Shown: one piece after another, positions 1-64,000 of the stretch | Layout of the letters: every line of letters starts with the position of its first letter | Position numbering within the stretch: the stretch's first letter is position 1 | Notes under the pieces: model-generated | What the model was told of the DNA's origin: nothing | What the model saw: only the letters and a program-made list of their open reading frames with translations | Database searches by the model: none | Program-made: the position numbers and the translations under genes | Source of the DNA: Anaerolineales bacterium | Lineage (GTDB): Bacteria; Chloroflexota; Anaerolineae; Anaerolineales; E44-bin32 | Direction of reading: 5' to 3' | Length of the DNA: 64,000 nucleotides | NCBI GenBank assembly: GCA_035455265.1 | Contig: DATIFK010000012.1 | Coordinates: 6,035 to 70,034, forward strand

Positions 1-89
1 GTCCGTCATCAGTCTGAGACCCTCTTTCCGGCAGATTTGCCTGGGATATGAGCGGAGACTGACAGCTGATGACGAAGGACGGATGACTG
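1..89. repeat. heptad-type (CAGT-core) inverted repeat pair
   Basis: gtccgtcatcagtctgag ... gagactgacagctgatgacgaaggacggatgactg; the arms are partially complementary. Confidence 0.5.
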
Positions 90-217
90 CACTTGAGAGG
101 CGGGCGTAAGGTCTTTCGGCTTCCCCTGATATAGACTTAAGGGTGACCAGTTTCGCCTGGCCGGCCGTGGCCGGAGGATGAGGCGCGGCCCGGCGATCCC
201 GGAAGGAGACACTGCCC

Positions 218-520
218 ATGGTGACGTACACCTATCCCGTTTGGCTGTTCTTTGCTGCGTTCTTCTTCTACAACGCCTACGCCCACTGGCGCGAAGGGGA
301 AGTCTCCATCCGCCCGTTTGTCATGCGCGATCGACCGGGCGGAGAGAAGGGCGCCGCTAAGCTCACGGAGGCGAACCAGGACTTCGTTCGCGAGTTCAAC
401 GCCTACCTGACCTCGGTCAACAAGGTCGGACGCGGCCGGCATCGTGCCACCGCCGTCGGTTACTCCCTATCGGGCGTCATTGCGCTCCTGTCGATGTTCC
501 TCATCCTGGTCGGCCAATAG
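218..520 (+). CDS. hypothetical small membrane protein (100 aa)
   Basis: Hydrophobic N- and C-terminal segments (VWLFFAAFFFYNAY; LSGVIALLSMFLILV). GGAAGGAG Shine-Dalgarno-like block about 9 nt upstream of the ATG. No family recognised. Confidence 0.45.
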   Translation: MVTYTYPVWLFFAAFFFYNAYAHWREGEVSIRPFVMRDRPGGEKGAAKLTEANQDFVREFNAYLTSVNKVGRGRHRATAVGYSLSGVIALLSMFLILVGQ

Positions 521-655
521 CAACAGTCATCAGTGGTCAGTCGTCAGTCATCCGTTCCTTGCCGGTGGCTGGGCCATGGGCCCAGTGATCCTCTGCGCTT
601 TCGAAGGATGACTGAACCGACAACGGATGACCGATAACCGATAACTCAGGACTCA
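521..655. repeat. heptad-type (TCAGTNN) inverted repeat pair between convergent genes
   Basis: Left arm caacagtcatcagtggtcagtcgtcagtcatccgtt. Right arm ggatgactgaaccgacaacggatgaccgataaccgataactcagg. Imperfect hairpin. Confidence 0.6.
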
Positions 656-1309
656 CCCGACCAGCCGCCGCGCCAGGTCCACCGCCCCGTTGGCATCCTC
701 GGCGTAGCCGTCAGCGCCGATCTCCTGCGCCCAGGCGGCTTTCACCGGCGCGCCGCCGACGATCACACGGACGGCCGAGCGCAGGCCGGCGCGGTCGAGC
801 GCTTCGATGACCCGACGCTGAACCACCATCGTCGTCGTCAGCAGCGCCGACAGGCCCACCAACTGGGCGCCCGTTTCCTTGACCTTGGCCACGAAGGACT
901 CGACCGGCACGTCGACGCCCAGGTCGTGCACCTCGAACCCGCTGGCCGTCAGCATGATGCCGACCAGGCTCTTCCCGATCTCATGGATGTCGCCCTTGAC
1001 GGTGCCGATCACGGCCGTCCCCGCCCGCCGGGCGGTCTCGCGGCGCCGCTTGAGCTCCGGCTCGAGCAGCCCCATGGCGCCCTTCATCGCGCGGCCGGCG
1101 AGCACCAGATGCGGGATGAAGTAGTCGCCGCAGGCGAACTTGTCGCCGACGATGCGCATCCCCGGCGTCAGGCCGTTGTCGATGATCACCAAAGGCTCCA
1201 GCCCCGCCGCCAGGGCCTGACGCGTCAGGTCGAGAGCCTCCTGTTGCTGGGCCTGCACCACCGACTCGGTCAACCGGGCGAGAAGATCTTGCGTCATGTG
1301 GCTCTCCAT
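653..1309 (-). CDS. cobalamin-binding corrinoid protein (methyltransferase cognate, MttC/MtgC-like)
   Basis: B12-binding signature GDIHEIGK (DxHxxG), plus SALLTTT and GGAP motifs and an N-terminal helical cap. Lies 69 nt downstream of an MttB-family gene on the same strand. Confidence 0.85.
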   Translation of the reverse strand: MESHMTQDLLARLTESVVQAQQQEALDLTRQALAAGLEPLVIIDNGLTPGMRIVGDKFACGDYFIPHLVLAGRAMKGAMGLLEPELKRRRETARRAGTAVIGTVKGDIHEIGKSLVGIMLTASGFEVHDLGVDVPVESFVAKVKETGAQLVGLSALLTTTMVVQRRVIEALDRAGLRSAVRVIVGGAPVKAAWAQEIGADGYAEDANGAVDLARRLVG

Positions 1310-1378
1310 TCGGCCGTCTCAAGCTCTCGGGTTGCCAGGCACCAGTCCCCAGTCTCCAGTCAGCCCACCGACCACTGC

Positions 1379-2845
1379 TCACTGGCTTTTCGGCAGATCC
1401 GGCAGCTTGTCCATGCCGAACCGCTGTGCCGCCGACGAGGCCAGACGCCTCAGTTCGGACTTCAGTTCCTCCGCCCGTGCCGGCGGACGGTACTCCGCCA
1501 ACAATAGCTCGACGCGCGCGTGGGCCCGCTCGAACGCCGACGGGGCGCCGCGCGCCTGCCAGGCGTCAAAGGCGCCGCGGTCGATGACCTCCGACGGCAG
1601 ATAGAACTCCTTCGGGAACCACCGCAAGGTGTGTTCCTGCCCCAGGTAGTCGGCCTGGTGCCGCAGCTGCCGCATCAACGTGAGAGCGATCGGATCCTCG
1701 CGTGCCTCCAGGCCGGCGATCAACCGCTTAGCCATGCCGATGATCTCGGCGTCGACCACCAGTTTCTCGAGCGACTGGCACGACTCGAAATCCAGCATGC
1801 CGGCGCCGGAGACCATGTTGACCCCCGCCAGGGCCGCCAGGATCGTACCGCCGGCCGATTCGAGGCCGGCCTGCGCGTCGACGATCTTGGAGTCGCTCAT
1901 GCCGAGGTAGGCATGGGTGGGCAGGCCGAGGGTCTTGCCGATCTGCACGTAGGCCAGGTCGATCATCCAGGTGGCGACGTCGCCCATGGGCGTGGTGCCG
2001 TGGCGCATGTCGAATACCGCCGGCGAGCCTCCCCAGACGATCGGCGATCCCGCCGCCGCCAACTGGCCGATCGTCACACCGCTCAGGCTCTCGGCGGTGT
2101 GTTGTACCACGGCGCCGGCCAGCGTCACCGGGGCCGTCGCCCCCGCCAGAGGCATCGATACCAGCTCGGCGGGTATGCCGGCGCGCGCGCAGTCGATCAG
2201 GTTCTGGCACGTCAGGTCGGACCACAGCAGCGGGGGCGACGGGCACACATCGAAGACCGCCGTCGGCCGCTGGGCCAAAGCCTGTTCGCCTCCGGCCACC
2301 GCCGCCAGCATGTCCTTCATCGTCCACCAGGTATCCTTGCGGAAGGCGCCGGTCACGATCGGCTTGCGCATGTAGAGCAAGGCCAGGTACAGGCGGTACA
2401 GGTCGCCGATCTCCTCGACCACGTCGGCGCAGACCATGGCCGTGCTCTGGGCGTCGATCGTCGGCAGCTGTTCGACCAGTTGGACGAAACGCACGAAGTC
2501 GGCCGTCTGGGGCGGCCGCTGCCTCAGCGTGTCCGGATCGAGCAGGGAGATCGCCGCCGAGCCCGGGTCGAACTGAACGCGATCGCCCCCGTAGTGCACA
2601 GCGGGGCGGCCGTCGAGGTCATACAGGTCGAAGGCATGAGGCGCCGTCGCCAGCGCCTGGCGCACGACGCGCTCCGGAATGGAGGCCACCTGCGTTGGAC
2701 GGTCGACCGTCGCGCCGGCGGAGGCCAGCAGGTCGAGGGCTTCGGCGTTGTGAATGCGGACGCCGGGGTCGACGAGCAGTTGGAAACCCTCGTCGAGGAT
2801 CCGTCGGACGAGGTCGTCGTTCAACAGATGCAGCTCCGGCCGCAT
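1379..2845 (-). CDS. MttB-superfamily (trimethylamine methyltransferase family, non-pyrrolysine) substrate:corrinoid methyltransferase
   Basis: Full-length resemblance to MttB/MtgB-type proteins (LLNDDLVRRILDEGFQLL, MPLAGATAPVTLAGA, SGAGMLD). The frame is uninterrupted with no in-frame TAG. Start placed at MRPELH (GGGAG 6 nt upstream); the ORF extends to 2908. Confidence 0.85.
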   Translation of the reverse strand: MRPELHLLNDDLVRRILDEGFQLLVDPGVRIHNAEALDLLASAGATVDRPTQVASIPERVVRQALATAPHAFDLYDLDGRPAVHYGGDRVQFDPGSAAISLLDPDTLRQRPPQTADFVRFVQLVEQLPTIDAQSTAMVCADVVEEIGDLYRLYLALLYMRKPIVTGAFRKDTWWTMKDMLAAVAGGEQALAQRPTAVFDVCPSPPLLWSDLTCQNLIDCARAGIPAELVSMPLAGATAPVTLAGAVVQHTAESLSGVTIGQLAAAGSPIVWGGSPAVFDMRHGTTPMGDVATWMIDLAYVQIGKTLGLPTHAYLGMSDSKIVDAQAGLESAGGTILAALAGVNMVSGAGMLDFESCQSLEKLVVDAEIIGMAKRLIAGLEAREDPIALTLMRQLRHQADYLGQEHTLRWFPKEFYLPSEVIDRGAFDAWQARGAPSAFERAHARVELLLAEYRPPARAEELKSELRRLASSAAQRFGMDKLPDLPKSQ

Positions 2846-3207
2846 GGGGCGCTCCCAGGATGGAGAGCCGGATTGGCTCCCGGCCATTGTCGCACGCCGC
2901 CCAGGCACGAACCTGCGCGCCTCCTCCAGGATTCGGGGGAGGTTCGTCCCTGGTCGGCGCGTCCGCCCGAGGTCTCCCGCAAGGCAAGCGCGAGGGCTCT
3001 ACCCAGGCCGCGGGAGAAGACGGCCCCGGCGGCATGGCATGAAAGTCGAAAGGCCGCCCTGCCGGGAGGATCTGCTGCTGGGCGGAAGGTCAGACCCCCG
3101 AAGGTGAGATTCGAAACTGGGCGAGCGGGCGGCGAAGTCCTATGCTCGGATGACCGTCCACCTGCGCCGCGCGCGAGTGCGCTCGGCCTGGGGGACCCAC
3201 ACCGCCG

Positions 3208-4077
3208 ATGGATCCGGTTCTCACCTCCCAAGCCCGCTCGACGACGCGTGCCGCCAGCCTGCACACCTACCTCGTCCTTCGCTGGCTGGTCGACCGAGAT
3301 CTGAGCGACGTCGCCTTCCAGGCCTACGCCTACTTCCGCTGGCTGGACGACGAGCTCGATCGCCCGGGGGCGCCGCGCGCCGCCCGGCTGGGATTCCTGC
3401 GCAGCCAGCAGCAGCTGCTCGAGCAGGCACGGGGCGGCACGCGATGTCACCCGCAGCGGGCCGAGGAAGCCTGGCTGGTCGAGCTGGTCCGCGGTGACCG
3501 CCCGGACCACCCAGGCCTGCGCTCCTATGTCGACCGCATGATGGCGGTCATGCGCTTCGACGCCGAGCGGCGCGGCCGCACGATTCGGTCGGAGGAATTG
3601 TCCTGGTACAGTCGGAGCCTGAGCCAGGCAGTGATGGATGGGCTGTCCTACTTCGTCGGCCATCGGTTCCACTACCCGCAAACGGGCGCCCGATGGCTGG
3701 CAGCTTTCGGGGCACACGTTGTCCACATGCTGCGAGACGCAGCCGAGGATGTGAGCCTCGGCTACTTCAACGTCCCGCGGGAATACCTCACAGCTCATCG
3801 ACTGGATCCGTACGACGTCTCCGGCGCTCCCTATCGCGCCTGGGTCCGCCACCGGCTGGCGCTGGCGCGTCGCTGTTTCGAGGTGGGGCGGCAGTACATC
3901 GCCGGGCTGACTCACCGGCGCGTGCGGTGGGCCGGCTATGCCTACTGTGCGCGCTTCGAGAAGACGCTGGTCCGTATCGAGAACGACCTGCGGCTGCCGG
4001 CGCCATCTCTCGCCGAAATCACCCCCGCGGCGATGCGGTCGAGTGAGGCCATGACGAGTCCTCGCTGGCCGCGCTGA
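3208..4077 (+). CDS. squalene/phytoene synthase family protein
   Basis: Two Asp-rich motifs typical of the family (YFRWLDDELD; MLRDAAEDV). Immediately upstream of a CrtI-family desaturase. Confidence 0.65.
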   Translation: MDPVLTSQARSTTRAASLHTYLVLRWLVDRDLSDVAFQAYAYFRWLDDELDRPGAPRAARLGFLRSQQQLLEQARGGTRCHPQRAEEAWLVELVRGDRPDHPGLRSYVDRMMAVMRFDAERRGRTIRSEELSWYSRSLSQAVMDGLSYFVGHRFHYPQTGARWLAAFGAHVVHMLRDAAEDVSLGYFNVPREYLTAHRLDPYDVSGAPYRAWVRHRLALARRCFEVGRQYIAGLTHRRVRWAGYAYCARFEKTLVRIENDLRLPAPSLAEITPAAMRSSEAMTSPRWPR

Positions 4078-4100
4078 CCTGCCGGCAAGCCCGCCTGACC

Positions 4101-5615
4101 GTGCCGGCTCACCCGATTCCGTCTGCGCGCTCTCCATTCCACGTCCTCGTCCTGGGGGCCGGCGTCGGCGGCCTCTCGGCCGCGGCCCACCTGGCGCGCC
4201 GCGGGGTGCGTGTCACCGTGGTTGAGAAAGACAGCGGGCCGGGTGGTCGCTGCTCCCAAATCGAACGGGACGGGCATACCTTCGATACCGGGCCGACGCT
4301 GATGGTGCTCCCGTGGCTGTACGAGCAGGAGTTCGCTACCCTCGGGGAGAGCCTCCACGATCGGCTCGACTTGCGCCGCATCGATCCGTCCTATCGCGTC
4401 GTCTTCGATGACGGCGCCTCCCTCTGGTTGACGTCGGATCCGGACCGGATGCGTTCCCAGCTCGAGGCGATCGAGCCCGGCAGCTTCGAGGGCTTCGAGA
4501 AGTACCTCGACGAAGGACGCCGCCACTATGATCTGGCGGTCACCCATCTGGTGCGCCGCTCCTTCTCGGAAGCCCGAGCGTTCTTCCGGCCGGCGCTCAT
4601 CCATTGGGTCGTGGCGCTGAAGTTGCTGGTGCGGCACTACCCGCACATGCGGCGGTTCTTCCACCATCCACGGCTGAAAGCCGCCTTCACCTTCCAGGAC
4701 CTGTACATGGGGCTGAGCCCGTTCGAAGCCGCCGCCACCTACTCCATGATGCCCTACAGCGAGCTCGTCCACGGCGTGTGGTATCCGCGCCGAGGCATGT
4801 TTGCGGTGGTGCAGGCGCTGGAAGACATTGCCCGCGGCCTGGGCGTCGAGTTCGAGTACGGAGTCGCCGCGGATCGAATCCTGACCGGAGAAGGGCGCGC
4901 CACAGGAATCCGCCTCGCCGATGGCCGCCAGCTGGCGGCCGACGCCATCGTCGCCAACGCCGATCTGCCGTACGTCTACCAGGAACTGCTGCCTCCCGAC
5001 AGCGGCGCCGCTCGCTGGCAACGCATGGATTACTCCTGCTCGGCCCTTTCCTTCCTGTGGGGCATCGACCGGGCGTACCCCGAGCTGGAACCGCACACCC
5101 TGTTCCTGGCGGACGACTACCGCGGCACGTTCGAGGCGATCTTGAAGCGCAAGAGCCTGCCGGAGACACCCAGTGTCTACGTGCACGCGCCGGCGCGGGT
5201 GGATGCCTCGATGGCGCCGCCCGGCCAAGACACCCTCATCGCCATCCTGCCGGTCGGCTGTCTGGATTCGGGCGGAGGGCAGGACTGGCCGCGGCTTCAG
5301 GCGCGCGCCCGTCGGGCCGTCTTCGACCGTCTGGCGACGATCGGGCTGACCGATCTGGAGTCCCACATCAAGTTCGAGGTCACCTCCGGCCCGATGGACT
5401 GGCGGGAGCGCCTGCATCTGGTGAAGGGTTCGACGCACGGGCTGAGCCACAAGGTCACTCAGATGGCCTATCTGCGCCCTCACAACCGCCACGCCCGCTT
5501 CCGTAACCTGTACTTCGCCGGCGCCAGCACTCATCCCGGGACCGGTATCCCGACCGTGCTCGTCTCGGGCCGGCTGGCCGCGGAAAGGCTGGCGCAAGAT
5601 TGGGCACTTCCATAG
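4101..5615 (+). CDS. phytoene desaturase family FAD-dependent oxidoreductase (CrtI/CrtN-like)
   Basis: N-terminal Rossmann motif VLVLGAGVGGLSAAAHLARRG...VVEKDSGPGGR. C-terminal CrtI-type signature YFAGASTHPGTGIPTVLVSG. GTG start. Confidence 0.85.
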   Translation: MPAHPIPSARSPFHVLVLGAGVGGLSAAAHLARRGVRVTVVEKDSGPGGRCSQIERDGHTFDTGPTLMVLPWLYEQEFATLGESLHDRLDLRRIDPSYRVVFDDGASLWLTSDPDRMRSQLEAIEPGSFEGFEKYLDEGRRHYDLAVTHLVRRSFSEARAFFRPALIHWVVALKLLVRHYPHMRRFFHHPRLKAAFTFQDLYMGLSPFEAAATYSMMPYSELVHGVWYPRRGMFAVVQALEDIARGLGVEFEYGVAADRILTGEGRATGIRLADGRQLAADAIVANADLPYVYQELLPPDSGAARWQRMDYSCSALSFLWGIDRAYPELEPHTLFLADDYRGTFEAILKRKSLPETPSVYVHAPARVDASMAPPGQDTLIAILPVGCLDSGGGQDWPRLQARARRAVFDRLATIGLTDLESHIKFEVTSGPMDWRERLHLVKGSTHGLSHKVTQMAYLRPHNRHARFRNLYFAGASTHPGTGIPTVLVSGRLAAERLAQDWALP

Positions 5616-5617
5616 GA

Positions 5618-5684
5618 GTCATCAGTTATCAGTCGTCAGTCATCAGTAAGAGCTCCGGAGTCCTTACTGACGACTGATAACTGA
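5618..5684. repeat. heptad-type inverted repeat hairpin (terminator-like) after the crtI-like gene
   Basis: The left arm tcagttatcagtcgtcagtCATCAGTtaag pairs perfectly with the right arm cttactgacgactgataactga, except for one extra 7-nt unit. Confidence 0.8.
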
Positions 5685-5714
5685 ATGGCTCTTCTGCCGG
5701 TGCGTCTCTAGCGC

Positions 5715-5729
5715 TAGAATCTTCCTATG
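5715..5729 (+). promoter_or_regulatory. TAGAAT -10 box 6 nt upstream of the deacetylase ATG (possible leaderless mRNA)
   Basis: TAGAAT at 5715-5720, ATG at 5727, and no Shine-Dalgarno sequence between them. Confidence 0.3.
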
Positions 5730-6836
5730 CGGCGCGTCGTCGTCTTCGCCTCGCCGGCCATGTGGCGCCTCGGCCACGGCCCGGATCACCCCCTCAAGCC
5801 CGAACGGCTGCAGCGGACCTACGAACTGATGCAAGCCTCGGGGCTGTTCGACGCCCGCAACGTGCGCCGCGTCGAGCCGGCCCCCGCCAGTGTGGACGAG
5901 CTCGCCTCCTTCCACACCCGCGAGTACATCGAAGCCGTCCAGGCTTTGAGCGCCGGTCGCAGCGGCGTTCGCCCCTGGCGCTTCAACTTCGGCCCCGGCG
6001 ACAACCCGGTGTTCCCCGGCATGCATGATCTGTACGCGCTGGCCGTCGGCGCTGCCCTGGCCGGAGCGACGATGTTGACGCGCGGTGAGTGCGACATTGC
6101 CTTCAGTTTCGGCGGGGGCCTGCACCACGCCTGGCGCGATCACGCCTCGGGCTTCTGCGTCTACAACGATGCCGTGGTCGCCATCACCAGACTCCTTCAG
6201 CAACGCCTGCGGGTCGCCTATGTCGATGTCGACGTGCACCATGCCGATGGCGTACAGTACGCCTTCGACGACACGGACCGAGTCCTGACCATCTCCTTCC
6301 ATCAGGATGGACGGACGCTGTTTCCCGGCACCGGTGCGATCGAAGAGAACGGCCGCGGCCCAGGGCGTGGCTTCGCCGTCAACTTGCCGCTGCCGGCCGG
6401 AACCGACGATGAAACGTATCTGTGGGCTTTCGATGAATTGGTCCCGCCGTTGGTGAGCCGCTTCGATCCCGACATCCTGGTCACGCAATTGGGGGTGGAC
6501 ACGCACTTCAGCGACCCGCTGGCCGAACTGGCGCTGACCGTGCGCGCTCACGAAGCCATCGTGCGACGGCTGGCGGCCCTCCGCCCGCGCTGGTTGGCGC
6601 TGGGCGGAGGCGGATACAACGTGGACGTGGTGCCGCGCGCGTGGACCTTGGCGCTGGCGGTGATGGCCGAGGTCCGGCTCCCGCCCGAACTGCCCGAGGT
6701 CTACCGCCGCAGCTACGGTGGCCGGACTTACCAGGACGAGGACACGCCATCCATCGACGAGACGGTCCACCAGCATGTCCGGCGGATCGTCGAGGAGCGC
6801 GTCGCCCGGTTGAAGGAACTGGAGCGCCTGGGGTAA
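5727..6836 (+). CDS. histone deacetylase-family deacetylase (AcuC/acetoin utilisation-like)
   Basis: HDAC catalytic motifs FGGGLHHA, GFCVYND and DVDVHHADG. Confidence 0.85.
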   Translation: MRRVVVFASPAMWRLGHGPDHPLKPERLQRTYELMQASGLFDARNVRRVEPAPASVDELASFHTREYIEAVQALSAGRSGVRPWRFNFGPGDNPVFPGMHDLYALAVGAALAGATMLTRGECDIAFSFGGGLHHAWRDHASGFCVYNDAVVAITRLLQQRLRVAYVDVDVHHADGVQYAFDDTDRVLTISFHQDGRTLFPGTGAIEENGRGPGRGFAVNLPLPAGTDDETYLWAFDELVPPLVSRFDPDILVTQLGVDTHFSDPLAELALTVRAHEAIVRRLAALRPRWLALGGGGYNVDVVPRAWTLALAVMAEVRLPPELPEVYRRSYGGRTYQDEDTPSIDETVHQHVRRIVEERVARLKELERLG

Positions 6837-7116
6837 CTGGAGCCTCGGATTTCGGACGGTTCGACTGCGATTTTTCCTCTGCGCTCCCGGAGGGGGTTCT
6901 CGAATCGATTGTGAAGCCGCGCTCAAAGTTGACGCGGCCTCCGTGATGACCTAGAGTCAGGCGTGGAGTCGGATCCTGGCTGCGTCGCCGGGGCGGTCAG
7001 TCCAGCTTCTTTCGACCTCATCGCACCCACTCCACCCGCCCTCGCCTTCGAGACGTCGCAACGATGGGGCACTCCCAGGGTTTATCCCATGTGGACTTCC
7101 TCTTGGTCGTTTCCCC

Positions 7117-7542
7117 GTGAGTGAGGCAATGCCGAAGCCGCTGTTGGTCGATATCTTGGCGTACGCGCCGACGGCCTTTTACCATTGCACGCACTGCGAA
7201 ATCGTCTGGCAGGAGACCGGCTTCAGCCGGCACCTGCGCTCGGAGCAGGCCAGGTCGGGTCTGCCGGAGGACCTGGCGCGCGACTACCAGGCCGTGTCCG
7301 ATTGGGTGCGGGCGATCTTCACCCGCTACGGTGAGGCGTTGGTGGTCCGCGTGATTGACGCGGCCTCCATCGAAGGGTTCCTCATGACCGCCCGCCACCG
7401 CATCCGTACGTTCCCGGCCGTGATCATCGACGGCCGGGAACGTTTTTCCGGCCCGGACTTCACTCCGGCCGAGCAGGCGCTCGCCCGCCGACTGGGTGAC
7501 GGGTCAAGGAGGTGGACCAAGCCAGAAGCCGTCAGTATGTAG
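7117..7542 (+). CDS. hypothetical protein (141 aa)
   Basis: ORF with non-repetitive composition and a CxxC pair (YHCTHCE), directly upstream of cstA. GTG start, with an alternative ATG at 7129. No family recognised. Confidence 0.4.
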   Translation: MSEAMPKPLLVDILAYAPTAFYHCTHCEIVWQETGFSRHLRSEQARSGLPEDLARDYQAVSDWVRAIFTRYGEALVVRVIDAASIEGFLMTARHRIRTFPAVIIDGRERFSGPDFTPAEQALARRLGDGSRRWTKPEAVSM

Positions 7543-7574
7543 GCAACCTGGACGACACGTATCGGAGGGAGTCG

Positions 7575-9497
7575 ATGAATACCCTGTATGTTGTCGTGAT
7601 CGCGGCCATCGCCATCTACGTCGCCTACAACTTCTACGCCAAGCGCATCGATCGGAACGTCATCCAATCGGATGCCAAACGCGCCACCCCGGCGAAGATG
7701 TACATGGACGGCGTGGATTTCATGCCCACCAATCGGAACGTGCTGTACGGCTATCACTTCAAGTCGATCGCCGCCGCCGGTCCGATCGTGGGCGTGATCA
7801 CGGCCGCCAACCTGTGGGGCTGGCTGCCCGCCATCCTGTGGCTGGTGCTGGGCGTCAGCTTCATCGGCTGGGCAAGCGACTACTCGGCCATCATGTTGTC
7901 AGTCCGCAATGAGGGCAACAGCCTGAGCGCCATCTCGCACAAGCTGATCGCCCCGCGCACCCGCACCATCCTGTTCGTGTTCATCTTCTTCTACCTGCTG
8001 CTGATCGCCGGCGCCTTCGTCGGGATCCTGGCCGCCATCCTGTCGGCGCGACCGGATGTGCCCTTCGGCATCCTCGTGCTCGCCCTGATGGGCCTGCTGG
8101 CCGGCCAGATGCTCTACCGGTGGAAGATGGATCTGATCGTCGTGACCGCCATCGTCGTCGTCGTGACCCTGGCGGCGATGATCTTCGGGCCCTTCGGCCG
8201 GCACACGGATGCCGACGGCAAGCTTGTCCAAGGCCCCGTCGGTCAGTTGATCGTGAGCGTCAACAACGTCTTCGACAACCTCACCGGCAAGAAGCCGATT
8301 GAGGCGCTGAGCACTGTCGATCCGACGCTGGCCGATCCGCGCATCCCGGCGCCCAACGCCGAGGGCGTGCGCCCAACGACGGCCACCTTCGATGCCGCCT
8401 CGGGCTCGATCAAGACCTTGCCCAACTACCTCTTCTGGGCGCTGTTCTTGTTCGTGTTCTCGTATCTGGGGGCCAACCTGCCGATCTGGAGGTTCGCTCA
8501 GCCGGTCAACTACATCGGCTTCTGGATCACCCTGCTGACCATCGGCTTCAGCGCCATCGGCGCCGTCCTGGCGCCCCTGACCGGCGCGCTGGACTCGACC
8601 GGCGCCGCCATCGGGACCTTCGCCCTGCCGGCGATCAAGGACCCGGGCCTCGGCTTCGCCCTCGTGGCCGGCAAGGCCTGGCAACCGCTGTGGCCGATGC
8701 TGTTCGTCACCATCGCCTGCGGCGCCATCTCCGGGTGGCACGCGCTCTTCGGCTCGATCGGCACGGCGCGCCAGCTGGAGTATGAAACCGACGGTCTGCC
8801 GGTGGGCGGCGGAGCGATGTTCACCGAGAACACGCTCGCTCTGCTGTCGCTGGTGGCGGTCTCGATCGCCGGTGCCGGCGGCGGCGGCGGCCGCTTCGCG
8901 GCGGGCGTCGGCAAACTCCTGAGCGCGGTCTTCGGCGTGGGCTTCGAGCCCTTCGGCACGGCGCTGGGCTTCGGCGCCTTCGTGGTCATCGTCCTGACGG
9001 TCACGCAGCTCGTCTTCCGCGTGATGCGGGTGACCCTGACCGAGTGGGTCGGCGAGACCGTGCCGGTCGCCCGGGATCCTAACGTCTCGACCATCTTCTC
9101 GATGATCCTGACGCTGGCCCTCGTGCTGACCGGGACCTGGGTCTACCTGTGGCAGATGTTCGGCGCCGCCAACCAACTGATGGCGGCGTTGAGCCTGCTG
9201 GTCGTCACGGTCTGGCTCAAGTCGCAGAAGCGCAATCCGTCGTACGCCTTGTGGCCGACGCTGTTCATGTACATCACCACCCTGGCGGCGACGGCCGTGA
9301 CGGCGCGCAACCTGTACGTGACCATTGCCACCAAGCCCGAGCTCGGCGCCCTGCCGGTCGCCGGTGCCTGGGCGATGATCATCGTGGCGGTGCTGCTGAT
9401 CGTCGCAGCCCTGCTCATCGGGTGGGATGGGTACAACGCTTACCAGCGCTACGCGCGAGGCAAGATGGCGGCGGCCGGCGCGCCGGCGGCGCGCTAG
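7575..9497 (+). CDS. cstA: carbon starvation protein A (peptide/pyruvate transporter family)
   Basis: About 640-aa polytopic membrane protein with a CstA-like N-terminus (AIYVAYNFYAKRIDRNV) and conserved blocks throughout. Start placed at the internal ATG at 7575, preceded by GGAGGGAG. Confidence 0.9.
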   Translation: MNTLYVVVIAAIAIYVAYNFYAKRIDRNVIQSDAKRATPAKMYMDGVDFMPTNRNVLYGYHFKSIAAAGPIVGVITAANLWGWLPAILWLVLGVSFIGWASDYSAIMLSVRNEGNSLSAISHKLIAPRTRTILFVFIFFYLLLIAGAFVGILAAILSARPDVPFGILVLALMGLLAGQMLYRWKMDLIVVTAIVVVVTLAAMIFGPFGRHTDADGKLVQGPVGQLIVSVNNVFDNLTGKKPIEALSTVDPTLADPRIPAPNAEGVRPTTATFDAASGSIKTLPNYLFWALFLFVFSYLGANLPIWRFAQPVNYIGFWITLLTIGFSAIGAVLAPLTGALDSTGAAIGTFALPAIKDPGLGFALVAGKAWQPLWPMLFVTIACGAISGWHALFGSIGTARQLEYETDGLPVGGGAMFTENTLALLSLVAVSIAGAGGGGGRFAAGVGKLLSAVFGVGFEPFGTALGFGAFVVIVLTVTQLVFRVMRVTLTEWVGETVPVARDPNVSTIFSMILTLALVLTGTWVYLWQMFGAANQLMAALSLLVVTVWLKSQKRNPSYALWPTLFMYITTLAATAVTARNLYVTIATKPELGALPVAGAWAMIIVAVLLIVAALLIGWDGYNAYQRYARGKMAAAGAPAAR

Positions 9498-9540
9498 GGC
9501 TTGTTGGTAGGCGAGGCTGGTTCTGCCGATCGGTGAACGC

Positions 9541-9580
9541 GAAGGCCCGCCGGGGCGGTCTCCCGTCTCGGCGGGCCTTC
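9541..9580. terminator. GC-rich hairpin between convergent genes (bidirectional terminator candidate)
   Basis: GAAGGCCCGCCG-N16-CGGCGGGCCTTC, a 12-bp perfect stem. Confidence 0.5.
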
Positions 9581-9590
9581 GACGAACGCG

Positions 9591-10244
9591 TCAGGCTGCG
9601 GCCGCCCGCTGGGCCAAGCCGCGAATGGCGTCGATGTACTCGGCTGCCCGATCGCCCTTCAAGCTCGGCAGCGGTACGTGCAATTCAAACTGGGGCGACT
9701 CGCGTCGAACGCCCAACCGCCAGACCTCCGCGAACGAAGCGCGGGCGTCGTTCAGGAGCGACAGGGCGCCCGGTCGAGAGACCGGCAGGCTCGCTTTCGG
9801 TGCCAGGAAGAGGTGATCGCCGGCGGCCTCTTCTTCCCAGCGCTGCTGGCGAGCGACGGCGATGGCCCGCTGGCCCGTCCAGCTCTGCGGCGAGGCGACT
9901 TCGTACTCGAGCCGCGGCGCCGCCTGCAGTTGTCCGCGAACGATGAGCGTGTCGCGCCGGCCGCGCCCGGCGGCGAGCAGCCACAGCCACGGGACGTCGC
10001 GCGGCGCCAGGACGAGCAAGACCTGGGCCTGGCGGAAGGGTGGCTTGGCCCGGTTGATGGTCAGTTCCACCACCGACGTGCCGAGCCAGCGCAGGGTGGT
10101 CCTTTCGCCCAGATGGGGAAGACCGCCCTGGAGCCAGCGCAGAACGGCGTTGCCGCGGCGTATGTTCCAGATCACGCCGGCAGCGAACCAGCCCATCACC
10201 AGGGCCAGGGCCAGGATCAACCAGGGCTGATAACGAGGGTCCAC
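9591..10244 (-). CDS. hypothetical N-terminally membrane-anchored protein (217 aa)
   Basis: Single N-terminal TM segment (WLILALALVMGWFAAGVIW). Divergent from the ArsA-like cassette. No family recognised. Confidence 0.5.
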   Translation of the reverse strand: MDPRYQPWLILALALVMGWFAAGVIWNIRRGNAVLRWLQGGLPHLGERTTLRWLGTSVVELTINRAKPPFRQAQVLLVLAPRDVPWLWLLAAGRGRRDTLIVRGQLQAAPRLEYEVASPQSWTGQRAIAVARQQRWEEEAAGDHLFLAPKASLPVSRPGALSLLNDARASFAEVWRLGVRRESPQFELHVPLPSLKGDRAAEYIDAIRGLAQRAAAA

Positions 10245-10324
10245 GGCGGCTCCTCCGGTGGATGGATTCTAGCGGCAGGCCGCTCGACCGTCAAAGCGCT
10301 TTGTGGGAGAATCAGCCAGCGCGC

Positions 10325-10645
10325 ATGTCTACCTCCGACCAGCCAACCACCGTGGCGAGCGCCCTTCGCCGCAACTTCGACTCGTTTCGCCACGGCCTGC
10401 GCGACTTCCTGTACGGTATGCTCGGCTACGAGTTGGCCCAGCATGCCCTGGAGATGCGCGCCACCACCGAGGCGCTGTTCCTGTTGGCCACCTTCGGCGA
10501 CATGATCGGCGTGCCCATCCTGCCGCCCTACTACAACCTGCGGCTGCTGCCGTTCGCCGTTCCGAACATCACCTCCTGGAAACGACGCCTGCTGCGCGAG
10601 CGCGAGTTCACCGACGAGCACGACTACGACCTGCACGGTCTTTGA
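10325..10645 (+). CDS. small conserved protein, paralog 1 of 3 (PILPPYYxLRLLP motif), 106 aa
   Basis: Aligns with the ORFs at 10681 and 13062: LYGM...EALFLLATFGDMIGVPILPPYYNLRLLPFAVPNITSWKRRLLRERE. Start chosen at ATG 10325 by paralog length; the ORF extends to 10262. Confidence 0.7.
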   Translation: MSTSDQPTTVASALRRNFDSFRHGLRDFLYGMLGYELAQHALEMRATTEALFLLATFGDMIGVPILPPYYNLRLLPFAVPNITSWKRRLLREREFTDEHDYDLHGL

Positions 10646-10680
10646 GCCGGCGCCATCCCCGGCCGGCGGAAGGAGCTTCC

Positions 10681-10950
10681 ATGACCACCACCACTCCCAA
10701 GAAGTCGATCTGGCAGAATCTCAGGGAGATCATGTACGGCATGGCGACCCACGACATGAGCCGCTATGCCGTTCGCACCCGCGCCAGCATGGAGCACCTG
10801 TTCATCCTGATCACGATGGGTGATCTGATCGGCGTGCCCATCCTGCCGCCTTACTACAGCCTGCGGCTCCTGCCCTACGTCGTCCCTCAAATCTCGACCT
10901 GGAAACGCCGCCTGCTGCGCGAGAAGGACATCTCGGACGCGATGTTCTGA
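10681..10950 (+). CDS. small conserved protein, paralog 2 of 3 (PILPPYYxLRLLP motif), 89 aa
   Basis: GGAAGGAG Shine-Dalgarno block upstream of the ATG. Sequence MYGM...EHLFILITMGDLIGVPILPPYYSLRLLPYVVPQISTWKRRLLREKD. Embedded in the longer track ORF 10303..10950. Confidence 0.75.
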   Translation: MTTTTPKKSIWQNLREIMYGMATHDMSRYAVRTRASMEHLFILITMGDLIGVPILPPYYSLRLLPYVVPQISTWKRRLLREKDISDAMF

Positions 10951-10951
10951 G

Positions 10952-11038
10952 CCCAGCCCCCGGCTGCCCGCTCCCAGCCGCCAGCCGAGAACGGTTGCGG
11001 TCTGGCTGGAGGCTGGCGGCTGGAAGCTGGGAGCCGGG
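10952..11038. repeat. heptad-type (GCTGGNN / CCAGCNN) inverted repeat, intercistronic in the ArsA-like cassette
   Basis: cccagcccccggctgcccgctcccagccgccagccgag ... ctggctggaggctggcggctggaagctgggagccggg. Confidence 0.7.
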
Positions 11039-11073
11039 AAGATGACGACGAGCATTCCGCGAAAGGATCATCG

Positions 11074-12075
11074 ATGAGCCTCCGCGACTCCATCCTGGAA
11101 CACCCTGAACGGCGCTATTTGATGTTCGGCGGCAAGGGCGGCCTGGGGAAGACCACCTTCTCGGCCGCCACCGCCTATTGGCTCGCCTCGCGCGGCAAGC
11201 GCGTGCTGGTCTTCTCCGTCGACCCTCAGGCCAGCCTGTCGGATATCTTCGAGAAGGACATCTTCGGTAAGGGCCCGGTCAAGATGATGGACAACTTGTG
11301 GGCGCAGGAGGTCGATGCCGACCGGCACATCCGCGCCTACCAGGAAGAGATCCGCGCCAAGATCCGCGATATGTACGGGTTCGACTCGGTCCCGGACGAG
11401 ATCGAGCAATACATCCAGGCCGCCAGCGCCGAGCCGGCCATGGAGGAGAGCGCCATCTTCGACGCCGTCGTCGACATCGTCGTGACCGGCGACTATGACT
11501 ACTACATCTATGACCTCGTCCCGTTGGGCCATGCCCTGTACTACTTGAGTATGGCCAAGGTCTACGATGAGTGGATCAACAAGATCACGAAACTGCGCGA
11601 GGAGATGCGCGAGTACGAGGAGATGGTCTCGCGCCTCAAGCGTGAGAAGGACACCGAAGAGGACCACATCCTCTCGGAGCTGCAGTACATTCGCACCCGC
11701 ATCAACGCTTCAAGCCAGATCCTGACCGACAAGGAGAAGACCGCCTTCTACTTCGTGGTGGTCCCCGAGAAGATGATCATCCTCGACACCCAGAAGGCGG
11801 CGGTGCTGTTCTCGCAATTCGACGTCCCGATCGCCGGGTACGTCGTCAACCGGGTGGTGCCCGAGGAGCTGCTGGGCAAGAACATCCCGGCCTATCTCAA
11901 GCATCGCATCGAAATGCAAAAGACCTACATGGAGGAGATACGCCAGGTTTTCGGCGACCAGGTCAGCGCGTACGTCCCCGAACTGGAACGCGACGTGACG
12001 GGCCTGCCGATGATCGAGCGGCTGGCGGAGATCATGTACGGCGACGGAAACCACAAGGCGGGGAGGCCGCGGTGA
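11074..12075 (+). CDS. ArsA/Get3 (TRC40)-family P-loop ATPase, subunit 1 (333 aa, Cys-free)
   Basis: Deviant Walker A FGGKGGLGKTT, switch I-like SVDPQASLSDIF, EESAIFD block, and a degenerate switch II YDLVPLGHALYYL (canonical is DTAPTGH). Contains no cysteine. Confidence 0.85.
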   Translation: MSLRDSILEHPERRYLMFGGKGGLGKTTFSAATAYWLASRGKRVLVFSVDPQASLSDIFEKDIFGKGPVKMMDNLWAQEVDADRHIRAYQEEIRAKIRDMYGFDSVPDEIEQYIQAASAEPAMEESAIFDAVVDIVVTGDYDYYIYDLVPLGHALYYLSMAKVYDEWINKITKLREEMREYEEMVSRLKREKDTEEDHILSELQYIRTRINASSQILTDKEKTAFYFVVVPEKMIILDTQKAAVLFSQFDVPIAGYVVNRVVPEELLGKNIPAYLKHRIEMQKTYMEEIRQVFGDQVSAYVPELERDVTGLPMIERLAEIMYGDGNHKAGRPR

Positions 12076-13052
12076 GCCACAGCGACGTATCCATGAAGCA
12101 GTACATCGCCGACCATCCCGGCTTGCGCTACATCTTCTTCGGCGGCAAAGGCGGGGTTGGAAAGACCGTCATGGCCGGCAGCACGGCCCTTTGGCTGGCG
12201 TCGCAAGGCCGCAAGGTGATTCTGGCCTCGACCAATCCGGTCCACAGCCTGAGCGGCCTGCTGGGACAGAACGTCTTCGGCCAGCCGACCCAGGTCGACG
12301 GCGCGCCCAACCTGTGGGGTTATGAGATCGACACCAAGGAGACCATCGAGCGCTCCAAGAATGAGATTCGAGAGAAGATCCAGTGGTTCTTGAAATTCGC
12401 CGACATCTCGACCAAAGCGGATGACTTCGTCGAGTCGGCGACGATGAACCCGGCCTTCGAGGAGTCGGCCATGTTCGAGAACATGGTCGACCTGATGATC
12501 GGCGACGCCTACCAGGTCTACGTCTTCGACACCGCGCCGACGGCCAACGCCCGGCGCCTGCTGGGGATGTCGCAGGTCTACTCGCTGTGGGTCAACAAGA
12601 TGCTCAAGAGCCGCGAGGAGGCCCGCTCGCTGCGGGAGCTGCTGTCGTTCACCAAGAAGAAGGAATCCGACCCCCTGCTCGACTATCTGGTGGCCTTCCG
12701 CGAGCGCATGGGGCGCGCCCGGGAGATGCTGACCGATCCCGAGCGCACGGCCTTCTTTTTCGTGACGCTGGCCGAGGCCTTGCCCATCGCCGTCATCACC
12801 CGCTTCATCGGCTGGTTCCACGAGTTCGGCATCCCGGTGGGCGGAGTCATCGTCAACATGCTGATCGACCGCAAACAGGTGAACGATGCCTCCCCGGACT
12901 TCGTCCGCAACCGCCTGGCCATGCAGGATCGCTACATGGTCGAGATCGGGCAGAAGTTCGAGGGGCTGGTGCGTGCCCAGACGCCGCTGTACGAAGACGA
13001 GGTCCGCCAGGTGGCGAGTTTGCGCCAGCTGGGCGACTCGCTGTTCGTCTAG
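12072..13052 (+). CDS. ArsA/Get3 (TRC40)-family P-loop ATPase, subunit 2 (326 aa, Cys-free)
   Basis: GTG start overlaps the upstream stop (GTGA), with GGGGAGG upstream. Walker A FGGKGGVGKTV, altered switch I STNPVHSLSGLL, EESAMFE block, and switch II FDTAPTANARRLL. Contains no cysteine. Confidence 0.85.
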   Translation: MSHSDVSMKQYIADHPGLRYIFFGGKGGVGKTVMAGSTALWLASQGRKVILASTNPVHSLSGLLGQNVFGQPTQVDGAPNLWGYEIDTKETIERSKNEIREKIQWFLKFADISTKADDFVESATMNPAFEESAMFENMVDLMIGDAYQVYVFDTAPTANARRLLGMSQVYSLWVNKMLKSREEARSLRELLSFTKKKESDPLLDYLVAFRERMGRAREMLTDPERTAFFFVTLAEALPIAVITRFIGWFHEFGIPVGGVIVNMLIDRKQVNDASPDFVRNRLAMQDRYMVEIGQKFEGLVRAQTPLYEDEVRQVASLRQLGDSLFV

Positions 13053-13061
13053 GGCGCGCGA

Positions 13062-13322
13062 ATGAACCTGGGCGACATCCGCCGAACGCTCGGCCAGATC
13101 CTGTACGGGATGGCCCTGCACGACAGCGTCCGGATGTTCGCCCGCCAGCGAAGCGGCCTCGAGCACCTCTTCGTCCTGACGAGCTTCGGGGACCTGCTGG
13201 GCCTCCCGATCCTGCCGCCCTACTACAGCCTTCGGTTGCTCCCGTTCGTCGTGCCGCTCATCGGCAACTGGCGCCGCCGCATGCTGCGCGAACGGGACCT
13301 GATGGACAGCATCTTCGGGTGA
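13062..13322 (+). CDS. small conserved protein, paralog 3 of 3 (PILPPYYxLRLLP motif), 86 aa
   Basis: Starts 9 nt after the stop of ATPase 2. Sequence LYGM...EHLFVLTSFGDLLGLPILPPYYSLRLLPFVVPLIGNWRRRMLRERD. Confidence 0.75.
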   Translation: MNLGDIRRTLGQILYGMALHDSVRMFARQRSGLEHLFVLTSFGDLLGLPILPPYYSLRLLPFVVPLIGNWRRRMLRERDLMDSIFG

Positions 13323-13436
13323 AGGAGCGGAGAGGCTCAGCACGGCCAACAGTGGAGCTGCGTCCTCTACACGGGGGTCACGAGCAACCTGGTTCGTAGA
13401 ATGGAGAACCATCGGTCGACACCCAGGAGAATCCCA

Positions 13437-14225
13437 ATGGACCTCGGACTGAAAGGCAAGATCGCCCTCGTCACCGCGGCCTCGAAGGGCCTGGGAAAGG
13501 CGGCCGCCCTGGCGCTGGCGCGGGAAGGCGCGGCGGTGGCGATTTCGGCGCGCAGCGAGTTGATCGACAGCACCGCCGAGGAGATCCGCCGCGAAACGGG
13601 CGCGCGGGTCTTGCCTCTGCGCGGCGACCTGACGCAGGCCGCCTCCGTCCTGGACATCGTCGACCGGACGCTGAAGGAGCTGGGGCCCATCGACATCTTG
13701 ATCGTCAACGCCGGCGGCCCGCCCACCGGGGGCTTCCTCGCCCTGAAGCCGGAGGACTGGGAATCGGCTTTCCAGCTGACGGTCATGAGCGCCGTGCGGT
13801 TGTGTTACGCCGTCGTCCCCCACATGATCGAGCACGGCTCGGGTAGCATCGTCGCCACCCAGTCGTACACCGTCAAGCAGCCCATGCCGAACCTGATTCT
13901 GTCGAACGCGCTGCGGATGGCCGTCATCGGCCTGATGAAGACGCTGGCCGACGAACTCGGGCCGAAAGGTATCCGCGTCAACACGATCAACCCGGCCTGG
14001 ACCTCCACCGAGCGGGTCGATCACCTGATGGCCGACCGCGCCCGCCGGGCGGGCACTACACCCGAGGCCGAGGCGGCCAAGGCCGTCGCGGAGCTCCCCT
14101 TGGGCCGCATGGGCACCGTTGAAGAATACGGGCGGACCGTCGCCTGGCTGGCCTCTCCGGCGGCGTCCTTCATCCACGGCCATGCCCTCATCTTCGATGG
14201 AGGCGCGGTCAGGTCAGCCCTCTAG
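13437..14225 (+). CDS. SDR-family oxidoreductase (FabG-like)
   Basis: Cofactor motif KIALVTAASKGLGKA and a VNAGGP block. Start placed at the internal ATG (MDLGLKGK); the ORF extends to 13401. Confidence 0.8.
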   Translation: MDLGLKGKIALVTAASKGLGKAAALALAREGAAVAISARSELIDSTAEEIRRETGARVLPLRGDLTQAASVLDIVDRTLKELGPIDILIVNAGGPPTGGFLALKPEDWESAFQLTVMSAVRLCYAVVPHMIEHGSGSIVATQSYTVKQPMPNLILSNALRMAVIGLMKTLADELGPKGIRVNTINPAWTSTERVDHLMADRARRAGTTPEAEAAKAVAELPLGRMGTVEEYGRTVAWLASPAASFIHGHALIFDGGAVRSAL

Positions 14226-14295
14226 GCGCTTCCCGAAGACAACTCGGCGGCACAGGCCCGATAGAAACCCCCCGGCAGGGCGCCGTCGACCGTTT

Positions 14296-14320
14296 ACTGA
14301 CAACTGAAGGCTGAAGACTG
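14296..14320. repeat. short heptad-type repeat (single arm)
   Basis: ctgacaactgaaggctgaagactg. Confidence 0.4.
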
Positions 14321-14339
14321 TTCGCGGAGGTCTTGACCG

Positions 14340-15266
14340 ATGAAGATCGCAATCGCCGGTGCGGGCGGCGTTGGAGGATACTTCGGCGGACTCTTGGCGC
14401 TCGCCGGCCACGAGGTAACGTTTCTTGCCCGGGGCGAACACCTGCAGGCCATCCGTCAGCGCGGATTGCGGGTGATCAGCAGCACCCACGGCGAATTCGT
14501 GATTTCGCCGGCGCGAGCCGAGGAAGATCCGGCACGCGTCGGCCCGGTGGATTACGTTGTGGTGGCAGTCAAGACCTATCACCTCGAAGCGCTGGCGCCG
14601 CGCCTGGCGCCGCTGGTGGCCCCCGACACCGCCGTGGTTCCCTTGCTGAACGGCGTCACCGCGCACGAAGTCTTGCGCCGGCATCTTCCCGGGCCGGCCG
14701 TCGTGGGCGGGCTGTGCGCGATCTTCACCCAGATCGAATCGCCGGGCGTGATACGAATGGGCGGCAAGACCAAGACCGTCGTCGTCGGCGAGCTCGACGG
14801 ACCACCGTCGGAACGTCTCAACCGCCTCATCGAAGTGTGGAAGGGTCAAGGGCTCGACGCTTCCCAATCGAACGACATCCTGGCCGCCCTGTGGAACAAG
14901 TTCGTGTTCATCGCCTCCGCCGGCGGGCTGACCTCACTCGCCCGCCTCCCCATCGGCGCTGTGCGCAGTCTCCCCCCTACGAGGGAGTTGTTGACCGAGG
15001 CGTTGGGCGAAGTCGAAGCCGTGGCGCGGAGCCTTGGCGTCCGCCTGGCGCCCGACGTCGTCGAGAAGGCCCTGGCGACGGTCGATCGGTTCGAACCGGA
15101 GGTGACGACGTCGATGCAGCGCGACGTCGCCGCCGGTCGGCTGTTCGAGTTGGAGGCGTTCAGTGGGACCATCGTTCGACTCGGCCAGGAGCACGGGGTT
15201 CCGACCCCGGTCCACCGAGCGATCTATGCGCTGCTCTTGCCCCAGTTGAAAGCCGTTGGGGGGTGA
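14340..15266 (+). CDS. panE: 2-dehydropantoate 2-reductase (ketopantoate reductase)
   Basis: N-terminal MKIAIAGAGGVGGYFGGLLALAGHEVTFLAR with ApbA/PanE-like length and C-terminal domain. GGAGG upstream. Confidence 0.8.
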   Translation: MKIAIAGAGGVGGYFGGLLALAGHEVTFLARGEHLQAIRQRGLRVISSTHGEFVISPARAEEDPARVGPVDYVVVAVKTYHLEALAPRLAPLVAPDTAVVPLLNGVTAHEVLRRHLPGPAVVGGLCAIFTQIESPGVIRMGGKTKTVVVGELDGPPSERLNRLIEVWKGQGLDASQSNDILAALWNKFVFIASAGGLTSLARLPIGAVRSLPPTRELLTEALGEVEAVARSLGVRLAPDVVEKALATVDRFEPEVTTSMQRDVAAGRLFELEAFSGTIVRLGQEHGVPTPVHRAIYALLLPQLKAVGG

Positions 15267-15293
15267 CCCCACGCGCCCGGCGCTGTCGGCGCA

Positions 15294-15340
15294 AGACTGA
15301 GACTGGCTGGAAGCTGGCGGCTGGGAGCCGGCAGCTGACA
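15294..15340. repeat. heptad-type repeat (GCTGGNN units), single arm
   Basis: agactgagactggctggaagctggcggctgggagccggcagctgaca. The core is nearly identical to 11002-11038. Confidence 0.6.
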
Positions 15341-15347
15341 CAAGCCT

Positions 15348-15992
15348 CTAGCCTTCGCTCTGCTCGTGCCGCCGCTCGCCCAGCTTGGCTTCGACGATCC
15401 GTCGAATATCCGCGTGCACCTCGTCGGCGGGTCGAGCGGCGTCGACCTTGACCCAGCGCTGTGGGTCGGCGGCCGCCAGAGCCAGGAACCCCTGGCGCAC
15501 GCGCTCGTGGAACGCCAGGTCATACGCGTCGAGGCGGTTCCATTCACCGTGTTTCTTGCGGCGCATCAGGCCGTCCTGCGCCGCCAGGTCGAGCAGCAGA
15601 GTCAGGTCGGGCACCAGCCCGCCGGTGGCGAAGGTCGTGATGTGGCGCAACGCCTCCAGATCGAGGCGGTGGCCGTAGCCCTGGTAGGCAAAGGTCGAGT
15701 CGTAGAAACGATCGGACACGACCGTACCTCCGGCCTGAAGATGCGGCCGGATGACTTCGTGGCACAACTGCGCGCGCGAGGCGGAGAAGAGCAGCAGCTC
15801 GGTCCGCGGGTGCATCGGCGTGTTGCCCAGGTCGGTCAGCACCCGTCGGATCTGGTCGCCGATGGCCGTGCCGCCGGGCTCGCGCGTCATCAGGACGTCG
15901 AGTCCCTGGCCGCGTAGCGACTCGACCAGGCGTAGCGCCTGGGTCGACTTGCCGCCCCCGTCGGGGCCCTCGAGGGTGATGAAGAGAGACAT
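15348..15992 (-). CDS. tmk: dTMP (thymidylate) kinase
   Basis: P-loop FITLEGPDGGGKSTQ, REPGGT motif, typical length of about 210 aa. Confidence 0.9.
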   Translation of the reverse strand: MSLFITLEGPDGGGKSTQALRLVESLRGQGLDVLMTREPGGTAIGDQIRRVLTDLGNTPMHPRTELLLFSASRAQLCHEVIRPHLQAGGTVVSDRFYDSTFAYQGYGHRLDLEALRHITTFATGGLVPDLTLLLDLAAQDGLMRRKKHGEWNRLDAYDLAFHERVRQGFLALAAADPQRWVKVDAARPADEVHADIRRIVEAKLGERRHEQSEG

Positions 15993-16005
15993 GGCGCCTC
16001 AGCGA

Positions 16006-16066
16006 GTGGCCAGTGGTCAGTGGTCAGTGGAGTCTGATCTTCCTGGCCACTGACCACTCACCACTG
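16006..16066. repeat. heptad-type inverted repeat hairpin (CAGTGGT units)
   Basis: gtggccagtggtcagtggtcagtgg ... ccactgaccactcaccactg; about 20 bp of complementarity with one mismatch. Confidence 0.8.
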
Positions 16067-16083
16067 TTCACTTCCCATGAGCC

Positions 16084-17682
16084 TCATTCCCTGAAGATCC
16101 TCACACGCCGGTTCGGTTCCTTGCCGTACGAATGGGAAACCAGGTTGGCCTGGCGGGCGAGCTGATGCTGGAGCCGACGAATGTACGATGAAGCCGGTGG
16201 AAGGTCAAACGAGCGCGCCCCGTTGAGGACCGTGTCGATGGCCTGCTGTGCCTCCGTCAGGGCGACGTCCAGCGATGACTCCTCCGGCTCGGCCGGCTGG
16301 AGGTTGTACAGGTCGCTCAGGAACCCCTCCATCTGGCCGACCGAATTGGAGCGCAGCACGTATACCGGGATGCGGCGCGATTCTGCCTCGCTGATGAACT
16401 TCTGGCGTCGCCGGTAATAGGCGCGTAAGGTGACGATGACGTCGCACTGAGCGGCATCGTCGGCCAGGATGACCGGCAGGTGCAAGCGCTTGGCGGCGGT
16501 GCGCAGGCGGTTGCGGGCGACCCCGTAGGGGTAGATGCGCAGCGTGGTCAGCGCTTCGCCCGGCATATGAGGCGGCGTTGGGGAAAAAGGCAAGCTGCCG
16601 TTGTCGGACGGCGGCGTCGACGGCAGCGCCGCCGCCGAGCGGCGGTAGCCGGCTTCGGCCGGGGCGCGCGCCGGTCGGGCCATCGGCACCGTCTCGATGT
16701 GGATTTGGCCCGTCTCGTCCCGCCGGCGCAGCTCGGGCGGCAGCGGGCGGCCGCGCAGCATGGCGTCGACGGCGGCAGCGACATCGTGGTGGACCGCCAG
16801 GCGCTCGCGATCCTGGATTTCGATCAGGACATCGAAGGTCGGCGCGGCGCGCCGCTCCAGCACGGTCTTCTGCGTGCCGCGGCGGCGGGCCTCCTCGTCC
16901 GACAGCGTCACCGACTCGATACCGCCGATCAGGTCCGACAAAGTAGGGTTGAGCAGCAAGTTCTCCAGGGTGTTGCCGTGGGCGGTCCCGATCAGCTGCA
17001 CGCCGCGCTCGGCGATCGTGCGGGCGGCGGCGGCCTCCAACTCACGCCCGATCTCGTCGATGACGATGACCTCGGGGTTGTGGTTCTCGACGGCTTCGAT
17101 CATGACTTCGTGCTGCAGGCTCGGCTCGCGCACCTGCATCCGCCGGGCACGGCCGATGGCTGGATGGGCGACGTCGCCGTCGCCGGCGATCTCGTTGGAG
17201 GTATCGACGATGACGACGCGCCGCTCCTCGGCCAGGATGCGGGCCGCCTCGCGCAGCATGGTGGTCTTGCCCACGCCCGGGCGCCCGAGCAGCAGCAGGC
17301 TCTGGCCGCTCGAGATGATGTCCTGGATGATCTCGATGGTGCCGTAGACCGCTCGCCCGACGCGGCAGGTCAGGCCGACGATGTGGCCGCGCCGATTGCG
17401 CAGCGCCGAAATGCGGTGGAGGGTGCGCTCGAGACCGGCGCGGTTGTCGGCGTCGAACTCGCCGACGCGCGTGACGACGAATTCGATGTCGCCGCGCGCG
17501 ATCTCGCGGTCGGCCAGGGTGACCTCGCGGTCGACGAAACGCGCCGTCGGCACGCGCCCGAGATCGAGGATGACCTCCAGCAGGAAGTCCTGGCGGTCGA
17601 CCTGCACCAGGCTGTGAACCAGATCGGGCGGCAGCACGCCCAGCAGGGCGTCGAGGTCGTCGGTGATTCGTTGCTGGGTCAT
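16084..17682 (-). CDS. AAA-type ATPase with C-terminal R3H domain (Ycf45/SpoIIIAA-like)
   Basis: Walker A LLLGRPGVGKTT, Walker B VIVIDEIG, and a C-terminal R3H-like segment (LVSHSYGKEPNRRVRIF). Confidence 0.8.
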   Translation of the reverse strand: MTQQRITDDLDALLGVLPPDLVHSLVQVDRQDFLLEVILDLGRVPTARFVDREVTLADREIARGDIEFVVTRVGEFDADNRAGLERTLHRISALRNRRGHIVGLTCRVGRAVYGTIEIIQDIISSGQSLLLLGRPGVGKTTMLREAARILAEERRVVIVDTSNEIAGDGDVAHPAIGRARRMQVREPSLQHEVMIEAVENHNPEVIVIDEIGRELEAAAARTIAERGVQLIGTAHGNTLENLLLNPTLSDLIGGIESVTLSDEEARRRGTQKTVLERRAAPTFDVLIEIQDRERLAVHHDVAAAVDAMLRGRPLPPELRRRDETGQIHIETVPMARPARAPAEAGYRRSAAALPSTPPSDNGSLPFSPTPPHMPGEALTTLRIYPYGVARNRLRTAAKRLHLPVILADDAAQCDVIVTLRAYYRRRQKFISEAESRRIPVYVLRSNSVGQMEGFLSDLYNLQPAEPEESSLDVALTEAQQAIDTVLNGARSFDLPPASSYIRRLQHQLARQANLVSHSYGKEPNRRVRIFRE

Positions 17683-17706
17683 GAGATCAGCTGTCAGCCT
17701 TCCGTC

Positions 17707-17804
17707 TCAGTTTCCAGTTGCCAGTTGCCAGTTGCCAGTTTCCAGTGCCAATCTCTAGTCTCTAGTCCCCCATCCCCAACCCCCAATCCCCAATCCCCAA
17801 TCCC
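17707..17804. repeat. 14-unit phase-perfect heptanucleotide tandem array
   Basis: TCAGTTT CCAGTTG x3 CCAGTTT CCAGTGC CAATCTC TAGTCTC TAGTCCC CCATCCC CAACCCC CAATCCC x3; the 7-nt phase is unbroken over 98 bp. Confidence 0.9.
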
Positions 17805-17829
17805 GTGCCCCAGGCTTCCCGGGCACTCG

Positions 17830-18783
17830 TCATTGCTTGCTTTCCGCGCGCGCGATGGGCGCCGTCGGTTCCGGATGAGGCTCCAGCGCCGGATGGACGA
17901 CGCGATCGGCGGCGCGTTCGACGGCTGCCAGGCGCCGGACCATGACCGCCTGATCATCGCAGACCTCGAAACCGAAACGCGTCAGGGGTCCGCTCATCCA
18001 GCCCTGGTAGGAGCGCACGCAGACGTACATCGGGCGGGTCGAGCGGTTTTCGCCTTCGTGCAACATACCTGCGAACAGAGGCTCGATCGTCTCGACCGCC
18101 GGGTGAACGTAGGGCTGCAGCCAGATCCCCAGCGGGCCGCGTTCGACCTCCAGGTAACCCCGCAGCTCGTCCTCGTCCCAGTAGACAAAGCCTCGCCGGG
18201 CGCGCGAAGGGCCGGTCTCGACCTGCTGCACCAGTCCCGGCACGAGATTCGCCAGAAGCGATTGCAGCGCCGGCCCGTCGGAAGACAGCTCGGGGCGCCA
18301 CAGGCTGGCGGCGGCCCGGGGGCTCGTCCCCACCTGAGGCTCGCGCCGCCAGATGCGCTGCCGGGCGTAGATGGCGAAGCCGGCCAGGCGCAGGCACTCG
18401 AAGGCCGGGCTGTGCTCGTCGACGTCGGCGATCAGATTGCGCGCGCCGCGAAGCGCGGCGGCTTGGCTCAAGGCATCGAGCAGGCGCAGGCCGCTGGCGT
18501 GTGTCAGGGCTTCCGCCGGCCCGAGGAACACCAGTCGCGCCGGCCCGGACGGTTCGCGCTGAAGGATCTGGCCGATGGCCGTCGGTTCGCCGCCGTTCGA
18601 GCCCGGCGCCACCAGCGTGTGGGTCGGGCGTCCGGGTGTCAGCATGTCGAGCAGGGCGGTCTGGAGGGTTTGCGGGCCGCGTGTGAAGGCGACCTCGGCG
18701 TGCAGGCACAAGCCGAGGGCGCGCACGCGATGGAGGGCGGGCAGGTCGAGCCAGTCGAGAGGGCGAACGCCGGGCTCAGCCAT
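17830..18783 (-). CDS. hypothetical protein, possibly tandem GNAT-like folds (317 aa)
   Basis: Non-repetitive ORF whose ATG overlaps the pdxT stop by 8 nt. The segment [27 protein letters not shown] resembles an acetyltransferase core. Family not firmly recognised. Confidence 0.5.
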
Positions 18784-19360
18784 CGGCCCAGCGCAGGAAA
18801 TAGCGATGGAAACGCAAGTCGTCCGTCAACTCCGGGTGGAACGACGTCGCCAGCCAGTGGCCCTGGCGGGCGGCAACAACTCGCTGATCGGGCAGGGAGG
18901 CCAGCACCTCGACGCCAGGACCGACGCGCTCGATCAACGGGGCGCGAATGAACACGGCGTGGAAGGGTCGCTCGGGTTGGTCCAGGGCCGGCACCGACAG
19001 GTCGGCTTCGAAGGAGTCGACCTGTCGGCCAAAGGCGTTGCGCTCGACGGCGATGTCCATCAGGCCCAACAGCGGCTGGGAGCGGCGGGCGTCGCGCGAC
19101 AGGAAGATCGCTCCGGCGCAGGTGCCCCACACCGGTTGTTTCTCGGCGAAGGTGCGCAGCGGCTCGATCAGGCGGAAGGTCGTGGCCAGCTTGCCGATGG
19201 TCGTCGATTCCCCGCCCGGGATGATCAGCCCGGCCAATCCCTCCAGATGCTCGGGCAATCGGACCTCGCGTCCGGCCACTCCCAGGCGATGGAGGACGGA
19301 TAGATGTTCGGCGAAATCTCCCTGGAGGGCGAGGACTCCGATGGTAGGGGATGGTGTCAT
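18776..19360 (-). CDS. pdxT: pyridoxal 5'-phosphate synthase, glutaminase subunit
   Basis: [13 protein letters not shown] and IIPGGESTT motifs. Immediately downstream of pdxS. Confidence 0.92.
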
Positions 19361-19373
19361 GGAGAAAAGTTGG

Positions 19374-19446
19374 TTCTCAAGTCATCAGTTCTCGGTCGTC
19401 CGCCAAGGCCCTTGACTGAAGACTGAGAACTGATGACTGACGACTG
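19374..19446. repeat. heptad-type inverted repeat between pdxS and pdxT
   Basis: ttctcaagtcatcagttctcggtcgtc ... gactgaagactgagaactgatgactgacgactg. Confidence 0.7.
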
Positions 19447-19449
19447 CGC

Positions 19450-20352
19450 TTACCACCCGCGGCTGGCCAGGCGCTCCCCCGCCTCGAGGGACGTGACGCC
19501 AATGCCGACCATCGGTTCGCCCAGGCCGCGACTGATCTCGGCCAGGATCTTCGGGTCGTTGTAGTGGGTCGTCGCCTCGACGATGGCTTTGGCCCGGCGC
19601 GCCGGGTCGCCCGACTTGAAGATGCCCGAGCCGACGAAGACGCCGTCGACACCCAGCTGCATCATCAAGGCGGCATCGGCGGGAGTGGCGAGGCCGCCGG
19701 CGGCGAAGTTGACCACGGGCAGACGCCCGGCGTTGCGCGTTTCGACCACCAGTTCGTACGGCGCAGCGAGATCCTTGCTGTAGGCCATCAGCTCGTCGTC
19801 GGGCATGGTCTGCAGGCGGCGGATCTCGCCCAGCACGGAACGGGCATGGCGCACCGCTTCGACCACGTCGCCGGTGCCGGCCTCGCCCTTGGTGCGAATC
19901 ATGGCGGCGCCTTCGCCGATGCGGCGCAGCGCTTCGCCCAGGTCTCGGCAGCCGCACACGAACGGCACCTTGAAGGCGTGCTTCTCGATATGGTGTCGTT
20001 CGTCGGCGGGGGTCAGGACTTCCGATTCGTCGATGTAGTCGACGCCCAGGGCTTCCAGGATTTGCGCCTCGACGAAGTGCCCGATGCGGCACTTGGCCAT
20101 GACCGGGATGGTCACGGCCTCCATGATCTGGACGATCAACTCCGGATCACTCATCCGCGCTACGCCGCCGTGGGCGCGGATGTCGGCCGGGACGCGCTCC
20201 AGCGCCATCACCGCCACCGCGCCGGCGTCCTCGGCGATGCGCGCGTGCTCGGCCGTGACGACGTCCATGATGACGCCGCCCTTGAGCATTTGGGCCAGGC
20301 CCTTCTTGACGGCGAAGGTGCCGACATCCTTGGTCACCGCAACCTCCCGCAC
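19450..20352 (-). CDS. pdxS: pyridoxal 5'-phosphate synthase, lyase subunit
   Basis: Highly conserved PdxS blocks: [38 protein letters not shown]. Confidence 0.95.
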
Positions 20353-20611
20353 ACCTTCGAGGGGATTCTACCACTCAGCCATCGGCCACACCTGCGCTGG
20401 CGCCGGCGCGGCGCTCCGGCTCCGTGCAGGCGCAAGTGTCGGCACTCCGCCGTCAGCCAGCCTGTGTCGGTCGTCAGCTGAGCGACGGCGAGGGAGCCGG
20501 CTCCAGGCACACGCTCCTCGGAGGGGCCGATCGTCGCGGGCCCTTGACACATGTGATACAATCCATCAAAGAGACAATGCGACAATAATACAAGCAGACA
20601 ATGGGTGGGAG

Positions 20612-21022
20612 ATGACGGACCTACGCATCCAGGTTGACTTGCGCAGCAAGACCCCCGCCTACCTGCAGATCCTCGAGCACGTACGCGGGTTGGTGGCCTC
20701 GGGCGCCCTGCATCCCGGGGATCAACTGCCCACGGTGCGGCAGCTGGCGGCCGATCTGCGCATCAACTTCAACACGGTCGCCCGGGCCTACCGCCTGCTG
20801 GACGAGGCCGGGGTGATCTCGACCCAGCAGGGCCGCGGCACATACGTGGTGGAGGCGCCCCCGCCGGCCCGAGCGCGCAAGCTGCGGCAATCCGCGCTCG
20901 ACAGCCTCACCCGCGAGTTCGCCGGCGGCGCGGCGCGGCTCGGCTTCTCGTCCGAGGAGATCCGCCGAGCCGTCGACGAAGCGCTCGAACGCATTTCGAC
21001 GGATCCTCGAAAAGGAGACTGA
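20612..21022 (+). CDS. GntR-family transcriptional regulator, short YtrA-like (136 aa)
   Basis: Winged-HTH LPTVRQLAADLRINFNTVARAYRLLDEAGVISTQQGRGTYV with a short C-terminal domain. The track ORF 20084..21022 has a spurious N-terminal extension antisense to pdxS. Confidence 0.85.
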   Translation: MTDLRIQVDLRSKTPAYLQILEHVRGLVASGALHPGDQLPTVRQLAADLRINFNTVARAYRLLDEAGVISTQQGRGTYVVEAPPPARARKLRQSALDSLTREFAGGAARLGFSSEEIRRAVDEALERISTDPRKGD

Positions 21023-21023
21023 C

Positions 21024-21965
21024 ATGGAAGCGTTGATATCGAAGCGTGTCAAAGCGGCCATCGGCTCGGGGAGGTCCGCCACCTGGGTTCGCGTCCCTCC
21101 CATCGCCATTGGGGCCTGGATCCTGATCTTCAGCCTGTCGATCCTGGCCATCCCCGTGATGGACGCCGCCGGGGTCGCCGATGACGCCATGGCGGCGGTT
21201 GTCGTGGTGGCCAACCTGGTGGGGCTGTATGTTCTCTTCGCCATCAAGGTGGCCGATCAATGGGAGAAGGGTGTTGTGCTGCGGCTGGGGCGTTTCCGCG
21301 GGCTGCGCGGCCCCGGCCTGTTCTGGATCATCCCGGTCTTCGATCGCGTCTCCACCTGGATCGACCACCGCGTGATGGTCACGCCCTTCAGTGCCGAGAA
21401 GACCCTCACCAAGGACACCGTCCCGGTGGATGTCGACGCGGTGCTGTTCTGGTTGGTGTGGGATGCGGAGAAGGCCGCGCTGGAAGTCGAGGACTACCGC
21501 ATGGCGATCGCCTGGGCGGCACAGACGGCGCTGCGCGAGGTCATCGGGCAGATGGACCTGGCCTCGATCCTGGTCGGCCGGGCGAAGATGGACAAGGACC
21601 TGCAAGCCATCATCGACGAGCGCACCACCCCGTGGGGAATCACGGTGCAGTCGGTCGAGATCCGAGACATCGTGATCCCGCAGGATCTTGAGGATGCGAT
21701 GAGCCGCCAGGCTCAGGCCGAGCGCGAACGCCAGGCGCGCGTCATCCTGGGTGAGTCCGAGAAACAAATCGCCCAATCCTTCGCCGACGCCTCGCTGGCG
21801 TACCGGGACAACCCGACGGCGCTCCATCTGCGGGCGATGAACATGCTCTTCGAAGGATTGAAGGAGAAGGGCGCATTGGTGATCGTGCCTTCCAGCGCCG
21901 TCGACACGATGAACCTGGGCGGCATGACAGGCGTCGTGGCGCTGGCGAAATCGGCCAAGGAGTGA
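21024..21965 (+). CDS. SPFH/band-7 (stomatin/slipin-like) membrane protein
   Basis: N-terminal TM segments followed by an SPFH core (VVLRLGRFRGLRGPGLFWIIPVFD..., ERERQARVILGESE). Starts 1 nt after the GntR stop. Confidence 0.88.
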   Translation: MEALISKRVKAAIGSGRSATWVRVPPIAIGAWILIFSLSILAIPVMDAAGVADDAMAAVVVVANLVGLYVLFAIKVADQWEKGVVLRLGRFRGLRGPGLFWIIPVFDRVSTWIDHRVMVTPFSAEKTLTKDTVPVDVDAVLFWLVWDAEKAALEVEDYRMAIAWAAQTALREVIGQMDLASILVGRAKMDKDLQAIIDERTTPWGITVQSVEIRDIVIPQDLEDAMSRQAQAERERQARVILGESEKQIAQSFADASLAYRDNPTALHLRAMNMLFEGLKEKGALVIVPSSAVDTMNLGGMTGVVALAKSAKE

Positions 21966-21968
21966 CCC

Positions 21969-22193
21969 GTGGACGAGGCGCCGTGGGAGTATCGGGTCGA
22001 GACGCTGGGGTCGATGCTTCGCTCTCCCAAAGATGACCAACTGGCGGAATTGCTGAACGCCTGGGGGGAGGAAGGCTGGGAGTTCGCCTCGGCGCTGCTG
22101 CGCAGGCCCAGCCAGGCCGTGACCCTGATCGCCCGCCGCCGGCTCACGCGCCAGGAGCGCCGCCGGAGAACACGGCCGGGCGAGGCTTGGTGA
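21969..22193 (+). CDS. DUF4177-like small protein
   Basis: WEYRVETLG...LNAWGEEGWEF pattern. GTG start 3 nt after the SPFH stop. Confidence 0.55.
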   Translation: MDEAPWEYRVETLGSMLRSPKDDQLAELLNAWGEEGWEFASALLRRPSQAVTLIARRRLTRQERRRRTRPGEAW

Positions 22194-22217
22194 GCTCGAG
22201 GCGCGCAGGAGGCTGCC

Positions 22218-22856
22218 ATGTCGCTGCTGTCGAGCGCCGTCGATATCGTCCGTCGCCACCGCCGCGCCTATCTGGCGTGCAATGTCGGCTACTATGGACT
22301 GATCCTGGTAGGTCTCGCCTGGGCCCAGCTCGCGACGAAGACGGCCGAGGGGCTGCGGTCCGCCGTCGAGTCGTCGCTCGAAAGCGGCGCGCTGGCTCCG
22401 GTTGCCGGCGTGTACGATCGCGGAGACGTCCTGGCCGCCATCGGATTGACCTTGGCCGTCAACCTGATCATCGGCAGCCTGGCCTCCATCACCCTCCCGT
22501 CGCTTGTCCTACCCTTCAGCGGGCTGGCGGTCGCAGGCTTTCGGGCCCTGGTCTGGGGCCTGCTCTTCTCGCCCGCGCCAGCGGCCATCACATGGGGCAA
22601 CGTGCCCGAAGGGGCGGTCATTGCCGGGGTGCTGATCCTGGAGGGTCAGGGTTACGTGCTGACCATGCTGGCCGCCTGGATTCAAGGCTATGGATGGACA
22701 CAGCCAGCGAAGTCGGGGGCGACCACCCGCGGACAAGGCTACCGCCTCGGCCTGGGGGTGACGACACGTCTCTACGGCTTGGTGGCGGTCACCCTGGCCG
22801 TGGCCGCCGTGTGTGAGGTCGTGGCGGCAACGGCCATCCTGCCCGGGGTCCGGTGA
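22218..22856 (+). CDS. integral membrane protein (possibly SpoIIM/DUF95-like)
   Basis: Several predicted TM segments. Last gene of the GntR-SPFH string. Family assignment is tentative. Confidence 0.5.
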   Translation: MSLLSSAVDIVRRHRRAYLACNVGYYGLILVGLAWAQLATKTAEGLRSAVESSLESGALAPVAGVYDRGDVLAAIGLTLAVNLIIGSLASITLPSLVLPFSGLAVAGFRALVWGLLFSPAPAAITWGNVPEGAVIAGVLILEGQGYVLTMLAAWIQGYGWTQPAKSGATTRGQGYRLGLGVTTRLYGLVAVTLAVAAVCEVVAATAILPGVR

Positions 22857-22868
22857 CAGGCGGCCTCC

Positions 22869-22882
22869 GTTTCACGTGAAAC
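22869..22882. promoter_or_regulatory. perfect 14-bp palindrome GTTTCACGTGAAAC (candidate operator), copy 1
   Basis: Exact palindrome 29 nt upstream of a CACAAT box (22912-22917) and 73 nt upstream of ATG 22955. Confidence 0.5.
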
Positions 22883-22954
22883 AAGGGACTGCGGGCGCCG
22901 GGCGTCCCGGTCCACAATCGACGGGTGGCCGGGCCAGCCCGGCGTGGAGTAGGC

Positions 22955-23851
22955 ATGGACGTCCTTCTGCGAGGCTTATCGGCGTTCTTGATGATCGCGC
23001 TGCCCCTGGCGCTGGGGGTCTATTTCACCCGCCGCTGGCACCTGGGCTGGGGACTGGCGCTGGTGGGGGCCGTCACCTTCCTGCTTTCGCAGGTCGGGCA
23101 CATCCCCTTCAACGGCCAGGTGCTCAATCCGCTGCTGGTCCGCCTCGGATTCGGGACAGGGTCCGGGACACCGGCGGTGGGGCCGCTGGCCGTGGCTGCC
23201 GTCCTGCTGGGGTTGTCGGCGGGGGTCTTTGAGGAGGGAGCGCGCTTCCTGGCCTACCGCTTCTGGATCCGGCGCGCTCGCACCTACCGCGACGGGGTTC
23301 TCTTCGGGTTGGGGCATGGCGGTGCCGAAGCCATCGCCATCGGTGTGCTGGCCATTCTTCAACACGCTCAGGCCTACGCCCTGCGCGGTCAAGATCTTTC
23401 GACCGTCGTCCCTCCCGACCAGCTGGCTGCGGCCGAGGCCTCCCTGGCGCAGTACTGGGCAACGCCGGCCCCGATCTTCCTTTTGGGCGCGGTGGAACGC
23501 GCCTCGGCCTTGGCCGTCCAAATCACCCTGGCGGTGCTCGTCCTGCAGACGTTCACCCGGCGCGGTGGAGCTCTCTGGCTCCTGGGGGCTATCCTGTGGC
23601 ATGCCGCCGTCGATGCTGCCGCGGTGTTCGCCGGAGTCCTTTGGGGCGCGAATCAGGGCTCGGTCTCCGGCGCCATCGCCACCGAGATCCTGGTGGCCGC
23701 CTTCGCCGTCACCAGTCTGGTCATCCTGTTGCGGCTGAGGCCAGCCACCGTGGAGTCGCCTGCCGCTCCGCCTTTGGCGCCGCCGATCGAGCTGCCGAAG
23801 GACGCGCCCGTCCGGCCCGAGCGACTGGACGACACGCGCTACTCTCGGTAG
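22955..23851 (+). CDS. YhfC-family (DUF2324) putative intramembrane metalloprotease
   Basis: Polytopic protein with VFEEGARFLAYRF and FGLGHGGAEAI motifs. Start placed at ATG 22955 (GGAG upstream); the ORF extends to 22925. Confidence 0.55.
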   Translation: MDVLLRGLSAFLMIALPLALGVYFTRRWHLGWGLALVGAVTFLLSQVGHIPFNGQVLNPLLVRLGFGTGSGTPAVGPLAVAAVLLGLSAGVFEEGARFLAYRFWIRRARTYRDGVLFGLGHGGAEAIAIGVLAILQHAQAYALRGQDLSTVVPPDQLAAAEASLAQYWATPAPIFLLGAVERASALAVQITLAVLVLQTFTRRGGALWLLGAILWHAAVDAAAVFAGVLWGANQGSVSGAIATEILVAAFAVTSLVILLRLRPATVESPAAPPLAPPIELPKDAPVRPERLDDTRYSR

Positions 23852-23860
23852 AGAGCAGCC

Positions 23861-24781
23861 ATGATCGAGACCGAGAACCTGACCCGCCGATTCGGAGACA
23901 TCCTGGCCGTCGACCGGCTGACGCTGTCGGTCGCCCCTGGCGAGATCTTCGGCTTCCTGGGGCCGAACGGCGCGGGCAAGACCACCACCATTCGCATGTT
24001 GGCCGGCCTGATCGCGCCGAGCGACGGCCAGGCGACCGTCGCCGGCTGCCGCGTCGGCCGCGAGGATTCCACGCTGCGGCGGCGCATCGGCGTCCTCACC
24101 GAGACCCCCGGCCTGTACGACGGCTTGAGCGCGCAGGCGAACCTGGCGTTCTTTGCCGAGTTGTACGGTGTCGCCGACGCCGGGGCGGCCGTGGAGCACT
24201 ACCTGCAATGGCTGGGCCTGTGGGAGCGCCGCTTCGAGCCCGCCGGCACTTTCTCCAAGGGGATGCGTCAGAAGTTGGCCATCGCCCGCGCCCTGCTCCA
24301 TGAACCCCAAGTGCTCTTCCTGGATGAACCCACCAGCGGCCTCGACCCGGAGGCCGCTCACCTGGTGCGGGATTTCATTGCCGAGCTGCGCCGCGAAGGG
24401 CGAACCATCTTCCTGTGCACCCACAACCTGGATGAGGCCGATCGGCTGTGTGACCGCATCGGCGTCTTCCGCCAGCGGCTGCTGGCGCTGGACTCCCCGG
24501 CCGCCCTCAGGCGCCAGCTGTTCGGGCGAACGGTCGTCGTTCACTTGCGGGCATTGGCTCCGGCCTACGCCGAAGCCGCGGCCCGGCTGCCCTTCGTCCA
24601 TCAGGTGCGTGAGGCGGACGGCCGCATGCTGGTCACTCTCGACGATCCGGAAACACACAACCCGGACCTGATTCGAGCCCTGGTCGGCGCTGGAGCCGAT
24701 CTCCAATTCATCGGGGAGTTGCGCCAATCGCTCGAGGACGTCTACCTGCATCTGGTGAACACCCAGGAGAAAAGCAAATGA
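23861..24781 (+). CDS. ABC transporter ATP-binding protein (ABC-2 type)
   Basis: Walker A GPNGAGKTT, signature FSKGMRQKL, Walker B LFLDEPTSGLD. Confidence 0.9.
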   Translation: MIETENLTRRFGDILAVDRLTLSVAPGEIFGFLGPNGAGKTTTIRMLAGLIAPSDGQATVAGCRVGREDSTLRRRIGVLTETPGLYDGLSAQANLAFFAELYGVADAGAAVEHYLQWLGLWERRFEPAGTFSKGMRQKLAIARALLHEPQVLFLDEPTSGLDPEAAHLVRDFIAELRREGRTIFLCTHNLDEADRLCDRIGVFRQRLLALDSPAALRRQLFGRTVVVHLRALAPAYAEAAARLPFVHQVREADGRMLVTLDDPETHNPDLIRALVGAGADLQFIGELRQSLEDVYLHLVNTQEKSK

Positions 24782-25569
24782 GGGCGGTGTGGGTCATCGT
24801 CCGCAAGGAATGGCGGGAAGTCTTCCGCAACCGGATGGTCATCTTCACCGTGGCCTTCCTGCCGCTGGTGATGACCGGCTTGCCCATCGGCGTGCTGGCG
24901 GCCACCCGTGGCACCGGAGGCGCCGGCAACCTGGGAACCATGGACCTGCCGCCGGGCTACGAGGCCCTGTGCGGTGGACTGACCGGCGCCGCTTGCGCGC
25001 AGTACGCTCTGGTCAGCCAGTTCATGTTGCTGTTCATGATGATCCCGCTGGCCATCCCGGTAACGATCGCTTCCTACAGCATCGTCGGCGAGAAGATCAC
25101 ACGCACCCTCGAACCGTTGCTGGCAACCCCCGTCAGCACGTTGCAACTGCTGGCCGGAAAGGGGCTGGCCGCCATCCTGCCGGCGGTGGCCGCCACCTGG
25201 GGAGGGTTCATCATCTTCGCGCTGGCGGCGCGGTGGGTCGTCATCAGTCCGGAGGTGACGGCCCGCCTGGCCGACCCGATGTGGCTGCTGGCCATCTTCC
25301 TGGTCGGCCCGCTCCTGGCGCTGGCGTCGGTGTCGGCGGCGGTCATGGTGTCGTCGCGCAGCACGGATCCCCGCGCCGCCGAACAGCTCGCCATGGTCGT
25401 CATCGTCCCGCTGCTCGGGCTGTTCTTCGGCCAGATCGCCGGCCTGATCTACCTGAACGCCCGGCTGGTGGCCTGGCTGGCGGCCGGCTTGGCCGTCGCG
25501 GACGCCGGGCTGATTGCGTTCGCCGTCAGCTTGTTCCAGCGCGAGACGATCCTGACGCGCTGGCGGTAG
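24778..25569 (+). CDS. ABC-2 family transporter permease
   Basis: ATGA overlap with the ATPase gene. Six-TM-like hydrophobic profile. Confidence 0.8.
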   Translation: MRAVWVIVRKEWREVFRNRMVIFTVAFLPLVMTGLPIGVLAATRGTGGAGNLGTMDLPPGYEALCGGLTGAACAQYALVSQFMLLFMMIPLAIPVTIASYSIVGEKITRTLEPLLATPVSTLQLLAGKGLAAILPAVAATWGGFIIFALAARWVVISPEVTARLADPMWLLAIFLVGPLLALASVSAAVMVSSRSTDPRAAEQLAMVVIVPLLGLFFGQIAGLIYLNARLVAWLAAGLAVADAGLIAFAVSLFQRETILTRWR

Positions 25570-26364
25570 ATGGTCATGGGCAAACCCGTCGAGGCGATCC
25601 CCAACCCACTCGGCAGGAGGGCAGGCTCGACCAGGTCGAAGGCCCGCCTCCTGGCTCTCGTCCTCCTGCTATTCGCATATGGTTCCCCGGCGCGTGCTCA
25701 GGCGGCGCTTGAGCTCGACCTCGATCGCAACTTCGGCTTCGCGTGGGGAAATCAGATTCAAGGAAGCTTCACGCTGCGGGCGGAGGGGCCGGGGGATCTG
25801 GTCCGCGTGGTGTTCCTCTTGGATGGCCAGATTCTGGGCGAGGCCTCGAAAGCCCCGTTCGAGATACCCCTCCACACCGGAGACTTTCCCCTTGGCAGCC
25901 ATACCCTGACCGCGCAAGGCGAGACCGCGAGTGGAGACCGACTGACCACCGAGCCTCTGGTCGCAGAATTCGTCTCGGCCGACGTCGGCCCTCAGTTTGT
26001 CCTGCGGATGGTCGGTCCGTTGCTGGCCCTGTTGGCCGTCGGCGTGGCGGTGGCGACGGTTGGGCCGATGCTGTTCGGCCGTGGGACCTTCCACCTCGGC
26101 CAGTATGGGGCTGCCGGCGGCGCCGTCTGCCCGCGCTGCCACCTGCCCTTCGGTCGTCATATGCTTTCGCCGAATCTCATATTCGGCAAGCTGGAACGCT
26201 GCCCACACTGCGGAAGGATCGGGATTGTCCCCCGGGCCGCGCCGGAGGCCCTGGTCGCCGCCGAGGCCCGCTGGGCGGAGGAGGGCCCCTCGTCGCCAGC
26301 GGTTCCGCCGGATGAGCAGCTCCACCGCCAGATCGAAGACTCGCGCTACGAAGACCAGCGCTAG
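25570..26364 (+). CDS. hypothetical secreted/membrane protein with Ig-like ectodomain, TM segment and cytoplasmic zinc ribbon
   Basis: Signal peptide (LLALVLLLFAYGSPARA), beta-rich ectodomain, TM segment (LLALLAVGVAVATV), and CPRC...CPHC zinc-ribbon pairs. The ATG immediately follows the permease stop codon. Confidence 0.6.
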   Translation: MVMGKPVEAIPNPLGRRAGSTRSKARLLALVLLLFAYGSPARAQAALELDLDRNFGFAWGNQIQGSFTLRAEGPGDLVRVVFLLDGQILGEASKAPFEIPLHTGDFPLGSHTLTAQGETASGDRLTTEPLVAEFVSADVGPQFVLRMVGPLLALLAVGVAVATVGPMLFGRGTFHLGQYGAAGGAVCPRCHLPFGRHMLSPNLIFGKLERCPHCGRIGIVPRAAPEALVAAEARWAEEGPSSPAVPPDEQLHRQIEDSRYEDQR

Positions 26365-26396
26365 GGGACATGGCTGACCGCTGACCGCCCGCCGGC

Positions 26397-26410
26397 GTTT
26401 CACGTGAAAC
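26397..26410. promoter_or_regulatory. perfect 14-bp palindrome GTTTCACGTGAAAC (candidate operator), copy 2
   Basis: Identical 14-mer 24 nt upstream of a TACAAT box (26435-26440), ahead of the methyltransferase gene. Confidence 0.5.
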
Positions 26411-27387
26411 CAGCCCGCACGGGACCGCCGCCGGTACAATCAGGCGGCGAGGCGGGTGTGGGCGATCCCTATCCAGCCGTTTGCGACTACGAGGGCTCGG
26501 ACTACCAGGAGTCGTTCTGGGGCCGAGGCGGCCGCGCCTACGAGGACCGGGCCGAGGCGCTGGCGTTGGCGCGCCTGCTCCCGCCGGGCGGCCGGCATCT
26601 TTTGGAGGTCGGCGCCGGCGCCGGCCGCCATACCCCGCGCTACCAGGGGTTCGACGAAGTCACCCTGCTGGACTACTCCCGCTCCCAATTGGAGCAGGCC
26701 CGTAAGCGCCTCGGCGATGCGCCACGCTGCCGCTACGTCGTCGCGGATGTCTACCGGATGCCCTTCGCGCCCGGCGCCTTCGATGCTGCCACGATGATCC
26801 GCACGCTGCACCATATGGCCGATCCGGCTGCTGCTCTGGCGAGCGTCCGCGCCGCCCTTTCGCCCGGGGCGGTCTTCCTGCTTGAATACGCCAACAAGCG
26901 CAACCTGAAAGCGATCCTGCGCTGGATGGTGCGTCGACAAGACTGGAACCCCTTTCGCCTGGACAGCGTCGAGTTCGCCCGCCTCAACTACGATTTCCAC
27001 CCTGACGCGGTACGAGGTTGGCTCCAGACCGCCGGATTTGACCTGGAACGTGAGGTCCCCGTCTCGTTCCTGCGCCTGGGCGCGCTCAAACGCGCCGTGC
27101 CGCTGTCGCTGCTCATGGCTGCGGAAGCGGTGTTGCAGCGGCTGGGCCGGTGGGCGTTGGTCACGCCGAGCATTTTCGTTCGCTCACGCGCCGTCGGAGG
27201 CGCGAGTCCCGCTGCAGGTCACCTGTGGCGTTGCCCGGCCTGCGGCTCGCTCGACCTGGCCGAAACGGAGGCGGGAGTCGACTGCCGGGGCTGCGGCCGT
27301 CATTGGCCGCGGCGCGACGGGATCTACGAATTCCGACTCCCTCCACCGATGCCTTCCGATCCGACAACCGGTCCTGGCACTCCCTAG
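26404..27387 (+). CDS. class I SAM-dependent methyltransferase with C-terminal zinc-ribbon (Trm112-like) tail
   Basis: SAM motif LLEVGAGAGRHT plus C-terminal WRCPACGS...CRGCGRHW. Coordinates give the maximal ORF (GTG 26404). An alternative GTG at 26458 lies downstream of a TACAAT box at 26435. Confidence 0.75.
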   Translation: MKPARTGPPPVQSGGEAGVGDPYPAVCDYEGSDYQESFWGRGGRAYEDRAEALALARLLPPGGRHLLEVGAGAGRHTPRYQGFDEVTLLDYSRSQLEQARKRLGDAPRCRYVVADVYRMPFAPGAFDAATMIRTLHHMADPAAALASVRAALSPGAVFLLEYANKRNLKAILRWMVRRQDWNPFRLDSVEFARLNYDFHPDAVRGWLQTAGFDLEREVPVSFLRLGALKRAVPLSLLMAAEAVLQRLGRWALVTPSIFVRSRAVGGASPAAGHLWRCPACGSLDLAETEAGVDCRGCGRHWPRRDGIYEFRLPPPMPSDPTTGPGTP

Positions 27388-27475
27388 GCGCTTGCCGTCG
27401 GGTCTAGAATGGAGGCGGACCGGCGCAGCGGTCCGTTGATGGGAGGAAGCCGCCATAGCCCGTCGAACCGTTGCC

Positions 27476-28000
27476 GTGGACATCTTCACCGCGACGCACC
27501 GGGTGGCCGGTCAGGTGCAGGCCGGCGCGCAGGGGCTCTTCGGATTCTTCAATCTGCCCACCGAATCGGGCGTAGACGTCGAAGAGGCAACGCTCTGCCC
27601 GCTGTACGTGCCGTGGGATCAAGCGGAGAAGGTCGGCGGGTTGTGGATGGTGAAAAGTGAGATCGCCCTGGTGGCGATCGGAAACCGCACCGAATTGGGG
27701 ATCGTGGGAACCGCACGGGGCGGATATACCAAGCCCTTCCCCTATCGGATCCGCATTCTTCTCGGAGGCTTCGAGGTCCACGGGCTGGTGGAATGGCCCG
27801 GGAAGCTGGATTTCAGCGGCCTGATCCTGGAAGCCAACCGGCCCTTTGTCGCCGCCTACGAGGCCCGTATCCAGGCGCTGCTGTTCCCGCAAGTGGTTCT
27901 GGATTCCGCGGCCGTCCTGTTCAATGGAAAGATGGTCATGGGGATTTCCCAGCTGCACCGCAAGGAGACCCAACCGCTCGGTCCTCCGCCCGAGGGGTGA
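27476..28000 (+). CDS. hypothetical protein (174 aa)
   Basis: Non-repetitive ORF with a GTG start. No family recognised. Confidence 0.45.
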   Translation: MDIFTATHRVAGQVQAGAQGLFGFFNLPTESGVDVEEATLCPLYVPWDQAEKVGGLWMVKSEIALVAIGNRTELGIVGTARGGYTKPFPYRIRILLGGFEVHGLVEWPGKLDFSGLILEANRPFVAAYEARIQALLFPQVVLDSAAVLFNGKMVMGISQLHRKETQPLGPPPEG

Positions 28001-28036
28001 CGGCGTCGTGCCGCACGGCGCGCCGTCTGGGCGCCC

Positions 28037-28621
28037 CTAGTTCGTCGCCCCGGCGTTCCCCACCCGCCAATACTGCCCCGCCTGGCGCTGCAGCAGCCCC
28101 TCTCCGACCATTTCCCTTCGCAACGTCGCCGTGTCCGGGTGGAATCGCTTCAGGATCCGGTTGACCTCGCCCTCGCGGTAACGGCGGCCGAGGCGGAAGA
28201 AGGTTGCCAGGTGTCGCAGCACGACGGCGCGTTTGCGCCGTTGGGCGGGGATGGTCTTCAACCGTCCATCGCTGCGCAAGAAGTCGTGCAGGACTTTGCG
28301 ATCGTAGGCGCCCAGGTCGAGGGCAGCGGCGCGGGCGCGCAAGGCGCGGCGCGCCAGCAGGCGGCGCGCCCGCGTTTCGATGGCGCCGGGCGCCAGAGCG
28401 TATACACTATAATAGCTTTCGGCCCGCGCTTCGACCAACTCGGCCTCGGTCAGTCGACCGAGATGGTGGGACACCGTCGACGGACGCAGGTGCAGGATGC
28501 CCGCCAGTTCCTCGACGCTGTGCGGCGCCAGCGCCAGCAGGCCGAGCAGGCGCAGGCGGTTGACGTCGGCCAGCGCCTGGAAGAACCGCAGCGCCTCGTC
28601 GTCCGGGGGTCCCGCCTTCAT
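28037..28621 (-). CDS. ArsR-family transcriptional regulator with DUF2087-like C-terminal domain
   Basis: HTH ALADVNRLRLLGLLALAPHSVEELAGILHLRPSTVSHHLGRL, plus C-terminal KTIPAQRRKR...EVNRILKRFHPDTATLRR. Confidence 0.8.
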   Translation of the reverse strand: MKAGPPDDEALRFFQALADVNRLRLLGLLALAPHSVEELAGILHLRPSTVSHHLGRLTEAELVEARAESYYSVYALAPGAIETRARRLLARRALRARAAALDLGAYDRKVLHDFLRSDGRLKTIPAQRRKRAVVLRHLATFFRLGRRYREGEVNRILKRFHPDTATLRREMVGEGLLQRQAGQYWRVGNAGATN

Positions 28622-28703
28622 TCGATCCTCGTCTAATTGATTCGATGAGTATCGAAATAAGGATACCTCCGGCCGCCGCGGCCGTCAAGACCGGGAGGAC
28701 GGC

Positions 28704-29261
28704 ATGCCCCCGCAACGTCAGACCTACCGCGTAGACATCGCCGGGCTGCGCCGCGAGCTGCCCCTGTTCGAGGTGGCGCCGGGCGTGCGCATCGCCGTGC
28801 TCAACATCCTGGGCGATGTGGAGCTGGTCGAGGCGTGCGCCCGAGAGCTGGCGAAACGCCTGCAGGGATTGACGTTCGATCTGATCGTCACGCCGGAGGC
28901 CAAGAGCATCCCGCTGGCCCACGCCCTGGCGGGTGTGCTGCGCAAGGGCTACGTCGTGCTGCGCAAGGCCTACAAGGTCTACATGGGCGAGACGCTGCAG
29001 TCGGAGACGGTGTCGATCACCACCGGCCGGCCGCAGACGCTGTACCTCGACGAAAAGGACCGCCAGCTTGTCGCCGGCCAACGCGTCGTGCTGGTCGACG
29101 ACGTCATCAGCACCGGCTCGACCATCGAGGGCATGCGCAGCCTGATGAAGCTGGCGGGGGCCCACGTCGTCGCCGAGGCGGCCGTGTTCACCGAGGGGGA
29201 CCCCGACCAATGGAAGGGGATCCTGGCTCTCGGCCACCTGCCGGTGTTCACGGACCGCTGA
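28704..29261 (+). CDS. phosphoribosyltransferase (adenine/purine PRTase-like)
   Basis: PRPP-binding loop VVLVDDVISTGSTI. Confidence 0.8.
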   Translation: MPPQRQTYRVDIAGLRRELPLFEVAPGVRIAVLNILGDVELVEACARELAKRLQGLTFDLIVTPEAKSIPLAHALAGVLRKGYVVLRKAYKVYMGETLQSETVSITTGRPQTLYLDEKDRQLVAGQRVVLVDDVISTGSTIEGMRSLMKLAGAHVVAEAAVFTEGDPDQWKGILALGHLPVFTDR

Positions 29262-29264
29262 CGA

Positions 29265-30113
29265 ATGGCCGGCCGGCTCGTTCCCATCGGCGACACGCGC
29301 CTGTACGTCGAAGAGCGCGGCACGGGCGCGCCGCTGATCATCCTCCACGGCGGACCCGGCCTCGACCACCGCATGTATGGCGACTACCTCGATCCGCTGG
29401 CCGACCGCCTGCGGCTGATCTTCGTCGACCAGCGCTCGCAGGGCCGCTCCGACCGGACCTCGCCCGACACCTGGTCGATCGGGCAGATGGCGGCCGACGT
29501 GGGGGCGCTCGCCGAAGCGATGGGCCTGGATCGCTTTGCCGTGCTGGGCCATTCCTACGGCGCGTTCGTGGCGCTGCAGCACGCCGTGGACTTCCCCGGT
29601 GAGGCGGCGCGCACCATCGTCTCCTCGGGCGTCCCCTCGGCGCGCTACCTCGAGCACGTCGACGCCAACCTAGCGGCGTTCGAGCCCGAGTCGCTGCGAG
29701 CGCAGGTGAAATCGTCGTGGGAGCGCGAGGCCTCGGCCCAAACCGAAGCCGATGTCGCGGCGCTGTTGCACGACCAGATGCCATTCCACTTCGCCGACCC
29801 GCTCGACCCGCGCCTGCCCGACTTCGAGCAGCGCACCTCCGGGGGAATCCATTCTCCGGACGTCCTGCGCCATTTCGCCCAGCAGGACTACGGAGGCATC
29901 GAGGTCGAAGACCGTTTGGGCCGCGTGCGTCAGCCGGTGTTGGTGCTGGCGGGCGCGCACGACCGCGTCTGTTCGCGGCCGGCGGCCGAGGCCATCGTGG
30001 CCGGCGTGCCGGACGGACGCCTGGTGGTCTTCGAGCATAGCGGGCACATGACCTTCGTCGAAGAGACCGGGCGCTACCTCGAGGTCGTCGCCGAGTTCCT
30101 GGCGTCGTTGTGA
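29265..30113 (+). CDS. alpha/beta hydrolase (proline iminopeptidase-like)
   Basis: HGGPG oxyanion motif, nucleophile elbow LGHSYGA, C-terminal His (EHSGHM). Confidence 0.8.
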   Translation: MAGRLVPIGDTRLYVEERGTGAPLIILHGGPGLDHRMYGDYLDPLADRLRLIFVDQRSQGRSDRTSPDTWSIGQMAADVGALAEAMGLDRFAVLGHSYGAFVALQHAVDFPGEAARTIVSSGVPSARYLEHVDANLAAFEPESLRAQVKSSWEREASAQTEADVAALLHDQMPFHFADPLDPRLPDFEQRTSGGIHSPDVLRHFAQQDYGGIEVEDRLGRVRQPVLVLAGAHDRVCSRPAAEAIVAGVPDGRLVVFEHSGHMTFVEETGRYLEVVAEFLASL

Positions 30114-30757
30114 CCGCTCGCCGGCGTTCCCCTTTGGCCCTGCACTTTCGTCCGGTCACGCGGGAACGGTGGGGTGATCTGGCGCGCCTGTTTGGCCCGC
30201 GCGGCGCCTGCGGCGGGTGTTGGTGCATGTGGTGGCGCGTGCCGCGCAAGATCTACAACCGCGGCGCGGGGGCGGGCAACCGTCGCCGACTGCGGAGACT
30301 CGTCAGCGAGGGACCGCCGCCCGGGCTGCTCGCTTACGATGGAGACCTTCCTGTGGGCTGGGTGTCCTTTGGGCCCCGGACCGATTTCCCCGTGCTGGAG
30401 AACTCGCGTGTGCTGAAGCGCGTCGATGAACGGCCGGTGTGGTCGGTGGTGTGCCTGTTTGTGGATCGCCGCTACCGACACCAGGGAGTCACCGTTGGGT
30501 TGCTGGGGGCGGCGGTGGAGCACGCCCGCCGGCGCGGGGCGCGCTGGATCGAGGGATACCCGATCGATCCCGCCGCCGGTCCGATCCCGGCCGCCTTCGC
30601 CTTCACCGGGCTGGCGGCGGCCTTCCTCCAGGCCGGGTTCCGCGAGGTCGCGCGTCGTTCGCCGACGCGGCCGATCATGCGCCGGACGCTGCGGCCGCGG
30701 CGGCGTGCCCTCACCCCCGACCCCTCACCCGCCAGGCGGGAGAGGGGCAAGGGGTGA
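30110..30757 (+). CDS. GNAT-family N-acetyltransferase
   Basis: GTGA overlap with the upstream gene. Acetyl-CoA motif VDRRYRHQGVTVGLLGAAVEHARRRGA. The last ~16 codons lie inside a palindromic repeat element. Confidence 0.75.
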   Translation: MTARRRSPLALHFRPVTRERWGDLARLFGPRGACGGCWCMWWRVPRKIYNRGAGAGNRRRLRRLVSEGPPPGLLAYDGDLPVGWVSFGPRTDFPVLENSRVLKRVDERPVWSVVCLFVDRRYRHQGVTVGLLGAAVEHARRRGARWIEGYPIDPAAGPIPAAFAFTGLAAAFLQAGFREVARRSPTRPIMRRTLRPRRRALTPDPSPARRERGKG

Positions 30758-30759
30758 GG
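30708..30759. repeat. palindromic element, family CCCTCACCCC...CCCGC-N-GCGGGAGAGGG...GGGGTGAGG
   Basis: ccctcacccccgacccctcacccgccaggcgggagaggggcaaggggtgagg. Overlaps the last codons and the stop of the GNAT gene. Confidence 0.75.
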
Positions 30760-30764
30760 CCGGG

Positions 30765-31022
30765 ATGCCCGATGAACAAGAAATCACACTCCAGGACCTG
30801 AGGCGCCACAACGGCGAGCGCGGCGCGCGCTGCTTCGTGGCCTACGCCGGCGTCGTTTACGACGTCACCGACTGCCCGAAGTGGCGCACCGGCTTCCACG
30901 AGCAGCTGCATTTTGCCGGCCAGGATCTGACGAGCGAGCTCCCCGACGCGCCCCACACCGTCGACGTGTTTCAACGGCCGTGCGTCAAACGCGTGGGCAT
31001 CCTTGTGGGAGGGTCTCCATAG
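30765..31022 (+). CDS. cytochrome b5-like heme/steroid-binding domain protein (85 aa)
   Basis: ITLQDLRRHNGERG...FVAYAGVVYDVT...W..G.H pattern. Start placed at an internal ATG of track ORF 30426..31022. Confidence 0.6.
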   Translation: MPDEQEITLQDLRRHNGERGARCFVAYAGVVYDVTDCPKWRTGFHEQLHFAGQDLTSELPDAPHTVDVFQRPCVKRVGILVGGSP

Positions 31023-31023
31023 G

Positions 31024-31093
31024 TTTCCAGTCACCAGTTCCCAGTGCCCAGTCTGGCGCTTGACTGGAAACTGGAAACTGGAGACCGGGAACC
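31024..31093. repeat. heptad-type inverted repeat between convergent genes
   Basis: tttccagtcaccagttcccagtgcccagtc ... gactggaaactggaaactggagaccgggaacc. Confidence 0.75.
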
Positions 31094-31098
31094 GTACT

Positions 31099-32592
31099 CT
31101 ACGGCCAGCTGTACCGCACCGTGTAGCTCACCTGCGTTTCGCCGTTGGCGGGAATGTGAACGCGGAACTCGATCGTCGACGAGTCCATCTTGGTGTAGTC
31201 GCCGGTGGATTCCAGGATGCGCCATTCGCTCCAGCGGAACAGGTGCTCGACGACGCGCACCTCCACCGCTTCATCCTTGTGGTTGCGCAACGTGATCTGG
31301 TAGGTCTCCTCGAGGCTTTTTTCACTCGGGCGGCGGAAGTCGGTCTGGATGCGCTCGCCGACGATGTCGAAGGCATCCCCGACGTACAGACGCAGCTGCT
31401 CGCCCTTGGGGGTGTGGTCGATCTGGTCTTCGCCGATGAGAAGGGCGGCGCCGTCGACGTCCTCCTGGTACAGGCGCACCCGGCCGCGCGGCAGATCGGC
31501 ATCGACGTTGTCGGTGTCGAACTCGACCATGACCATGACCTTGGGGTTGGAGGCCACGCCGTAGGACGGCTCGGTCTGCGGGTAGCCGCTGTAGGCGCAG
31601 TACCAGTAGTACGACTGGCACTGCAAGCCGTCGTAGACGAAGAACTTGGCGGCGGCGACGTCGGCGGCGCTGACGAACTCAATCTGCTTGGTTTCGTTGT
31701 CGGCGACGGTCACCGGCCGCGGGATCTCGTACAGGTGGTATTCGAAGAACTCTCGCTGCTCGACGGCCGTGGGCGCCTGAGTCGGCGTGGCACGGTACAT
31801 GTCTTCGGCGACGGCGAAGCCGGGCTCGGGCAGGCGGTTGAGGTCGCCGGCGATCAGCTTGAGCAGGGCGTCTTGGAAGGTGGCGCCGCTGGTGTTCCCG
31901 AGAGTGATCCAGCCGTCGAGGTCGATCGAACGCTCATCGGCTCCAAGCAGCAAGACATAGTCGGCCTGCCACGTCACGCCGCCGGTGAGATACGTGATCT
32001 CGACGTCCTGGGCCCCGGCGCGGGGCGAGAGCAGGCGCCACACCAGGGTCGGCCGCGTGATCAAGCCTTGCGGCAGATCGGGGAAGGAGAACTCCTGGAT
32101 GTCATCGCCGCCGACGACGGTGACGCGGCCGTCGTCATCCTGCAGGATGACATCGCCGCGGCCGCTCAACAAGCGGCCGGTGTACAGCGTGCCGTCTTGC
32201 GTGACGACCGTGATGGGTTGATCGAGGTACTTCTCCAGCAGCGCGGCCGAGCCCACCAAGTCGTATTCATAGTTCTGCTCGAGCACCGACGTGCCGGACG
32301 GATCGGTCAGCGAGCGGAACAGAACGCTGGTGGGGTCGATCGCTGCGGCCACGTCGCCGAAGCGCAGCTCGTTGATGCCTTCGCGGAGCTGGATCTGGCG
32401 GCGATCGCGCACGAGGGCGGTGCCCTGGTTGTAGACGGTCAGGGACAGGCCCGACTCGGCGGCTTCGGCGGTGGGTGTGCGGGAGCCAGGGCCGGGTTCG
32501 GCGGTCAATCCGCCGCAGGCGAGCGCCAGGGCGGCCAGGCCGGCAGCTGCGAGCAACGGGCGCACGGGACGGGCGGTCATCGTCGCCTCCAT
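31099..32592 (-). CDS. DUF4139-domain lipoprotein
   Basis: Lipobox-like signal (LAALALACGG) followed by a DUF4139-like body (SLTVYNQGTALVRDRR...ITYLTGGVTWQADYVLLL). The N-terminal part of the track ORF (to 33663) is rejected because it is antisense to a genuine gene. Confidence 0.75.
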   Translation of the reverse strand: MEATMTARPVRPLLAAAGLAALALACGGLTAEPGPGSRTPTAEAAESGLSLTVYNQGTALVRDRRQIQLREGINELRFGDVAAAIDPTSVLFRSLTDPSGTSVLEQNYEYDLVGSAALLEKYLDQPITVVTQDGTLYTGRLLSGRGDVILQDDDGRVTVVGGDDIQEFSFPDLPQGLITRPTLVWRLLSPRAGAQDVEITYLTGGVTWQADYVLLLGADERSIDLDGWITLGNTSGATFQDALLKLIAGDLNRLPEPGFAVAEDMYRATPTQAPTAVEQREFFEYHLYEIPRPVTVADNETKQIEFVSAADVAAAKFFVYDGLQCQSYYWYCAYSGYPQTEPSYGVASNPKVMVMVEFDTDNVDADLPRGRVRLYQEDVDGAALLIGEDQIDHTPKGEQLRLYVGDAFDIVGERIQTDFRRPSEKSLEETYQITLRNHKDEAVEVRVVEHLFRWSEWRILESTGDYTKMDSSTIEFRVHIPANGETQVSYTVRYSWP

Positions 32593-32703
32593 CGATCGGT
32601 CTGGCGTGTAGACGCCGGCCGGGGAGGCAACGTTCCCACGCGTTCGCTCGAAAAACTCGAGCAAACCCGTCTGATATAATCCCGCTTCCGACGGAGAACA
32701 TTC

Positions 32704-33348
32704 ATGTTCCAGGGGCAGGAACGCCGCCAACTCGAAGATCAGGTGCGCAAGGAAGGACGCCTGCCGCCGGGTCAGTCGCTCACCTTGAAGTTCCCCGTCC
32801 TGCACTACGGACCGGTGCCCCCGTTCAATCCCGCCACCTGGGATTTCCGCGTCTGGGGCGAGGTCGAGGAAGAGAAGCGCTGGTCGTGGTCGGAGTTCAT
32901 GGCCCTGCCGCGGCGCAAGGTGAAGATGGACATTCACTGCGTGACGCGTTGGAGCAAGTTCGACACCGAGTGGGAAGGCGTCTCGTTGAAGGACCTGATC
33001 GACCGCGGCCTGCTCAAGCTCAAGCCGACGGCGCACTTCGTGATGCAACATTGCGAGTACGGCTTCACCGTCAACGTCCCGCTGGAGGTCGCCTTGGGAG
33101 ACAACTTTCTGCTGGCGACCCATTTCGACGGCGAGCCCATCAGCCCGGACCACGGCTACCCCGTGCGCGGCATTGTGGGCTTCATCCCAGGCCGGGAGGA
33201 CATCAAGACTCCCTACTTCTGGAAGGGCGGCAAGTGGGTGCGGGCGATTGAGTTCATGGCTCAGGACCGGCTGGGTTTCTGGGAGCAGGCGGGCTATCAC
33301 AACGAGGCCGACATCTGGAAGGAGCAGCGCGTCGTGCGCGGCTGGTAG
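32704..33348 (+). CDS. sulfite-oxidase-family molybdopterin-binding oxidoreductase subunit
   Basis: Conserved HCVTRWS (Mo-ligand Cys context) and GYPVR blocks. GGAGAA upstream. Confidence 0.8.
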   Translation: MFQGQERRQLEDQVRKEGRLPPGQSLTLKFPVLHYGPVPPFNPATWDFRVWGEVEEEKRWSWSEFMALPRRKVKMDIHCVTRWSKFDTEWEGVSLKDLIDRGLLKLKPTAHFVMQHCEYGFTVNVPLEVALGDNFLLATHFDGEPISPDHGYPVRGIVGFIPGREDIKTPYFWKGGKWVRAIEFMAQDRLGFWEQAGYHNEADIWKEQRVVRGW

Positions 33349-33369
33349 CGGCGACAATCCAAACCTCAG

Positions 33370-33438
33370 CCCAAACCCGTTTTGGCCGTTGTCGATGCTC
33401 GGGCCACTCATCGGCTCCACGGCCAAAACGGGTTTGGG
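33370..33438. repeat. 19-bp perfect inverted repeat CCCAAACCCGTTTTGGCCG (31-nt loop)
   Basis: Left arm 33370-33388, right arm 33420-33438. Shares a 16-nt core with the element at 55744. Confidence 0.85.
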
Positions 33439-33474
33439 TTTGTCCCCCGCTCGTTCGCGGACCGAGAAACGTCG

Positions 33475-34368
33475 ATGCAGAACGCAGCCCTGTACGCTCT
33501 CACAACCCTGATTTGGGGATCCACGTGGCTGGCGATTACGTTCCAGTTGGGGGTGGTCGCCCCGGAGGCGTCCGTCGTCTACCGCTTCGGGCTGGCGTCG
33601 CTGATCCTGATGGCGTACGCCGGGTTGCGACGATTGCCGATGCGCTACCGCCTGCGAGACCACGTCTTCATCGCGCTCCAGGGGATATTCCTCTTCTGCC
33701 TCAACTACATCACGGTCTACCTGGCCGAGCAGCGCCTGGCGAGCGGTCTGGTGGCCATCGTCTTCGCGACGCTGACGCTGTGCAACGTCGTGCTGGCGGC
33801 TGTGTTCCTGCGCAATGCCATCAAGCCGAGGGTCGTGCTGGGTGGCCTGCTGGGCCTCGTCGGGCTGACGTTGGTTTTCTGGCGCGAACTGGCCGGGCTT
33901 TCGTTTGCGGGCGAGTGGCGCCTGGGACTCGGGCTTTCGCTCGCCGCCGTGCTCTCGGCCTCCATCGGCAACATCGTGGCGGCGCGGAACCAGCGCGCCG
34001 GTTTGCCGGTGGTGCAGACGAACGCCTACGGGATGGCCTACGGCGCGCTGGCCACGTTCGGCATTGCCCTGGTGCGGGGTGTCCCGTTCGCCTTCGACCC
34101 CTCGCCCGGCTACATCGCCTCGCTGCTGTACCTTGCGATCTTCGGTTCGGTGGTGGCCTTCGGTGCCTACCTGACCCTGGTGGGCCGTATCGGCGTCGCG
34201 CGGGCCGGCTATGTCGCCGTCATCTTCCCCCTGGTGGCGCTGGGGCTGTCCTGGCTCTTCGAGGGCCTGCAGCTGAACCTGCAGGTGCTGTTGGGCGTGC
34301 TGCTCGTCGCCGGTGGAAACGTGCTAGTGCTCAGCCGCCGGTCAGCCGCGGCTCCCGACTCGCACTAG
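33475..34368 (+). CDS. DMT-superfamily (EamA-like) transporter
   Basis: Ten-TM-like profile with two EamA halves. Start placed at the internal ATG ([18 protein letters not shown]). Confidence 0.8.
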
Positions 34369-34439
34369 CCCCGGCCGCGGCCTCGCGCCACCCTGGCGTA
34401 TCCGCCCGACGGGTGGGCCTATAATCGAACCGGGGATCG

Positions 34440-35123
34440 ATGGACGATTCGCCCGAACGGCGGGCCCAGCGCGCCCGGATGGTGGACTATCAGCTGCGGG
34501 GACGGGACATCACCGACCCTGGCGTGTTGGAAGTGATGGGGCGGGTCCCTCGTCACCTGTTCGTCCCGCAGGACTCATCTCACCTGGCCTACAGCGACAT
34601 GCCGCTGCCCATCGGGCAGCGGCAGACCATTTCCCAGCCCTACATCGTCGCCCTGATGACACAGTGCCTGGAGTTGAAGGGGGGAGAAACGGTACTGGAG
34701 GTCGGCACCGGCTCCGGCTACCAGGCGGCGGTGTTGGCCGGCCTGGCGCGCAAGGTGTACACCCTGGAGCGCTTGCCGGAGTTGGCCGACCGCGCCCGCA
34801 AGCTTCTTCAGCATCTCGGTCTGAGCAACGTCGAGGTGCGTCAGGTCGACGGCTCCGGCGGGTTGCCGGAACATGCGCCTTACGATGCCATCATCGTGAC
34901 CGCCGCGGCGCCGCGGCCGCCGCAACCGCTCCTCGATCAACTGGCCGATGGCGGACGGCTATTGATTCCTGTAGGGGGCGTGGACGGCCAGATGCTGGAA
35001 CGCTGGCGCCGCCACAGCGGCCGCGTCGATGGCGAACGGATCGTCCCCGTGGCGTTCGTGCCGCTCGTCGGCGAATTCGGCTGGCGGGCGGACCTGCGGC
35101 CGATGCCGGAAGAGGAGTGCTGA
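34440..35123 (+). CDS. pcm: protein-L-isoaspartate O-methyltransferase
   Basis: TISQPYIVALM and VLEVGTGSGYQAAVLA motifs. Confidence 0.9.
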   Translation: MDDSPERRAQRARMVDYQLRGRDITDPGVLEVMGRVPRHLFVPQDSSHLAYSDMPLPIGQRQTISQPYIVALMTQCLELKGGETVLEVGTGSGYQAAVLAGLARKVYTLERLPELADRARKLLQHLGLSNVEVRQVDGSGGLPEHAPYDAIIVTAAAPRPPQPLLDQLADGGRLLIPVGGVDGQMLERWRRHSGRVDGERIVPVAFVPLVGEFGWRADLRPMPEEEC

Positions 35124-35130
35124 AGAAAGC

Positions 35131-35268
35131 TGTCAGTGGTCAGCGGTCAGCGAGCGGTCTTTCAGTTCCCAGTTTCCAGTTCCCAGTTTCCAGTCCCCAG
35201 TCTCCAATCCCTAATCCCCAACCTACCTTCCTCCCCCTCTGACGGCTGACCACTCATCACTCACCACC
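35131..35268. repeat. about 13-unit heptanucleotide array enclosed by complementary outer arms
   Basis: TGTCAGT GGTCAGC GGTCAGC ... TTCCCAG TTTCCAG TTCCCAG TTTCCAG TCCCCAG TCTCCAA TCCCTAA TCCCCAA, followed by ctgacggctgaccactcatcactcaccacc, which is complementary to the first units. Confidence 0.85.
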
Positions 35269-37578
35269 GGTCTTGTAGTGCGCCACCGCGATGCCGGCTT
35301 CTCCATCCATCACCAGCTCTAGAGTCGGTCTCGATGGAAGATCCTGCAGGTCGACGACGATGAGGCCGCTGGACCAGCCGGCCTCCTCGGGCACCAAGCG
35401 GGCCAGCTGGTTGGGGGCGCTGAGCAGCGCCTCGGGGTTGAACACCGTCTGCGGGTCGTCGAGCTCCAGGGCGAGCGGGTAGATGTGCGCCTCGACGAGG
35501 TCCTGGAAGAAGTGCGTTCCGTAGGACGGTTGCGAGGGCTCCTCGCCGGAGTGGATTTCGACCAGCGCTCGAGCGTTGTAGATGTCGCCGTACGTGACCG
35601 GCACACCCAACTCCGGGTTGGTGCTGCCCCAGCGACCCGGGCCGAGCAGCACGAAGCGCTCCTTGGCCAGGCGCTGGTTGACGCGCCCGACGGCTCGCGC
35701 CAGGGCCTTGCGCTGCTCGACACGCCCCAGGCCGGCGTAGGCCTCGCCCGGGAGGTAGACGACGTAGCGCACGCCGGACACGCGTCCGTCGGGGACAAGG
35801 CGGTGGGCGCGGAACAGGACGCTCTCGGCCGGTAGCGACTCGGGAGCGCGGGCGGCTTCCGCCTCGACGCGGCTGGTGGGTCTGCACTGCAGCAGGCACA
35901 CCTGCAAGTCGGCCTCCCCCGTGTCGTCGAGTTCGAGCAGCAAAGCAAACTCGACGTCGACCGGGGAGTTGTAGGCCGATTCCAACTGCTGTAGAAGTCG
36001 TCGGATCCGATCGACGAAGGGTGTCCGGCGTAGCAATCCTTCCAGCGTGACAATCAGTTCTTGCGCGTCCACCTTGAGGGGCCGGCTGACGAGGTCCTCG
36101 ACCAGGCCCTCCCGGTACATCTGTGCGATCCAGCGCAGTCTCGGGCCGTGCAGGGGCAACACAGCGGAGACGTCGACCGTCTGGAAGGCGTTGGCCTCCA
36201 GGTCGATCAGATCCACGTAGCGCTGGGAGACGTGACGGATGCGCCGCGGGTCGGGCCCCGGGCGCAGATCGGGGTGACTCAATGCGATCAGCCGCGGGTA
36301 GTCGCCGGCGTGCTGCTCGACGGCGCGCGTGCCCAGCCCCCAGACCATGCGCACCAGGCCGGCATGCCGGTCGATGCGCGGGCTCCAACGAAACGGGTTG
36401 CGCGAAAAGGCCACGCCGGCGGCGTCCGGCATGAACATCGCCCCGGTCCGTCTCCCCTCCACCTCCTGAATCAGGACCGCCATGCGCTCGTCGTAGTCGA
36501 GCAGGCCCATCTGGCGCCGGTAGAGCAGGACGTCCGGGCTGTACACGCTGGCGTAGACGCGGGCGACGGCGCCCAGCAGGGACCGCAGGTTCTCCTGGTC
36601 GGAACTCTGGTTCGGGCAGAAACGGCTCTCATACTTGCCGGCGAACGAGAAGCCGAACGAGTCCTCCAGCAGGCTCGACGAGCGGACGATCAACGGGACG
36701 CCGTTGGCCTCGCGCACGACGGTGCGAAGCCCTTCGACAACCTCGTCGGGGAAGCTGCCTTCCGAGAAGCGTTGGCGCGCCGCCGGGAAGGCGGCGCGGA
36801 TTTCGGGTTCCTGGCGGTACTTCTGGTTGCTCAGATCCAGCAGGGCGTTGAGTTGGATGAACTGATAGAAGACGTCCGCGCCCAGAAACCAGGAGCGGGG
36901 AACGCGCAGGTGGGAGGTCAGGTCGGGGTCGCCGGTCTTGCGCAGGATGCACGCCGCCAGCACCAGTCCGGCGGCCTTGCCTCCGATCTTGCCCCGGCCG
37001 ATGCGGCGAGCGCGCACCGACTGCAGGTCGGCCATGTCGAACCAGTCGCGCGCGACGCCGACATAGCCGAGGTGGTCGCTGATCATCGCCTTGGTCAGGA
37101 CGACCTTGATCTCCTTGAGGTGGTGTTCGATCCGCTGGCGGGCCGGCGCGTCGAGGGCCTCGTACGCTTCGCCCTGCGCGAAGAGCATGTCCCACGGCGC
37201 CAACTCGGGGTGGAAGGTGAGGACGACGTCCTCGGCTGGCAGGCGTTCCGCCAGGGTCTGCCGGACGAGATCCTCGAAGTCCTCGTGCGGGAGGTTGTAG
37301 GCGAAGTAGAAGTCGGTCAGGTGGTCGCGGATGATCGCCAGCCGGGAAGACCAGACCTCGGGGGGCTCCTGGGTGAGCGGATCGGCCAGCCCCTCGCGCT
37401 GTTGCGACTCGACGGCCTTCTCCTGAACCTCGGCCTCGAGCGCTTCGGCGGTGACGACACGTCGGCGAATCAGCTCCTGCCGCATTCGCTCTCGGATCCG
37501 CGAGGCGAGGATCGGGTAACGCTGCAGCTCCAGGTAGATCATCAAGGCGCGAGGGTACTGGCGAGAGTCGAGGGTCAT
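35257..37578 (-). CDS. PEP/pyruvate-binding domain protein (PPDK/PEP synthase N-terminal-like), 773 aa
   Basis: GGKAAGL and VRSSSLLEDS motifs of the PPDK_N ATP-grasp domain. The long N- and C-terminal regions have no recognised domains. Confidence 0.7.
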   Translation of the reverse strand: MTLDSRQYPRALMIYLELQRYPILASRIRERMRQELIRRRVVTAEALEAEVQEKAVESQQREGLADPLTQEPPEVWSSRLAIIRDHLTDFYFAYNLPHEDFEDLVRQTLAERLPAEDVVLTFHPELAPWDMLFAQGEAYEALDAPARQRIEHHLKEIKVVLTKAMISDHLGYVGVARDWFDMADLQSVRARRIGRGKIGGKAAGLVLAACILRKTGDPDLTSHLRVPRSWFLGADVFYQFIQLNALLDLSNQKYRQEPEIRAAFPAARQRFSEGSFPDEVVEGLRTVVREANGVPLIVRSSSLLEDSFGFSFAGKYESRFCPNQSSDQENLRSLLGAVARVYASVYSPDVLLYRRQMGLLDYDERMAVLIQEVEGRRTGAMFMPDAAGVAFSRNPFRWSPRIDRHAGLVRMVWGLGTRAVEQHAGDYPRLIALSHPDLRPGPDPRRIRHVSQRYVDLIDLEANAFQTVDVSAVLPLHGPRLRWIAQMYREGLVEDLVSRPLKVDAQELIVTLEGLLRRTPFVDRIRRLLQQLESAYNSPVDVEFALLLELDDTGEADLQVCLLQCRPTSRVEAEAARAPESLPAESVLFRAHRLVPDGRVSGVRYVVYLPGEAYAGLGRVEQRKALARAVGRVNQRLAKERFVLLGPGRWGSTNPELGVPVTYGDIYNARALVEIHSGEEPSQPSYGTHFFQDLVEAHIYPLALELDDPQTVFNPEALLSAPNQLARLVPEEAGWSSGLIVVDLQDLPSRPTLELVMDGEAGIAVAHYKTGGE

Positions 37579-37583
37579 AAGAG

Positions 37584-37680
37584 CAGTCTTCAGTTGTCAG
37601 TCCTCAGTTATCAGTCAAACCCAGGTCGCCCTCGGTGGTCTTAACTGACAACTGATGACTGACGACTGACGACTCCTGAG
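37584..37680. repeat. heptad-type inverted repeat pair
   Basis: cagtcttcagttgtcagtcctcagttatcagtcaaac ... ttaactgacaactgatgactgacgactgacgactcctgag. Confidence 0.8.
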
Positions 37681-37682
37681 GG

Positions 37683-39197
37683 TCACGCGTAGCTGACGCT
37701 GCTTTCCACGGTCGGCAGGAACGTCGGCGATCTGCGAATCCGAGTCGCTTGCTCGAAGGCGTAGCCGAGTCGTATCAACAAGGGTTCCTTCCAGGCCCGG
37801 GCGATGAACGACAACCCGATGGGAAGTCCGGCGACGAAGCCAGCCGGAACGGTCAGGTGCGGGTATCCCGCCACGGCCGGCGGCGACGTGCTCTCCATGT
37901 CCCAGCTGCGAGGATCGCCATTGACGAGATCGACGGCCCAGGCCGGACCGCCGGAAATGCAGACCAGCGCGTCGAGGTGGTGCTTTCGGAGCACGGCGTC
38001 GAGGCCGTCGCGGCGGGTCAGACGGTGGTTGCGGGCCAGCGCCTGGCGGTAGGTCTTGCTCGAGAGCGGACCCTTGGCCTCGGCGTCGGTCATGCGTTCC
38101 TGGCCGAAGAACGGCATGACCTGTTGGCGATGATCCTCGTTGAAGCGGATGACGTCCTTGAGCGAGTGCACGCGCGCCTTGCGCCCGCGCCCGGCGAGGT
38201 AGCGATTGAGGTCGGCCTTGAACTCGAACAACAAGACGTCGATCTCGCTCGGGCCGAAGCGGTCGTAGTTCGGGACGTTGGCCGGGTCGACCAGAACCGC
38301 CCCCATGCGCTGGAGGACGTCCAGGCTGGCTTCGAGGATGCGAACCAGGCGCGAGTCCGAGCCGAGCATGTTGCGGGCGACGCCGATGCGCGCTCCCTGA
38401 AGGCCGCGCGGGTCGAGGAAGGCCGTGTAGTCGCGAGGAGCGCGCCTGGAGGAAGACCGCGTCGCGGGATCGCCTGCGTCGGCCCCGGTGAGGGCCCCGA
38501 GCAGGAGGGCCAGGTCTTCGACCGTGCGGGCCATCGGTCCGGGGGTGTCCTGGCTGTGGGCGATCGGAATGACGCCGCTCCGGCTGAGCAGGCCCAAGGT
38601 GGGCTTGAGCCCGACGATGCCGTTGGTCTGCGACGGGCAGATGATCGAGCCGTCGGTTTCCGTGCCGACGGCCGCGGCGCACAGGTCGGCGGCGACCGCC
38701 ACGGCGGAGCCGGACGAGGAGCCGCAGGCCGAGCGGTCGAGAGCGTAGGGATTGCGTGTCAGACCGCCGCGCGTCGACCAGCCGCTGACGGAGCGCTTGC
38801 CGCGGAAGTTGGCCCACTCGCTGAGGTTGGCCTTCCCCAGAAGGAGCGCCCCGGCGGCGCGCAGGCGGCGGACGATGTGGGCGTCGCGCCTGGGTGTCGA
38901 GCCCTCCAGCGCCGGCGAACCGGCGGTGGTCTGCATGCGGTCGTGCGTGTCGATGTTGTCTTTGATCAGGATGGGGATGCCGTGCAGCCGCCCGCGCACC
39001 CGCCCCTGCAGGCGCTCGCGGTCGAGGGTTTCGGCGATGGCCATTGCATCAGGATTGACCTCCATGACGGCGTGCAAGGCCGGGCCGCCGCGATCGAGGG
39101 CCTCGATCCGCTCGAGGTAGCGCTGAGTCAGGCCAACCGCGGTGAGCTCGCCGGCGGCCATCTTGTCCTGCAGTTCGCGGATCCCGAGTTCGGCCAT
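37683..39197 (-). CDS. amidase (amidase-signature family)
   Basis: AS signature GSSSGSAVAVAA and GIPILIKDNI blocks. Confidence 0.88.
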   Translation of the reverse strand: MAELGIRELQDKMAAGELTAVGLTQRYLERIEALDRGGPALHAVMEVNPDAMAIAETLDRERLQGRVRGRLHGIPILIKDNIDTHDRMQTTAGSPALEGSTPRRDAHIVRRLRAAGALLLGKANLSEWANFRGKRSVSGWSTRGGLTRNPYALDRSACGSSSGSAVAVAADLCAAAVGTETDGSIICPSQTNGIVGLKPTLGLLSRSGVIPIAHSQDTPGPMARTVEDLALLLGALTGADAGDPATRSSSRRAPRDYTAFLDPRGLQGARIGVARNMLGSDSRLVRILEASLDVLQRMGAVLVDPANVPNYDRFGPSEIDVLLFEFKADLNRYLAGRGRKARVHSLKDVIRFNEDHRQQVMPFFGQERMTDAEAKGPLSSKTYRQALARNHRLTRRDGLDAVLRKHHLDALVCISGGPAWAVDLVNGDPRSWDMESTSPPAVAGYPHLTVPAGFVAGLPIGLSFIARAWKEPLLIRLGYAFEQATRIRRSPTFLPTVESSVSYA

Positions 39198-39210
39198 GAC
39201 GTACCTCGAG

Positions 39211-39293
39211 GAGTCGTCAGTCGTCAGTCTTCAGTTCTCAGTAAGACCAATTCGATACCCGACAACTGACAACTGATGACTGACAACTGATGG
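39211..39293. repeat. heptad-type inverted repeat pair
   Basis: gagtcgtcagtcgtcagtcttcagttctcagtaag ... gacaactgacaactgatgactgacaactgatgg. Confidence 0.8.
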
Positions 39294-39623
39294 CTACTTA
39301 GGAGGGAGGGTCCGGGCGAAGCCCACGCCAAGATCGACCCATTTCTTCAACGCGGCCGGACTGCGGGTACCGCCGGGCCCGACCAGCACCCAACCCTTCG
39401 ACGGCCGCCCGGTCAGGGCGAACGGGCGCGCGTGGGGAGCTTTGACGGCGGCTTCGTGGCCGTCTGGCCCGACACGCACCAGGAGGTCTTCCCCCAACAC
39501 GCCCACGGCCATGTTGCCGCCAATCAGGAAACCGACGCCGCCAAACTGCTCCCTCTCGGTCAGGCTGGATTGACGGGCCAGAGCCTTCCGGACGCGCCCG
39601 GCCAGCTTTGCATCAAAAGGCAT
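39294..39623 (-). CDS. TfoX/Sxy N-terminal domain protein
   Basis: Pattern EREQFGGVGFLIGGNMAVGV...LLVRV. GGAGG about 8 nt upstream of the ATG. Confidence 0.65.
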   Translation of the reverse strand: MPFDAKLAGRVRKALARQSSLTEREQFGGVGFLIGGNMAVGVLGEDLLVRVGPDGHEAAVKAPHARPFALTGRPSKGWVLVGPGGTRSPAALKKWVDLGVGFARTLPPK

Positions 39624-39639
39624 GGCCTCGCCTCCGCGG

Positions 39640-40035
39640 CTAGCCGTCGGCGTCTTTGCCGCCGACGCGCCGGATGGTCACCGAAGGTTCACCTTCCTTG
39701 CGGAACTGCAGAACGTCCGGGTGGGAATCGGCGTAGGACGCCAGGCCCTTGCTGTCCCACGATTGCCGTCCTTTGTTCCACACCGCTTGGAAGACGGCGC
39801 CGCGCACACTTTCCCCCTGGCTGAGAACTTCGGCCTTGATCTCCTTCTCAAGCGCTTCGATCGATGCCTGGGCCGCCTCGCCCTTCTGACTGAACTCCGC
39901 CTCGATCTCGTCCAGCCGGGCTTTGACCTCGGGAGGCAGAACCTGGTCGATCAGCTTCTGCTTGTCTTTCTGCAACGCCTCCATTTGACGATGGAGCTCG
40001 GCAAGTTGGTCCAACTTCTGGCCGACGGCGAGCAT
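39640..40035 (-). CDS. hypothetical coiled-coil protein (131 aa)
   Basis: Strong AAGGAGGG Shine-Dalgarno block 8 nt upstream. Heptad-rich N-terminal half. No family recognised. Confidence 0.55.
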   Translation of the reverse strand: MLAVGQKLDQLAELHRQMEALQKDKQKLIDQVLPPEVKARLDEIEAEFSQKGEAAQASIEALEKEIKAEVLSQGESVRGAVFQAVWNKGRQSWDSKGLASYADSHPDVLQFRKEGEPSVTIRRVGGKDADG

Positions 40036-40222
40036 ACCGGTACCCTCCTTTGGCGATCTCGAGCGCAGTCCTTACACTCTAGGCGAACTTGGAGGGCATG
40101 GCAAGGGTGGAAGTCGCCGCCAGATGTAGGGGCGAAGGCACACCCGTCTCGAGCGCAGAGAGGGATGCTTCGCCCCTACTGTCCACTTTGGACCGCTGCG
40201 GTGCCTGCGAGGGGATCGCTCG

Positions 40223-40450
40223 TTATGCGCCTCCCCGAATCCGCGGTCCGCTCAGCGGGGCACCGAACAACGGGGCGAACAGGCACACATCCACCAGCCC
40301 GGCGATAAGGGGCACGGCACCCACCACGCCGACGACCACGGACGCGGCGCCGTGGAGCCCGAGGACGGCCCAGGCGATCAACGCGATCCCCGCGGCGATT
40401 CGCACGATCCGTCCCGTTCCCGAAGCCATGAAAGCCACGAAACTGTTCAT
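40223..40450 (-). CDS. DUF2892 (YgaP-like) small membrane protein
   Basis: Two TM helices ending in PLIAGLVDVCLFAPLFG. AAGGAGAG Shine-Dalgarno block upstream of the internal ATG (MNSF). Confidence 0.65.
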   Translation of the reverse strand: MNSFVAFMASGTGRIVRIAAGIALIAWAVLGLHGAASVVVGVVGAVPLIAGLVDVCLFAPLFGAPLSGPRIRGGA

Positions 40451-40526
40451 CCGACTCTCTCCTTGGTGATCCACACCATCTTGATCGACAGTGTAGGGGA
40501 AAGCCGGTGCGATGTCCGTGACAAAG

Positions 40527-41201
40527 TCACGCTCGGGAGCGAGCCGCCAGCTTGTCTGGATCGACGACCTCGATCAGGCCGCGGGAGACGCGGATCAGGC
40601 CCTGAGCGGCGAAGTCCTCCAGAATCCGGCTGACGACCTCGCGTGCGCTGCCGAGCTCAGCGGCGACCTCCTGGTGCGTCAAGCGCAGCGGTCCGGCGAG
40701 ACGGCTTCGCTCGAGCAGGAACGCCGCCAGGCGGGCGTCCATGCGCCGAAAGGCCACCTCCTCCACGACGGCCATCACGCTCACCAGCCGTTGCGACAGC
40801 AGGTCGAAAAGGAACGAGCGCCACAGATCGTAGCGGCGAACCCATTCGCGAAAGGCGTCGGCCGGGACCATGACGGCCTCGGCGTCCTGCTCGACCGTGG
40901 CGATCGCCGGGAAGGTCTGATGGTTGAGGATGGCATTGGCCGTGAGGATGCATGACTGCCCCAGGCCGAAACGGTAGAGTGTGATCTCTCGCCCGGTTTC
41001 GCCGATCTGGTAGACCCGGACGACCCCGGAGACCAGCAAGGCGATGGCGTGGACCCGGTCGCCCTCGACGAAGACGTCTTTCCCCGCCGGGATGCGGGCC
41101 AGATAGGCCGTCTGCTGGAAATCCTGCAGGAGGTGCGGGTCTGCCCCGCGCAGGAACGGCAGGGCGGGCAGGACCCGCGGTAGGTCGGCGGAGTCAATCA
41201 T
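40527..41201 (-). CDS. Crp/Fnr-family transcriptional regulator
   Basis: N-terminal cNMP-binding fold and C-terminal HTH LTHQEVAAELGSAREVVSRILEDFAAQGLI. Confidence 0.88.
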   Translation of the reverse strand: MIDSADLPRVLPALPFLRGADPHLLQDFQQTAYLARIPAGKDVFVEGDRVHAIALLVSGVVRVYQIGETGREITLYRFGLGQSCILTANAILNHQTFPAIATVEQDAEAVMVPADAFREWVRRYDLWRSFLFDLLSQRLVSVMAVVEEVAFRRMDARLAAFLLERSRLAGPLRLTHQEVAAELGSAREVVSRILEDFAAQGLIRVSRGLIEVVDPDKLAARSRA

Positions 41202-41269
41202 GTGTCTGCCGCGCCCAAGATGGTCGGGTCGATGGGCCTTTCCTCGACGCGCTGGCCACCGCGTTCACC

Positions 41270-41989
41270 TCACCGTGTGGACCGAGCCAGGCGTGGAAGC
41301 CAGGCCTGCGTCGCCTCCCCGATCTCGCGCAGGACGTCGTCGTCGGTGCGCCCGGAGGACTTGAGCACATGGAGACCGTGGTCGGCCGCCTCGAGCCAGT
41401 GCATCGTCCAATCGGCGGTCACCGTTTGCAGCGTTTGTTCCATCAGATCGCGACGGCAAAGGCTGTCGCGTGTGCCGTTGAAACACAACACGGGGAGGCG
41501 AAGCTTCGGAAGGTGAGCGTCCCGTAGGCGCTCGGGCCGGCCGGCTGGGTGGAGCGGGTAAGCGAGGAGAAGCAGTCCGTCGCAGGCGAAGCCGGTGGCC
41601 GCCAGCATCGACGCGGCGCGCCCGCCCATCGATCGCCCACCGAGAATCAGGCAGGAGGGATGCAGCTCCTGGCGCACGAAAGCAACGACCGAAGCCAAGC
41701 AGGCCTGGAGCTGCGGCATGGGATCGGGCCGGCGCGAGCCTCGCTCGCGGTAGAGGAAGTTGAACCGGACGATCGACACTCCGCAGCGCTGAAAGACCGG
41801 GACCAGGCTGACCATGCCGCGGTCGTCCATATGGCCGCCGGCGCCGTGTGCGCAAATGAAGACGAGGCCCTTCGATCCCGAATCAGGCGCCGGGTCGAAG
41901 ATCGCCGAAACTGAGTCTCCGCTCTCGAGAGGGACTCGCAATTCCTGAGTCATCAGGTATCCGTCAACAGTCCTCCGTCGCCGGGTCAT
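41270..41989 (-). CDS. alpha/beta hydrolase (KANL3/Tex30-like, dienelactone hydrolase fold)
   Basis: AHGAGG, GGRSMGG nucleophile elbow and LAYPLHP blocks. Alternative start at 41953. Confidence 0.7.
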   Translation of the reverse strand: MTRRRRTVDGYLMTQELRVPLESGDSVSAIFDPAPDSGSKGLVFICAHGAGGHMDDRGMVSLVPVFQRCGVSIVRFNFLYRERGSRRPDPMPQLQACLASVVAFVRQELHPSCLILGGRSMGGRAASMLAATGFACDGLLLLAYPLHPAGRPERLRDAHLPKLRLPVLCFNGTRDSLCRRDLMEQTLQTVTADWTMHWLEAADHGLHVLKSSGRTDDDVLREIGEATQAWLPRLARSTR

Positions 41990-42019
41990 CCGGTCGGCGG
42001 CCCGAAACCTTCGACATCC

Positions 42020-42052
42020 GACTGAGGACTGACAACTGACAACTGGCGACTG
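42020..42052. repeat. heptad-type repeat (single arm) downstream of dnaN
   Basis: gactgaggactgacaactgacaactggcgactg. Confidence 0.6.
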
Positions 42053-42055
42053 TTC

Positions 42056-43189
42056 TCAGCGCCCCAGGTGCATGGGCATCACGACGTGTAGGAAGTCCTC
42101 GCGCCCCACCGGACGCAGTACGCCCGGGGACGAAGCCGTGTTCGTCTCGAGGGCGACGTTGGGGGTGTCGATGATACCCAGGACGTCGACGAGGAAGCGG
42201 ACGTTGAAGGCGATCTCAATGGGGCCGCCCTCGACGGTGGCGTCGACGATGGTTTCGTTCGACCCCGTCTCGGCCGAGGTGGCGGAGACGAGGACGCGGC
42301 CGGGCTCGAGGTCGCTGCCGGGGGTGATGCGCAGCCGGGCCGAGTGGGCCGCCTCGCGAGCGAAGATGTCGGCCGCCTTGCACGCTTTGAGAAAGGAGGA
42401 CGTTGGCAGGACGGTGCGTGTGGCCGAGGTCGCCGGGATGATGCCCTGGTAGTCGGGGAAATTGCCCTCGATGAGCTGCGACACCAGCTCGACGTTCTTC
42501 GACCGGAACAGAACCTGGCCGCGTGCCGGCGGCAGGATCATGGTGACGGTCTCATCACCGTCGCTGAGGATGCGCCCGAGTTCGGCCAAGGCGCGGGCGG
42601 GCACGATGGCGCGCAGTTTGCCCGCCCCCGGGGAAGACAGATGGGCTTTGCGCACCGACAGCCGGAAGCCGTCGGCCGCCGCCAGGGTCAGTTGGCCGTT
42701 GTCGATCTCCAGCAGGACCCCGGTCAGCACCGGTCGGGCGTCGTCGGTGGAGGCGGCGAAGGCCACCTGGTTGATCATCTCCTTCAGATCTTCGACGTTG
42801 AGGGTGACCCCCTCCTCCTCGGTGGCCTGGGGGAGAGGCGGGAACTCCTGGGCGTCGATGCCTTTCAGGTCGTTGTTGAAGGAGCCGCAGCGCACCTTGA
42901 GCGTCTGCGTGCGCACGACCAGCTCCATTTCCACCCGGTCGTTGGGCAGAGTGTTCACCAGGTCGACCAGAGTGCGGGCGGGCGCGGTCGTGGAGCCTTC
43001 CTCATCGATCTTGGCCCCGATCCAGCAGCTGATCCCGAGTTCCAGGTTGGTGGCCGTCAGCCGCAGGCGACCGTTGTCGGTGGCCAGCAAGACGTTGGCT
43101 AGAACCGGCAAGGTGCTGCGGGTGGCGACGGCGCGGGCAACGGTGCTCAGGCCGCGGGCGAGGTTCTCTTGCAGGCATGAGACTTTCAT
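42056..43189 (-). CDS. dnaN: DNA polymerase III beta sliding clamp
   Basis: MKVSCLQENLARGLSTVARAVATRSTLPVLANVLL with three-domain length (377 aa). Start placed at an internal ATG of the track ORF. Confidence 0.92.
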   Translation of the reverse strand: MKVSCLQENLARGLSTVARAVATRSTLPVLANVLLATDNGRLRLTATNLELGISCWIGAKIDEEGSTTAPARTLVDLVNTLPNDRVEMELVVRTQTLKVRCGSFNNDLKGIDAQEFPPLPQATEEEGVTLNVEDLKEMINQVAFAASTDDARPVLTGVLLEIDNGQLTLAAADGFRLSVRKAHLSSPGAGKLRAIVPARALAELGRILSDGDETVTMILPPARGQVLFRSKNVELVSQLIEGNFPDYQGIIPATSATRTVLPTSSFLKACKAADIFAREAAHSARLRITPGSDLEPGRVLVSATSAETGSNETIVDATVEGGPIEIAFNVRFLVDVLGIIDTPNVALETNTASSPGVLRPVGREDFLHVVMPMHLGR

Positions 43190-43293
43190 GCGGAGTCCAC
43201 CCCAGGGGTCGGCGTCGCGAGGAAGTATACAACGGAGCACCGCGACCGCGCGGCGACATCTGGCGGGTCGGCCCCGGAGGGTTTCCGAGGTTA

Positions 43294-43356
43294 TTCAGTT
43301 CCCAGTCTCCCGTGGGCCCCTGGGTGACCCTGACTGGAAACTGGCGACTGGCAACC
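43294..43356. repeat. heptad-type inverted repeat in the dnaN / histidine kinase divergent region
   Basis: ttcagttcccagtctcc ... ctgactggaaactggcgactggcaacc. Confidence 0.65.
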
Positions 43357-43412
43357 AGGCCTGCGGCCTGAGCTGGTGGACAGCCTCCACCATCGGGTAT
43401 AGATTAAGCCCC

Positions 43413-44672
43413 ATGCCCGAGCGGGACCTGGCCACCGAGGTCGACGACCTGCGCCGGTTGGTGGTGCGGCTGGCGCGGCTGGTGGAGGTCAGCGTGACGC
43501 TGAACTCCACCCTCGAGCCGCAGCGACTGCTCGAGTTCCTGATCCGTTCGGCCGCTGACCTGCTCGAGAGCGAGGCCGCCTCGATCCTGCTTGTCGACGA
43601 GAAGTCGCAACAGTTGTACTTCGCCGCTGCCACCGGGGCGGATCCGGCCGAGCTGCGCAAGATCCCCGTCCCGCTCGAGGGTTCGATCGCCGGAACCGTC
43701 TTTCGCGAGGACCGCCCGCTGATCATCAACGAGGTCGCCGGCGACCCCCGGCACTACCGCCAGGTGGGTGAGCGCATCCACTTCGAAACGCGCACGCTGA
43801 TCGGCGTGCCGATGCGGATGCGCGAGCGGCGCATCGGCGTCATCGAAGCGGTCAACAAACGCCAGGGGGCCTTCGACGAGAACGACCTGCAGACCCTGTC
43901 GATCATCGCCTCGCAGGCGGCGGTCGCCATCCACAACGCCAATCTGATCGACGCCCTGCAGCGGGCCTACGACGAGCTGGGCAAGCTCGACAAGATGAAG
44001 AGCGACTTCATCGCCATCGCCTCGCACGAGCTGCGCACGCCGCTGGGCGTCATCCTGGGCTACGCCGCCCTGCTCAAGGAGGACGCCGACCAGGCCACCT
44101 CCGAACATGCCGCCGCCGTGTTGAACTCGGCCCTGCGGATGCGGGCGCTCATCGAAGCGATGACGAACATGAACATGCTGCGCGTCGGCTCGGCCGAGAT
44201 GGCCATGACGGTGCAGCCGCTGAGCCCCATTGTGGACGCCGCCGGCGACGAACTGGGGATGCTGATCCGGGCCAAGGGGCAAACGTTGCAGCGTCATACC
44301 CCGCCGGAGCCGCTGCGGGCGATGACGGACGGCCCGAAGCTGACGATGGCTCTGACCAACTTGCTGAACAATGCCATGCGGTTCACGCCGGCCGGAGGCT
44401 CGATCGACCTGGGGTTGGAGCGTCATGGTTCGGAGGCCTGGCTGCGCGTGCGCGACAGCGGTGTCGGCATCCCCGCCGACCAGTTGGAGCGAGTCTTCGA
44501 CCAGTTCTACCAGGTGGAGAACCACATGACGCGGCGGCACGAGGGGATCGGGCTGGGCCTGGCCATCGTGCGGGCCATCGCCCAGGCCCATGGCGGCCGC
44601 GTCTGGGCGGAGAGTCAGGGCGTCGGCCAGGGCTCGACGTTCACGATTGCGCTGCCGCTGGTGTCGTCCTAG
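43413..44672 (+). CDS. GAF-domain sensor histidine kinase
   Basis: GAF region, H-box IASHELRTPL, N-box LLNNAMRFTP, G-box GIGLGLAIV. The first 317 aa of track ORF 42462..44672 are antisense to dnaN and are rejected. Confidence 0.88.
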   Translation: MPERDLATEVDDLRRLVVRLARLVEVSVTLNSTLEPQRLLEFLIRSAADLLESEAASILLVDEKSQQLYFAAATGADPAELRKIPVPLEGSIAGTVFREDRPLIINEVAGDPRHYRQVGERIHFETRTLIGVPMRMRERRIGVIEAVNKRQGAFDENDLQTLSIIASQAAVAIHNANLIDALQRAYDELGKLDKMKSDFIAIASHELRTPLGVILGYAALLKEDADQATSEHAAAVLNSALRMRALIEAMTNMNMLRVGSAEMAMTVQPLSPIVDAAGDELGMLIRAKGQTLQRHTPPEPLRAMTDGPKLTMALTNLLNNAMRFTPAGGSIDLGLERHGSEAWLRVRDSGVGIPADQLERVFDQFYQVENHMTRRHEGIGLGLAIVRAIAQAHGGRVWAESQGVGQGSTFTIALPLVSS

Positions 44673-44751
44673 CCCTCACCCCGACCCTCCCTTCCGCTTC
44701 GCTTCAGGGACCAAGGTCTCCCGCTCAGCGGGAGAGGGCATGGGGTGAGGG
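44673..44751. repeat. palindromic element of the same family, between convergent genes
   Basis: ccctcaccccgaccctccc...ctcccgctcagcgggagagggcatggggtgaggg. Confidence 0.75.
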
Positions 44752-45006
44752 TCATCCCGTCTCGAACACCTCGTCGCCGCGTCGGACCTTCTGGGCGACC
44801 TTCACCGCCACTTCGGTGCCGCCGGAGGCCTGAGCGACCGCCTTGTGTTCGACCTGGAGCGAGTCCAGCACTTGCTCGAAGTCGGTGTGGGCGCCGTGGA
44901 AGTGCACCAGCTGGCCTTGCTTGATGCCTCGGGCCAGCCGCAGCACGGCGACCTGGATGTGATCGTAGTAGTGGATGATTTCTCCTACTCGGTCTCCCTC
45001 CGCCAT
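44752..45006 (-). CDS. translation elongation factor-like (EF-Tu domain 2-like beta-barrel) small protein, 84 aa
   Basis: GEIIHYYDHIQVAVLRL...GDEV pattern. Start placed at an internal ATG; the upstream part of the track ORF lies in a repeat region. Confidence 0.55.
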   Translation of the reverse strand: MAEGDRVGEIIHYYDHIQVAVLRLARGIKQGQLVHFHGAHTDFEQVLDSLQVEHKAVAQASGGTEVAVKVAQKVRRGDEVFETG

Positions 45007-45087
45007 GGCCGCCTCCTTGTCTGCTGGCCCGGGCCCAAGCCGCCGGGCGCGCCTCAAACCTGCCCCCATTCTCGCGCCGCTTGTACC

Positions 45088-45178
45088 GGTTCCCAGTTCC
45101 CAGTCACCAGTTTCCAGTCTCACTGTTCCGGGCCGTGCGGGAAACTGGAAACCGGAAACTGGGAACTGGAGACTGGCG
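45088..45178. repeat. heptad-type inverted repeat pair
   Basis: ggttcccagttcccagtcaccagtttccagtctcactg ... gggaaactggaaaccggaaactgggaactggagactggcg. Confidence 0.8.
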
Positions 45179-45184
45179 TGCCGG

Positions 45185-45811
45185 CTATCCCTCTTCCCCC
45201 AGATACCTCCCGGCGGCGGACCCGGGACGGTGCGGGTGTTCCTGGCGCTCCTGGCGCCAGGCATCGATGCGGGCTGTGAGCTGGTTGCTGAAGGCCATCC
45301 AGTCGTCGACCACGATGAGCAACCCCGTCAGGTCGGGTGCGAAGAAGGGCCGGCTGAAGAACAGGCGCAGCAGGCCGAGCGGCAGAGGCATCTCCTTCAG
45401 GTCGACGCCGACGGCGGTGCGGCCGTAGAACGGCGCCACGAGATCCCGGTCGCCGGAACGCAGCGACGAGGCAGGGAACGTCCGCGCCAGATCGACCGGC
45501 CGCGTGGCCTGGATCCGGCGGTACGAGATCTTGAGACGGTAGATGGGAGTCTGCAGGCGGAGGTGGTCCTGCCGGGCCTGGGCGTAGGCGAACGCCGGGG
45601 CGATCAGGGTGAAGAGGCCGTAGCCCAGGGCGACCACGCCGCCCGAAAAGGCCCACGCGTCGGCCGGCGGGCGTGGCCAATCGACAACGCCTCGGGCGAC
45701 CAATACCCACAGCGATAGGAGGAGAATGGCCAGCACCAGGGCCGTGCTTCGATGGCGGGTAACAGCCCTCCGGTAGAGCAGGAGAGGAAAGCGGTCACCG
45801 CTGTCCGTCAT
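45185..45811 (-). CDS. hypothetical membrane protein (208 aa)
   Basis: Two TM segments near the N-terminus. Overlaps the nth 3' end by 17 nt. No family recognised. Confidence 0.5.
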   Translation of the reverse strand: MTDSGDRFPLLLYRRAVTRHRSTALVLAILLLSLWVLVARGVVDWPRPPADAWAFSGGVVALGYGLFTLIAPAFAYAQARQDHLRLQTPIYRLKISYRRIQATRPVDLARTFPASSLRSGDRDLVAPFYGRTAVGVDLKEMPLPLGLLRLFFSRPFFAPDLTGLLIVVDDWMAFSNQLTARIDAWRQERQEHPHRPGSAAGRYLGEEG

Positions 45812-46499
45812 GGGCTCTCCTTCGGCGCGCCGGGCGCTTCTGGCGGGCGTAGTACTCGCACAAGTCGTTCAGCGGACACCCAGGGCAGTCCGGGCGGCGC
45901 GGGTGGCAGATCTCGCGCCCGAGCCGGATGAGATTCAAATGGGCGTCCTTGTACATCGCGGGCAGGAACAGCTTCGCCAGCCGTTCATGGGCGCGTTCGG
46001 CGGTCATTGTCGGCGGGCGCAAGCCCAGGCGCCCACTGACACGGTAGATGTGAGTGTCGACGGGGAAGGCAGGCATGTCCAGGGAGAACAGCATCACGAT
46101 GGCAGCCGTCTTGGGTCCGATGCCGGGGAAGCGCCGGAGCCAGGCCCGTGCTTCCTCCGGCGGCCAGCCGCGTAGGAATTCCAGATCGAGGGCGCCGTGC
46201 TCGGCCGTCAGCGCGCGCAGGAACCCCTGGATGCGCGGGGCCTTCTGCTGGGCCAAACCACCGTTGCGGATGGCGGCGATCACGGACCGACGAGGCGCGT
46301 CGCGCACGCCTTCCCAGGTCGGGAAGCGAGCGCGCAGGGAGGTGAAGGACCGATCACGGTTTACGTCGTTCGTGTTCTGAGACAGGATGGTCGAGATGAC
46401 CTCGTCGAGCGGCGGGAGAGGGTGGCGCCAGACCGCCGGCCCGTAGTGGGCCATCAGGCGGCGGTTCACGGTGCGTGCTCTGCGGGCGGCGGAGTCCAC
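45795..46499 (-). CDS. nth: endonuclease III (DNA-(apurinic/apyrimidinic site) lyase / glycosylase)
   Basis: HhH-GPD motif FPGIGPKTAAIV and Fe-S cluster loop CHPRRPDCPGCPLNDLC. Confidence 0.88.
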   Translation of the reverse strand: MDSAARRARTVNRRLMAHYGPAVWRHPLPPLDEVISTILSQNTNDVNRDRSFTSLRARFPTWEGVRDAPRRSVIAAIRNGGLAQQKAPRIQGFLRALTAEHGALDLEFLRGWPPEEARAWLRRFPGIGPKTAAIVMLFSLDMPAFPVDTHIYRVSGRLGLRPPTMTAERAHERLAKLFLPAMYKDAHLNLIRLGREICHPRRPDCPGCPLNDLCEYYARQKRPARRRRAHDGQR

Positions 46500-46534
46500 G
46501 AGGGCATTCTAGCATTCAGCTGTCCACCGTCAGT

Positions 46535-46573
46535 CCCTCACCCCAACCCCTCTCCCGCGCAGCGGGAGAGGGG
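46535..46573. repeat. palindromic element of the same family (partial)
   Basis: ccctcaccccaacccctctcccgcgcagcgggagagggg. Confidence 0.7.
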
Positions 46574-46638
46574 CCTCTCGAAGGAACACCCGCTGCACCC
46601 GTCAGGTCCCGGAAGGGCTCCCTTCGCTCTCGGGACAC

Positions 46639-46668
46639 GGAAGGCTGAAGGCTGACAGCTGACAGCTC
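46639..46668. repeat. heptad-type repeat (GCTGANN units), single arm
   Basis: ggaaggctgaaggctgacagctgacagctcc. Confidence 0.55.
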
Positions 46669-46791
46669 CTTCCCCCGTTGACCGCGCCTGAAACCTTGCT
46701 ATACTGTCCCCGGACGGTCCGGTTGGCCGTCCCACCCCACCAACCCACAACACCCCGCGCCCACGGCCTCCCCTTCCCCCAGGAGCCCACG

Positions 46792-47736
46792 TTGATTCGC
46801 CTGTTCTTCGCCACCGACGTCCACGGCTCCGACATTTGCTGGAAGAAGTTCCTCAACGCGGCCAAGTTCTACGAAGCCCAGGTATTGGTGCTGGGCGGCG
46901 ACATGACCGGCAAGGCCCTCGTGCCGATCTCGCGCCAGGCCGACGGTCGCTGGAAGGCGACCCTGCTGCAGCAGGATTTCGTGCTGAGCGACGAGGGCGA
47001 GGTCGCCGACATGGAGCGGCGGGTGGCCAGCCGAGGCTACTATCCGTTCCGCACCGATCCCGATCAGCTGGCCGAGTTTGAGGCGGCCCCGGCGAAGGTG
47101 GACGACCTGTTCCGGCACCACATGCTCGACACGCTGCAGCGCTGGATGGATCTGGCGGACCAGAAGCTCGACGGGTCCGGCGTGCGATGCTACGTCTGCC
47201 CCGGCAACGACGACCAGGTCGATACCGACGAGATCGTCCGGCGGGCCCGCCGGGTGGAGCTGGCCGAGGGCCGGGCGATCGACCTGGGCGACGGATTCAC
47301 CATGATCAGCACCGGGTGGGCCAACATCACCCCGTGGAAGACGTTTCGTGAGCTGCCGGAAGCGGAGCTGGCCGAAAAGCTCGAGGCGATGACGTCGCTC
47401 GTGCCGGAGATGGGCCGGGCAGTGTTCAACTTCCATTGCCCGCCCTTCGGCACGAACCTGGATGAAGCCCCGGAAGTCGATGAGGATCTCAACGTGCGCG
47501 ACGCCGGCCGGGCTTTGATTCACGTCGGCAGTACGGCCGTGCGTGAGTCGATCCTCAAGCACCAGCCGCTGCTTTCGTTGCACGGACACATCCATGAGGC
47601 CAAAGGATTGGACCGCCTCGGCAAGACATTGGCCATCAACCCCGGCAGCCTGTATGAGCAGGGCGTGTTGCAGGGCGTCGTCCTTGAGCTTGACGCCCGC
47701 CGCGGCATTCGCAACTACGCCCTGACGACGGGGTGA
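46792..47736 (+). CDS. metallophosphoesterase
   Basis: Motifs FATDVHGS, LGGDMTGK, PGNDD, LHGHIH. Start placed at TTG 46792 (CAGGAG 7 nt upstream); the maximal ORF begins at 46678. Confidence 0.75.
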   Translation: MIRLFFATDVHGSDICWKKFLNAAKFYEAQVLVLGGDMTGKALVPISRQADGRWKATLLQQDFVLSDEGEVADMERRVASRGYYPFRTDPDQLAEFEAAPAKVDDLFRHHMLDTLQRWMDLADQKLDGSGVRCYVCPGNDDQVDTDEIVRRARRVELAEGRAIDLGDGFTMISTGWANITPWKTFRELPEAELAEKLEAMTSLVPEMGRAVFNFHCPPFGTNLDEAPEVDEDLNVRDAGRALIHVGSTAVRESILKHQPLLSLHGHIHEAKGLDRLGKTLAINPGSLYEQGVLQGVVLELDARRGIRNYALTTG

Positions 47737-47814
47737 AGGGAAGGAGGTGCCGCCGCTCCTGAGTCTGTCGCCGGCTCTGCCGGCCCCATTCCGAATCTGT
47801 CGGAGGAGGCAACC

Positions 47815-49479
47815 GTGACTGAGGCTACGCTGTTCCTGCGCAAGGCGACCGGCCTGGTCCGTTCGTGGGCCGTCTTCGACGCCTTCATCTACGCGTTCTT
47901 CTCGATCAACCTGGTCACCCTGGGGCTGTACATCATCAGTCAGATGTACTACTTCGAGGGCGGGCTGATCCCGGCCATGCTCATCAGCGGGCTCATCATC
48001 CTGGCCGAGTGTGTCGTCTATGCCGGGCTGATCGCCGTCATGCCGCGGGCCGGCGGCGACTACGTCTGGCAGAGCCGCATCCTGGGCGGTTTCCTTGGAT
48101 TCGTGCTGGCCGTGACCGGCTGGTGGTTCATCCTGTGGCTGTGGACCCCGCTGTATGCCGACATGCTGCGGCACATCTTCTTCGTGCCGCTGCTGGGCGT
48201 GCTGGGCTTCAAGGAACTGGCGCTCGATGTCGCCTGGAATCCCAACTGGTGGATGGCGGTGGTCGTCATCACCTTGATCTTCGTCACCGTCGTCATCGCG
48301 CTGGGGATGAAGACCTACGCCCGGATCCAGAAGTTCTGCTTCTGGGTCGGCAATGCCGGGCTGGCGGCGGTCTGCCTGATGCTGCTGTTCACCAACAACG
48401 CCCAGTTCCAGGCCGGCCTGGAGGCCAACGCCACGAAGCTCTTCGGAGCGGCACCCGGGGTGTATCAGGCGACCCTGGCCGCCGGCGAGGCGGCCGGGGG
48501 AATCACGCCGCTGTTCGGCGGGACGCTGCTGGCCATCTTCCTGGTCATGCCTTACCTGGTGTTCTTCAACCTGTGGCCCAACTGGGGCGCGACCCTGTAC
48601 GGCGAAGTCAAAGGGGCGGATGACTTCCGCAAGAACCTGAAGGGCATGGCCTACGCCCTGATCCTGACCACCGTCCTGGGGATCGTGTTCTTCGTGCTCA
48701 TCAACCGCACCATGACCTGGGAGTTCATGCGCAGCGCCAACGCGGCGTACTGGAATTACCGCTGGGGCTATACCACCGAGGCGCCGCCGCTGAACTTCTG
48801 GCCCTATCCGGCTCTGCTGGCCGTGTTCACCACCACCAGCCCGGTGCTTCAGGCGATCGTCCTGCTGGCGATGAGCATGTGGTTCTTCGGCTGGGCCGGC
48901 ACGGTCTTCCTGTCCTCGACGCGGGTGATCTTCGCCGCCGCGTTCGACCGCATCCTTCCGGAGGCGGTGGCGTCGCTTGAGCCGCGCACCCGCACACCCA
49001 TCTGGGCGATCGTCCTGATGGTCGTGCCCGGCCTGATCGTGTCGTACCTGTACGTGTACAACGTGTCGCTGGGCGGCTCGGGCTTCGCCTCCATCACTCT
49101 GGCGTCGACCCTGGTGATCGCCGTGACCTACCTGGGGTCGACCATCGCCGCCATCCTGCTGCCGTACGTAAAGCCCGATCTGTACCAGGCCTCGCCGATC
49201 GCCAAGTACAAGGTGCTCGGCCTGCCGCTGATCAGCGTCGCCGGCGTGATCTTCGGCGCCTTCCTGGTCTTCCTGTTGTACGAGTGGCTGCTCGACCCGA
49301 ACGCCCTGTACGGCATCGGCTACTCGGTCAACGAGGCCGGCCTCAAGAACGGCGCCTCGCTGATCTTCATGGGCGCCATGTACCTGTTGGCGATCATCAT
49401 CTACATCGTGGCCAAGATGATGCGCAGGAGCCAGGGCATCGACGTCGACAAGATCTACAAGGAGATCCCGGTCGAGTAG
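47815..49479 (+). CDS. APC-superfamily amino acid/polyamine permease
   Basis: About 12-TM profile, 554 aa. GGAGGAGG upstream of the GTG start. Confidence 0.8.
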   Translation: MTEATLFLRKATGLVRSWAVFDAFIYAFFSINLVTLGLYIISQMYYFEGGLIPAMLISGLIILAECVVYAGLIAVMPRAGGDYVWQSRILGGFLGFVLAVTGWWFILWLWTPLYADMLRHIFFVPLLGVLGFKELALDVAWNPNWWMAVVVITLIFVTVVIALGMKTYARIQKFCFWVGNAGLAAVCLMLLFTNNAQFQAGLEANATKLFGAAPGVYQATLAAGEAAGGITPLFGGTLLAIFLVMPYLVFFNLWPNWGATLYGEVKGADDFRKNLKGMAYALILTTVLGIVFFVLINRTMTWEFMRSANAAYWNYRWGYTTEAPPLNFWPYPALLAVFTTTSPVLQAIVLLAMSMWFFGWAGTVFLSSTRVIFAAAFDRILPEAVASLEPRTRTPIWAIVLMVVPGLIVSYLYVYNVSLGGSGFASITLASTLVIAVTYLGSTIAAILLPYVKPDLYQASPIAKYKVLGLPLISVAGVIFGAFLVFLLYEWLLDPNALYGIGYSVNEAGLKNGASLIFMGAMYLLAIIIYIVAKMMRRSQGIDVDKIYKEIPVE

Positions 49480-49522
49480 CGCTCGAGGAGGAGTTCCAAG
49501 CGGTTCTGGAGAGTTCCCTCGG

Positions 49523-49597
49523 CCTCACCCCCTTGCCCCCTCTCCGCTGAGGGACGTGACCCAGCCTGAGCCAGGGTCTGGCGGAGAGGGGGAGAGG
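49523..49597. repeat. palindromic element of the same family (split arms)
   Basis: cctcacccccttgccccctctccgc ... gcggagagggggagagg. Confidence 0.6.
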
Positions 49598-49601
49598 TCT
49601 T

Positions 49602-49634
49602 AGGAGGCGGGGGCCGAAGGCCCCCGCCTCCTTT
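49602..49634 (+). terminator. intrinsic terminator-like hairpin downstream of the APC permease
   Basis: AGGAGGCGGGGGCC-GAA-GGCCCCCGCCTCCT followed by TT; 14-bp perfect stem. Confidence 0.6.
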
Positions 49635-49676
49635 GGAAACCAGTTCCCCTCCCGGCTGGGAGGCGGACAGGCAGGC

Positions 49677-50429
49677 ATGGCAACGCTGGCAGACGGACGT
49701 GACGAAGCGCGGCGGATCATTGCCGAGGCCGAAGGGCGCGGGTTGGTGCTGCGCCTGTTCGGAGGCCTGGCGGTAGCGGTGCATTCCCCGAGCGCGGGGC
49801 ACCGCGGCCTGGAGCGGAGCTATCTCGATCTGGATTTCCTTTCGAGCGAACGGCGGGGCTTCCGCCTGGAGCCGTTCTTCGCCGAGCTCGGCTACGAGGC
49901 CAACCGCGGCTTCAACCTCTACAACGGAGACCGCCGGCTGTTGTTCTACGACGGCGCGCAGCAGCGCCAGGTCGACGTGTTCCTGGGCACGTTCACGATG
50001 TGTCACACCATCCCCCTCGCCGATCGCCTGGCCGTCGAAGGGATCACGCTCCCGCTGGCCGAACTGCTCCTGACCAAACTGCAGATTGTCGAGATGAACG
50101 AGAAGGACACCCGGGATGTCGCCGCGCTTCTGTTGGACCATCCCCTGGGCCCGACGGACGGTGAGGCGGTCAATCTGCCTCGACTCGAAGCCCTGTGCAG
50201 CGACGACTGGGGGTTGTGGAAGACGGTCAGCCTGAGTTTGGACAAAGTCGAACAATCGGTCGCGGCGTTGGACCTGGAACCGCAGGCCCGCACGACGGTC
50301 CTGGATCGGGTGGGGGAGCTGCGGCGCGCCCTGGAGGGAGCCCCCAAGACCCTGCGCTGGCGCCTGCGGGCGCGAGTCGGTGAGCGGGTGCGGTGGTATG
50401 AACTTCCGGAGGAAGTCCGCCGGGGATAG
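49677..50429 (+). CDS. hypothetical protein, nucleotidyltransferase-like
   Basis: Non-repetitive 250-aa ORF. The VLRLFGGLAV...LDLDFL pattern resembles uncharacterised nucleotidyltransferase families. Assignment is tentative. Confidence 0.45.
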   Translation: MATLADGRDEARRIIAEAEGRGLVLRLFGGLAVAVHSPSAGHRGLERSYLDLDFLSSERRGFRLEPFFAELGYEANRGFNLYNGDRRLLFYDGAQQRQVDVFLGTFTMCHTIPLADRLAVEGITLPLAELLLTKLQIVEMNEKDTRDVAALLLDHPLGPTDGEAVNLPRLEALCSDDWGLWKTVSLSLDKVEQSVAALDLEPQARTTVLDRVGELRRALEGAPKTLRWRLRARVGERVRWYELPEEVRRG

Positions 50430-50444
50430 CTCGGGGGTTGGGAA

Positions 50445-50472
50445 TTGACAGCCCGGCGAGAGATGTTATAGT
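50445..50472 (+). promoter_or_regulatory. sigma-70-type promoter (TTGACA-N16-TATAGT, TGT-extended -10)
   Basis: TTGACA at 50445-50450 and TATAGT at 50467-50472, preceded by TGT. Lies about 225 nt upstream of the SBP gene. Confidence 0.55.
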
Positions 50473-50531
50473 TGCGGGACCAGATCGATCCCACGGACCG
50501 TTTCCAACAAACCATGCGCCATTTCTGGTCG

Positions 50532-50560
50532 CCCCGCGGATGTCCGCGGGGTCCATCTTT
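50532..50560 (+). other. terminator-like hairpin inside the long 5' leader of the ABC operon
   Basis: CCCCGCGG-ATGT-CCGCGGGG followed by TCCATCTTT. Confidence 0.35.
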
Positions 50561-50696
50561 GGGGGTACGTGTGGGAGGTGACTGGATCTAAACCCCTTCG
50601 CGTGAGTCTCCCGTCCGTCGCCCTGGCTGGGGAGGGGGCGGACTCTCCAGACGGCCCCGTCGAATCCGAGAACGTCCTTTCTAAGGAGGATGAGAG

Positions 50697-51869
50697 ATGA
50701 GAGTTCGATTTGCACGGAGCTTGCCGGTGCTGTTGGTGGTGGCGCTGTTGGCGGCCTGTGGGGCGCCGACGGCCGCCCCGACGTCGCCTCCGGCGGCTGA
50801 ACCGACCAGCCCGCCGGCAGCCGAGCCGACCAGTGCGCCGGAGATGAGCGCCATGGACGCCCTCATCGCCGCCGCCCAGGCCGAAGGCACGCTCACCACG
50901 ATCGCCCTGCCCGACGACTGGTGCAACTACCGCGAGGTCATCGACACCTTCAAGGCCAAGTACGGGTTGGATGTCACCGAGCTCAACCCGGACGCCGGCT
51001 CGGGTGACGAGATCGAGGCCATCAAGGCCAACATGAACAACCCCGGGCCTCAGGCGCCGGACGTGGTCGACGTCGGCTTCTCGTTCGGCGAGGAGAACGT
51101 CGATCTGTTTGAGCCGTACAAGGTCTCGACCTGGGACTCGATCCCGGCGTCGGCCAAGGACCCGGACGGCTACTGGTACGGTGACTACTACGGCGTCATG
51201 GCCTTCCTGGTCAACACCGATGTTCAGCCGAACGTCCCGCACGACTGGGCCGATCTGCTGGACCCGATGTACAGAGGCCAGGTGGCGCTCTCGGGTGATC
51301 CGCGCACGTCCAACCAGGCGATCCAGGCGGTCTATGCCGCCGGCCTGGCCAACGGCGGATCGCTGGACAACGCCCAGCCGGGGCTGGATTTCTTCGCCCA
51401 GTTGAACGCCGGCGGGAACGGCAACTTCGTTCCGGTGATCGCCAACAACGGCTTGGTGGCCAAGGGCGAGACGCCGGTTCGCCTCACCTGGGACTACAAC
51501 GGCCTGGCGGCCATCGACTCGTTTGCCGGGAATCCGAAGGCGGAGCTGGTCATCCCCGCCTCGGGTCGCTTCGGCGGCGTTTACGTTCAGGCGATCAGCA
51601 AATACGCTCCACATCCGAATGCGGCCAAGCTGTGGATGGAGTTCCTGTATTCGGATGAGGGCCAGACCCTCTGGATGAAGGGATACTGCCACCCGATTCG
51701 GGAGGAAGACATGCGGGCCCGGGGCGTCATCCCCGCCGACCTGCTGGCCAAGCTCCCGGACGTGTCGGGCGCGCTGTTCCCCACGCCGGCCCAGTTGGCG
51801 GCGGCCAAGGTCCTGATCACCACGCAGTGGGATACGGTGGTCGGCGCCAACGTCCAGGCGGCCCCGTAA
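50697..51869 (+). CDS. ABC transporter periplasmic substrate-binding protein (family 1, PotD/AfuA-like)
   Basis: Lipoprotein-type signal (LLVVALLAACG), Pro/Ala/Glu-rich linker, SBP fold blocks. AAGGAGG upstream. Confidence 0.85.
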   Translation: MRVRFARSLPVLLVVALLAACGAPTAAPTSPPAAEPTSPPAAEPTSAPEMSAMDALIAAAQAEGTLTTIALPDDWCNYREVIDTFKAKYGLDVTELNPDAGSGDEIEAIKANMNNPGPQAPDVVDVGFSFGEENVDLFEPYKVSTWDSIPASAKDPDGYWYGDYYGVMAFLVNTDVQPNVPHDWADLLDPMYRGQVALSGDPRTSNQAIQAVYAAGLANGGSLDNAQPGLDFFAQLNAGGNGNFVPVIANNGLVAKGETPVRLTWDYNGLAAIDSFAGNPKAELVIPASGRFGGVYVQAISKYAPHPNAAKLWMEFLYSDEGQTLWMKGYCHPIREEDMRARGVIPADLLAKLPDVSGALFPTPAQLAAAKVLITTQWDTVVGANVQAAP

Positions 51870-51889
51870 TCTGAGCCAAGACGACACGG

Positions 51890-51930
51890 GCGAGACCCCG
51901 CCCTGAGCTAGTCGAAGGGCGGGGTCTCGC
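51890..51930 (+). other. intercistronic stem-loop between the SBP and permease genes
   Basis: GCGAGACCCCGCCC-N13-GGGCGGGGTCTCGC, a 14-bp perfect stem. Confidence 0.6.
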
Positions 51931-51957
51931 TCCCTCAACCCGGAGGAACCCCCAGGC

Positions 51958-52854
51958 ATGACCTCCCCTGCCCCTGCCCCCGCCTCCGCCAGGGTCACGA
52001 GGCCGCCCTCCAGCCTGGGAGCCTGGCTCGGCGTCGCACCGTTCTTCCTCTTCGCCGTCCTTTTCCTGTTCTTCCCTTCCTTGCGTCTGTTCATTGGCAG
52101 CTTCACAACCGAAGACGGCCGCTTCACGCTGGAAAACGTCCTGAAGCTCTTCACCGAACCGAGCATCCTGAATGCCTACTGGTTGAGCATCCGCATCAGT
52201 GCCGTCACGGCGGTGGGGGGCGGAATCTTCGGCTTCCTGCTGGCCTATTCGGTCACGATCGGAGGCCTCCCCAAGGCGATGCGATCCCTGTTGATCACCT
52301 TCTCCGGGGTGGCCTCCAACTTTGCCGGTGTGCCGTTGGCGTTCGCCTTTGTGGCGACACTCGGCCGCACCGGGTTCGTCACGGCCCTGCTCAAGAACGT
52401 CTTTCACCTCTCGATCTACGATCACGGTTTCAACCTCTACAGCTTCGCCGGCCTCAGCTTCACCTATATGTACTTTCAGTTCCCGTTGATGGTCTTGGTC
52501 ATGGCACCTGCCCTGGACGGGCTCAAGCGTGAGTGGCGCGAGGCCGCCGAGAACCTGGGCGCCAGCCGCACGCAATACTGGCTGCGGGTGGCGCTGCCGG
52601 TGCTGCTGCCCTCCATCCTGGGGTCGATGATCCTGCTTTTCGGCAACGCCTTCGGCGCCTACGCCACCGCCTATGCGCTCACCGGCGGCGCCCTGCCCAT
52701 CGTCACGATCCAGATCGGAGCCCAGATCCGCGGCGATGTCTTGCACAACGTGGGCCTGGGGTATGCCATGGCGATGGGGATGGTGTTCATCATGGCCGTC
52801 TCGTTGGCGGGCTATTCGTGGCTGCAGGGCCGCACGGAGAGGTGGCTGCGGTGA
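51958..52854 (+). CDS. ABC transporter permease
   Basis: BPD_transp_1 EAA loop EAAENLGASRTQYWLRVALP. Confidence 0.88.
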   Translation: MTSPAPAPASARVTRPPSSLGAWLGVAPFFLFAVLFLFFPSLRLFIGSFTTEDGRFTLENVLKLFTEPSILNAYWLSIRISAVTAVGGGIFGFLLAYSVTIGGLPKAMRSLLITFSGVASNFAGVPLAFAFVATLGRTGFVTALLKNVFHLSIYDHGFNLYSFAGLSFTYMYFQFPLMVLVMAPALDGLKREWREAAENLGASRTQYWLRVALPVLLPSILGSMILLFGNAFGAYATAYALTGGALPIVTIQIGAQIRGDVLHNVGLGYAMAMGMVFIMAVSLAGYSWLQGRTERWLR

Positions 52855-53732
52855 GCGCCCAGGCCCCCGCCGGCGCGCCCCCGGAGACGCGCGGGTCGGT
52901 CTCCCCACGCTTTCGCTTGCGCATCTTCCCTGTGTGGAGCTGGCTGTGGTACTTCCTGGGAGCGCTGTACTTCATCTTGCCCCTCTACGCCACATTGGAC
53001 TTCTCCTTGAGAATGGAACGGGGCGTGCTGGGCCTGAAGGCCTACGGCGTGGCCTTCGCCGACCGCGGGTTTCTTCAATCGTTCGGCTATTCCGTCTGGC
53101 TGGCGGTCGTCACGATCATCGTCAGCATCCTGCTGGTGGTCCCAACGGCCTACTGGATACGCCTGCGGCTACCTCAGGCACGGCGGATCGTTGAGTTCAT
53201 CACCCTGCTTCCCTTTGTGATCCCGGCCATCATTCTGGTCTTCGGCTTCATCCGCATCTACAGCTCTCCGATCGGCATCCCCTTCACCGATGTCCAGCTT
53301 CTGGCTCCGTTGACAACCTCCAAGCTGGGGACGAACGCCTTGATCGTCGCCGGCTACGTCGTCCTGGGGTTACCGTACATGTATCGCTCGGTCGATACAG
53401 GCATGCGCACGGTGGATGTGCGCACACTGACGGAGGCGGCGCAGAGTCTGGGGGCCAATTGGGCGACGATCATGACCCGCGTCATCCTACCGAACGTCCG
53501 CACGGCCCTGCTGAGCGGCGCACTGCTCACGTTCGCCATCGTCGTCGGCGAAGTGGTGCTCGCCTCCTACCTGGGCCTCCCGACGTTCGGGCCGTACCTC
53601 TTCCTGCTCGGGCAGCATCGAGCCTATGAACCAGCGGCGCTTACCTTCACCACCTTCCTGTTGACCTGGGCCGCCATGGGGATCATCCAACTGGTGACGG
53701 GCGGCCAGGGTCAGGTTGCCGGCGCCCACTAG
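52851..53732 (+). CDS. ABC transporter permease
   Basis: GTGA overlap with the upstream permease. EAA loop TEAAQSLGANWATIMTRVILP. The N-terminal part of track ORF 52533..53732 is rejected. Confidence 0.85.
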   Translation: MSAQAPAGAPPETRGSVSPRFRLRIFPVWSWLWYFLGALYFILPLYATLDFSLRMERGVLGLKAYGVAFADRGFLQSFGYSVWLAVVTIIVSILLVVPTAYWIRLRLPQARRIVEFITLLPFVIPAIILVFGFIRIYSSPIGIPFTDVQLLAPLTTSKLGTNALIVAGYVVLGLPYMYRSVDTGMRTVDVRTLTEAAQSLGANWATIMTRVILPNVRTALLSGALLTFAIVVGEVVLASYLGLPTFGPYLFLLGQHRAYEPAALTFTTFLLTWAAMGIIQLVTGGQGQVAGAH

Positions 53733-53744
53733 GGGATTGGGGAC

Positions 53745-54803
53745 ATGGCCTTCTTGTCGATCCAGCACGCATCGAAGAACTACGGGTCCGCCGTCGCCGT
53801 CGAGGATTTCAACCTCGAGATCGAGAAGGGGGAGCTCGTTTCCTTCCTGGGGCCGAGCGGCTGCGGCAAGACGACGACGCTGCGCATGGTGGCGGGTTTC
53901 GAAGTCCCTAGCAGCGGCAAGATCGAGCTGAGCGGCGTGGACATCACCAGCCGCCCTCCCAATCAACGCAATGTCGGGATGGTCTTCCAGGCCTATGCTC
54001 TCTTTCCCAACATGACCGTCGCCGACAACGTCGGTTTCGGCCTGAAGGTCGCCAACAAGCCGACGGCCGACATCCGCCGGCGAACCGACGAGATGCTGAC
54101 GCTCATCCGCATGCCGCAGCTCGGCGACCGCTATCCCTATCAGCTGTCGGGCGGGCAGCAGCAGCGCGTGGCGCTGGCGCGCGCCTTGGCCATTCAGCCG
54201 AGCGTCTTGCTGCTCGACGAGCCGCTCTCGGCCCTGGATGCCAAGATCCGCGTCGAGCTGCGCAGCGAGATCCGGCGCATCCAGCAGCAGCTGGGCATCA
54301 CGACCATCTACGTTACCCATGATCAAGAAGAGGCTCTCTCGATCTCCGACCGCATCGTGGTCATGAGCGCCGGGCGGATGGAACAGGTGGGCACCCCTTT
54401 CGAGATCTACAACTTCCCCAAGACCGCCTTTGCCGCTTCGTTCGTCGGCACGCTCAATCAACTGCGCTGCACGGTCGTCGACGCCGATCAGGCCAAGCTG
54501 GCCTTCGACGGCCAGACCTTCACCGCCGCGGCGCCCATCCGCGCCGCCAAGGGTGCTTCGGTCGTCGCCGCACTGCGGCCGGAAGAACTGCACATCGGGC
54601 GCTTCGACGGGGAGAACCAGCTGACTGGGACGGTCGAAGCGGTGACCTTTTTGGGCGGGATCGTACGCATCCGCCTGGCCCTGGGCGAATCGCGGATCAC
54701 CCTCGACGCTCTCAACGAGCGGCGCCTCACGCTGCCGAAGGTCGGGGAGACGCAGACGGTTTCCTTCCCGCCGCATGCCTGTTGGGTGATGGTGGAGAGC
54801 TGA
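53745..54803 (+). CDS. ABC transporter ATP-binding protein (PotA/MalK-like with C-terminal TOBE-type domain)
   Basis: Walker A GPSGCGKTT, signature LSGGQQQRVALARAL, Walker B LLLDEPLSALD. Confidence 0.92.
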   Translation: MAFLSIQHASKNYGSAVAVEDFNLEIEKGELVSFLGPSGCGKTTTLRMVAGFEVPSSGKIELSGVDITSRPPNQRNVGMVFQAYALFPNMTVADNVGFGLKVANKPTADIRRRTDEMLTLIRMPQLGDRYPYQLSGGQQQRVALARALAIQPSVLLLDEPLSALDAKIRVELRSEIRRIQQQLGITTIYVTHDQEEALSISDRIVVMSAGRMEQVGTPFEIYNFPKTAFAASFVGTLNQLRCTVVDADQAKLAFDGQTFTAAAPIRAAKGASVVAALRPEELHIGRFDGENQLTGTVEAVTFLGGIVRIRLALGESRITLDALNERRLTLPKVGETQTVSFPPHACWVMVES

Positions 54804-54833
54804 AAGGCCTCGGTTTTCCGACGTCCTGGCCGG

Positions 54834-55730
54834 TTGGCTAGCCCGCACGTGACAACCTCGGAACGCTCCACGAACCGCGCCTCGGCCCTGGGTGAGTTCG
54901 TCCTGATGACGATCGGGGCGGCCCTGCTTGTCCTGAGCGTCGACATCTTCCTGGCTCCTGGGGACATCGCCCCGGGCGGGGTCTCGGGCCTGTCGATCAT
55001 TCTCAATGACCGCCTGGGCTGGCCCATCGGCCTGACCATGCTGGCCTTCAATGTGCCGCTGCTGGCGCTCGGCTTCTACCATTTGGGGCGCTTCCGCTTC
55101 CTCACCCGAACGGTCTACCTGGTCCTGATCTACAGCCTGGGCGTCGACCTGCTGGCTCGCTACCTGCCTCCCGGCGGGATCAGCGACAATCTGCTGTTGA
55201 ACGCGCTCTACGGAGGTGTGGTCGGAGGCATCGGCACCGGTTTGGTCTACCGCGGCGGCGGAACCGTCGGCGGCACCGGCATCCTCGGCCGCGTGATCCA
55301 ACTGCGCACCGGCATGCCCATCAGCCAGGTTTACCTGTTCACCGACGGCGCCGTGATCCTTCTGGCGGGAGTCGTCTTCGGCTGGGAGCAGGGGCTGTAT
55401 GCGCTGCTGGCCCTGTTCGTCTGGGGCCTGGCCACCGATTACCTGCTCGAGGGGCCGAGCGTCGTGAGGACCGCCTTCATCGTGACCGATCATCCTCAGG
55501 CGGTGGCTCAAGCGATCGTCGACCATCTGGGCGTCGGTGTGACCACCTGGCCGGCAGAGGGACAATACACGCAGGAGAAGCACACCGTGCTCTTTTGCAC
55601 CATCAGCCGGCCGGACGTCGATGCCCTTCGCCGCGCCGTGACCGGCGCCGATGCGGAATCGTTCCTAGTCATCGGACACGGCCATCAGGCGACCGGCGGC
55701 ATGGTCCGCGCCGGCCGCCGCCGAGCCTAG
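54834..55730 (+). CDS. YitT-family membrane protein (DUF2179 C-terminal domain)
   Basis: Polytopic N-terminal part plus a C-terminal soluble domain (TAFIVTDHPQAVAQAIVDHLGVGVTTWPAEGQY). TTG start is uncertain. Confidence 0.7.
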   Translation: MASPHVTTSERSTNRASALGEFVLMTIGAALLVLSVDIFLAPGDIAPGGVSGLSIILNDRLGWPIGLTMLAFNVPLLALGFYHLGRFRFLTRTVYLVLIYSLGVDLLARYLPPGGISDNLLLNALYGGVVGGIGTGLVYRGGGTVGGTGILGRVIQLRTGMPISQVYLFTDGAVILLAGVVFGWEQGLYALLALFVWGLATDYLLEGPSVVRTAFIVTDHPQAVAQAIVDHLGVGVTTWPAEGQYTQEKHTVLFCTISRPDVDALRRAVTGADAESFLVIGHGHQATGGMVRAGRRRA

Positions 55731-55743
55731 GTTTCAGCGCACA

Positions 55744-55782
55744 CCCCAAACCCGTTTTGCCGATGGCAAAACGGGTTTGGGG
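55744..55782. repeat. 18-bp perfect hairpin CCCCAAACCCGTTTTGCC-GAT-GGCAAAACGGGTTTGGGG (terminator-like)
   Basis: Begins 14 nt after the YitT stop. Same core as the element at 33370. Confidence 0.85.
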
Positions 55783-55813
55783 TTCGGGTGCACTTCGACC
55801 CACAGGAGTCTTC

Positions 55814-56623
55814 ATGGGCAAGGTTGTCATGGTGGTTTCCGACGCCCTGCGCGACGACACCGCCCGGGCGCAGATGGGTTACCTGCAGCATCTGGTGGAA
55901 GCTGGACGAGCCACTCGCTACACCGTCGTGGCCGAGCTGCCGACGATGTCGCGGCCGCTGTATGAAACGCTGCACACCGGCGTGCCCGTCAGCGTCCACG
56001 GCGTCACCAACAACCTGATCGTGCGCCGCTCGACGATGCCGAACGTGTTCGAAGAAGCCGTGAAGCACGGACGAACGACGGGCGCCTCGGCCTACGGCTG
56101 GTTCTCCGAGCTCTACAATCGCGCCCCCTACGACCGGATCGCCGACCGGGAGGTCGACGACCCCGGCCTGGGGATCCAGCACGGTCGCTTCTATATGGAA
56201 GACAACATGCCGGACCGAGAGGTCTTCCTCGCCGGCGCCTCGGTGATCCTCAAATACCAGCCCGACTATGTCCTGATTCACCCGATGGGCATGGACCATC
56301 TGGGCGAGTCGTACGGTTCGGACTCGCCCGAGTATCGCAACAATGCTATCTTTCAAGATATGGCGCTGGCGAATCTGATCCCGGGCTGGCTGGAGCGCGG
56401 CTATACGGTGCTGGTCACCGCCGACCACGGGATCAACAACGATCGGCTCCACGGCGGCACCCTGCCCGACGTACGGCATGTGCCGCTGTATTGGATCCCG
56501 AAGGACGGGCGCGGCGGCGGGGACTCAGGCCGCCAGGTGCCTCAATTGAGCGTCGCGCCGACGCTGTGCTCCCTGCTGGGGATACCTATCCCCAAGACGA
56601 TGCAGGGATCCGCCATCGACTAG
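55814..56623 (+). CDS. alkaline-phosphatase-superfamily protein (type I phosphodiesterase/nucleotide pyrophosphatase-like)
   Basis: VVSDALRDD and VTADHG metal-site blocks. AGGAG upstream of the internal ATG. The N-terminal part of track ORF 55595..56623 is rejected. Confidence 0.7.
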   Translation: MGKVVMVVSDALRDDTARAQMGYLQHLVEAGRATRYTVVAELPTMSRPLYETLHTGVPVSVHGVTNNLIVRRSTMPNVFEEAVKHGRTTGASAYGWFSELYNRAPYDRIADREVDDPGLGIQHGRFYMEDNMPDREVFLAGASVILKYQPDYVLIHPMGMDHLGESYGSDSPEYRNNAIFQDMALANLIPGWLERGYTVLVTADHGINNDRLHGGTLPDVRHVPLYWIPKDGRGGGDSGRQVPQLSVAPTLCSLLGIPIPKTMQGSAID

Positions 56624-56706
56624 GACTCCATCCGCGCGAACGAAGGGCCATCGCCCCATCCCCGCCGCGGGCGTTCTTCGCCCCCGACATACCCAGGAGA
56701 TGCCCC

Positions 56707-57165
56707 ATGACCTTCACCTGTTCGATCCAAGAGGAAACGCCGCAACTCTCCCTCGTCGTACGGGTGCGCACGTCCGTGCAGGACCTGCCGCGCATGTTCG
56801 GGGAGTGCTTCGGCCGGGTCGCCGGCTACATGGCTTCTCTCGGCGAAGCGCCGGCCGGGCCGCCCTATGCCGCCTATCACAATGCCGACATGCAGAACCT
56901 CGACGTCGAGATCGGTTTCCCCGTGTCGAAGCCGCTGACGGGTGTGGAGGGCATCGAGGCGAGCCGAATCCCCGGCGGGCGCATGGCAAGCTGCATGTAC
57001 ACCGGGCCTTACAGCGGCGTGGGCAAGGCCTACGGGGAAATGCACGCCTGGATGGAGAAGCAAGGACACCAGGCCCAGGGCCCGTCGTATGAGATCTACC
57101 TGAACGATCCGGCCACCACTCCGCCCGAGGCGCTGCAGACGCTGATCCTGATGCCGCTCAAGTAG
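56707..57165 (+). CDS. GyrI-like small-molecule-binding domain protein
   Basis: Two-lobed GyrI-like pattern ending in EIYLNDP. Start placed at an internal ATG. Confidence 0.7.
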   Translation: MTFTCSIQEETPQLSLVVRVRTSVQDLPRMFGECFGRVAGYMASLGEAPAGPPYAAYHNADMQNLDVEIGFPVSKPLTGVEGIEASRIPGGRMASCMYTGPYSGVGKAYGEMHAWMEKQGHQAQGPSYEIYLNDPATTPPEALQTLILMPLK

Positions 57166-57254
57166 CCGTCGGCCGTCAGCGACCAGGTGGCGCGTCCGAG
57201 TCGTTTCCGCCCCCCTGGGCTCGGAGGGGCGAAGCCTGCTCCCGTCGTCCGGGA

Positions 57255-57283
57255 TTGACTTCGGAGCCAGCAGACCGTAGAAT
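57255..57283 (+). promoter_or_regulatory. sigma-70-type promoter (TTGACT-N17-TAGAAT) of the GntR/MttB operon
   Basis: TTGACT at 57255-57260, a 17-nt spacer, and TAGAAT at 57278-57283. Confidence 0.6.
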
Positions 57284-57291
57284 GGGGCCAT

Positions 57292-57311
57292 TGGTGTATA
57301 CCAATACACCA
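57292..57311. promoter_or_regulatory. candidate GntR/HutC operator TGGTGTAT-ACCA-ATACACCA
   Basis: 8-bp perfect inverted arms with a 4-nt spacer, 9 nt downstream of the -10 box and 16 nt upstream of the regulator start. Confidence 0.55.
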
Positions 57312-57326
57312 TAGGTCAACCAGCGC

Positions 57327-58106
57327 TTGGCTGCCATTTCTCAGGTCCGGCTCCTCCACCTCGACCCGCCAGTCGATCGTCTGATCGCCGGTGCGCCGCT
57401 GTACGCCCAGATCGCCGACGCGCTGCTCGGCCGCATCCAGAGGGGCGAGCTGGCGGTCGGCGATCGGTTGCCCCCGGAGCGCGAGTTGAGCGAGCACCTG
57501 GGGGTCAACCGGCTCACCCTGCGCCGTGCCCTGCGCGAATTGGAACACCGCGGCCTGTTGCGCCGTCGGCCCGGCCTGGGCACGTTCGTGGTCGAGCCCA
57601 AGGTCGAACGGCCCGCCGGTCGCCTCATTTCCTTCACTCGCGACGCGCAGCAGCTCGGATTTGCACCCGGTGCGAAGTTGCTGTCGCTGCAACCTCGCCT
57701 GGCCGACGCCGAACAGGCTGCCGACCTGCAGTTGCCGCTTTCGGCCGTGGTCTGGGACATCCTCCGCCTGCGGACGCTCAACACCGAACCGGTCCTGTTG
57801 GAGCACTACGCCCTGCCCCAACCGCGGTTCCCGAGCCTGGACCGGTTCGACCTGGAAGGCCGCTCCGTTTTCGAGGTCCTCGAGACGGAGTTCGGCGCCA
57901 CGATCGCGCGCGCCCGCCAGAGCCTGGAAGCCGTCGCCGCCGGCGTGCGCGAGGCTGAGTTGCTCGGTGTCTCGCCCGGCGCGCCCTTGATGCTCGAGCG
58001 CCGGCTGTCGTTCGACGCGCAGGATCGACCGGTGGAGCTCGGGCAAGACCTGTATCGAGGCGACCGTTTTCGTTTTGTGACCGAAAAGGCGCCGCGCGAA
58101 CGCTGA
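57327..58106 (+). CDS. GntR-family transcriptional regulator, HutC subfamily (UTRA effector domain)
   Basis: PLYAQIADALLGRIQRGEL.VGDRLPPERELSEHLGVNRLTLRRALRELEHRGLL followed by a UTRA-like C-terminal domain. TTG start (no in-frame ATG upstream of the HTH). Confidence 0.85.
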   Translation: MAAISQVRLLHLDPPVDRLIAGAPLYAQIADALLGRIQRGELAVGDRLPPERELSEHLGVNRLTLRRALRELEHRGLLRRRPGLGTFVVEPKVERPAGRLISFTRDAQQLGFAPGAKLLSLQPRLADAEQAADLQLPLSAVVWDILRLRTLNTEPVLLEHYALPQPRFPSLDRFDLEGRSVFEVLETEFGATIARARQSLEAVAAGVREAELLGVSPGAPLMLERRLSFDAQDRPVELGQDLYRGDRFRFVTEKAPRER

Positions 58107-58124
58107 GGCGCCGGGAGTCCCGCG

Positions 58125-59645
58125 ATGATCCATGACTATGCCAACCTGCTGACGGCGGACCAGGTCGAACGAGTGCATGCCGCTTCCCTGGAGATCCTGG
58201 CCGACGTCGGGCTCCTGGTGCGCAACGCCCGGGCCCGCGAGATCTTCGGCCGGCACGGCGCCCGCGTCGATGGCGAGTCCCAGGTTGTGCGGATTCCACC
58301 GGCCGTGGTCGAGGAATTTCGCCGTCAGATCCCGCCGACCTTCACCTTCTACGGCCGCGACCCGCGTTTCGACAAGACTATGCCGCAGGACACGCCGGTC
58401 ATCGTCACCGGTTCGTCGGCGCCGAACATCGTCGATCCGACCACCGGCCAGGAGCGGCGCGCCCGCTCCGACGACCTGGCCCGCATCGCCCACCTGGTCA
58501 ACGAGCTGCCGGGCTACGACGTCTTCTCGATTTCCACCTTGGCCGACGATGCGCCGCCCGGGCTGTTCACCCTGACGCGCCTGTACGCCTCGACCAAGTA
58601 CTGCCTCAAGCCGGTGCGCGCCAGCGGTCCCCCGGACGATGCCGCCAAGATTCTGGACTTCGCCTTCTTGGCGGCCGGTGGGGAAGATGCCTATCGCGCC
58701 CATCCGTTCATCACTCACCACTACTGCCCGGTCGTCTCGCCGCTGACGATGGACTTCGATTCGACCGAGATGTTGCTGTTCTTCAGCGGCGAAGGTTTGC
58801 CGTGCTACCCGACGATCGTCCCCAACGCCGGCCTGACATCTCCGCTGACTCTCCTGGCGACCCTGGCCCAGGGGAACGCCGAGTTCTTGGCCGCCGCCGT
58901 GCTCGAGCAAATGGTCCGCCCCGGCAAGCCGACGATCTACAGCAGCCTGCCGACGGTCGCCGACATGCGCACCGGAGCCTACGCGCCGGGCGCCATCGAG
59001 ACCGGCATCCTCTTCATCGGCACGGCGCAGATGGCGCGCTTCTACAACGTCCCCTGCGGCGGCTACATCGGGCTGACGAATGCCAAGGTCAACGACGCTC
59101 AGTCGGGGTACGAGACCGGGATGTCGGTCATCGCCGGGCTGCTGGGCGGGGTTCACATGTTCAACATGGCCGGCTTGCTCGACGCCCTGATGTCGTTCGA
59201 TTTCGCCAAGGCGATCATCGACGATGAAATCGCCCTGATGCTGAAGAAGACCGCCGCCGGCATACCCTTCTCCGATGACGAGTTCGCCCTGGACCTGATC
59301 GCCGAGGTGGGCCCCGGCGGGATGTTCGCCGACCACCTGCACACTGTCGAGCGGATGAAGACCACCGGGCTTCTGCCGGAGATCGCCGACCGCAACCCGC
59401 GCGGGCTGTGGCTCGAGCGGGGCGGCCTGGACGCGCACGCCCGCGCCCTGCAGCGGGCCCACGATATCCTGACGCGCGACAACAACGCCGGCTTCACGCC
59501 CGAGGTGGACGCGCAACTGCATGAGACGTTCACCGGCTTGCTGCCGACGGCGCTGCATCCGCCGCAGGGATGGACGCGGCCGCAAGGTCTCGACGGGCGC
59601 GGGCGGTCGGATCGGCGCCGGCGCCGAGCGGAGGCCGCCGCCTGA
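58125..59645 (+). CDS. MttB-superfamily (non-pyrrolysine) substrate:corrinoid methyltransferase
   Basis: 506-aa uninterrupted ORF with MttB-family blocks (LTADQVERVHAASLEILADVGLLV, SPLTLLATLAQGNAE, NMAGLLD). No in-frame TAG. Confidence 0.88.
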   Translation: MIHDYANLLTADQVERVHAASLEILADVGLLVRNARAREIFGRHGARVDGESQVVRIPPAVVEEFRRQIPPTFTFYGRDPRFDKTMPQDTPVIVTGSSAPNIVDPTTGQERRARSDDLARIAHLVNELPGYDVFSISTLADDAPPGLFTLTRLYASTKYCLKPVRASGPPDDAAKILDFAFLAAGGEDAYRAHPFITHHYCPVVSPLTMDFDSTEMLLFFSGEGLPCYPTIVPNAGLTSPLTLLATLAQGNAEFLAAAVLEQMVRPGKPTIYSSLPTVADMRTGAYAPGAIETGILFIGTAQMARFYNVPCGGYIGLTNAKVNDAQSGYETGMSVIAGLLGGVHMFNMAGLLDALMSFDFAKAIIDDEIALMLKKTAAGIPFSDDEFALDLIAEVGPGGMFADHLHTVERMKTTGLLPEIADRNPRGLWLERGGLDAHARALQRAHDILTRDNNAGFTPEVDAQLHETFTGLLPTALHPPQGWTRPQGLDGRGRSDRRRRRAEAAA

Positions 59646-59670
59646 GGTCTCATGCCGCGGCTGATAGCCT

Positions 59671-60537
59671 ATGACCCTCGCCAACCTGCTCCTCCTGCTG
59701 ACGGCGGCCGGCGTGCACGTCGTGACGCACATCGCCCTCAAGCGCAGCCGCGATCGGTCGGCTTTCGTCGGCTGGATGCTGCTGTGGTCGGCCATCCTCT
59801 TCTCGCCCATCGTCATTCTGACGCGCGCCTCGATTCCGCCGATCGGTTGGGCGCTGATGGCCTTCAGTTCGATCTTCGAGGCGGGTTACTTCATCGCCAT
59901 CGCCCTGGCGTATCGCGGCGCCGACCTCTCGGTGGTCTATCCGCTGGCGCGCGGCGTGGGGCCCGTGCTCTTGCTGGTATGGTCCGGCCTCATCCTGCGC
60001 GAGCCGCTGACCGCCGGCGGGGTCATCGGGGTGGGGTTGATCGCCCTGGGGCTGTACACCGTCAACCTGCCGCGGCCGGGCGCGTGGCGCGAGCCGCTCG
60101 CCGCCCTGCGCCAGAGCGGACCGCGCTGGGCGGTGGCGGCGGGAGTCTGCATCTCGGGCTACACCGCTATCGACAAGGTCGGGATCCGCTACGTGCCGCC
60201 GCTGCTCTATACCTATCTGGCGCTGTGGATTACCCTTCTGTGGGTGGCGCCGTGGACGGTGTGGTTTGTTGGTCGCAGCGGTCTGCGCGACGAGTGGCGC
60301 CTTTCGAAGTGGGGGATCATCCTGGCCGGGTTCACCACGTTGGCGGCCTACGGTCTGGTCCTGTTGGCGATGGCCGCGGGCACGCCGGCCAGCTACGCCG
60401 GGGCGATCCGCGAGGTGAGCGTGGTGTTGGGGGCCGCCTACGGCGTCTATGTGCTGAAGGAACAAGGCGGTCCGATGCGTCTGGTGGGCGCCGCTCTGGT
60501 CGCCTGCGGCGTGGTGGCGATCGGGTTGTTGGGGTGA
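59671..60537 (+). CDS. DMT-superfamily (EamA-like) transporter
   Basis: Ten-TM-like profile inside the corrinoid methyltransferase operon. Confidence 0.8.
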   Translation: MTLANLLLLLTAAGVHVVTHIALKRSRDRSAFVGWMLLWSAILFSPIVILTRASIPPIGWALMAFSSIFEAGYFIAIALAYRGADLSVVYPLARGVGPVLLLVWSGLILREPLTAGGVIGVGLIALGLYTVNLPRPGAWREPLAALRQSGPRWAVAAGVCISGYTAIDKVGIRYVPPLLYTYLALWITLLWVAPWTVWFVGRSGLRDEWRLSKWGIILAGFTTLAAYGLVLLAMAAGTPASYAGAIREVSVVLGAAYGVYVLKEQGGPMRLVGAALVACGVVAIGLLG

Positions 60538-60587
60538 GCGGTGGTTTGGTGATTGGAGATTCGTGACTTGTTCTCGCAGAAACGAAA

Positions 60588-60607
60588 CCGCAGGCTGAAG
60601 CCTGCGG
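60588..60607 (+). other. small stem-loop between the DMT transporter and activase genes
   Basis: CCGCAGGC-TGAA-GCCTGCGG; no T-tract follows. Confidence 0.3.
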
Positions 60608-60620
60608 CTACCGGCAACAC

Positions 60621-60647
60621 GGATGGCTGACGGCTGATGGCTGATCC
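60621..60647. repeat. heptad-type repeat (GGCTGAY units) running into the activase start codon
   Basis: ggatGGCTGACGGCTGATGGCTGATcc. The ATG at 60637 lies inside the third unit. Confidence 0.55.
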
Positions 60648-62676
60648 CGTAACCACATCCACCCATACGCTCATCCTGATGCCCTCCGGCCGGCGAGGTT
60701 CGGTCGCGCATAGCGCCAACTTGCTCGATGCCGCTCGTCAGCTCGGCGTCGAGATCGAGTCGATTTGCGGTGGGCGCCAGACCTGCGGCAAATGCCAGGT
60801 CGTCGTCGAGTCGGGAGCGTTCGCCAAGCACGGGATCACTTCCGATGACGGCCGCCTTTCCCCCGTTGGGCAGGTCGAGGCCGAGTACTGCGACGCCCAC
60901 GGGATTCGCGGCCGCCGGCTGGCCTGCGCCGCAAAGGTCGTCGGCGACGTTCTGATTGTCGTGCCGGAGGAAAGTCAGGCGCACAAGCAGGTCATCGCCA
61001 AGGCCGCCGTCGAACGGGCGGTCGAGGTCGATCCGGCCGTGCGCGCCGTGTACGTCGAAGTCGAGGCGGCGAATCTGGGATCGCACGGCGGCGACTGGGA
61101 GCGCCTGCAGGCGGCGCTTGCCGACCAGTGGAAGCTGCACGATCTGACGATCGATCCGCTGACCCTGCGGCAGCTGCAGCCGGCGTTGCAGGCGGGAGGC
61201 CATACGTTGACGGTCGGCCTGTGGCAGGACCGCGAGGTGATCCGCGTGCAGCCGGGCTACGCCGAAGGCGCCTGCGGCCTGGCGATCGACGTCGGAACAA
61301 CGACGATCGTCGCTCACCTGTGCGATCTGCGCACGGGCGCTCTGCTGGCGACCGAAGCGACGATGAATCCTCAGGTCCGCTACGGCGAGGACCTGATGAG
61401 CCGGGTCAGCTATGCCATGACGGAGCCGCAAGGTGTCGATCGCCTGCACCGGGCCGTCGTGCGCGCCCTGAACGAACTGGCCGAGCGCGCCGCGGCCTCG
61501 GCCGGGCGCTCGCTGGACGACATCCTCGACGCGGTCGTCGTGGGCAATCCGGTGATGCACCACCTGGTGCTGGGCCTCGATCCGAGCGGGCTGGGTGGGG
61601 CACCGTTCGCGTTGGCCGTCAGCGCGGCGGTGGACATCAAAGCCCGTGACCTCGGCTTTCACCTGAACCCGGCTGCTCGCGTGCACACCCTGCCGTGCAT
61701 CGCCGGTCATGTCGGCGCCGATCACGTCGCCGTCCTCTTGGCCGAGTCGCCGCAGACGTCGGAAGAAACGCTGCTGATCGTCGACGTCGGCACCAACGCC
61801 GAGATTTCCGTCGGGGACCGGAAGGGCCTGGCGTGCGCCTCGAGCCCCACCGGTCCGGCTTTCGAAGGCGCCCAGATCAGCCACGGCCAACGGGCCGCCG
61901 CCGGGGCGATCGAACGCGTGCGGATCGACCCGGCGACGCTCGAGCCCAGGCTGAAAGTCATCGGCCACGAGGGCTGGATCGACGGCCAGGCGGAACGCCC
62001 GCTTCCGTCTCCAGCCCGCGCCACGGGCATCTGCGGCAGCGGCATCATCGAGGCGGTGGCCGAGATGTTCCTGGCGGGCGTGATAGACTCCGGCGGCCGG
62101 TTCGCGGACGACGCGGCGGAACGTTCTGCCCGGGTGAGGCGGGAAGGGCGCAGCGCCGCGTATGTCTTGGTGACCGCCGCCGACAGCGCCACCGGCCACG
62201 ACATCGTCGTCAGCCAGAACGACGTTCGCGCCATCCAGCTGGCCAAGGCCGCTCTGTACACCGGAGCCAAGCTGCTGCTGCGCCATCGCCGCCAGCCGTC
62301 CGTCGATCGCGTGTTGCTGGCGGGCGCCTTCGGAAACACGATCGACCCGCGCTACGCCATGGTCCTGGGTCTCATTCCGGATGCGCCGCTGGACCGTGTC
62401 CTGGCCGTGGGCAACGCCGCCGGCGACGGAGCCCGCCTGGCCCTGTTGAATCGGGGGCTGCGGGCCGAAGCGGCGCGGCTGGCGGGTTGGGTGGAGCACG
62501 TTCAGATCGCCACCGACCCGGAGTTCCAGCCGGAATTCGTCGCCGCCATGGGTCTGCCGCATGCGACCGATCCGTTCCCTCACCTGGCCGATATCCTCCC
62601 GTCGCCGTCGCCGGACGCGGTCCGCCCCAGCCAGCGGCGGAAAGCGGTGGTCACGGGAGCTTCGAGGAGCGCATGA
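60637..62676 (+). CDS. corrinoid reductive activase (RamA/RACE-like): 2Fe-2S ferredoxin domain plus ASKHA ATPase domain
   Basis: N-terminal plant-type ferredoxin motif CGGRQTCGKCQV...C. ASKHA phosphate motifs AIDVGTTT and IVDVGTNAE. 679 aa. Confidence 0.85.
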   Translation: MADPVTTSTHTLILMPSGRRGSVAHSANLLDAARQLGVEIESICGGRQTCGKCQVVVESGAFAKHGITSDDGRLSPVGQVEAEYCDAHGIRGRRLACAAKVVGDVLIVVPEESQAHKQVIAKAAVERAVEVDPAVRAVYVEVEAANLGSHGGDWERLQAALADQWKLHDLTIDPLTLRQLQPALQAGGHTLTVGLWQDREVIRVQPGYAEGACGLAIDVGTTTIVAHLCDLRTGALLATEATMNPQVRYGEDLMSRVSYAMTEPQGVDRLHRAVVRALNELAERAAASAGRSLDDILDAVVVGNPVMHHLVLGLDPSGLGGAPFALAVSAAVDIKARDLGFHLNPAARVHTLPCIAGHVGADHVAVLLAESPQTSEETLLIVDVGTNAEISVGDRKGLACASSPTGPAFEGAQISHGQRAAAGAIERVRIDPATLEPRLKVIGHEGWIDGQAERPLPSPARATGICGSGIIEAVAEMFLAGVIDSGGRFADDAAERSARVRREGRSAAYVLVTAADSATGHDIVVSQNDVRAIQLAKAALYTGAKLLLRHRRQPSVDRVLLAGAFGNTIDPRYAMVLGLIPDAPLDRVLAVGNAAGDGARLALLNRGLRAEAARLAGWVEHVQIATDPEFQPEFVAAMGLPHATDPFPHLADILPSPSPDAVRPSQRRKAVVTGASRSA

Positions 62677-63365
62677 GCGAAGACGTTGATCTGACGAAGA
62701 TGGAAACCGAGCCTCTGGTCGAACGCATCCAGGACGACCTGTACGACGGCCTGGCGGAACCGGTCGTGGCCGGCGTGAAGGAGCTCCTGCGGCGCGGCTG
62801 GATGCCCTACGAGGTGTTGACCAAGGCGCTTGTGGCCGGCATGGATGTCGTCGGCGATGACTTCCGCGACGGGATCCTGTTCGTGCCGGAAGTGCTGATG
62901 GCCGCCAAATCGATGAAGGCCGGTATGGAGATCCTTCGCCCGCTGCTGGTCGAGACCGGCGCGCCGCAGATTGGGACGATGGTCATCGGCACGGTCAAGG
63001 GTGACATCCACGACATCGGCAAGAACCTGGTGGCGATGATGATGGAGGGGGCCGGTTTCAAGGTCGTCAATCTGGGGATCAACGTCGACGCCGACAAGTT
63101 CCTGGCTGCCATTCATGAGCACAAGCCCGACATTCTCGGCATGAGCGCCCTGCTGACGACGACCATGCCCTACATGGGTGTCGTGATCAAGACCCTCAAG
63201 GAAACCGGGATCCGTCCGGAGTTGATCGTGCTCGTCGGTGGAGCGCCGCTGAACGCCGCGTTCGCCGAAGAGATCGAGGCCGATGCCTACTGCCGCGACG
63301 CGGCCGTGGCTGTGCAAACCGCCAAGAAGCTGGTGGCGATCAAACGCGGCGAGGCGGTCGGATGA
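62673..63365 (+). CDS. cobalamin-binding corrinoid protein
   Basis: ATGA overlap with the activase gene. B12-binding motifs GDIHDIGK, SALLTTT and GGAPLN, with an N-terminal helical cap. Confidence 0.9.
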   Translation: MSEDVDLTKMETEPLVERIQDDLYDGLAEPVVAGVKELLRRGWMPYEVLTKALVAGMDVVGDDFRDGILFVPEVLMAAKSMKAGMEILRPLLVETGAPQIGTMVIGTVKGDIHDIGKNLVAMMMEGAGFKVVNLGINVDADKFLAAIHEHKPDILGMSALLTTTMPYMGVVIKTLKETGIRPELIVLVGGAPLNAAFAEEIEADAYCRDAAVAVQTAKKLVAIKRGEAVG

Positions 63366-63524
63366 CCCCAATGCTTTCCACGGTCCGCACAAGGGAGGCA
63401 TTGGGGTGACCCCATCCCTTTCACCAGCCCGCACACCGCCTCGGTGCACCGAAACGGGTGGAAAGGAGGCGTTGGGGTGACCCCAACGCTTTCACCAGCC
63501 CGCACAAAGGAGGCGTTGGGGTGA
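63366..63524 (+). repeat. three tandem copies of a 44-71-bp unit (CCCCAAYGC...AAGGAGGCRTTGGGGTGA), each carrying an SD, a start and a stop
   Basis: Units at 63366-63409, 63410-63480 (with a ~27-nt insertion) and 63481-63524. Units 1 and 3 contain a perfect 9-bp inverted repeat CCCCAAYGC/GCRTTGGGG; in unit 2 the left arm is degenerate (CCCCATCCC). The last unit supplies the RBS and GTG of the downstream gene. Confidence 0.9.
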
Positions 63525-64000
63525 CCCACGATCGCTGGGCGAAGCTTCTGGCACGCCCCGGCGTTGTGCTGGCCGACGGCGCCATGGGGACGATGCTCTT
63601 CGACGCCGGCCTGCAGTTCGGCGATCCGCCCGAGCGCTGGAATGTCGAGTATCCCGATCGGGTGCGCGCCATCCACCGCGGCTACCTGGAAGCCGGGGCG
63701 CGCCTGATCCTGACCAACACCTTCGGCGGGAACGGCTTCCGTCTCGGACTGCACGGGCTGGAAGGCCGCGTGGCCGAGCTCAGCATGGCCGGGGCGCTGA
63801 TCGCTCGCGCCGAAGTGGATGCCTCCGGAAACGGAGCGCTCGTCGCCGGCGACATCGGACCCAGCGGGACGATCCTCGCGCCGCTGGGGGAGACCTTGTT
63901 CGAGGACGCCGCCGCGGCGTTTGCCGAGCAAGCCAGGGCACTGGTCAAGGGCGGCGTCGATGTCCTGTGGATTGAGACGATGTCGGACTTGGAGGAAATG
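63521..64000 (+). CDS. homocysteine S-methyltransferase-domain protein (MetH N-terminal-like), 5' partial, runs off the window
   Basis: My own translation from GTG 63521: VTHDRWAKLLARPGVVLADGAMGTMLFDAGL...YLEAGARLILTNTFGGN...GDIGPSG, which are hallmark Hcy-binding domain blocks. Absent from the ORF track because there is no stop within the window. AAGGAGG lies 8 nt upstream. Confidence 0.8.
   Translation, partial: MTHDRWAKLLARPGVVLADGAMGTMLFDAGLQFGDPPERWNVEYPDRVRAIHRGYLEAGARLILTNTFGGNGFRLGLHGLEGRVAELSMAGALIARAEVDASGNGALVAGDIGPSGTILAPLGETLFEDAAAAFAEQARALVKGGVDVLWIETMSDLEEM

Follow-up and report, generated by a model that had tools for sequence, protein, structure and literature searches.

What does it mean that the stop codon of a crtI-like gene in an Anaerolineae genome is followed, after only 2 nt, by two facing arms of 7-nt units, and that similar arrays recur between genes throughout the surrounding DNA? 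The question is raised by the hairpin at 5618-5684 (A03), which lies between the crtI-like gene and an HDAC/AcuC-like gene, and it is addressed herein for the whole stretch of 64,000 nt that was analysed (hereafter, the window; GC 65-68%). On its sequence, the organism is a member of the Anaerolineae (Chloroflexota), and the closest relatives of the AAA/R3H protein encoded at 16084-17682 occur in Anaerolineales/Chloroflexota MAGs, with identities of 85% (GTDB genomes) and 90% (a metagenome contig). The left arm of A03 (5618-5650) contains five units, the loop occupies 5651-5662 and the right arm 5663-5684. Within these arms, 5622-5640 and 5666-5684 (19 nt each) are 100% complementary; a 7-nt bulge follows at 5641-5647 (CATCAGT), after which AAG pairs with CTT to give 22 bp in total, with a minimum free energy of -42.7 kcal/mol (z = -7.0). 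The arm alignment and the fold thus agree with an earlier description of this hairpin, made from the letters of the DNA and referred to below as the sequence-only reading, in which the arms were perfect over 22 bp except for one extra heptad, CATCAGT, on the left.

First, the heptad repeats are real and non-random. With a detector that does not depend on the core of the unit, 18 period-7 arrays were found in the 64-kb window, compared with 1, 2, 0, 2 and 1 at periods 5, 6, 8, 9 and 10, respectively, the signal at period 12 being coding periodicity. One hundred dinucleotide-preserving shuffles of the window yielded 0.11 +/- 0.34 period-7 arrays, with a maximum of 2; hence, the comparison with a shuffled background, which the sequence-only reading had proposed as a check, gave 18 arrays against 0.11 expected. 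At period 7, in-phase runs of at least three copies of a 4-mer numbered 10 for CAGT, 8 for ACTG, 8 for CTGA, and 5 each for CCAG, CTGG, GCTG and TCAG, whereas CAGT, ACTG and CTGA gave none at periods 5, 6, 8, 9 and 10, where all the 4-mer cores counted gave 0 or 1. Period 7 was called by Tandem Repeats Finder (TRF) at 15 of the 18 intergenic loci listed earlier, and the three that it left uncalled are short or degenerate: 14296-14320 and 43294-43356 hold three to four in-phase cores each, and 1-89 has just two consecutive in-phase CTG (at 59 and 66), with one more at 87. Tandem 7-nt units as described are present in the sequence at all 18 loci; thus, the list stands in full, but it missed an array at 1335-1361 and the GGGGTGA/CCCTCAC hairpins at 30708-30764 and 44673-44751. 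The first of these two hairpins (CCCTCAC/GGGGTGA, with a weak period of 7) was found by TRF and by the inverted-repeat scan; the second, with the arms CCCTCACCCC ... GGGGTGAGGG, lies immediately 3' of a histidine kinase stop codon. Rfam at gathering thresholds contained no family matching the arrays, the sole match in the window being PYLIS_3 inside an MttB-family gene, and no tRNA was found in the window. A CRISPR array, with repeats of 24-48 nt and unique spacers, was rejected because the units are 7 nt long and contiguous.

Second, the units vary around a constrained core. Phased on CTG, 137 units at about 20 loci give the consensus NRRCTGR (YCAGYYN on the other strand), the successive positions being N, R (83%), A or G (97%), C, T (90%), G (93%) and R (92%). 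Four sub-types of the unit coexist (NNACTGA, NNACTGG, CCACTGA and NGGCTGG/NGGCTGA), and the commonest units are AAACTGG, TGACTGA, CAACTGA and CGACTGA. The arrays are short (3-6 units) and heterogeneous, with a unit mix of their own at each locus. Thirteen loci are inverted pairs of opposed arrays and six are lone arrays; the earlier statement that most arrays are followed by their reverse complement therefore holds for the thirteen and not for the six. Across loci, these hairpins have only the heptad consensus in common, and their loops, lengths and flanks differ at every locus. A MITE was rejected on the basis of these differences in loops and flanks and because no target-site duplications were seen. 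Two further dispersed hairpin families with conserved sequence coexist with the heptad arrays in the window, and other elements are nested inside heptad hairpin loops.

The inverted pairs occupy several kinds of spacer. In addition to A03, one pair is cut by the window start (1-89; CAG arm 4-14, CTG arm 56-89; z -3.2) and another, found by TRF and the inverted-repeat scan, fills a convergent spacer at 521-655 (arms 521-556 and 607-655), with a degenerate right arm of CGGT core and a small GC hairpin inside the loop. A04, of a CCAGCC/GGCTGG subfamily, spans 10952-11039 (arms 10952-10988 and 11003-11039; z -4.6). A07, with CAGTGGT units, lies at 16005-16072 between the stop codon of the AAA/R3H gene and the start of tmk (z -4.5); A09 begins 3 nt after the pdxS stop codon (19374-19446; z -5.0); and A10, with TTCCCAGT units, fills a convergent spacer at 31024-31093, 1 nt and 5 nt from the two stop codons (z -6.5). 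A11 (35131-35268) is a nested element, in which outer CAGTGGT-type arms (35131-35152 and 35237-35262) enclose a one-direction CAGTTCC/CCCTAAT array at 35160-35225. A12 (37584-37680; z -5.1) is located between an amidase stop (37683) and the next start (37578), and gave z -7.7 in the scan of gene 3' flanks. A further pair (39211-39293; z -3.5) abuts the stop codon of a TfoX_N gene (39294) at a distance of 0 nt and lies 13 nt from the amidase start. A16, with GTTCCCA/GGAAACT units, is the longest inverted repeat in the window (45086-45178, 6 nt from the stop codon at 45185; z -4.0). Two pairs are found in divergent spacers: A15 (43294-43356), between the starts of dnaN (42056-43240, minus strand; start 43240) and of the histidine kinase gene (43413-44672, plus strand; start 43413), and a split hairpin at 46511-46668 (arms 46511-46536 and 46639-46668; z -3.4), whose arms are about 100 nt apart around an intervening stretch that holds hairpins of its own. 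The longest inverted repeats in the window are mostly heptad pairs, and 11 of the 13 pairs fold at z -2.4 to -7.0 relative to dinucleotide shuffles; the outer arms of A11 pair, yet its whole spacer gives z -1.0, and the whole spacer of A15 gives z +0.1.

The six lone arrays are equally close to genes. The array at 1335-1361, detected by TRF and the period detector, is of CAG type (CCAGTCC units) and lies in the spacer 1310-1378. A CTG-type array on the plus strand (14296-14320) precedes the start codon at 14340 by 19 nt, a GGCTGG-type array (15294-15340) in a convergent spacer is separated by 7 nt from the tmk stop codon, and a plus-strand GGCTGA-type array (60621-60647) lies at or overlaps the annotated gene start at 60637. 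The one-direction array at 17707-17804, upstream of the start at 17682, consists of (CAGTTGC)n at 17707-17746 followed by (CCCCAAT)n at 17766-17804, and is G-rich and of CTG type on the minus (sense) strand. The array at 42020-42052 begins 3 nt after the dnaN stop codon, with its CAG-type units in the sense orientation.

Third, the arrays are placed between genes, and most often against stop codons. In a gene map built from codon-position GC and Pfam hits, all arrays (19-21 loci in 64 kb) lie outside the ORFs that either criterion supports, and an array is present in 19 of the 44 spacers that are 30 nt or longer (5/7 convergent, 11/29 tandem and 2/7 divergent). Of 16 stop-adjacent ends, 14 have an arm that starts no more than 7 nt from the stop codon; the far ends of the stem-loops lie 5-55 nt before the next start or stop, and where the genes are in tandem, 5-42 nt separate the other arm from the next start; thus, the arrays essentially fill the whole spacer. 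Among the gene 3' flanks with a spacer (n = 45), strong structure (z <= -2.5) was observed at 18, of which 13 are of the heptad type. The canonical Rho-independent terminator was rejected, since the stems are present without a T-tail: no T-tail follows the hairpins, and the sequence 3' of the arms lacks T runs. Hairpin-plus-T-tail sites in 1-20000 numbered 5, compared with 8 +/- 3.3 expected, and none coincides with an array; because canonical terminators are not above chance in this region, another 3'-end signal is plausible. Bidirectional termination, which the sequence-only reading had suggested as a function, is not the whole story, given the lack of T-tails, the two pairs that lie between divergent gene starts (43294-43356 and 46511-46668) with no 3' end nearby, and one pair between genes that are probably co-transcribed. 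A promoter reading was also considered, since CTGACA in the units resembles a -35 box, and was rejected because no -10 box lies at the right distance; a promoter consensus scan of 1-20000 flagged no array.

Herein, we propose that the arrays are REP/BIME-like extragenic hairpins built from STRR-like heptads, which act at RNA 3' ends or between cistrons, and we assign a probability of about 0.5 to this reading. Two opposed arrays would allow either strand to fold into an imperfect stem-loop of 20-40 bp. If copied into RNA, either where a gene ends or between two cistrons, such stem-loops would be stable structures, which might end transcripts without a U-tract or, more probably, might hold up 3' exonucleases and determine how stable the segments of an mRNA are relative to one another. 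The arrays evolve through the gain and loss of whole units and through unit-to-unit drift, while position, period, core and inverted symmetry persist; slippage and arm-to-arm template switching might be the generating mechanism. The RNA stem-loop reading is suggested by the stop-adjacent placement, by the dominance of the heptad type among structured 3' flanks, and by the long-range conservation and same-site family replacement described below. The six unpaired arrays and the two pairs between divergent starts count against a role at 3' ends. If the hairpins mark transcript 3' ends, they would be the main 3'-end signal in a genome without an excess of canonical terminators, and the annotation of Chloroflexota MAGs and the prediction of operons could exploit them.

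The comparison of orthologous spacers bears on both the persistence and the turnover of these elements. In four relatives (HDAC identity of 95, 85, 83 and 81%), a heptad hairpin is found immediately after the stop codon in the same spacer as A03. The three closest (L161-L163) share the loop GACTCCGGAGTC with the window although the unit sequences have changed, and they have balanced arms of 5+5 units; L164 has approximately five units per arm around an inserted inner hairpin. The right arm of the window is 6 nt shorter than in the relatives, with one heptad missing and one extra A. Balanced arms in the relatives and a shorter arm in the window indicate that the extra heptad reflects a real length change, in agreement with the unit gain or loss that the sequence-only reading had proposed to look for in related strains, and it is best read as a right-arm loss in the lineage of the window. 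The identity of the crtI-HDAC spacer to the window was 0.83, 0.73 and 0.83 in three relatives, and the third-codon-position identity in the neighbouring gene was 0.86, 0.60 and 0.58 in the same three, which suggests fast turnover at short distance and constraint over long distance. In the related locus L001, the hairpin in this spacer belongs to a different family (CAAACCCGTTTTGC...), which recurs in the window at 33370-33438 and 55743-55783. As a hairpin is kept there even though the family has been replaced, its presence at this site seems to matter more than its sequence. The AAA-tmk and pdxS-downstream hairpins are positionally conserved in L001 and L081, and the L001 heptad hairpin downstream of pdxS (1668-1740) is composed of different units at the orthologous position.

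A wider pattern was observed at the AAA/R3H-tmk junction, for which 142 loci were compared. The spacer is mostly 0-20 nt, and the genes overlap in most relatives, which makes their co-transcription probable; a strong terminator at the position of A07 would therefore be harmful. Among approximately 39 unique spacers of at least 40 nt at this junction, about 15 are period-7 inverted arrays, whose units are unrelated to one another (CAGTGGT, GACGAAG, GAAGGAT, AAATCCC, CAATACG, CAGCGGT, TTAGCAA, AACTTCA and GAATCGT). Moreover, adjacent spacers of one genome use different units in L112 and L125, sometimes three in three spacers. Period 7 and inverted symmetry are thus class-wide, and the CAGT core is lineage-specific. 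The earlier claim that the unit varies while the period and the core are kept therefore holds within this lineage, but other Anaerolineae use unrelated heptads. This split between what is general (period 7, inverted symmetry and position at gene ends) and what is lineage-specific (the CAGT core) narrows the possible mechanisms. Period-8 arrays in related loci were rejected as members of the family, since they represent a separate, sequence-conserved, operator-like site upstream of pdxS.

Such rapid turnover is what would be expected if the arrays were a non-adaptive by-product, in which heptamers, which slip more readily than units of any other length, expand in tolerant spacers and template switching makes or homogenises the pairs with no selected function. 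Unit composition and number change quickly: the 95%-identical relative shows a unit-sized length difference, and its spacer is no better conserved than synonymous sites (0.83 vs 0.86). The unrelated units at one junction across lineages, the differing units in adjacent spacers of L112 and L125, and the arms, which are not fine-tuned according to the permutation and covariation results presented below, are consistent with this explanation; furthermore, heptanucleotides are the commonest long SSR class in prokaryotes, and slippage has been proposed as their origin (Mrazek et al. 2007, as relayed in PMC4679880). At greater divergence, however, the spacer is better conserved than synonymous sites (0.73-0.83 vs 0.58-0.60), including the loop, and a hairpin stays at the same site despite family replacement. 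Neither the fixed polarity of the pairs nor their tight abutment on stop codons is predicted by neutral expansion. A non-adaptive origin is a serious rival and may well account for how the arrays arose, although as a complete explanation it seems to us rather unlikely.

Do the arms behave as if they were read? The polarity of the pairs is fixed, with a CAG-type (XAG-N4) arm 5' and a CTG-type arm 3' in 16 of 16 arms from the window and from L001, L081 and L084, and likewise in L161-L164. Since the palindrome is identical on both strands, this polarity cannot derive from the direction of transcription or replication. When the order of units in one arm was permuted, folding was equal or better in five of eight window hairpins, with neutral or improving effects in A04, A07, A10, A12 and A16; only A03, A09, L161 and L163 were clearly destabilised, so that a mirrored order of units is seen in just some of the hairpins. 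This tolerance indicates that pairing comes mainly from the constant core rather than from fine-tuned arms, and the arms evolve semi-independently. RNAalifold applied to the four orthologous focal hairpins gave 40 pairs, mostly invariant, with a covariation term of +1.1 and compensatory double changes at 2 of the 40 pairs. The sense RNA was more stable in five of seven window hairpins, and in 10 versus 4 cases at the AAA-tmk spacer; this difference is non-significant (Wilcoxon p = 0.68), so that G-U pairing does not indicate one transcribed strand. Taken together, the folding and covariation data fit a role at the DNA level as well as one at the RNA level.

Recognition by a protein was weighed, namely by a ring-shaped or multimeric protein that binds RNA or DNA and recognises the core every 7 nt; for example, an anti-terminator or chaperone might bind the XAG-N4 repeats of the arm that is transcribed first and decide whether the hairpin forms. 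Such a reader might explain why, among 137 units from about 20 loci, five of the seven positions of the unit show constraint, and why the CAG-type (XAG-N4) arm is 5' in all pairs on both strands. Lone arrays adjoining a start codon are of CTG type in the sense orientation in 5/6, resembling the TAACTGA repeats upstream of starts in Beggiatoaceae (PMC4679880), and a precedent exists in HutP, which uses XAG motifs at a 7-nt period on terminator RNA (PMC2425495). However, both HutP sites are direct rather than inverted repeats, and no candidate reader was recognised among roughly 30 small or flanking window proteins scanned against Pfam, which included no RNA-binding ring protein, cold-shock protein or transposase. 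The unrelated units found elsewhere in the Anaerolineae, sometimes three in three adjacent spacers, also mean that a sequence-specific reader cannot explain the class-wide period-7 pattern. We consider this explanation unlikely.

A broader possibility, which we regard as quite unlikely, is that a general process in the Anaerolineae builds or maintains heptad palindromes at gene boundaries from arbitrary 7-mers, which would point to a machine that works in 7-nt steps. If so, the machine could be an RNA-binding ring protein that recognises the first arm and controls hairpin formation across the genome, with a logic like that of HutP, or, alternatively, a specific replication or repair activity, and this logic might also underlie the STRR and TAACTGA heptamers found in other filamentous bacteria. 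Finally, spread by mobile copy-paste elements of the REPIN or MITE kind, in which a transposase such as RAYT would distribute whole hairpins that slippage then diverges, is very improbable: it would account for the fixed polarity through common descent, for spacers that are almost entirely element where relatives have no spacer, and for the two other dispersed hairpin families and the elements nested in heptad loops, but the loops and flanks of the heptad hairpins have no sequence in common, neither terminal tags nor target-site duplications were observed, and the mix of units is particular to each locus. In addition, the roughly 30 window proteins that were scanned include no transposase, and the hairpins have stayed in place at orthologous sites across long divergence.

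Between the preferred reading, that of REP/BIME-like hairpins acting at RNA 3' ends or between cistrons, and the systems already described, there are both likenesses and differences. Tandem heptanucleotide repeats have been known from filamentous cyanobacteria since 1990, when Mazel and co-workers reportedly described CCCCAGT, TTGGTCA and CAACAGT as the STRR units of heterocystous species. Like STRR, the repeats of the window are tandem 7-nt units, mostly intergenic, present at many loci and commonly with a CAGT core; unlike STRR, the host belongs to the Chloroflexota and is not a heterocystous cyanobacterium, the GC content is 67%, the common units differ, and the arrays are mostly head-to-head, hairpin-forming pairs set against stop codons. 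No TTGGTCA array was seen in the window. The literature on Nostoc describes GGGGA(T/C)T repeats, of which only a few are paired, and mentions the heptanucleotides of Calothrix (PMC4692102); a preprint on Nostoc links heptamer repeats to the regulation of recF and recO, with a binding partner that is unidentified (10.1101/2022.06.06.494920). The likeness to STRR suggested in the sequence-only reading is borne out at the sequence level, since NRRCTGR covers both TAACTGA (4/137 units) and GGACTGG (found twice), the complement of the STRR1 unit CCCCAGT, and since CCCCAAT/GGGGATT units, as in Nostoc (PMC4692102), are present at 17766-17804.

Direct TAACTGA repeats have been reported in marine Beggiatoaceae, some Cyanobacteria and Bacteroidetes (MacGregor 2015, PMC4679880), and Chloroflexi are not among the reported hosts (PMC4679880). 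In the Maribeggiatoa genome, the 170 TAACTGA sets include a single inverted one, the other 169 being direct, and repeats of related heptamers are rare (PMC4679880). The arrays of the window resemble this class in that they are intergenic sets of similar size (2-6 copies in the TAACTGA class), in that TAACTGA fits NRRCTGR and occurs here, and in that start-proximal arms and 5/6 lone arrays are of CTGA type in sense just upstream of starts; they differ in being mostly inverted pairs with many unit variants that also abut stop codons. In Xanthomonas, 70-75 cases of convergent pairs of GGGAATC arrays, with possible stem-loops or cruciforms, have been described (Rehm et al. 2015, PMC4692102), and repeats #03 and #04 form convergent arrays on opposite strands, plus and minus (PMC4692102). 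With this precedent, the window is not the first case of heptamer arrays in a GC-rich genome (PMC4692102). The likeness extends to intergenic arrays whose pairs keep one fixed orientation, whereas the GGGAATC unit is unrelated and forms G-quadruplexes. In the window, the pyrimidine-rich arm comes first.

For REP, BIME and REPIN elements, roles in mRNA stabilisation, termination and supercoiling have been proposed (PMC3116915, PMC3733652). These elements, like the hairpins reported here, are imperfect palindromes that occur in large numbers in spacers, at the 3' ends of genes and in operons, often as inverted doublets; in contrast, REPs have a family-wide sequence, GTAG or CGTC tags and a RAYT transposase, and lack a heptad period. 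HutP on the hut terminator RNA of B. subtilis gives cleavages at U498, U505 and U512, and its binding proceeds 5' to 3' (PMC2425495). As in the arrays, XAG motifs are spaced 7 nt apart on the 5' side of a hairpin, here that of the terminator, with three motifs for each protein surface, but HutP acts at a single Bacillus regulatory site with two direct XAG clusters, and the likeness is a mechanistic analogy only. Full-text literature searches returned no report of heptad repeats in Chloroflexi or Anaerolineae. The Anaerolineae are thus a fourth, distant group with tandem heptanucleotide repeats, beside the filamentous cyanobacteria, the Beggiatoaceae/Bacteroidetes and Xanthomonas, and their repeats are unusually dense (nearly half of the spacers), form hairpins of fixed polarity flush with stop codons, and can be compared across many relatives.

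In the spacer between the crtI-like gene and the HDAC/AcuC gene, which carries the focal heptad hairpin (5618-5684), the element GCGCTAGAATC was observed at 5706-5729 and is conserved at the same position in all five genomes compared, namely the window and the four relatives with a heptad hairpin in this spacer (L161-L164). The TAGAAT within this element lies 7-8 nt 5' of the HDAC/AcuC start codon and, judged by sequence, looks like the -10 box, directly 3' of the hairpin, of an mRNA with a very short leader or none. If the -10 box of HDAC/AcuC lies just past the hairpin, the two flanking genes would therefore be separate transcription units. In L001, a locus of a related Anaerolineae genome, the corresponding spacer is filled by a palindrome of the family CCCAAACCCGTTTTGsC / GsCAAAACGGGTTTGGG (7479-7520), copies of which were also observed in the window at 33370-33438 and 55743-55783. 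These palindromes have perfect arms of 19-20 nt and are directly preceded by stop codons; the family is separate from the heptads, and its sequence is conserved among copies.

The heptad arrays are unevenly spread along the window, as only one locus was observed in the last 17 kb (46700-64000) vs approximately 20 in the first 46.7 kb. Despite this near-absence, the array-poor region contains 11 spacers that are 30 nt or longer, and the GC content is slightly lower at 48-56 kb. This region could be of different origin or have a different transcription organisation.

Several other elements were also observed. First, a period-8 array of ATTGTMTN units (20556-20603; plus strand ATACAATC/AGACAATG) occupies part of the spacer that separates pdxS from a GntR/MocR-like regulator gene of divergent orientation. 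Over 25 related loci carry this array as well, L004 (6802-6832) and L015 (3533-3566) among them, and its sequence is kept across Anaerolineae. It has no relation to the heptads and probably serves a PdxR-type regulator as operator. Second, the Rfam model PYLIS_3 (pyrrolysine insertion sequence, mttB) matched the minus strand at 1801-1900 (42.3 bits vs a gathering score of 38), within an MttB-family ORF at 1379-2908 that is free of in-frame stops; the match probably reflects coding-sequence similarity, the ORF being a non-pyrrolysine MttB homologue. Third, the run GGGATTGGGGATTGGGGATTGGGGGTTGGGGATGGGGG on the minus strand at 17767-17820, which is the sense strand for the AAA/R3H gene and places the run upstream of its start, fits a G-quadruplex pattern and is built on the unit GGGGATT, for which G4 formation in vitro has been demonstrated with the Nostoc repeat (PMC4692102).

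A G-quadruplex pattern is also matched by a third hairpin family (30708-30764, 44673-44751 and 46535-46575), in which a conserved C-tract arm precedes the G-tract one (GCCCTCACCCC...CCCCTCTCCC / GGGAGAGGGG...GGGGTGAGGG) and period 7 is weak. One copy is nested in the loop of the split heptad hairpin at 46511-46668. Heptad hairpins with other elements in the loop, either small GC-rich palindromes or one-direction arrays, were likewise observed at 521-655 and 35131-35268, in L001 (4955-5087), and in the spacer between the AAA/R3H gene and tmk in three related loci (L082-L084). Small dispersed repeats have been reported as inserted into the heptamer arrays of Nostoc, and the nested loop elements observed herein look similar.

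Follow-up and report, generated by a model that had tools for sequence, protein, structure and literature searches.

Genes of the cassette and their distribution

We analysed a window of 64,000 nucleotides from an Anaerolineales bacterium (contig DATIFK010000012.1), in which two adjacent genes, A1 and A2, encode ATPases of the Get3/ArsA fold. The genes considered here are as follows (positions within the window).

7117..7542, plus strand: U141, a small protein of 141 aa with a CxxC motif (HCTHC), DUF1525-like by a weak match
7512..9497, plus strand: CstA-family multi-pass membrane transporter, a 661-aa ORF with a possible start at 7575 (Pfam CstA, E 1.5e-97)
9591..10244, minus strand: CstY, 217 aa, an N-terminal TM helix followed by an alpha/beta domain
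10325..10645, plus strand: S1, 106 aa, CstX/DUF7990 small-protein paralog 1 (three-way alignment)
10681..10950, plus strand: S2, 89 aa, CstX/DUF7990 small-protein paralog 2
11074..12075, plus strand: A1, 333 aa, ATG start, Get3/ArsA-fold ATPase, putative catalytic subunit
12072..13052, plus strand: A2, 326 aa, GTG start, Get3/ArsA-fold ATPase, putative non-hydrolysing subunit
13062..13322, plus strand: S3, 86 aa, third CstX/DUF7990 paralog, a lineage-specific extra copy

The CstA gene is situated 1.6 kb upstream of A1, and its product has 13 hydrophobic segments. The GTG start of A2 shares four nucleotides (GTGA) with the stop of A1. The CstY gene is divergent from the S1–A2 operon; a scan for promoters and terminators revealed a promoter-like site upstream of CstY (10294-10266, minus strand) and no convincing terminators. 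Neither U141 nor CstY was assigned to a family by Pfam and NCBIfam, the match of U141 to Pfam DUF1525 (E 0.0046) being below the cut-off.

Among 80 related loci A1 always precedes A2 and the two genes are always adjacent; we observed no fused or solitary copies in these loci, and no natural A1–A2 fusion among the best 120 homologs of A1. S1 and S2 are present in all 80 loci, with S1 invariably leading the cassette, and CstY was detected by tblastn in 75. A CstA gene (53-88% identity) precedes the cassette in 71 of approximately 75 loci, and U141, an accessory gene, is found upstream of CstA in 42 of 80 (tblastn). At least L002 and L068, and probably also L066, retain CstY-S1-S2-A1-A2 but have no CstA immediately upstream, and one distant A1/A2-like pair sits among gas-vesicle genes. 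Thus, the coupling to CstA is not absolute. Other neighbours of the ATPase pair are an SDR and a ketopantoate reductase. The cassette has at least 597 genomic hits in species-level genomes, spread over no fewer than eight bacterial phyla, and CstX clusters number more than 5,000.

Gene clusters of this kind, a context that the original prediction did not mention, are already known. Castillo & Saier 2010 (PMC2963123) described cstA-cstX(-cstY)-arsA-homologue operons with co-evolution of the three proteins, and proposed that CstA is energised by the ATPase, with CstX as a linker. Their clusters 14-18 share with the present one the CstA permease, CstX (about 90 aa), a single-TMS CstY (about 210 aa) and single-domain ArsA homologues (about 330 aa) that lack the ArsA cysteines; we equate S1-S3 and CstY with the published CstX and CstY on the basis of size, topology and position. 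The same authors noted adjacent ATPase pairs (in Pyrobaculum arsenaticum and Symbiobacterium thermophilum), duplicated CstX, and the fact that the switch I Asp is replaceable "only by N". The asymmetry of A1 and A2 was not reported there: the ATPases were not split into a catalytic and a degenerate type, and the loss of the trans-acting Lys was not seen. A further difference is that in the loci considered here CstY, the two ATPases and two paralogs of CstX make up a cassette that hardly varies. Our literature search found nothing on CstX after 2010.

Fixed asymmetry of the A1 and A2 motifs

Both ATPases belong to the TRC40/GET3/ArsA superfamily. They match Pfam ArsA_ATPase (PF02374; A1, E 1.9e-73; A2, E 8.6e-68), pass the TIGR00345 cut-off of 135 bits (235.5 and 214.9 bits, respectively) and carry the deviant Walker A motif GKGGxGK[ST] by which this superfamily is recognised. 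Their best solved matches are archaeal Get3 proteins (M. jannaschii 3ug6 and M. thermautotrophicus 3zq6; E 1e-65 to 1e-49), the match to 3ug6 having E 7.7e-65 for A1 and E 2.6e-55 for A2. A1 and A2 resemble these proteins in being single-domain, about 330 aa long and in the order of motifs, whereas archaeal Get3 proteins are homo-oligomers; these also possess a CxxC zinc clasp, STDPAHSL and DTAPTGH in their canonical form, and an insert that is longer and rich in Met. A1 is 35% identical to A2, and each is 32-37% identical to archaeal Get3, that is, about as distant from it as from one another. All strings quoted in the original prediction are located where it placed them; the positions of the motifs are as follows.

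11128-11157: A1 P-loop, GGKGGLGKTT, with the signature Lys21 and the Walker A Lys26
11215-11238: A1 switch I, SVDPQASL, with Asp50
11512-11532: A1 switch II, DLVPLGH, residues D147-L-V-P-L-G-H153
12141-12170: A2 P-loop, GGKGGVGKTV, with the signature Lys26 and the Walker A Lys31
12228-12251: A2 switch I, STNPVHSL, with Asn55 replacing the catalytic Asp
12528-12548: A2 switch II, DTAPTAN, residues D153-T-A-P-T-A-N159

In the HMMER alignment to archaeal Get3 (3ug6, 3zq6) Asn55 of A2 is aligned precisely with the catalytic Asp in STDPAHSL, and the catalytic residues of the two subunits are indeed unequal, as had been predicted. In this A1 and A2 differ from Get3/TRC40 proteins, where every subunit has the Asp and DTAPTGH. 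The earlier description of the pair as complementarily degenerate does not quite hold, however: the decisive losses are in A2's own site (Asp to Asn, Gly-His to Ala-Asn), while A1 keeps both the Asp and D..P.GH. Judged by these motifs, one consensus site and one degenerate site would be a better reading. The switch II of A1 is itself non-canonical, with T, A and T replaced by L, V and L, so the activity of A1 is not guaranteed.

To see how constant these variants are, motif conservation was scored in orthologs from approximately 80 genomes (A1, n = 70; A2, n = 68). SVDPQASL and DLVPLGHA are each present in 69 of the 70 A1 orthologs; among the A2 orthologs, STNPVHSL occurs in 67 of 68 and DTAPTANA in all 68. 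About 70 ortholog pairs with identical variants span at least eight phyla, and the phyla and classes concerned include Chloroflexota, Acidobacteriota, Actinomycetota, Alpha- and Betaproteobacteria, Rokubacteria and Methylomirabilota. Such invariance indicates that the variants are selected features, and ongoing degeneration or pseudogenisation of A1 and A2 was rejected on the same ground.

The signature Lys behaves differently in the two subunits. It is gone from A1 in six proteobacterial orthologs (GGGGGVGKTT), and it is kept in A2, where GGKGG is found in 68 of 68 orthologs. The roles assigned to the switch I Asp (D57 in yeast) and the intradimeric Walker A Lys follow PMC10248533. The losses in A2, the invariant signature Lys of A2 and the absence of this Lys from six A1 orthologs together fit an obligate A1:A2 heterodimer in which the only catalytic site is on A1. 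More distant relatives repeat the pattern. In the P0384 lineage (53% identical) the A2-like subunit has no P-loop of its own (GGKSSVGNT). Four tandem pairs that are still more distant do likewise: the Asp is retained by the A1-like gene, which is upstream (DPQA(S/N)L in three, DFQASL in one), and the A2-like gene downstream of it carries N or S at this position and lacks the Gly-His.

These observations bear on two ways in which the subunits could be assembled. If A1 and A2 were independent paralogs, each would form its own homodimer, for example, an active A1 and an ATP-binding, non-hydrolysing A2 serving as a holdase or regulator. Most characterised single-domain Get3 proteins are homodimeric, and the identity between A1 and A2, no higher than that of either to archaeal Get3, is in line with this. 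However, the two genes strictly co-occur in a fixed order and are translationally coupled, and in five further lineages the A2-like gene always directly follows the A1-like one. Moreover, the loss of the trans-acting Lys from six A1 orthologs would cripple an A1 homodimer, yet the catalytic Asp of A1 is invariant, and the CxxC zinc clasp of homodimeric Get3 is missing from both subunits. We consider separate homodimers very unlikely. Vice versa, the predicted obligate asymmetric heterodimer gains indirect support from gene adjacency, order and coupling, from the asymmetry fixed across phyla, and from its recurrence in the distant pairs. Another bacterial pair of adjacent ATPases with the Get3/ArsA fold is BagA/BagB of Mycobacterium tuberculosis (Rv3679/Rv3680), which were co-crystallised (6bs3, chains A and B). 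The resemblance is limited, though: the alignment is confined to the P-loop region (E 2e-7 to 9e-8), and A1 and A2 score 39-52 bits against NF053622 and NF053621, the NCBIfam models of BagA and BagB, whose cut-offs are 400 and 521 bits. Its phenotype is glycerol and nitric oxide tolerance (PMC10597346), and the genomic context is also unlike that of A1/A2.

Neither A1 nor A2 contains any Cys, in agreement with the original prediction, and hence both lack the metalloid-binding cysteines of ArsA and the CxxC of Get3. In the alignment, the Get3 motif (CDFC or CEFC) falls on LLGKNIPAYL in A1 and on SPDFV in A2. The absence is a family trait, observed in 64 of 70 A1 and 57 of 68 A2 orthologs. As something significant in itself it was rejected: with a local Cys frequency of 0.34% (seven neighbouring proteins), the probability of finding no Cys in 659 residues is about 0.1, as the genome is Cys-poor.

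The cysteines do bear on the possibility that A1/A2 is an arsenite/antimonite-transporting ATPase, that is, ArsA split into two genes. The source annotations read "arsenite-transporting ATPase", and the Pfam ArsA_ATPase match points in the same direction. E. coli ArsA (R773) does share with the pair the fold and two non-equivalent nucleotide-binding halves facing one another, and it is a peripheral ATPase of a membrane carrier able to work without the ATPase. However, a protein without Cys has no metalloid site, which in E. coli ArsA consists of Cys113, Cys172 and Cys422. The scores fall far below the cut-offs of the ArsA-specific models (TIGR04291 equivalog: A1, 102.7 and A2, 104.5 bits, cut-off 650; NF041417: 127 and 125 bits, cut-off 800). 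There is no arsR, arsB, acr3 or arsD nearby, the neighbours being CstA, CstY and DUF7990 proteins instead of an ars operon. ArsA is also a single fused chain (about 580 aa), and its alignment (9nbl) shows the switch I Asp and DTAPTGH in both halves, whereas DTAPTGH is changed in both A1 and A2; in this the asymmetry differs from that of the ArsA halves, with which it had been compared. We regard a split ArsA as extremely improbable; the A1/A2 pair is not an arsenite pump.

Small proteins, CstY and the client-binding region

The original prediction also described the region corresponding to the client-binding subdomain of Get3 as charged and not hydrophobic. This is true of the quoted 22-mers, which align with the Get3 alpha7-alpha8/TRC40-insert region, and the Met content is indeed lower. 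The helical subdomain as a whole, however, matches archaeal Get3, having an equal charged fraction and a hydrophobic fraction of 0.41-0.46 (0.40-0.42 in archaeal Get3). The electrostatic client surface proposed for the pair, which would suit the basic W(K/R)RR(L/M)LRE tails of the small proteins, finds partial support at best. The alpha7-alpha8/TRC40-insert region is shorter than in archaeal Get3, by four residues in A1 and by seven in A2.

The small proteins S1-S3 (86-106 aa) have one hydrophobic segment each (KD19 1.41-1.63), and the basic tail motif W(K/R)RR(L/M)LRE is nearly invariant. S2, with the near-invariant core GD..G.PILPPYYSLRLLPYVVP..TWKRR.LRE, is better conserved than any other gene of the cluster (median identity 83%, 80 loci), and among the matches listed all 120 of its homologs (82-99% identity) have the precomputed assignment PF25952, that is, DUF7990. 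Its AF2 model (35 sequences) has helices at residues 10-50 and 64-88, but its quality (pLDDT 65) does not suffice for a fold search. S1 weakly matches NCBIfam cory-CC-star (E 4.6e-6); S1-S3 reach 26-32 bits with this model (NF041419), far from the cut-off of 80, and contain no Cys, so they lack the C-terminal Cys-Cys of cory-CC-star and are only distant relatives. S3 is 59% identical to S2 and was scored downstream of A2 in approximately 27 loci, all from Chloroflexota (mainly Anaerolineales). One-to-one pairing of CstX and ATPase genes was rejected as a rule, since the distant lineages L081 and L082 have two ATPases and one DUF7990 gene, and Anaerolineales have three CstX genes.

CstY has a TM helix at residues 8-26 (KD19 2.16), and its AF2 model is confident (pLDDT 93.4, pTM 0.87). 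The best PDB fold matches (Foldseek, probability 1.00) are chains of CCDC47, a chaperone subunit for membrane proteins of the ER (PAT complex/multipass translocon): 7tm3_4 (E 4.5e-6, TMq 0.67) and 6w6l_7 (E 3.5e-4). The third-best match is TtfA. In both CstY and CCDC47 a single TM helix precedes a cytoplasmic globular alpha/beta domain; they differ in that CstY lacks the long C-terminal ribosome-binding coiled coil, and the identity is 8%. At the sequence level no support for this relationship was found by Pfam at E up to 10 (45 members) or by a profile search of PDB, and no homolog of Asterix was identified.

The CCDC47-like fold of CstY points to membrane-protein biogenesis rather than transport. 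If the cassette were a device for biogenesis or quality control of membrane proteins and not a pump, a Get3-like A1/A2 would hold the hydrophobic helix of CstX (or segments of CstA) and deliver it to the membrane, CstY would be a CCDC47/PAT-like membrane chaperone or receptor, and the ATPase would be the docking site of the basic W(K/R)RRLLRE tail, much as Get3 is for the basic motif of Get2. Beside the fold of CstY, this agrees with archaeal Get3 being the closest solved relative of the ATPases, with the combination in CstX of one marginally hydrophobic helix (KD19 1.4-1.6) and a basic C-terminal helix that hardly varies, and with the survival of the core CstY-S1-S2-A1-A2 where CstA is not adjacent (at least in L002 and L068). 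On the other hand, the TRC40-insert, the lid of the client groove in Get3, is shortened and Met-poor, and the hydrophobic segment of CstX, unlike a tail anchor, is central and contains an invariant Asp and several Pro. The likeness to CCDC47 is one of fold only, and TtfA is a transporter accessory factor, equally fitting a pump. The linkage to CstA in 71 loci is more easily explained by a function shared with CstA. On balance, a biogenesis role seems unlikely. A more specific version, in which the asymmetric Get3-type ATPase, the CCDC47/PAT-like single-pass CstY and, as small intramembrane partners, the CstX proteins constitute a bacterial and archaeal counterpart or forerunner of GET and PAT, is in our opinion unlikely; these two eukaryotic ER pathways are not known to be linked physically or genetically.

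A probable one-site heterodimer as the putative engine of the CstA module

The reading we favour, and consider reasonably probable, is that A1 and A2 form an obligate heterodimer with one hydrolytic site, which serves as the engine of a CstA membrane module. From the fold family, the asymmetry fixed across phyla and the linkage of the genes, all observed above, we infer the heterodimer, the identity of its active site and the coupling to CstA. The hydrolysis site would be the one on A1, formed by the Walker A motif, Asp50 and D..P.GH of A1 and by the signature Lys26 supplied by A2 across the interface. The A2 site, with its intact P-loop, would be expected to bind ATP. Since in this site Asn55 replaces the water-activating Asp, Ala-Asn replaces the switch II Gly-His, and in some lineages no Lys is received from A1, it is probably a non-hydrolysing ATP "glue" or a regulatory site, which would stand in for the zinc/CxxC pivot holding Get3 homodimers together. 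The heterodimer would act in the cytoplasm, its membrane partners being the CstA-family transporter, the single-pass CstY and CstX/DUF7990 proteins of about 90 aa. In the mechanism that seems most likely, ATP would drive the dimer to close and open, and these movements would be relayed via CstX and CstY to CstA, so that this secondary carrier becomes coupled to, or gated by, ATP, similarly to the action of ArsA on ArsB. If so, the substitutions D50N in A1 and K26A in A2 should abolish activity, while K21A in A1 should not.

Get3/ArsA-fold ATPases are known mainly from homodimeric eukaryotic Get3 and from fused ArsA, where both sites are canonical. Judging from its conserved motifs, the A1/A2 pair may represent a third design in this fold, a heterodimer encoded by two genes, in which one conserved site matches the consensus and the other, also conserved, is degenerate, an arrangement that also occurs in many asymmetric ABC transporters. 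Through the CCDC47-like fold predicted for it, CstY may be evolutionarily related to factors of membrane-protein biogenesis in eukaryotes. The A1/A2 family also bears on the 15-year-old proposal of ATP-coupled CstA-family carriers, and coupling to CstA would be relevant to the scavenging of pyruvate or peptides during starvation by abundant soil and groundwater bacteria, such as Anaerolineales, Acidobacteriota, Rokubacteria and others.

The gene cluster around the ATPase pair

Scanning genomes at one per species, we found at least 597 loci encoding relatives of the small paralogs S1-S3, fetched 80 of them, and compared the neighbours from the window with these loci by tblastn. The cluster is bigger than the ATPase pair and comprises U141, CstA, CstY, S1, S2, A1 and A2.

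7117-7542: U141, a 141-aa CxxC protein with an HCTHC motif (42 of 80 loci)
7512-9497: CstA-family transporter (Pfam CstA, E 1.5e-97; 71 loci, 53-88% identity)
9591-10244, minus strand: CstY, 217 aa, one N-terminal TM helix (75 loci)
10325-10645: S1
10681-10950: S2
11074-12075, plus strand: A1, ATPase of 333 aa, ATG start
12072-13052, plus strand: A2, ATPase of 326 aa, GTG start
13062-13322: S3, third CstX/DUF7990 paralog, after A2 (about 27 of 80 loci, in Chloroflexota, mainly Anaerolineales)

The S1-S2-A1-A2 order is kept in every fetched locus of sufficient length. CstA is not immediately upstream in at least two loci (L002, 1-5400, and L068, 1-5300; probably also L066), its position being occupied by unrelated genes (glycosyltransferase and aminotransferase genes in one, a molybdopterin-type oxidoreductase in the other), while CstY-S1-S2-A1-A2 is retained. 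The tighter core is CstY plus the four-gene cassette. U141 lies ahead of CstA, with 31 nt of overlap at the annotated CstA start, and has a weak DUF1525-like match.

The small proteins S1-S3 are paralogs (49-59% identical) with a nearly invariant core, GD..G.PILPPYYSLRLLP..VP...W(K/R)RR.LRE, and S2 is the best-conserved gene of the cluster (median 83%). Their close homologs carry Pfam PF25952 (DUF7990); the proteins of the window match only NCBIfam 'cory-CC-star', weakly, and are labelled hypothetical in all sources. One locus (L011) has two S3-type copies downstream.

Both ATPases clearly belong, by sequence, to the Get3/ArsA superfamily (Pfam ArsA_ATPase, E 1.9e-73 for A1 and 8.6e-68 for A2; NCBIfam TIGR00345, 235.5 and 214.9 bits at a cut-off of 135), and their annotation as arsenite ATPases is wrong. 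The nearest solved structures are archaeal Get3 of M. jannaschii (3ug6; E 7.7e-65 for A1, 2.6e-55 for A2) and of M. thermautotrophicus (3zq6). With 35% identity between A1 and A2, and 32-37% between either of them and the archaeal proteins, the duplication is old. A1 has an identical GenBank entry, HSB88558.1, whose source is a metagenome-assembled genome of Anaerolineales.

Fixed asymmetry of A1 and A2

Both open reading frames of the original prediction were recovered, with A2 starting on the stop codon of A1 (four-base overlap, GTGA), together with all strings quoted for them: GGKGGLGKTT, SVDPQASL, DLVPLGH and EEMREYEEMVSRLKREKDTEED in A1; GGKGGVGKTV, STNPVHSL, DTAPTAN and KSREEARSLRELLSFTKKKESD in A2. 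In the alignment with archaeal Get3, the Asp of STDPAHSL corresponds to Asn55 of A2, and DTAPTGH to DLVPLGH in A1 and DTAPTAN in A2; hence the catalytic residues are kept unequally, as had been proposed. The archaeal CxxC (CDFC or CEFC) is replaced by LLGKNIPAYL in A1 and SPDFV in A2. The predicted lack of both the ArsA metalloid site and the Get3 clasp holds.

To these sequences we aligned 69 A1 and 67 A2 orthologs, from Chloroflexota, Acidobacteriota, Actinomycetota, Alpha- and Beta-proteobacteria, Rokubacteria and Methylomirabilota. SVDPQASL and DLVPLGHA are each present in 69 of 70 A1 sequences, the single exception looking like a mis-assigned sequence; all 68 A2 sequences have DTAPTANA, and 67 have STNPVHSL (STNPMHSL in the remaining one). 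Judging by this alignment, the variants are fixed, selected states and not drift. Median identity to the window proteins is higher for A1 (78%) than for A2 (72%), A1 being the better conserved.

Cysteine is absent from A1 and A2, as predicted, and from 64 of 70 A1 and 57 of 68 A2 orthologs; this absence is a trait of the family. By itself it is unremarkable, because the neighbours are cysteine-poor too (8 Cys in 2,347 residues, or 0.34%), and at this local frequency the probability of no Cys in 659 residues is about 0.1. What is meaningful is that the CxxC clasp has been replaced in a specific way and that any ArsA metalloid site is lacking; the latter was already noted for all single-domain homologues by Castillo & Saier (PMC2963123). 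The cysteine poverty of the seven neighbouring proteins examined (window 7000-18000) is unusual.

Nucleotide sites of Get3/ArsA-class ATPases are composite. The switch I Asp (D57 in yeast Get3) positions the attacking water (PMC10248533). The putative A1 site would combine Asp50, D147..P.G152-H153 and the signature Lys26 donated by A2, and the putative A2 site would have Asn55 for Asp, Ala-Asn for Gly-His, and Lys21 from A1. GGKGG is kept in 68 of 68 A2 orthologs. In A1, Lys21 is replaced by Gly (GGGGGVGKTT, residues about 19-28) in six independent proteobacterial genomes (L048, L049, L060, L063, L070, L080), the remaining A1 and A2 motifs being unchanged. Thus, the residue that would serve only the dead site appears dispensable, while the one that would serve the live site does not. 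This pattern is hard to explain otherwise than by an A1:A2 heterodimer, as loss of Lys21 would cripple an A1 homodimer. The predicted obligate asymmetric heterodimer is hence supported and sharpened at the level of sequence, but the 'complementary degeneration' ascribed to it is better described as one putatively live and one putatively dead site. Since the GKT of A2 is intact and the conserved Asn in its VNM is retained, A2 probably still binds ATP without hydrolysing it, and the bound ATP would help to keep the dimer together, replacing the missing zinc clasp.

Further A2-like lineages turned up when A2 was searched against 1.84 billion cluster representatives. Four of these proteins (P0393, P0395, P0404, P0422) carry N or S in place of the Asp and lack Gly-His. 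Every one of the further A2-like genes lies immediately after an ATPase gene. Four of these upstream genes are complete, and all four are A1-like with the Asp retained (three DPQA(S/N)L, one DFQASL). Two or three distant pairs adjoin CstA, and two of those a DUF7990 gene.

L082 6001-6981 and L083 4108-5088: P0384, A2-like, following an A1-like gene in a DUF503-CstA-DUF7990-A1-A2 cluster
L084 2080-4057: the P0393 A1-like/A2-like pair, among gas-vesicle-related genes (GvpO, faint GvpG, HSP20), not beside CstA

Therefore the rule of an A1-type, putatively catalytic subunit followed by an A2-type degenerate one is ancient and general. P0384 (53% identical to A2) has its own Walker A destroyed (GGKSSVGNT) and still follows an A1-like gene, which suggests that in the degenerate subunit nucleotide binding can disappear completely, and the P0393 pair, given its neighbours, suggests reuse of the asymmetric pair in another context. 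In one distant CstA-DUF7990-A1-A2 cluster the next gene (L081 4626-4841) encodes a 71-aa YHS/TRASH-type metal-binding domain protein.

Client region, CstY and possible roles of the pair

The client-binding region had been predicted to be charged, Met-poor and electrostatic. The charged segments align with Get3 helices alpha7-alpha8 and the TRC40 insert, where A1 lacks four residues of archaeal Get3 (MSGF or IGSM) and A2 these four and three more. The TRC40-insert stretch is indeed more charged and less hydrophobic than in archaeal Get3, but the composition of the whole subdomain matches it (hydrophobic fraction 0.41-0.46 vs 0.40-0.42; charged fraction 0.29-0.39 vs 0.26-0.41), only Met content being lowered. 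The i/i+3/i+4 hydrophobic stripe is kept in the segments (L-M-Y-M-V-L in A1). The client groove has probably been reduced and not converted to an electrostatic surface, and the electrostatic-client idea is only weakly favoured.

A confident AF2 model of CstY from a 45-sequence alignment (pLDDT 93.4, pTM 0.87) predicts three parts: a TM helix reaching residue 44, then an alpha/beta domain, and a helix at the C-terminus. The two best Foldseek matches in the PDB, 7tm3_4 (E 4.5e-6, prob 1.00, TMq 0.67) and 6w6l_7 (E 3.5e-4), far ahead of the rest, were both identified as CCDC47 by phmmer with a CCDC47 sequence. The third is TtfA (prob 0.80), an accessory factor of the MmpL3 transporter. In the multipass translocon, CCDC47 is the subunit of the ER PAT intramembrane chaperone that crosses the membrane once. 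Its architecture, one TM helix and then a large globular domain in the cytosol, is like that of CstY (PMC7505659).

Encoded together, a Get3-fold ATPase, a membrane protein with a predicted CCDC47 fold and small hydrophobic proteins leave room for reading the cassette as a membrane-protein biogenesis system, in which the basic W(K/R)RRLLRE helix would serve for docking. This helix presumably resembles the basic Get3-binding motif of Get2, which we take as a lead only. In Get2, the flexible N-terminal domain binds Get3 first (PMC10646013). However, sequence-level support for the CstY-CCDC47 match was looked for and not found, and with TtfA as the third match the CstY fold suits a pump as well as a biogenesis model; we consider biogenesis unlikely.

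Rather more probable, in our opinion, is that A1:A2 is an obligate heterodimer in which only one site hydrolyses ATP, and that through it ATP is coupled to CstA, driving or gating its transport. On the cytoplasmic side of a membrane complex of CstA, CstX and CstY, the heterodimer would alternate between a closed and an open state. This would parallel ArsA-ArsB, in which a carrier able to work alone becomes an ATP-driven pump. The fold, the fixed asymmetry and the linkage of the genes are shown by the sequences; dimerisation, the identity of the active site and the coupling to CstA are inferred. The loci with CstA missing upstream and the pair among gas-vesicle genes count against this coupling.

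Relation to earlier descriptions

The gene set has been known from comparative genomics since 2010, when Castillo & Saier described single-domain ArsA homologues of ~330 aa in operons with cstA and a ~90-aa single-TMS 'cstX', joined in archaea by a ~210-aa single-TMS 'cstY' (PMC2963123). The trees of the three proteins run parallel, adjacent ATPase pairs occur in Pyrobaculum arsenaticum and Symbiobacterium thermophilum, CstX is duplicated, and the ATPase was proposed to energise CstA with CstX as a linker (PMC2963123). The same authors reported that some proteins have the switch I Asp replaced, though 'only by N', that conservation of DTAP is lower and that the cysteines of ArsA are lacking; their study made no division of the pairs into a catalytic and a degenerate subunit (PMC2963123). 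Size, topology and position are the grounds on which we take S1-S3 to be CstX and the 217-aa protein to be CstY. Our literature search found no experimental work following that study.

The system is a version of a type that had been described in silico before. What appears to be new is the conserved asymmetry, the dispensable trans-Lys and the CCDC47-like partner, all three of which offer direct experimental handles.

What the first reader, a model, noticed from the sequence alone, without database searches (positions are those of the whole stretch)
57255..64000. Regulated operon for corrinoid-dependent demethylation, apparently feeding homocysteine methylation
Seen: the gene order is promoter/operator, GntR(HutC), MttB-superfamily methyltransferase with no in-frame TAG (so non-pyrrolysine), DMT transporter, RamA-like activase (2Fe-2S plus ASKHA), corrinoid protein, and a protein with a homocysteine S-methyltransferase domain (DGAMGT, TNTFG) that runs off the window. 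Couplings are tight (an ATGA overlap plus the mini-ORF ladder). Established: non-Pyl MttB homologs include glycine betaine (MtgB), proline betaine (MtpB), carnitine (MtcB) and gamma-butyrobetaine (MtyB) methyltransferases. These act with a corrinoid protein, a RamA-type reductive activase and a methylcorrinoid:tetrahydrofolate methyltransferase. Inference: here the third methyltransferase carries an Hcy-binding domain instead, so the methyl group from an unknown quaternary amine or other methylated substrate may go directly to homocysteine. That would be a substrate-driven, split MetH-like methionine synthase. The substrate cannot be read from the sequence. The embedded DMT transporter, rather than the usual BCCT type, may import it.
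Basis: partly seen in the sequence, partly recalled or inferred. Interest (0 to 1): 0.6.

Follow-up and report, generated by a model that had tools for sequence, protein, structure and literature searches.

The report
Split methionine synthase with MttB methyl-donor module
This is a Chloroflexota operon joining an unknown-substrate methyl-harvesting enzyme to a B12-dependent methionine synthase built from separate proteins, a design published for marine bacteria in 2018 and 2025, so it is a well-organised new example, not a new kind of system.

Summary
On the + strand sit a promoter/operator, GntR(HutC), a non-pyrrolysine MttB homolog, an EamA/DMT transporter, a RACo/RamA-type activase, a corrinoid protein and the first 160 residues of a homocysteine S-methyltransferase.

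In every syntenic relative long enough to show it, the last gene is a single-domain protein of about 300 aa. It is followed by DUF1638, PF13769, MetV/MetF and a pterin-binding methyl-THF:corrinoid methyltransferase. The Hcy enzyme therefore does not replace the THF methyltransferase; both share one corrinoid protein.

That is the "split MetH" of Phaeobacter (Price 2018) and the MtgBCDE dual system of Ruegeria (Mausz 2025). The linkage is conserved: among metagenomic orthologs with MttB at least 66.5% identical, GntR was found in 31/31, RACo in 17/17, the Hcy methyltransferase in 14/14 and the pterin protein in 10/11.

The MttB is not a glycine-betaine MtgB. All four betaine-binding residues (Y97, R312, H348, F356) are replaced by S, G, N, L in 120/120 orthologs. 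Recurrent neighbours (choline kinase, phosphoesterases, DMGDH-like demethylases, ABC and APC transporters) hint at a choline/phosphocholine-type donor. This is not proven.

Verdict: new member of a known kind, moderate interest.

The parts
57255..57283 (+). Sigma-70-like promoter TTGACT-17 nt-TAGAAT.
   Evidence: It is the only promoter-like hit in 56400-64000, where shuffles give 0.4. Both hexamers are identical in L081 while the flanks diverge.
57290..57311 (+). Operator-like near-palindrome ATTGGTGTATACCAAT. The inverted-repeat arms are TGGTGTAT (57292-57299) and ATACACCA (57304-57311). It is the presumed GntR/HutC binding site.
   Evidence: Inverted repeat found. The sequence is 100% conserved in L081. 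The core is also present 14-27 nt upstream of the GntR start in L082, L084 and L085/L086, in either orientation. It occurs only once in the 64-kb window.
57327..58106 (+). GntR-family regulator of the HutC subfamily (winged HTH plus UTRA effector domain).
   Evidence: PF00392 (74 bits) and PF07702 (129 bits). No NCBIfam equivalog reaches its cut-off. A GntR gene lies upstream of the MttB ortholog in 31/31 close metagenomic loci.
58125..59645 (+). Non-pyrrolysine MttB-superfamily methyltransferase. Its presumed role is to transfer a methyl group from the substrate to the Co(I) corrinoid protein. The substrate is unknown.
   Evidence: PF06253, 296 bits. It is 33% identical to D. hafniense MtgB (9YCE/2QNE, 218 bits). 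It has no TAG codon, and Leu317 sits at the Pyl position. The glycine-betaine-site residues are S, G, N, L in place of Y97, R312, H348, F356 in 120/120 orthologs.
59671..60537 (+). EamA/DMT-family membrane transporter of unknown substrate.
   Evidence: PF00892. Its best NCBIfam hit is phn_DUF6 at 117 bits, far below the cut-off of 288. It is present in 14/25 close orthologous loci. It is unrelated (E > 1e-3) to the EamA genes beside Hcy methyltransferase genes in betaproteobacterial loci.
60637..62676 (+). RACo/RamA-type ATP-dependent reductive activase of corrinoid proteins (2Fe-2S ferredoxin domain plus ASKHA ATPase).
   Evidence: Fer2, RACo_linker, Raco_middle and RACo_C_ter. AcsV model 376 bits. 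PDB 3ZYY 305 bits over the full length. Found after the MttB gene in 17/17 close loci.
62673..63365 (+). Corrinoid (B12-binding) methyl-carrier protein of the MtgC type. Its start overlaps the RACo stop (ATGA).
   Evidence: PF02607 and PF02310. Best NCBIfam hit is corrin_MtgC_2 at 204 bits, below the cut-off of 370. The DxHxxG motif is read from the translation. It is 77-91% identical in orthologous loci with MttB at least 66% identical, and found in 15/15 of them.
63362..63524 (+). Ladder of three mini-ORFs (15, 24 and 15 codons), joined by ATGA/GTGA start-stop overlaps. They relay translation from the corrinoid protein to the Hcy methyltransferase. The units arose by tandem duplication of the gene junction.
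   Evidence: Repeat families and inverted repeats and translations. L081 has two units; L001 has none, only a plain ATGA overlap. Hairpins of -23 and -20.6 kcal/mol enclose the SD and start of internal units, while the true start is unstructured.
63521..64000 (+). N-terminal 160 residues of a stand-alone homocysteine S-methyltransferase (MtgE / bacterial 'Bhmt' / split-MetH Hcy module). The gene runs off the window.
   Evidence: PF02574, 115 bits. Best NCBIfam hit is NF005718. Orthologs are 298-302 aa (L081, L082). 77 homologs are 174-365 aa with no extra domains. The L081 ortholog is closest to the T. maritima MetH Hcy module (205 bits), against 88 bits for human BHMT.
46678..57165 (+). Upstream genes that co-occur with this MttB orthogroup and probably belong to the same pathway. 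They are: a metallophosphoesterase-like protein (46678-47736), an APC permease (47815-49479), an unknown 250-aa protein (49677-50429), an ABC transporter (SBP 50697-51869, permeases 51958-52854 and about 52851-53732, ATPase 53745-54803), YitT (54834-55730), a PF01663 phosphodiesterase (55814-56623) and a GyrI-like protein (56707-57165).
   Evidence: Pfam and NCBIfam. The order is the same in L081, L082 and L084. Homologs of the same genes lie downstream of the MttB in the more distant 'type B' loci, so the association survives rearrangement.

Best explanation
The locus is the 5' two-thirds of a single large Anaerolineales (Chloroflexota) operon. It fuses a substrate-specific methyl-harvesting module to a complete 'split' cobalamin-dependent methionine synthase.

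Proposed mechanism:
1. A HutC-type GntR repressor sits on the ATTGGTGTATACCAAT operator just downstream of the promoter, and is released by an unknown effector.
2. The MttB-family enzyme strips a methyl group from its substrate and puts it on the Co(I) form of the small corrinoid protein.
3. The RACo/RamA-type activase, probably helped by DUF1638, uses ATP and a low-potential electron to rescue the carrier whenever it oxidises to Co(II).
4. The methyl-Co(III) carrier can be unloaded in two ways. The stand-alone Hcy S-methyltransferase (MtgE) makes methionine. The pterin-binding methyltransferase (MtgD), encoded just beyond the window end, makes methyl-THF, which MetF/MetV oxidises for C1 metabolism.
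5. When no substrate is present, MtgD runs in the other direction, and MtgD, the corrinoid protein and MtgE act as an ordinary methyl-THF-dependent methionine synthase.

What is shown: the domain content, gene order, couplings, conserved synteny and conserved operator.
What is inferred from published homologous systems: the direction of the methyl transfers, the sharing of the carrier, and the regulation.

The methyl donor is not glycine betaine. The gene neighbourhood points weakly (about 35%) to a choline/phosphocholine-type donor, that is, a kinase-activated amino alcohol.
For: Domain content of all six genes.

Synteny that extends past the window end:
- L081 (every protein 84-91% identical) continues HcyMT(298 aa)-AhpC/TSA-DUF1638-PF13769-DUF5981-MTHFR-Pterin_bind.
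- The same string occurs in L082/L083, L084 and L085.
- Among 38 metagenomic loci with MttB at least 66.5% identical, counting only contigs long enough: GntR 31/31, RACo 17/17, CoP 15/15, HcyMT 14/14, MTHFR 12/12, Pterin_bind 10/11.
- L087 has MttB-CoP-HcyMT directly adjacent.

The RACo-CoP-HcyMT triad also occurs, with DUF1638, PF13769, MetV, MetF and Pterin_bind, in Anaerolineae and betaproteobacterial loci that lack an adjacent MttB. This marks it as the methionine-synthase core.

The MttB sub-cluster has no corrinoid protein of its own, so the enzyme must use the downstream one.

The L081 pterin protein passes NF005719 (341 bits against 259), and the L081 HcyMT scores 330.7 against a cut-off of 338 for NF005718. 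The HcyMT is nearest to the MetH Hcy module.

Literature:
- Genetic proof of a three-part MetH plus RamA-like and DUF1638 reactivation proteins in P. inhibens (PMC5764234).
- mtgC and mtgD knock-outs in R. pomeroyi lose both methionine prototrophy and growth on glycine betaine (PMC12478193).

Operator and promoter conservation.

Substrate:
- S/G/N/L at the four betaine-binding positions. The residues are defined in PMC13080624.
- Choline_kinase (PF01633) and DMGDH-like genes sit next to the operon in L098, L101, L103, L108, L112 and L115. They also sit next to the MttB in the rearranged type-B loci, together with a PfkB kinase, a metallophosphoesterase-like protein, a PF01663 phosphodiesterase, an APC permease and the ABC transporter.
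- Precedent for kinase activation before MttB-type demethylation: MthK/MthB (PMC12155760).
Against: - The window stops after 160 residues of the Hcy methyltransferase. DUF1638, MetF and the pterin protein are inferred for this genome from relatives and are not seen here. Exact-sequence look-ups of the window's proteins found no contig on record.
- There is no biochemical or genetic evidence for any Chloroflexota member.
- A 99-nt spacer with a 10-bp hairpin separates EamA from RACo, so an internal transcript boundary cannot be excluded. The hairpin has no T-tail on the + strand and is not conserved in L081.
- The triad occurs without an MttB in many genomes, so the link to this MttB could reflect co-regulation without carrier sharing.
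- For the choline-type idea: characterised MthB keeps Arg312 for the phosphate (PMC13080624), while this orthogroup has Gly there.
- Transporter matches to 2-aminoethylphosphonate systems are all below cut-off.
Confidence: 0.8

Rival explanations
1. The system has no THF branch. The Hcy methyltransferase replaces the methylcorrinoid:THF methyltransferase, so methyl groups from the substrate go only to homocysteine (a folate-independent, substrate-driven methionine synthase).
For: No pterin-binding gene lies within the window. The Hcy methyltransferase is translationally chained to the corrinoid protein. L087 shows MttB-CoP-HcyMT with no pterin gene nearby.
Against: Pterin_bind, MTHFR and DUF5981 genes follow in the same string in 10/11 to 12/12 sufficiently long orthologous loci, including the 90%-identical L081. 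The L081 pterin protein passes the NCBIfam cut-off.
Confidence: 0.05
2. Two independent units lie side by side. GntR-MttB-EamA would be a catabolic cassette that uses some other corrinoid protein (for example a paralog like the one at 653-1309). RACo-CoP-HcyMT and the genes after it would be simply the housekeeping split methionine synthase.
For: The triad with MetF and the pterin gene occurs without an adjacent MttB in many Anaerolineae and betaproteobacteria. There is a 99-nt spacer with a hairpin before RACo. The genome has at least one more MttB and corrinoid-protein pair.
Against: The order MttB-(EamA)-RACo-CoP-HcyMT holds in 14/14 to 17/17 loci across 66-97% MttB identity. In many of them MttB abuts RACo directly, with no EamA. 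The cassette has no corrinoid gene of its own. L087, L135 and L159 place a corrinoid protein immediately after the MttB. In R. pomeroyi one MtgC serves both functions (PMC12478193).
Confidence: 0.1
3. The last gene is a stand-alone betaine/DMSP/S-methylmethionine:homocysteine methyltransferase (BHMT or MmuM type) that takes its methyl group directly from a small molecule and not from the corrinoid protein.
For: The best NCBIfam name is 'betaine--homocysteine S-methyltransferase'. Purified P. inhibens Bmt (PGA1_c13370), which Mausz et al. equate with MtgE and which I file in the same family, made methionine from DMSP or betaine without cobalamin in vitro (PMC12366255).
Against: The ortholog scores 205 bits to the MetH Hcy module, against 88 bits to human BHMT and 69 bits to a stand-alone homocysteine S-methyltransferase structure (5DML). 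It is translationally coupled to the corrinoid protein and is always clustered with RACo, DUF1638 and the pterin protein. Mausz et al. argue that only SAR11 Bhmt keeps the betaine-binding residues. The P. inhibens gene is required for methionine synthesis together with the corrinoid and pterin pieces.
Confidence: 0.07
4. The MttB homolog is a glycine betaine methyltransferase (MtgB), and the locus is a straightforward ortholog of the marine MtgBCDE glycine-betaine system.
For: The closest solved structure is D. hafniense MtgB (218 bits). The corrinoid protein's best NCBIfam hit is MtgC. A DMGDH-like gene lies near several orthologous operons.
Against: All four residues that bind glycine betaine (Y97, R312, H348, F356; substitutions raise Km 20- to 800-fold or abolish activity, PMC13080624) are S, G, N, L in 120/120 orthologs. 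By contrast, S. meliloti 4YYC and the MttB genes beside HcyMT in L020, L040, L046 and L080 keep Y, R, H. Identity to MtgB is only 33%.
Confidence: 0.06

Closest known systems
MtgBCDE dual glycine-betaine demethylase / methionine synthase of Ruegeria pomeroyi, with cluster examples in S. meliloti and marine Proteobacteria (Mausz et al., PNAS 2025, PMC12478193).
   Same: It has the same cast: a PF06253 methyltransferase, a small corrinoid protein, a pterin-binding methyltransferase, a stand-alone PF02574 Hcy methyltransferase, a RamA-like activase, DUF1638 and a MetF paralog. It follows the same logic, with one corrinoid carrier shared between methyl-donor demethylation and methionine synthesis.
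   Different: This locus is from Chloroflexota (Anaerolineales), not Proteobacteria. All parts are in one co-oriented string behind a GntR/HutC regulator, whereas in R. pomeroyi they are scattered. The MttB member belongs to a different orthogroup that lacks the glycine-betaine site (S, G, N, L). An EamA transporter is embedded, and in some relatives a peroxiredoxin-like gene. No experimental data exist.
Three-part split MetH of Phaeobacter inhibens: PGA1_c13370, PGA1_c13350 and PGA1_c16040, plus the RamA-like PGA1_c15200 and DUF1638 PGA1_c13340 (Price et al., PLoS Genet 2018, PMC5764234).
   Same: It has separate Hcy, corrinoid and pterin proteins. Reactivation is by a ferredoxin-ASKHA (DUF4445/RACo) protein and DUF1638, not by the MetH AdoMet domain.
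   Different: The Phaeobacter study describes the system as a methionine synthase only and reports no MttB component. Here an MttB gene is part of the conserved operon.
MtgB/MtgC/MtgA of Desulfitobacterium hafniense, and the MtpB, MtcB, MtyB and MthB systems of Eubacterium limosum (Krzycki laboratory; PMC13080624, PMC12155760).
   Same: A non-Pyl MttB-superfamily enzyme methylates a cognate corrinoid protein. A pterin-type methyltransferase passes the methyl group to THF. A RamA/RACo activase is required. For MthB, a kinase (MthK) activates the substrate first, and kinases are also neighbours of this orthogroup.
   Different: Those anaerobe systems are described with THF as the acceptor, with no Hcy methyltransferase as a component. 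This MttB lacks Arg312, which all characterised acidic-quaternary-amine members keep. The neighbouring kinases here are of the choline-kinase (PF01633) and PfkB types, not MthK.
Canonical MetH (E. coli, T. maritima).
   Same: The Hcy, pterin and B12-cap/B12 modules are homologous. The Hcy protein's best solved relative is T. maritima MetH 1Q7M, and the corrinoid protein has the His-on DxHxxG motif.
   Different: The modules are separate polypeptides. There is no AdoMet reactivation domain; RACo and DUF1638 take its place. An extra methyl-donor enzyme feeds the same cofactor.
Core (folate-independent) methionine synthases MesA-D / core-MetE (PMC7857596, PMC7005905).
   Same: Methionine is made from a methylated corrinoid protein and not directly from methyl-folate.
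   Different: Those enzymes are MetE-type, not the PF02574 Hcy S-methyltransferase fold, and have no associated pterin methyltransferase.

Membership tests
MttB superfamily, non-pyrrolysine branch | Full-length match to PF06253. | tested here: met
   296 bits covering profile positions 31-490 of 500.
MttB superfamily, non-pyrrolysine branch | No in-frame UAG; an ordinary residue at the pyrrolysine position. | tested here: met
   There are 0 TAG codons in the ORF. Leu317 aligns with the 'X' of M. barkeri MttB 7XCL. TIGR02369 (Pyl-type MttB) scores 343 bits, below its cut-off of 525.
MttB superfamily, non-pyrrolysine branch | Methylates a cognate corrinoid protein. | not testable with these tools
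   Only a genomic association is available: a corrinoid protein lies in the same operon in 15/15 close loci.
MtgB (glycine betaine:corrinoid methyltransferase) | Glycine-betaine binding motif Y97, R312, H348, F356 (PMC13080624). | tested here: not met
   The residues are S, G, N, L in the window protein and in 120/120 orthologs. The control sequences behave as expected: Dh MtgB has YRHF and Sm 4YYC has YRHG.
Split methionine synthase / MtgCDE | Stand-alone PF02574 Hcy S-methyltransferase with no pterin, B12 or AdoMet domains. | tested here: met
   The window holds residues 1-160 only. Orthologs are 298-302 aa. 77 homologs are 174-365 aa. The L081 ortholog scores 330.7 bits on NF005718, just under the cut-off of 338.
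Split methionine synthase / MtgCDE | Separate corrinoid protein with a B12 cap, a B12-binding domain and DxHxxG. | tested here: met
   PF02607 and PF02310. The motif GDIHDIG is in the translation of 62673-63365.
Split methionine synthase / MtgCDE | Separate pterin-binding (PF00809) methyl-THF:corrinoid methyltransferase. | tested here: inconclusive
   It is not inside the window. It is present in the same string in syntenic relatives (L081, L082, L084, L098 and others; 10/11 loci), and the L081 protein passes NF005719. For this genome it is inferred.
Split methionine synthase / MtgCDE | RamA-like (ferredoxin + ASKHA/DUF4445) activase and a DUF1638 partner. | tested here: met
   The activase is in the window. 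DUF1638 is seen only in relatives (11/13 loci).
Split methionine synthase / MtgCDE | Required for methionine prototrophy; the carrier is shared with the methyl-donor demethylase. | not testable with these tools
   Genetic evidence exists only for P. inhibens and R. pomeroyi.
Canonical MetH | Hcy, pterin, B12 and AdoMet modules in a single polypeptide. | tested here: not met
   The TIGR02082 hits are partial and far below cut-off for each separate protein. Homolog lengths are 174-365 aa.
BHMT-type direct betaine:Hcy methyltransferase | Closer to BHMT than to the MetH Hcy module; betaine-binding residues present. | tested here: inconclusive
   The ortholog scores 205 bits to T. maritima MetH and 88 bits to human BHMT. 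The betaine-binding residues were not examined. The NCBIfam name alone says 'betaine--homocysteine'.
RACo / reductive activator of corrinoid proteins | N-terminal 2Fe-2S ferredoxin, then linker, middle and C-terminal ASKHA domains. | tested here: met
   All four Pfam domains are present, in order. PDB 3ZYY scores 305 bits over residues 12-643.
GntR family, HutC subfamily | N-terminal GntR winged HTH plus a C-terminal UTRA domain, with a palindromic operator near its own promoter. | tested here: met
   PF00392 and PF07702. A conserved near-palindrome lies 16 nt upstream of the start codon and recurs in four other lineages. Binding itself was not tested.

The most novel reading that the evidence does not exclude
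The S/G/N/L MttB orthogroup would be a seventh substrate class of the MttB superfamily. Its donor would be a kinase-activated amino alcohol of the choline/phosphocholine or N-methyl-ethanolamine-phosphate type, or another non-carboxylate methylamine. This orthogroup lacks the Arg that all characterised members use for an acidic group. In Anaerolineales the enzyme is hard-wired by one operon and one regulator to a split methionine synthase, so an environmental methyl donor would directly supply both methionine and the C1 pool in a phylum where this chemistry has not been described.
Probability: 0.35. Interest if true: 0.55.

Novelty: new member of a known kind. Interest (0 to 1): 0.38.

Why it matters
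The locus extends the recently described coupling of methyl-donor demethylation to B12-dependent methionine synthesis. That coupling was published for marine Proteobacteria; this places it in soil, sediment and wastewater-type Chloroflexota.

It is an unusually clean case. The regulator, donor enzyme, transporter, activase, carrier and both acceptor enzymes sit in one string, which suits in vitro reconstitution and tests of carrier sharing.

The MttB orthogroup has a distinct, fully conserved active-site signature and a telling neighbourhood: choline kinase, phosphoesterases and DMGDH-like demethylases. It is therefore a concrete candidate for a new substrate specificity in a superfamily with very few characterised members (MthB was reported as only the sixth).

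It also corrects likely annotations. The 'betaine--homocysteine S-methyltransferase' and 'trimethylamine methyltransferase' names that family-model and source annotations attach to these genes are probably both wrong in function.

Tried and rejected
- Exact-sequence look-ups of the window's corrinoid protein, of its MttB and of the 100%-identical database entry P0001 found no contig. The window could therefore not be extended on its own genome, and I used relatives instead.
- No riboswitch or other Rfam family is present in 56000-64000. The only hit (gntR-DTE, 28 bits against a gathering score of 63.6, inside the RACo gene) is chance.
- The terminator scan gave nothing convincing on the + strand between genes. 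The hairpin at 60586-60609 looks like a terminator only on the - strand and is not conserved in L081.
- I considered whether the EamA gene is tied to the methionine-synthase core, because betaproteobacterial clusters also carry an EamA gene next to HcyMT. The two are not detectably similar, so I rejected this.
- I considered an aminophosphonate substrate, because the ABC ATPase, the SBP, the EamA and the GntR all have their best or near-best NCBIfam hits to 2-aminoethylphosphonate/phosphonate families. Every score is below cut-off (the nearest is PhnT2 at 414 against 457.7), so I keep it only as a weak alternative.
- The palindromic repeat in the CoP-HcyMT spacer is not a genome-wide REP element. 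It occurs nowhere else in the 64 kb.
- I did not run structure prediction. The tool returns no coordinates for pocket analysis, so it would not resolve the substrate.

Full report
**1. What is in the sequence**

The region 57255-64000 carries six co-oriented genes on the + strand. Pfam assigns them as follows:
- GntR + UTRA, 57327-58106.
- MTTB, 58125-59645 (296 bits).
- EamA, 59671-60537.
- Fer2 + RACo_linker + Raco_middle + RACo_C_ter, 60637-62676.
- B12-binding_2 + B12-binding, 62673-63365.
- S-methyl_trans, 63521 to the window end (profile positions 2-150 of 283).

NCBIfam refines this. The activase is closest to AcsV-type corrinoid activators and only weakly to archaeal RamA. The corrinoid protein is closest to MtgC models, below cut-off. 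The last fragment is closest to NF005718, a 337-residue single-domain model named betaine--homocysteine S-methyltransferase.

The MttB ORF has no TAG codon. Leu317 aligns with the pyrrolysine position of M. barkeri MttB.

Gene spacings are 18, 25 and 99 nt, followed by an ATGA overlap. Between the corrinoid protein and the Hcy methyltransferase lie three mini-ORFs of 15, 24 and 15 codons. Each begins on the NTGA that ends the previous ORF.

TTGACT-17-TAGAAT at 57255-57283 is the only promoter-like match in 7.6 kb. It is followed by the near-palindrome ATTGGTGTATACCAAT.

**2. The window ends too early; relatives show the rest**

Exact look-ups of the window's own proteins failed. A protein search with the MttB found close orthologs, and their contigs could be read.

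L081 has every protein 84-91% identical to the window's. It has the same upstream genes and the same six genes. It then continues with:
- HcyMT, complete at 298 aa;
- an AhpC/TSA-like redox protein;
- DUF1638 and PF13769;
- DUF5981 (the MetV partner of MetF) and MTHFR;
- a Pterin_bind protein.

The same string is found in L082/L083, L084 and L085/L086, which are 78, 74 and 69% identical in MttB.

The L081 pterin protein passes the NCBIfam cut-off for methyltetrahydrofolate:corrinoid methyltransferase (341 bits against 259). The full-length HcyMT scores 330.7 against a cut-off of 338 for NF005718.

A scan of metagenome contigs gave 80 more loci. For the 38 with MttB at least 66.5% identical, I counted only contigs long enough to show each gene:

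| Gene | Present / assessable |
|---|---|
| GntR | 31/31 |
| RACo | 17/17 |
| Corrinoid protein | 15/15 |
| HcyMT | 14/14 |
| DUF1638 | 11/13 |
| MTHFR | 12/12 |
| Pterin_bind | 10/11 |
| EamA | 14/25 |

The Hcy methyltransferase is thus a small stand-alone enzyme. All 77 full-length homologs from the genome collection are 174-365 aa. It sits alongside a THF methyltransferase and does not replace one.

**3. The conserved core**

I started from the Hcy methyltransferase and searched one genome per species. The triad RACo-corrinoid protein-HcyMT recurs in many Anaerolineae, and in a different order in Betaproteobacteria.

Clustering the neighbours and annotating representatives shows that the constant companions are DUF1638, PF13769, DUF5981, MTHFR and Pterin_bind. 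An MttB gene is present only sometimes.

The HcyMT ortholog is far closer to the Hcy module of MetH (T. maritima 1Q7M, 205 bits) than to human BHMT (88 bits) or to a stand-alone homocysteine S-methyltransferase structure (5DML, 69 bits). The activase matches RACo 3ZYY over its full length.

**4. This is a published kind of system**

Price et al. 2018 (PMC5764234) showed genetically that Phaeobacter inhibens makes methionine with three separate proteins carrying PF02574, PF00809, and PF02607 with PF02310. They also identified a RamA-like ferredoxin/DUF4445 protein and a DUF1638 protein for B12 reactivation.

Mausz et al. 2025 (PMC12478193) showed in Ruegeria pomeroyi that the same corrinoid protein (MtgC) and pterin protein (MtgD) are needed both for methionine prototrophy and for growth on glycine betaine. 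In their model, PF06253 proteins (MtgB) load the carrier and the Hcy protein (MtgE, the rhizobial 'Bhmt') unloads it. They noted that several PF06253 paralogs per genome probably feed other methylated compounds into the same carrier.

**5. What differs here**

*Phylum and organisation.* The nearest relatives are Anaerolineales/Chloroflexota MAGs. The whole system is one co-oriented string behind its own regulator.

The promoter hexamers and a 24-nt block containing the operator are identical between the window and L081, while the surrounding spacer has diverged. The ATTGGT-N4-ACCAAT core recurs 14-27 nt upstream of the GntR start in three more lineages, in either orientation. This is a phylogenetic footprint for autoregulated, effector-controlled expression.

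*The donor enzyme.* Picking et al. 2026 (PMC13080624) defined the glycine-betaine site of D. hafniense MtgB as Y97, R312, H348 and F356. Substitutions raise Km 20- to 800-fold or abolish activity. R312 is conserved in all characterised acidic-quaternary-amine members.

In a MAFFT alignment the window protein has S, G, N, L at these columns, as do all 120 orthologs retrieved. The controls behave as expected:
- Dh MtgB: YRHF.
- S. meliloti 4YYC: YRHG.
- MttB genes beside HcyMT in the Anaerolineae locus L046, Stappia (L040), the Rhodoferax MAG (L080) and a Pseudomonadota MAG (L020): YRHG.

By this test the enzyme is not an MtgB.

**6. Clues to the substrate**

The more distant orthologs (62-66% identical) sit in a different arrangement, which I call type B:
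- two DAO/FAO_M/GCV_T (dimethylglycine-dehydrogenase-like) genes;
- a choline/ethanolamine kinase (PF01633);
- a CBS protein, a 263-aa unknown protein and DeoR;
- sometimes a Rieske oxygenase;
- a PfkB kinase immediately before the MttB;
- after the MttB: a metallophosphoesterase-like protein, an APC permease, an ABC transporter and a PF01663 phosphodiesterase.

The genes after the MttB in type B are homologs of the window's upstream genes 46678-56623. That block therefore travels with this MttB in two different arrangements and very likely belongs to the same pathway.

In type-A loci that are long enough (L098, L101, L103, L108, L112, L115), a PF01633 choline kinase (101 and 91 bits; cut-off 29) and a DMGDH-like gene lie convergently just after the pterin gene. 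L084 has the DMGDH-like gene at that position.

There is a precedent for kinase activation before MttB-type demethylation. E. limosum MthK makes phosphocholine for MthB (PMC12155760).

Together these findings suggest a choline/phosphocholine-type donor, followed by DMGDH-like removal of the remaining methyl groups. I rate this at about 35%. MthB keeps Arg312 and this orthogroup does not. In addition, the ABC components have their nearest, sub-threshold NCBIfam matches to 2-aminoethylphosphonate systems.

**7. Rivals**

- A folate-free system is contradicted by the downstream pterin, MetF and MetV genes in relatives.
- Mere juxtaposition of two units is made unlikely by four points: the invariant order across 66-97% MttB identity, the direct abutment of MttB and RACo where EamA is absent, the lack of any corrinoid gene in the MttB cassette, and loci where a corrinoid protein immediately follows the MttB. 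Co-transcription across the 99-nt spacer remains untested.
- A stand-alone BHMT-like role for the last gene has some in vitro support from P. inhibens Bmt (PMC12366255). It fits poorly with the MetH-like sequence affinity and the translational chaining to the corrinoid protein.

**8. Verdict**

The locus is a Chloroflexota member of the MtgBCDE / split-MetH kind. Its organisation is unusually compact and regulated, and its donor enzyme has unknown, probably novel, specificity.

It is not categorically new. Its value is as a clean test bed and as a lead to a new MttB substrate.

Noticed in passing
window 653-2908 (- strand): A second MttB-family gene (1379-2908, PF06253, 298 bits) with its own corrinoid protein (653-1309) lies at the other end of the window. 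It is 29% identical to the MttB at 58125. Its signature at the four glycine-betaine-site positions is S, H, S, E, so it probably has yet another substrate. No activase or acceptor methyltransferase is visible before the window edge.
   Followed up: partly
window 63362-63524; L081 13215-13306: A mini-ORF ladder lies between the corrinoid protein and the Hcy methyltransferase. It consists of tandem copies of the gene junction, each starting on the NTGA that stops the previous ORF. The peptides are MTPMLSTVRTREALG, VTPSLSPARTPPRCTETGGKEALG and VTPTLSPARTKEALG. The window has three units, L081 has two, and L001, L082, L084 and L085 have none. Internal units fold into 10-13 bp hairpins (-23 and -20.6 kcal/mol) that hold the SD and start codon, and a G-C to A-U compensatory change distinguishes the window from L081. 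The true start is unstructured. It looks like an enforced translational-coupling relay, but it may be a neutral duplication.
   Followed up: partly
L081 14211-14903; L082 16158-16829: An AhpC/TSA-type redox protein (NCBIfam 'SelL-related redox protein', below cut-off) is inserted between the Hcy methyltransferase and DUF1638 in some relatives. It may protect or reduce the oxygen-sensitive Co(I) system. It is probably present just beyond the window end.
   Followed up: no
L001 4196-4507; L081 15641-15961; many loci (cluster c7): A small PF13769 ('Virulence_fact') protein of about 100 aa is a constant neighbour of DUF1638 and MetV/MetF in split-MetH clusters of both Chloroflexota and Betaproteobacteria. 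Its function is unknown, and I did not see it mentioned in the two papers on the split synthase.
   Followed up: no
L133, L141, L146, L149, L152, L153, L156, L157, L160, L164, L166 (metagenome loci): This is the 'type B' neighbourhood of the same MttB orthogroup. It has DeoR in place of GntR, a PfkB kinase directly upstream of the MttB, two DMGDH-like genes, a choline kinase, and sometimes a Rieske oxygenase. No corrinoid protein or activase is adjacent. The carrier must be encoded elsewhere in those genomes.
   Followed up: partly
window 60586-60609: A 10-bp GC-rich hairpin (CCGCAGGC-TGAA-GCCTGCGG core) lies in the 99-nt EamA-RACo spacer. It scores as a terminator only on the - strand, where no gene converges, and it is not conserved in L081.
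   Followed up: partly
window 49677-50429: A 250-aa ORF with no Pfam or NCBIfam match sits between the APC permease and the ABC transporter. It is 37-41% identical to an equally unannotated 263-aa protein that accompanies the MttB in type-B loci, and 60% identical in L159. It is a conserved unknown member of the pathway.
   Followed up: partly
window 61253-61374: There is a weak Rfam hit to gntR-DTE RNA (28 bits against a gathering score of 63.6, E = 0.03) inside the RACo coding sequence. I take it to be chance.
   Followed up: no
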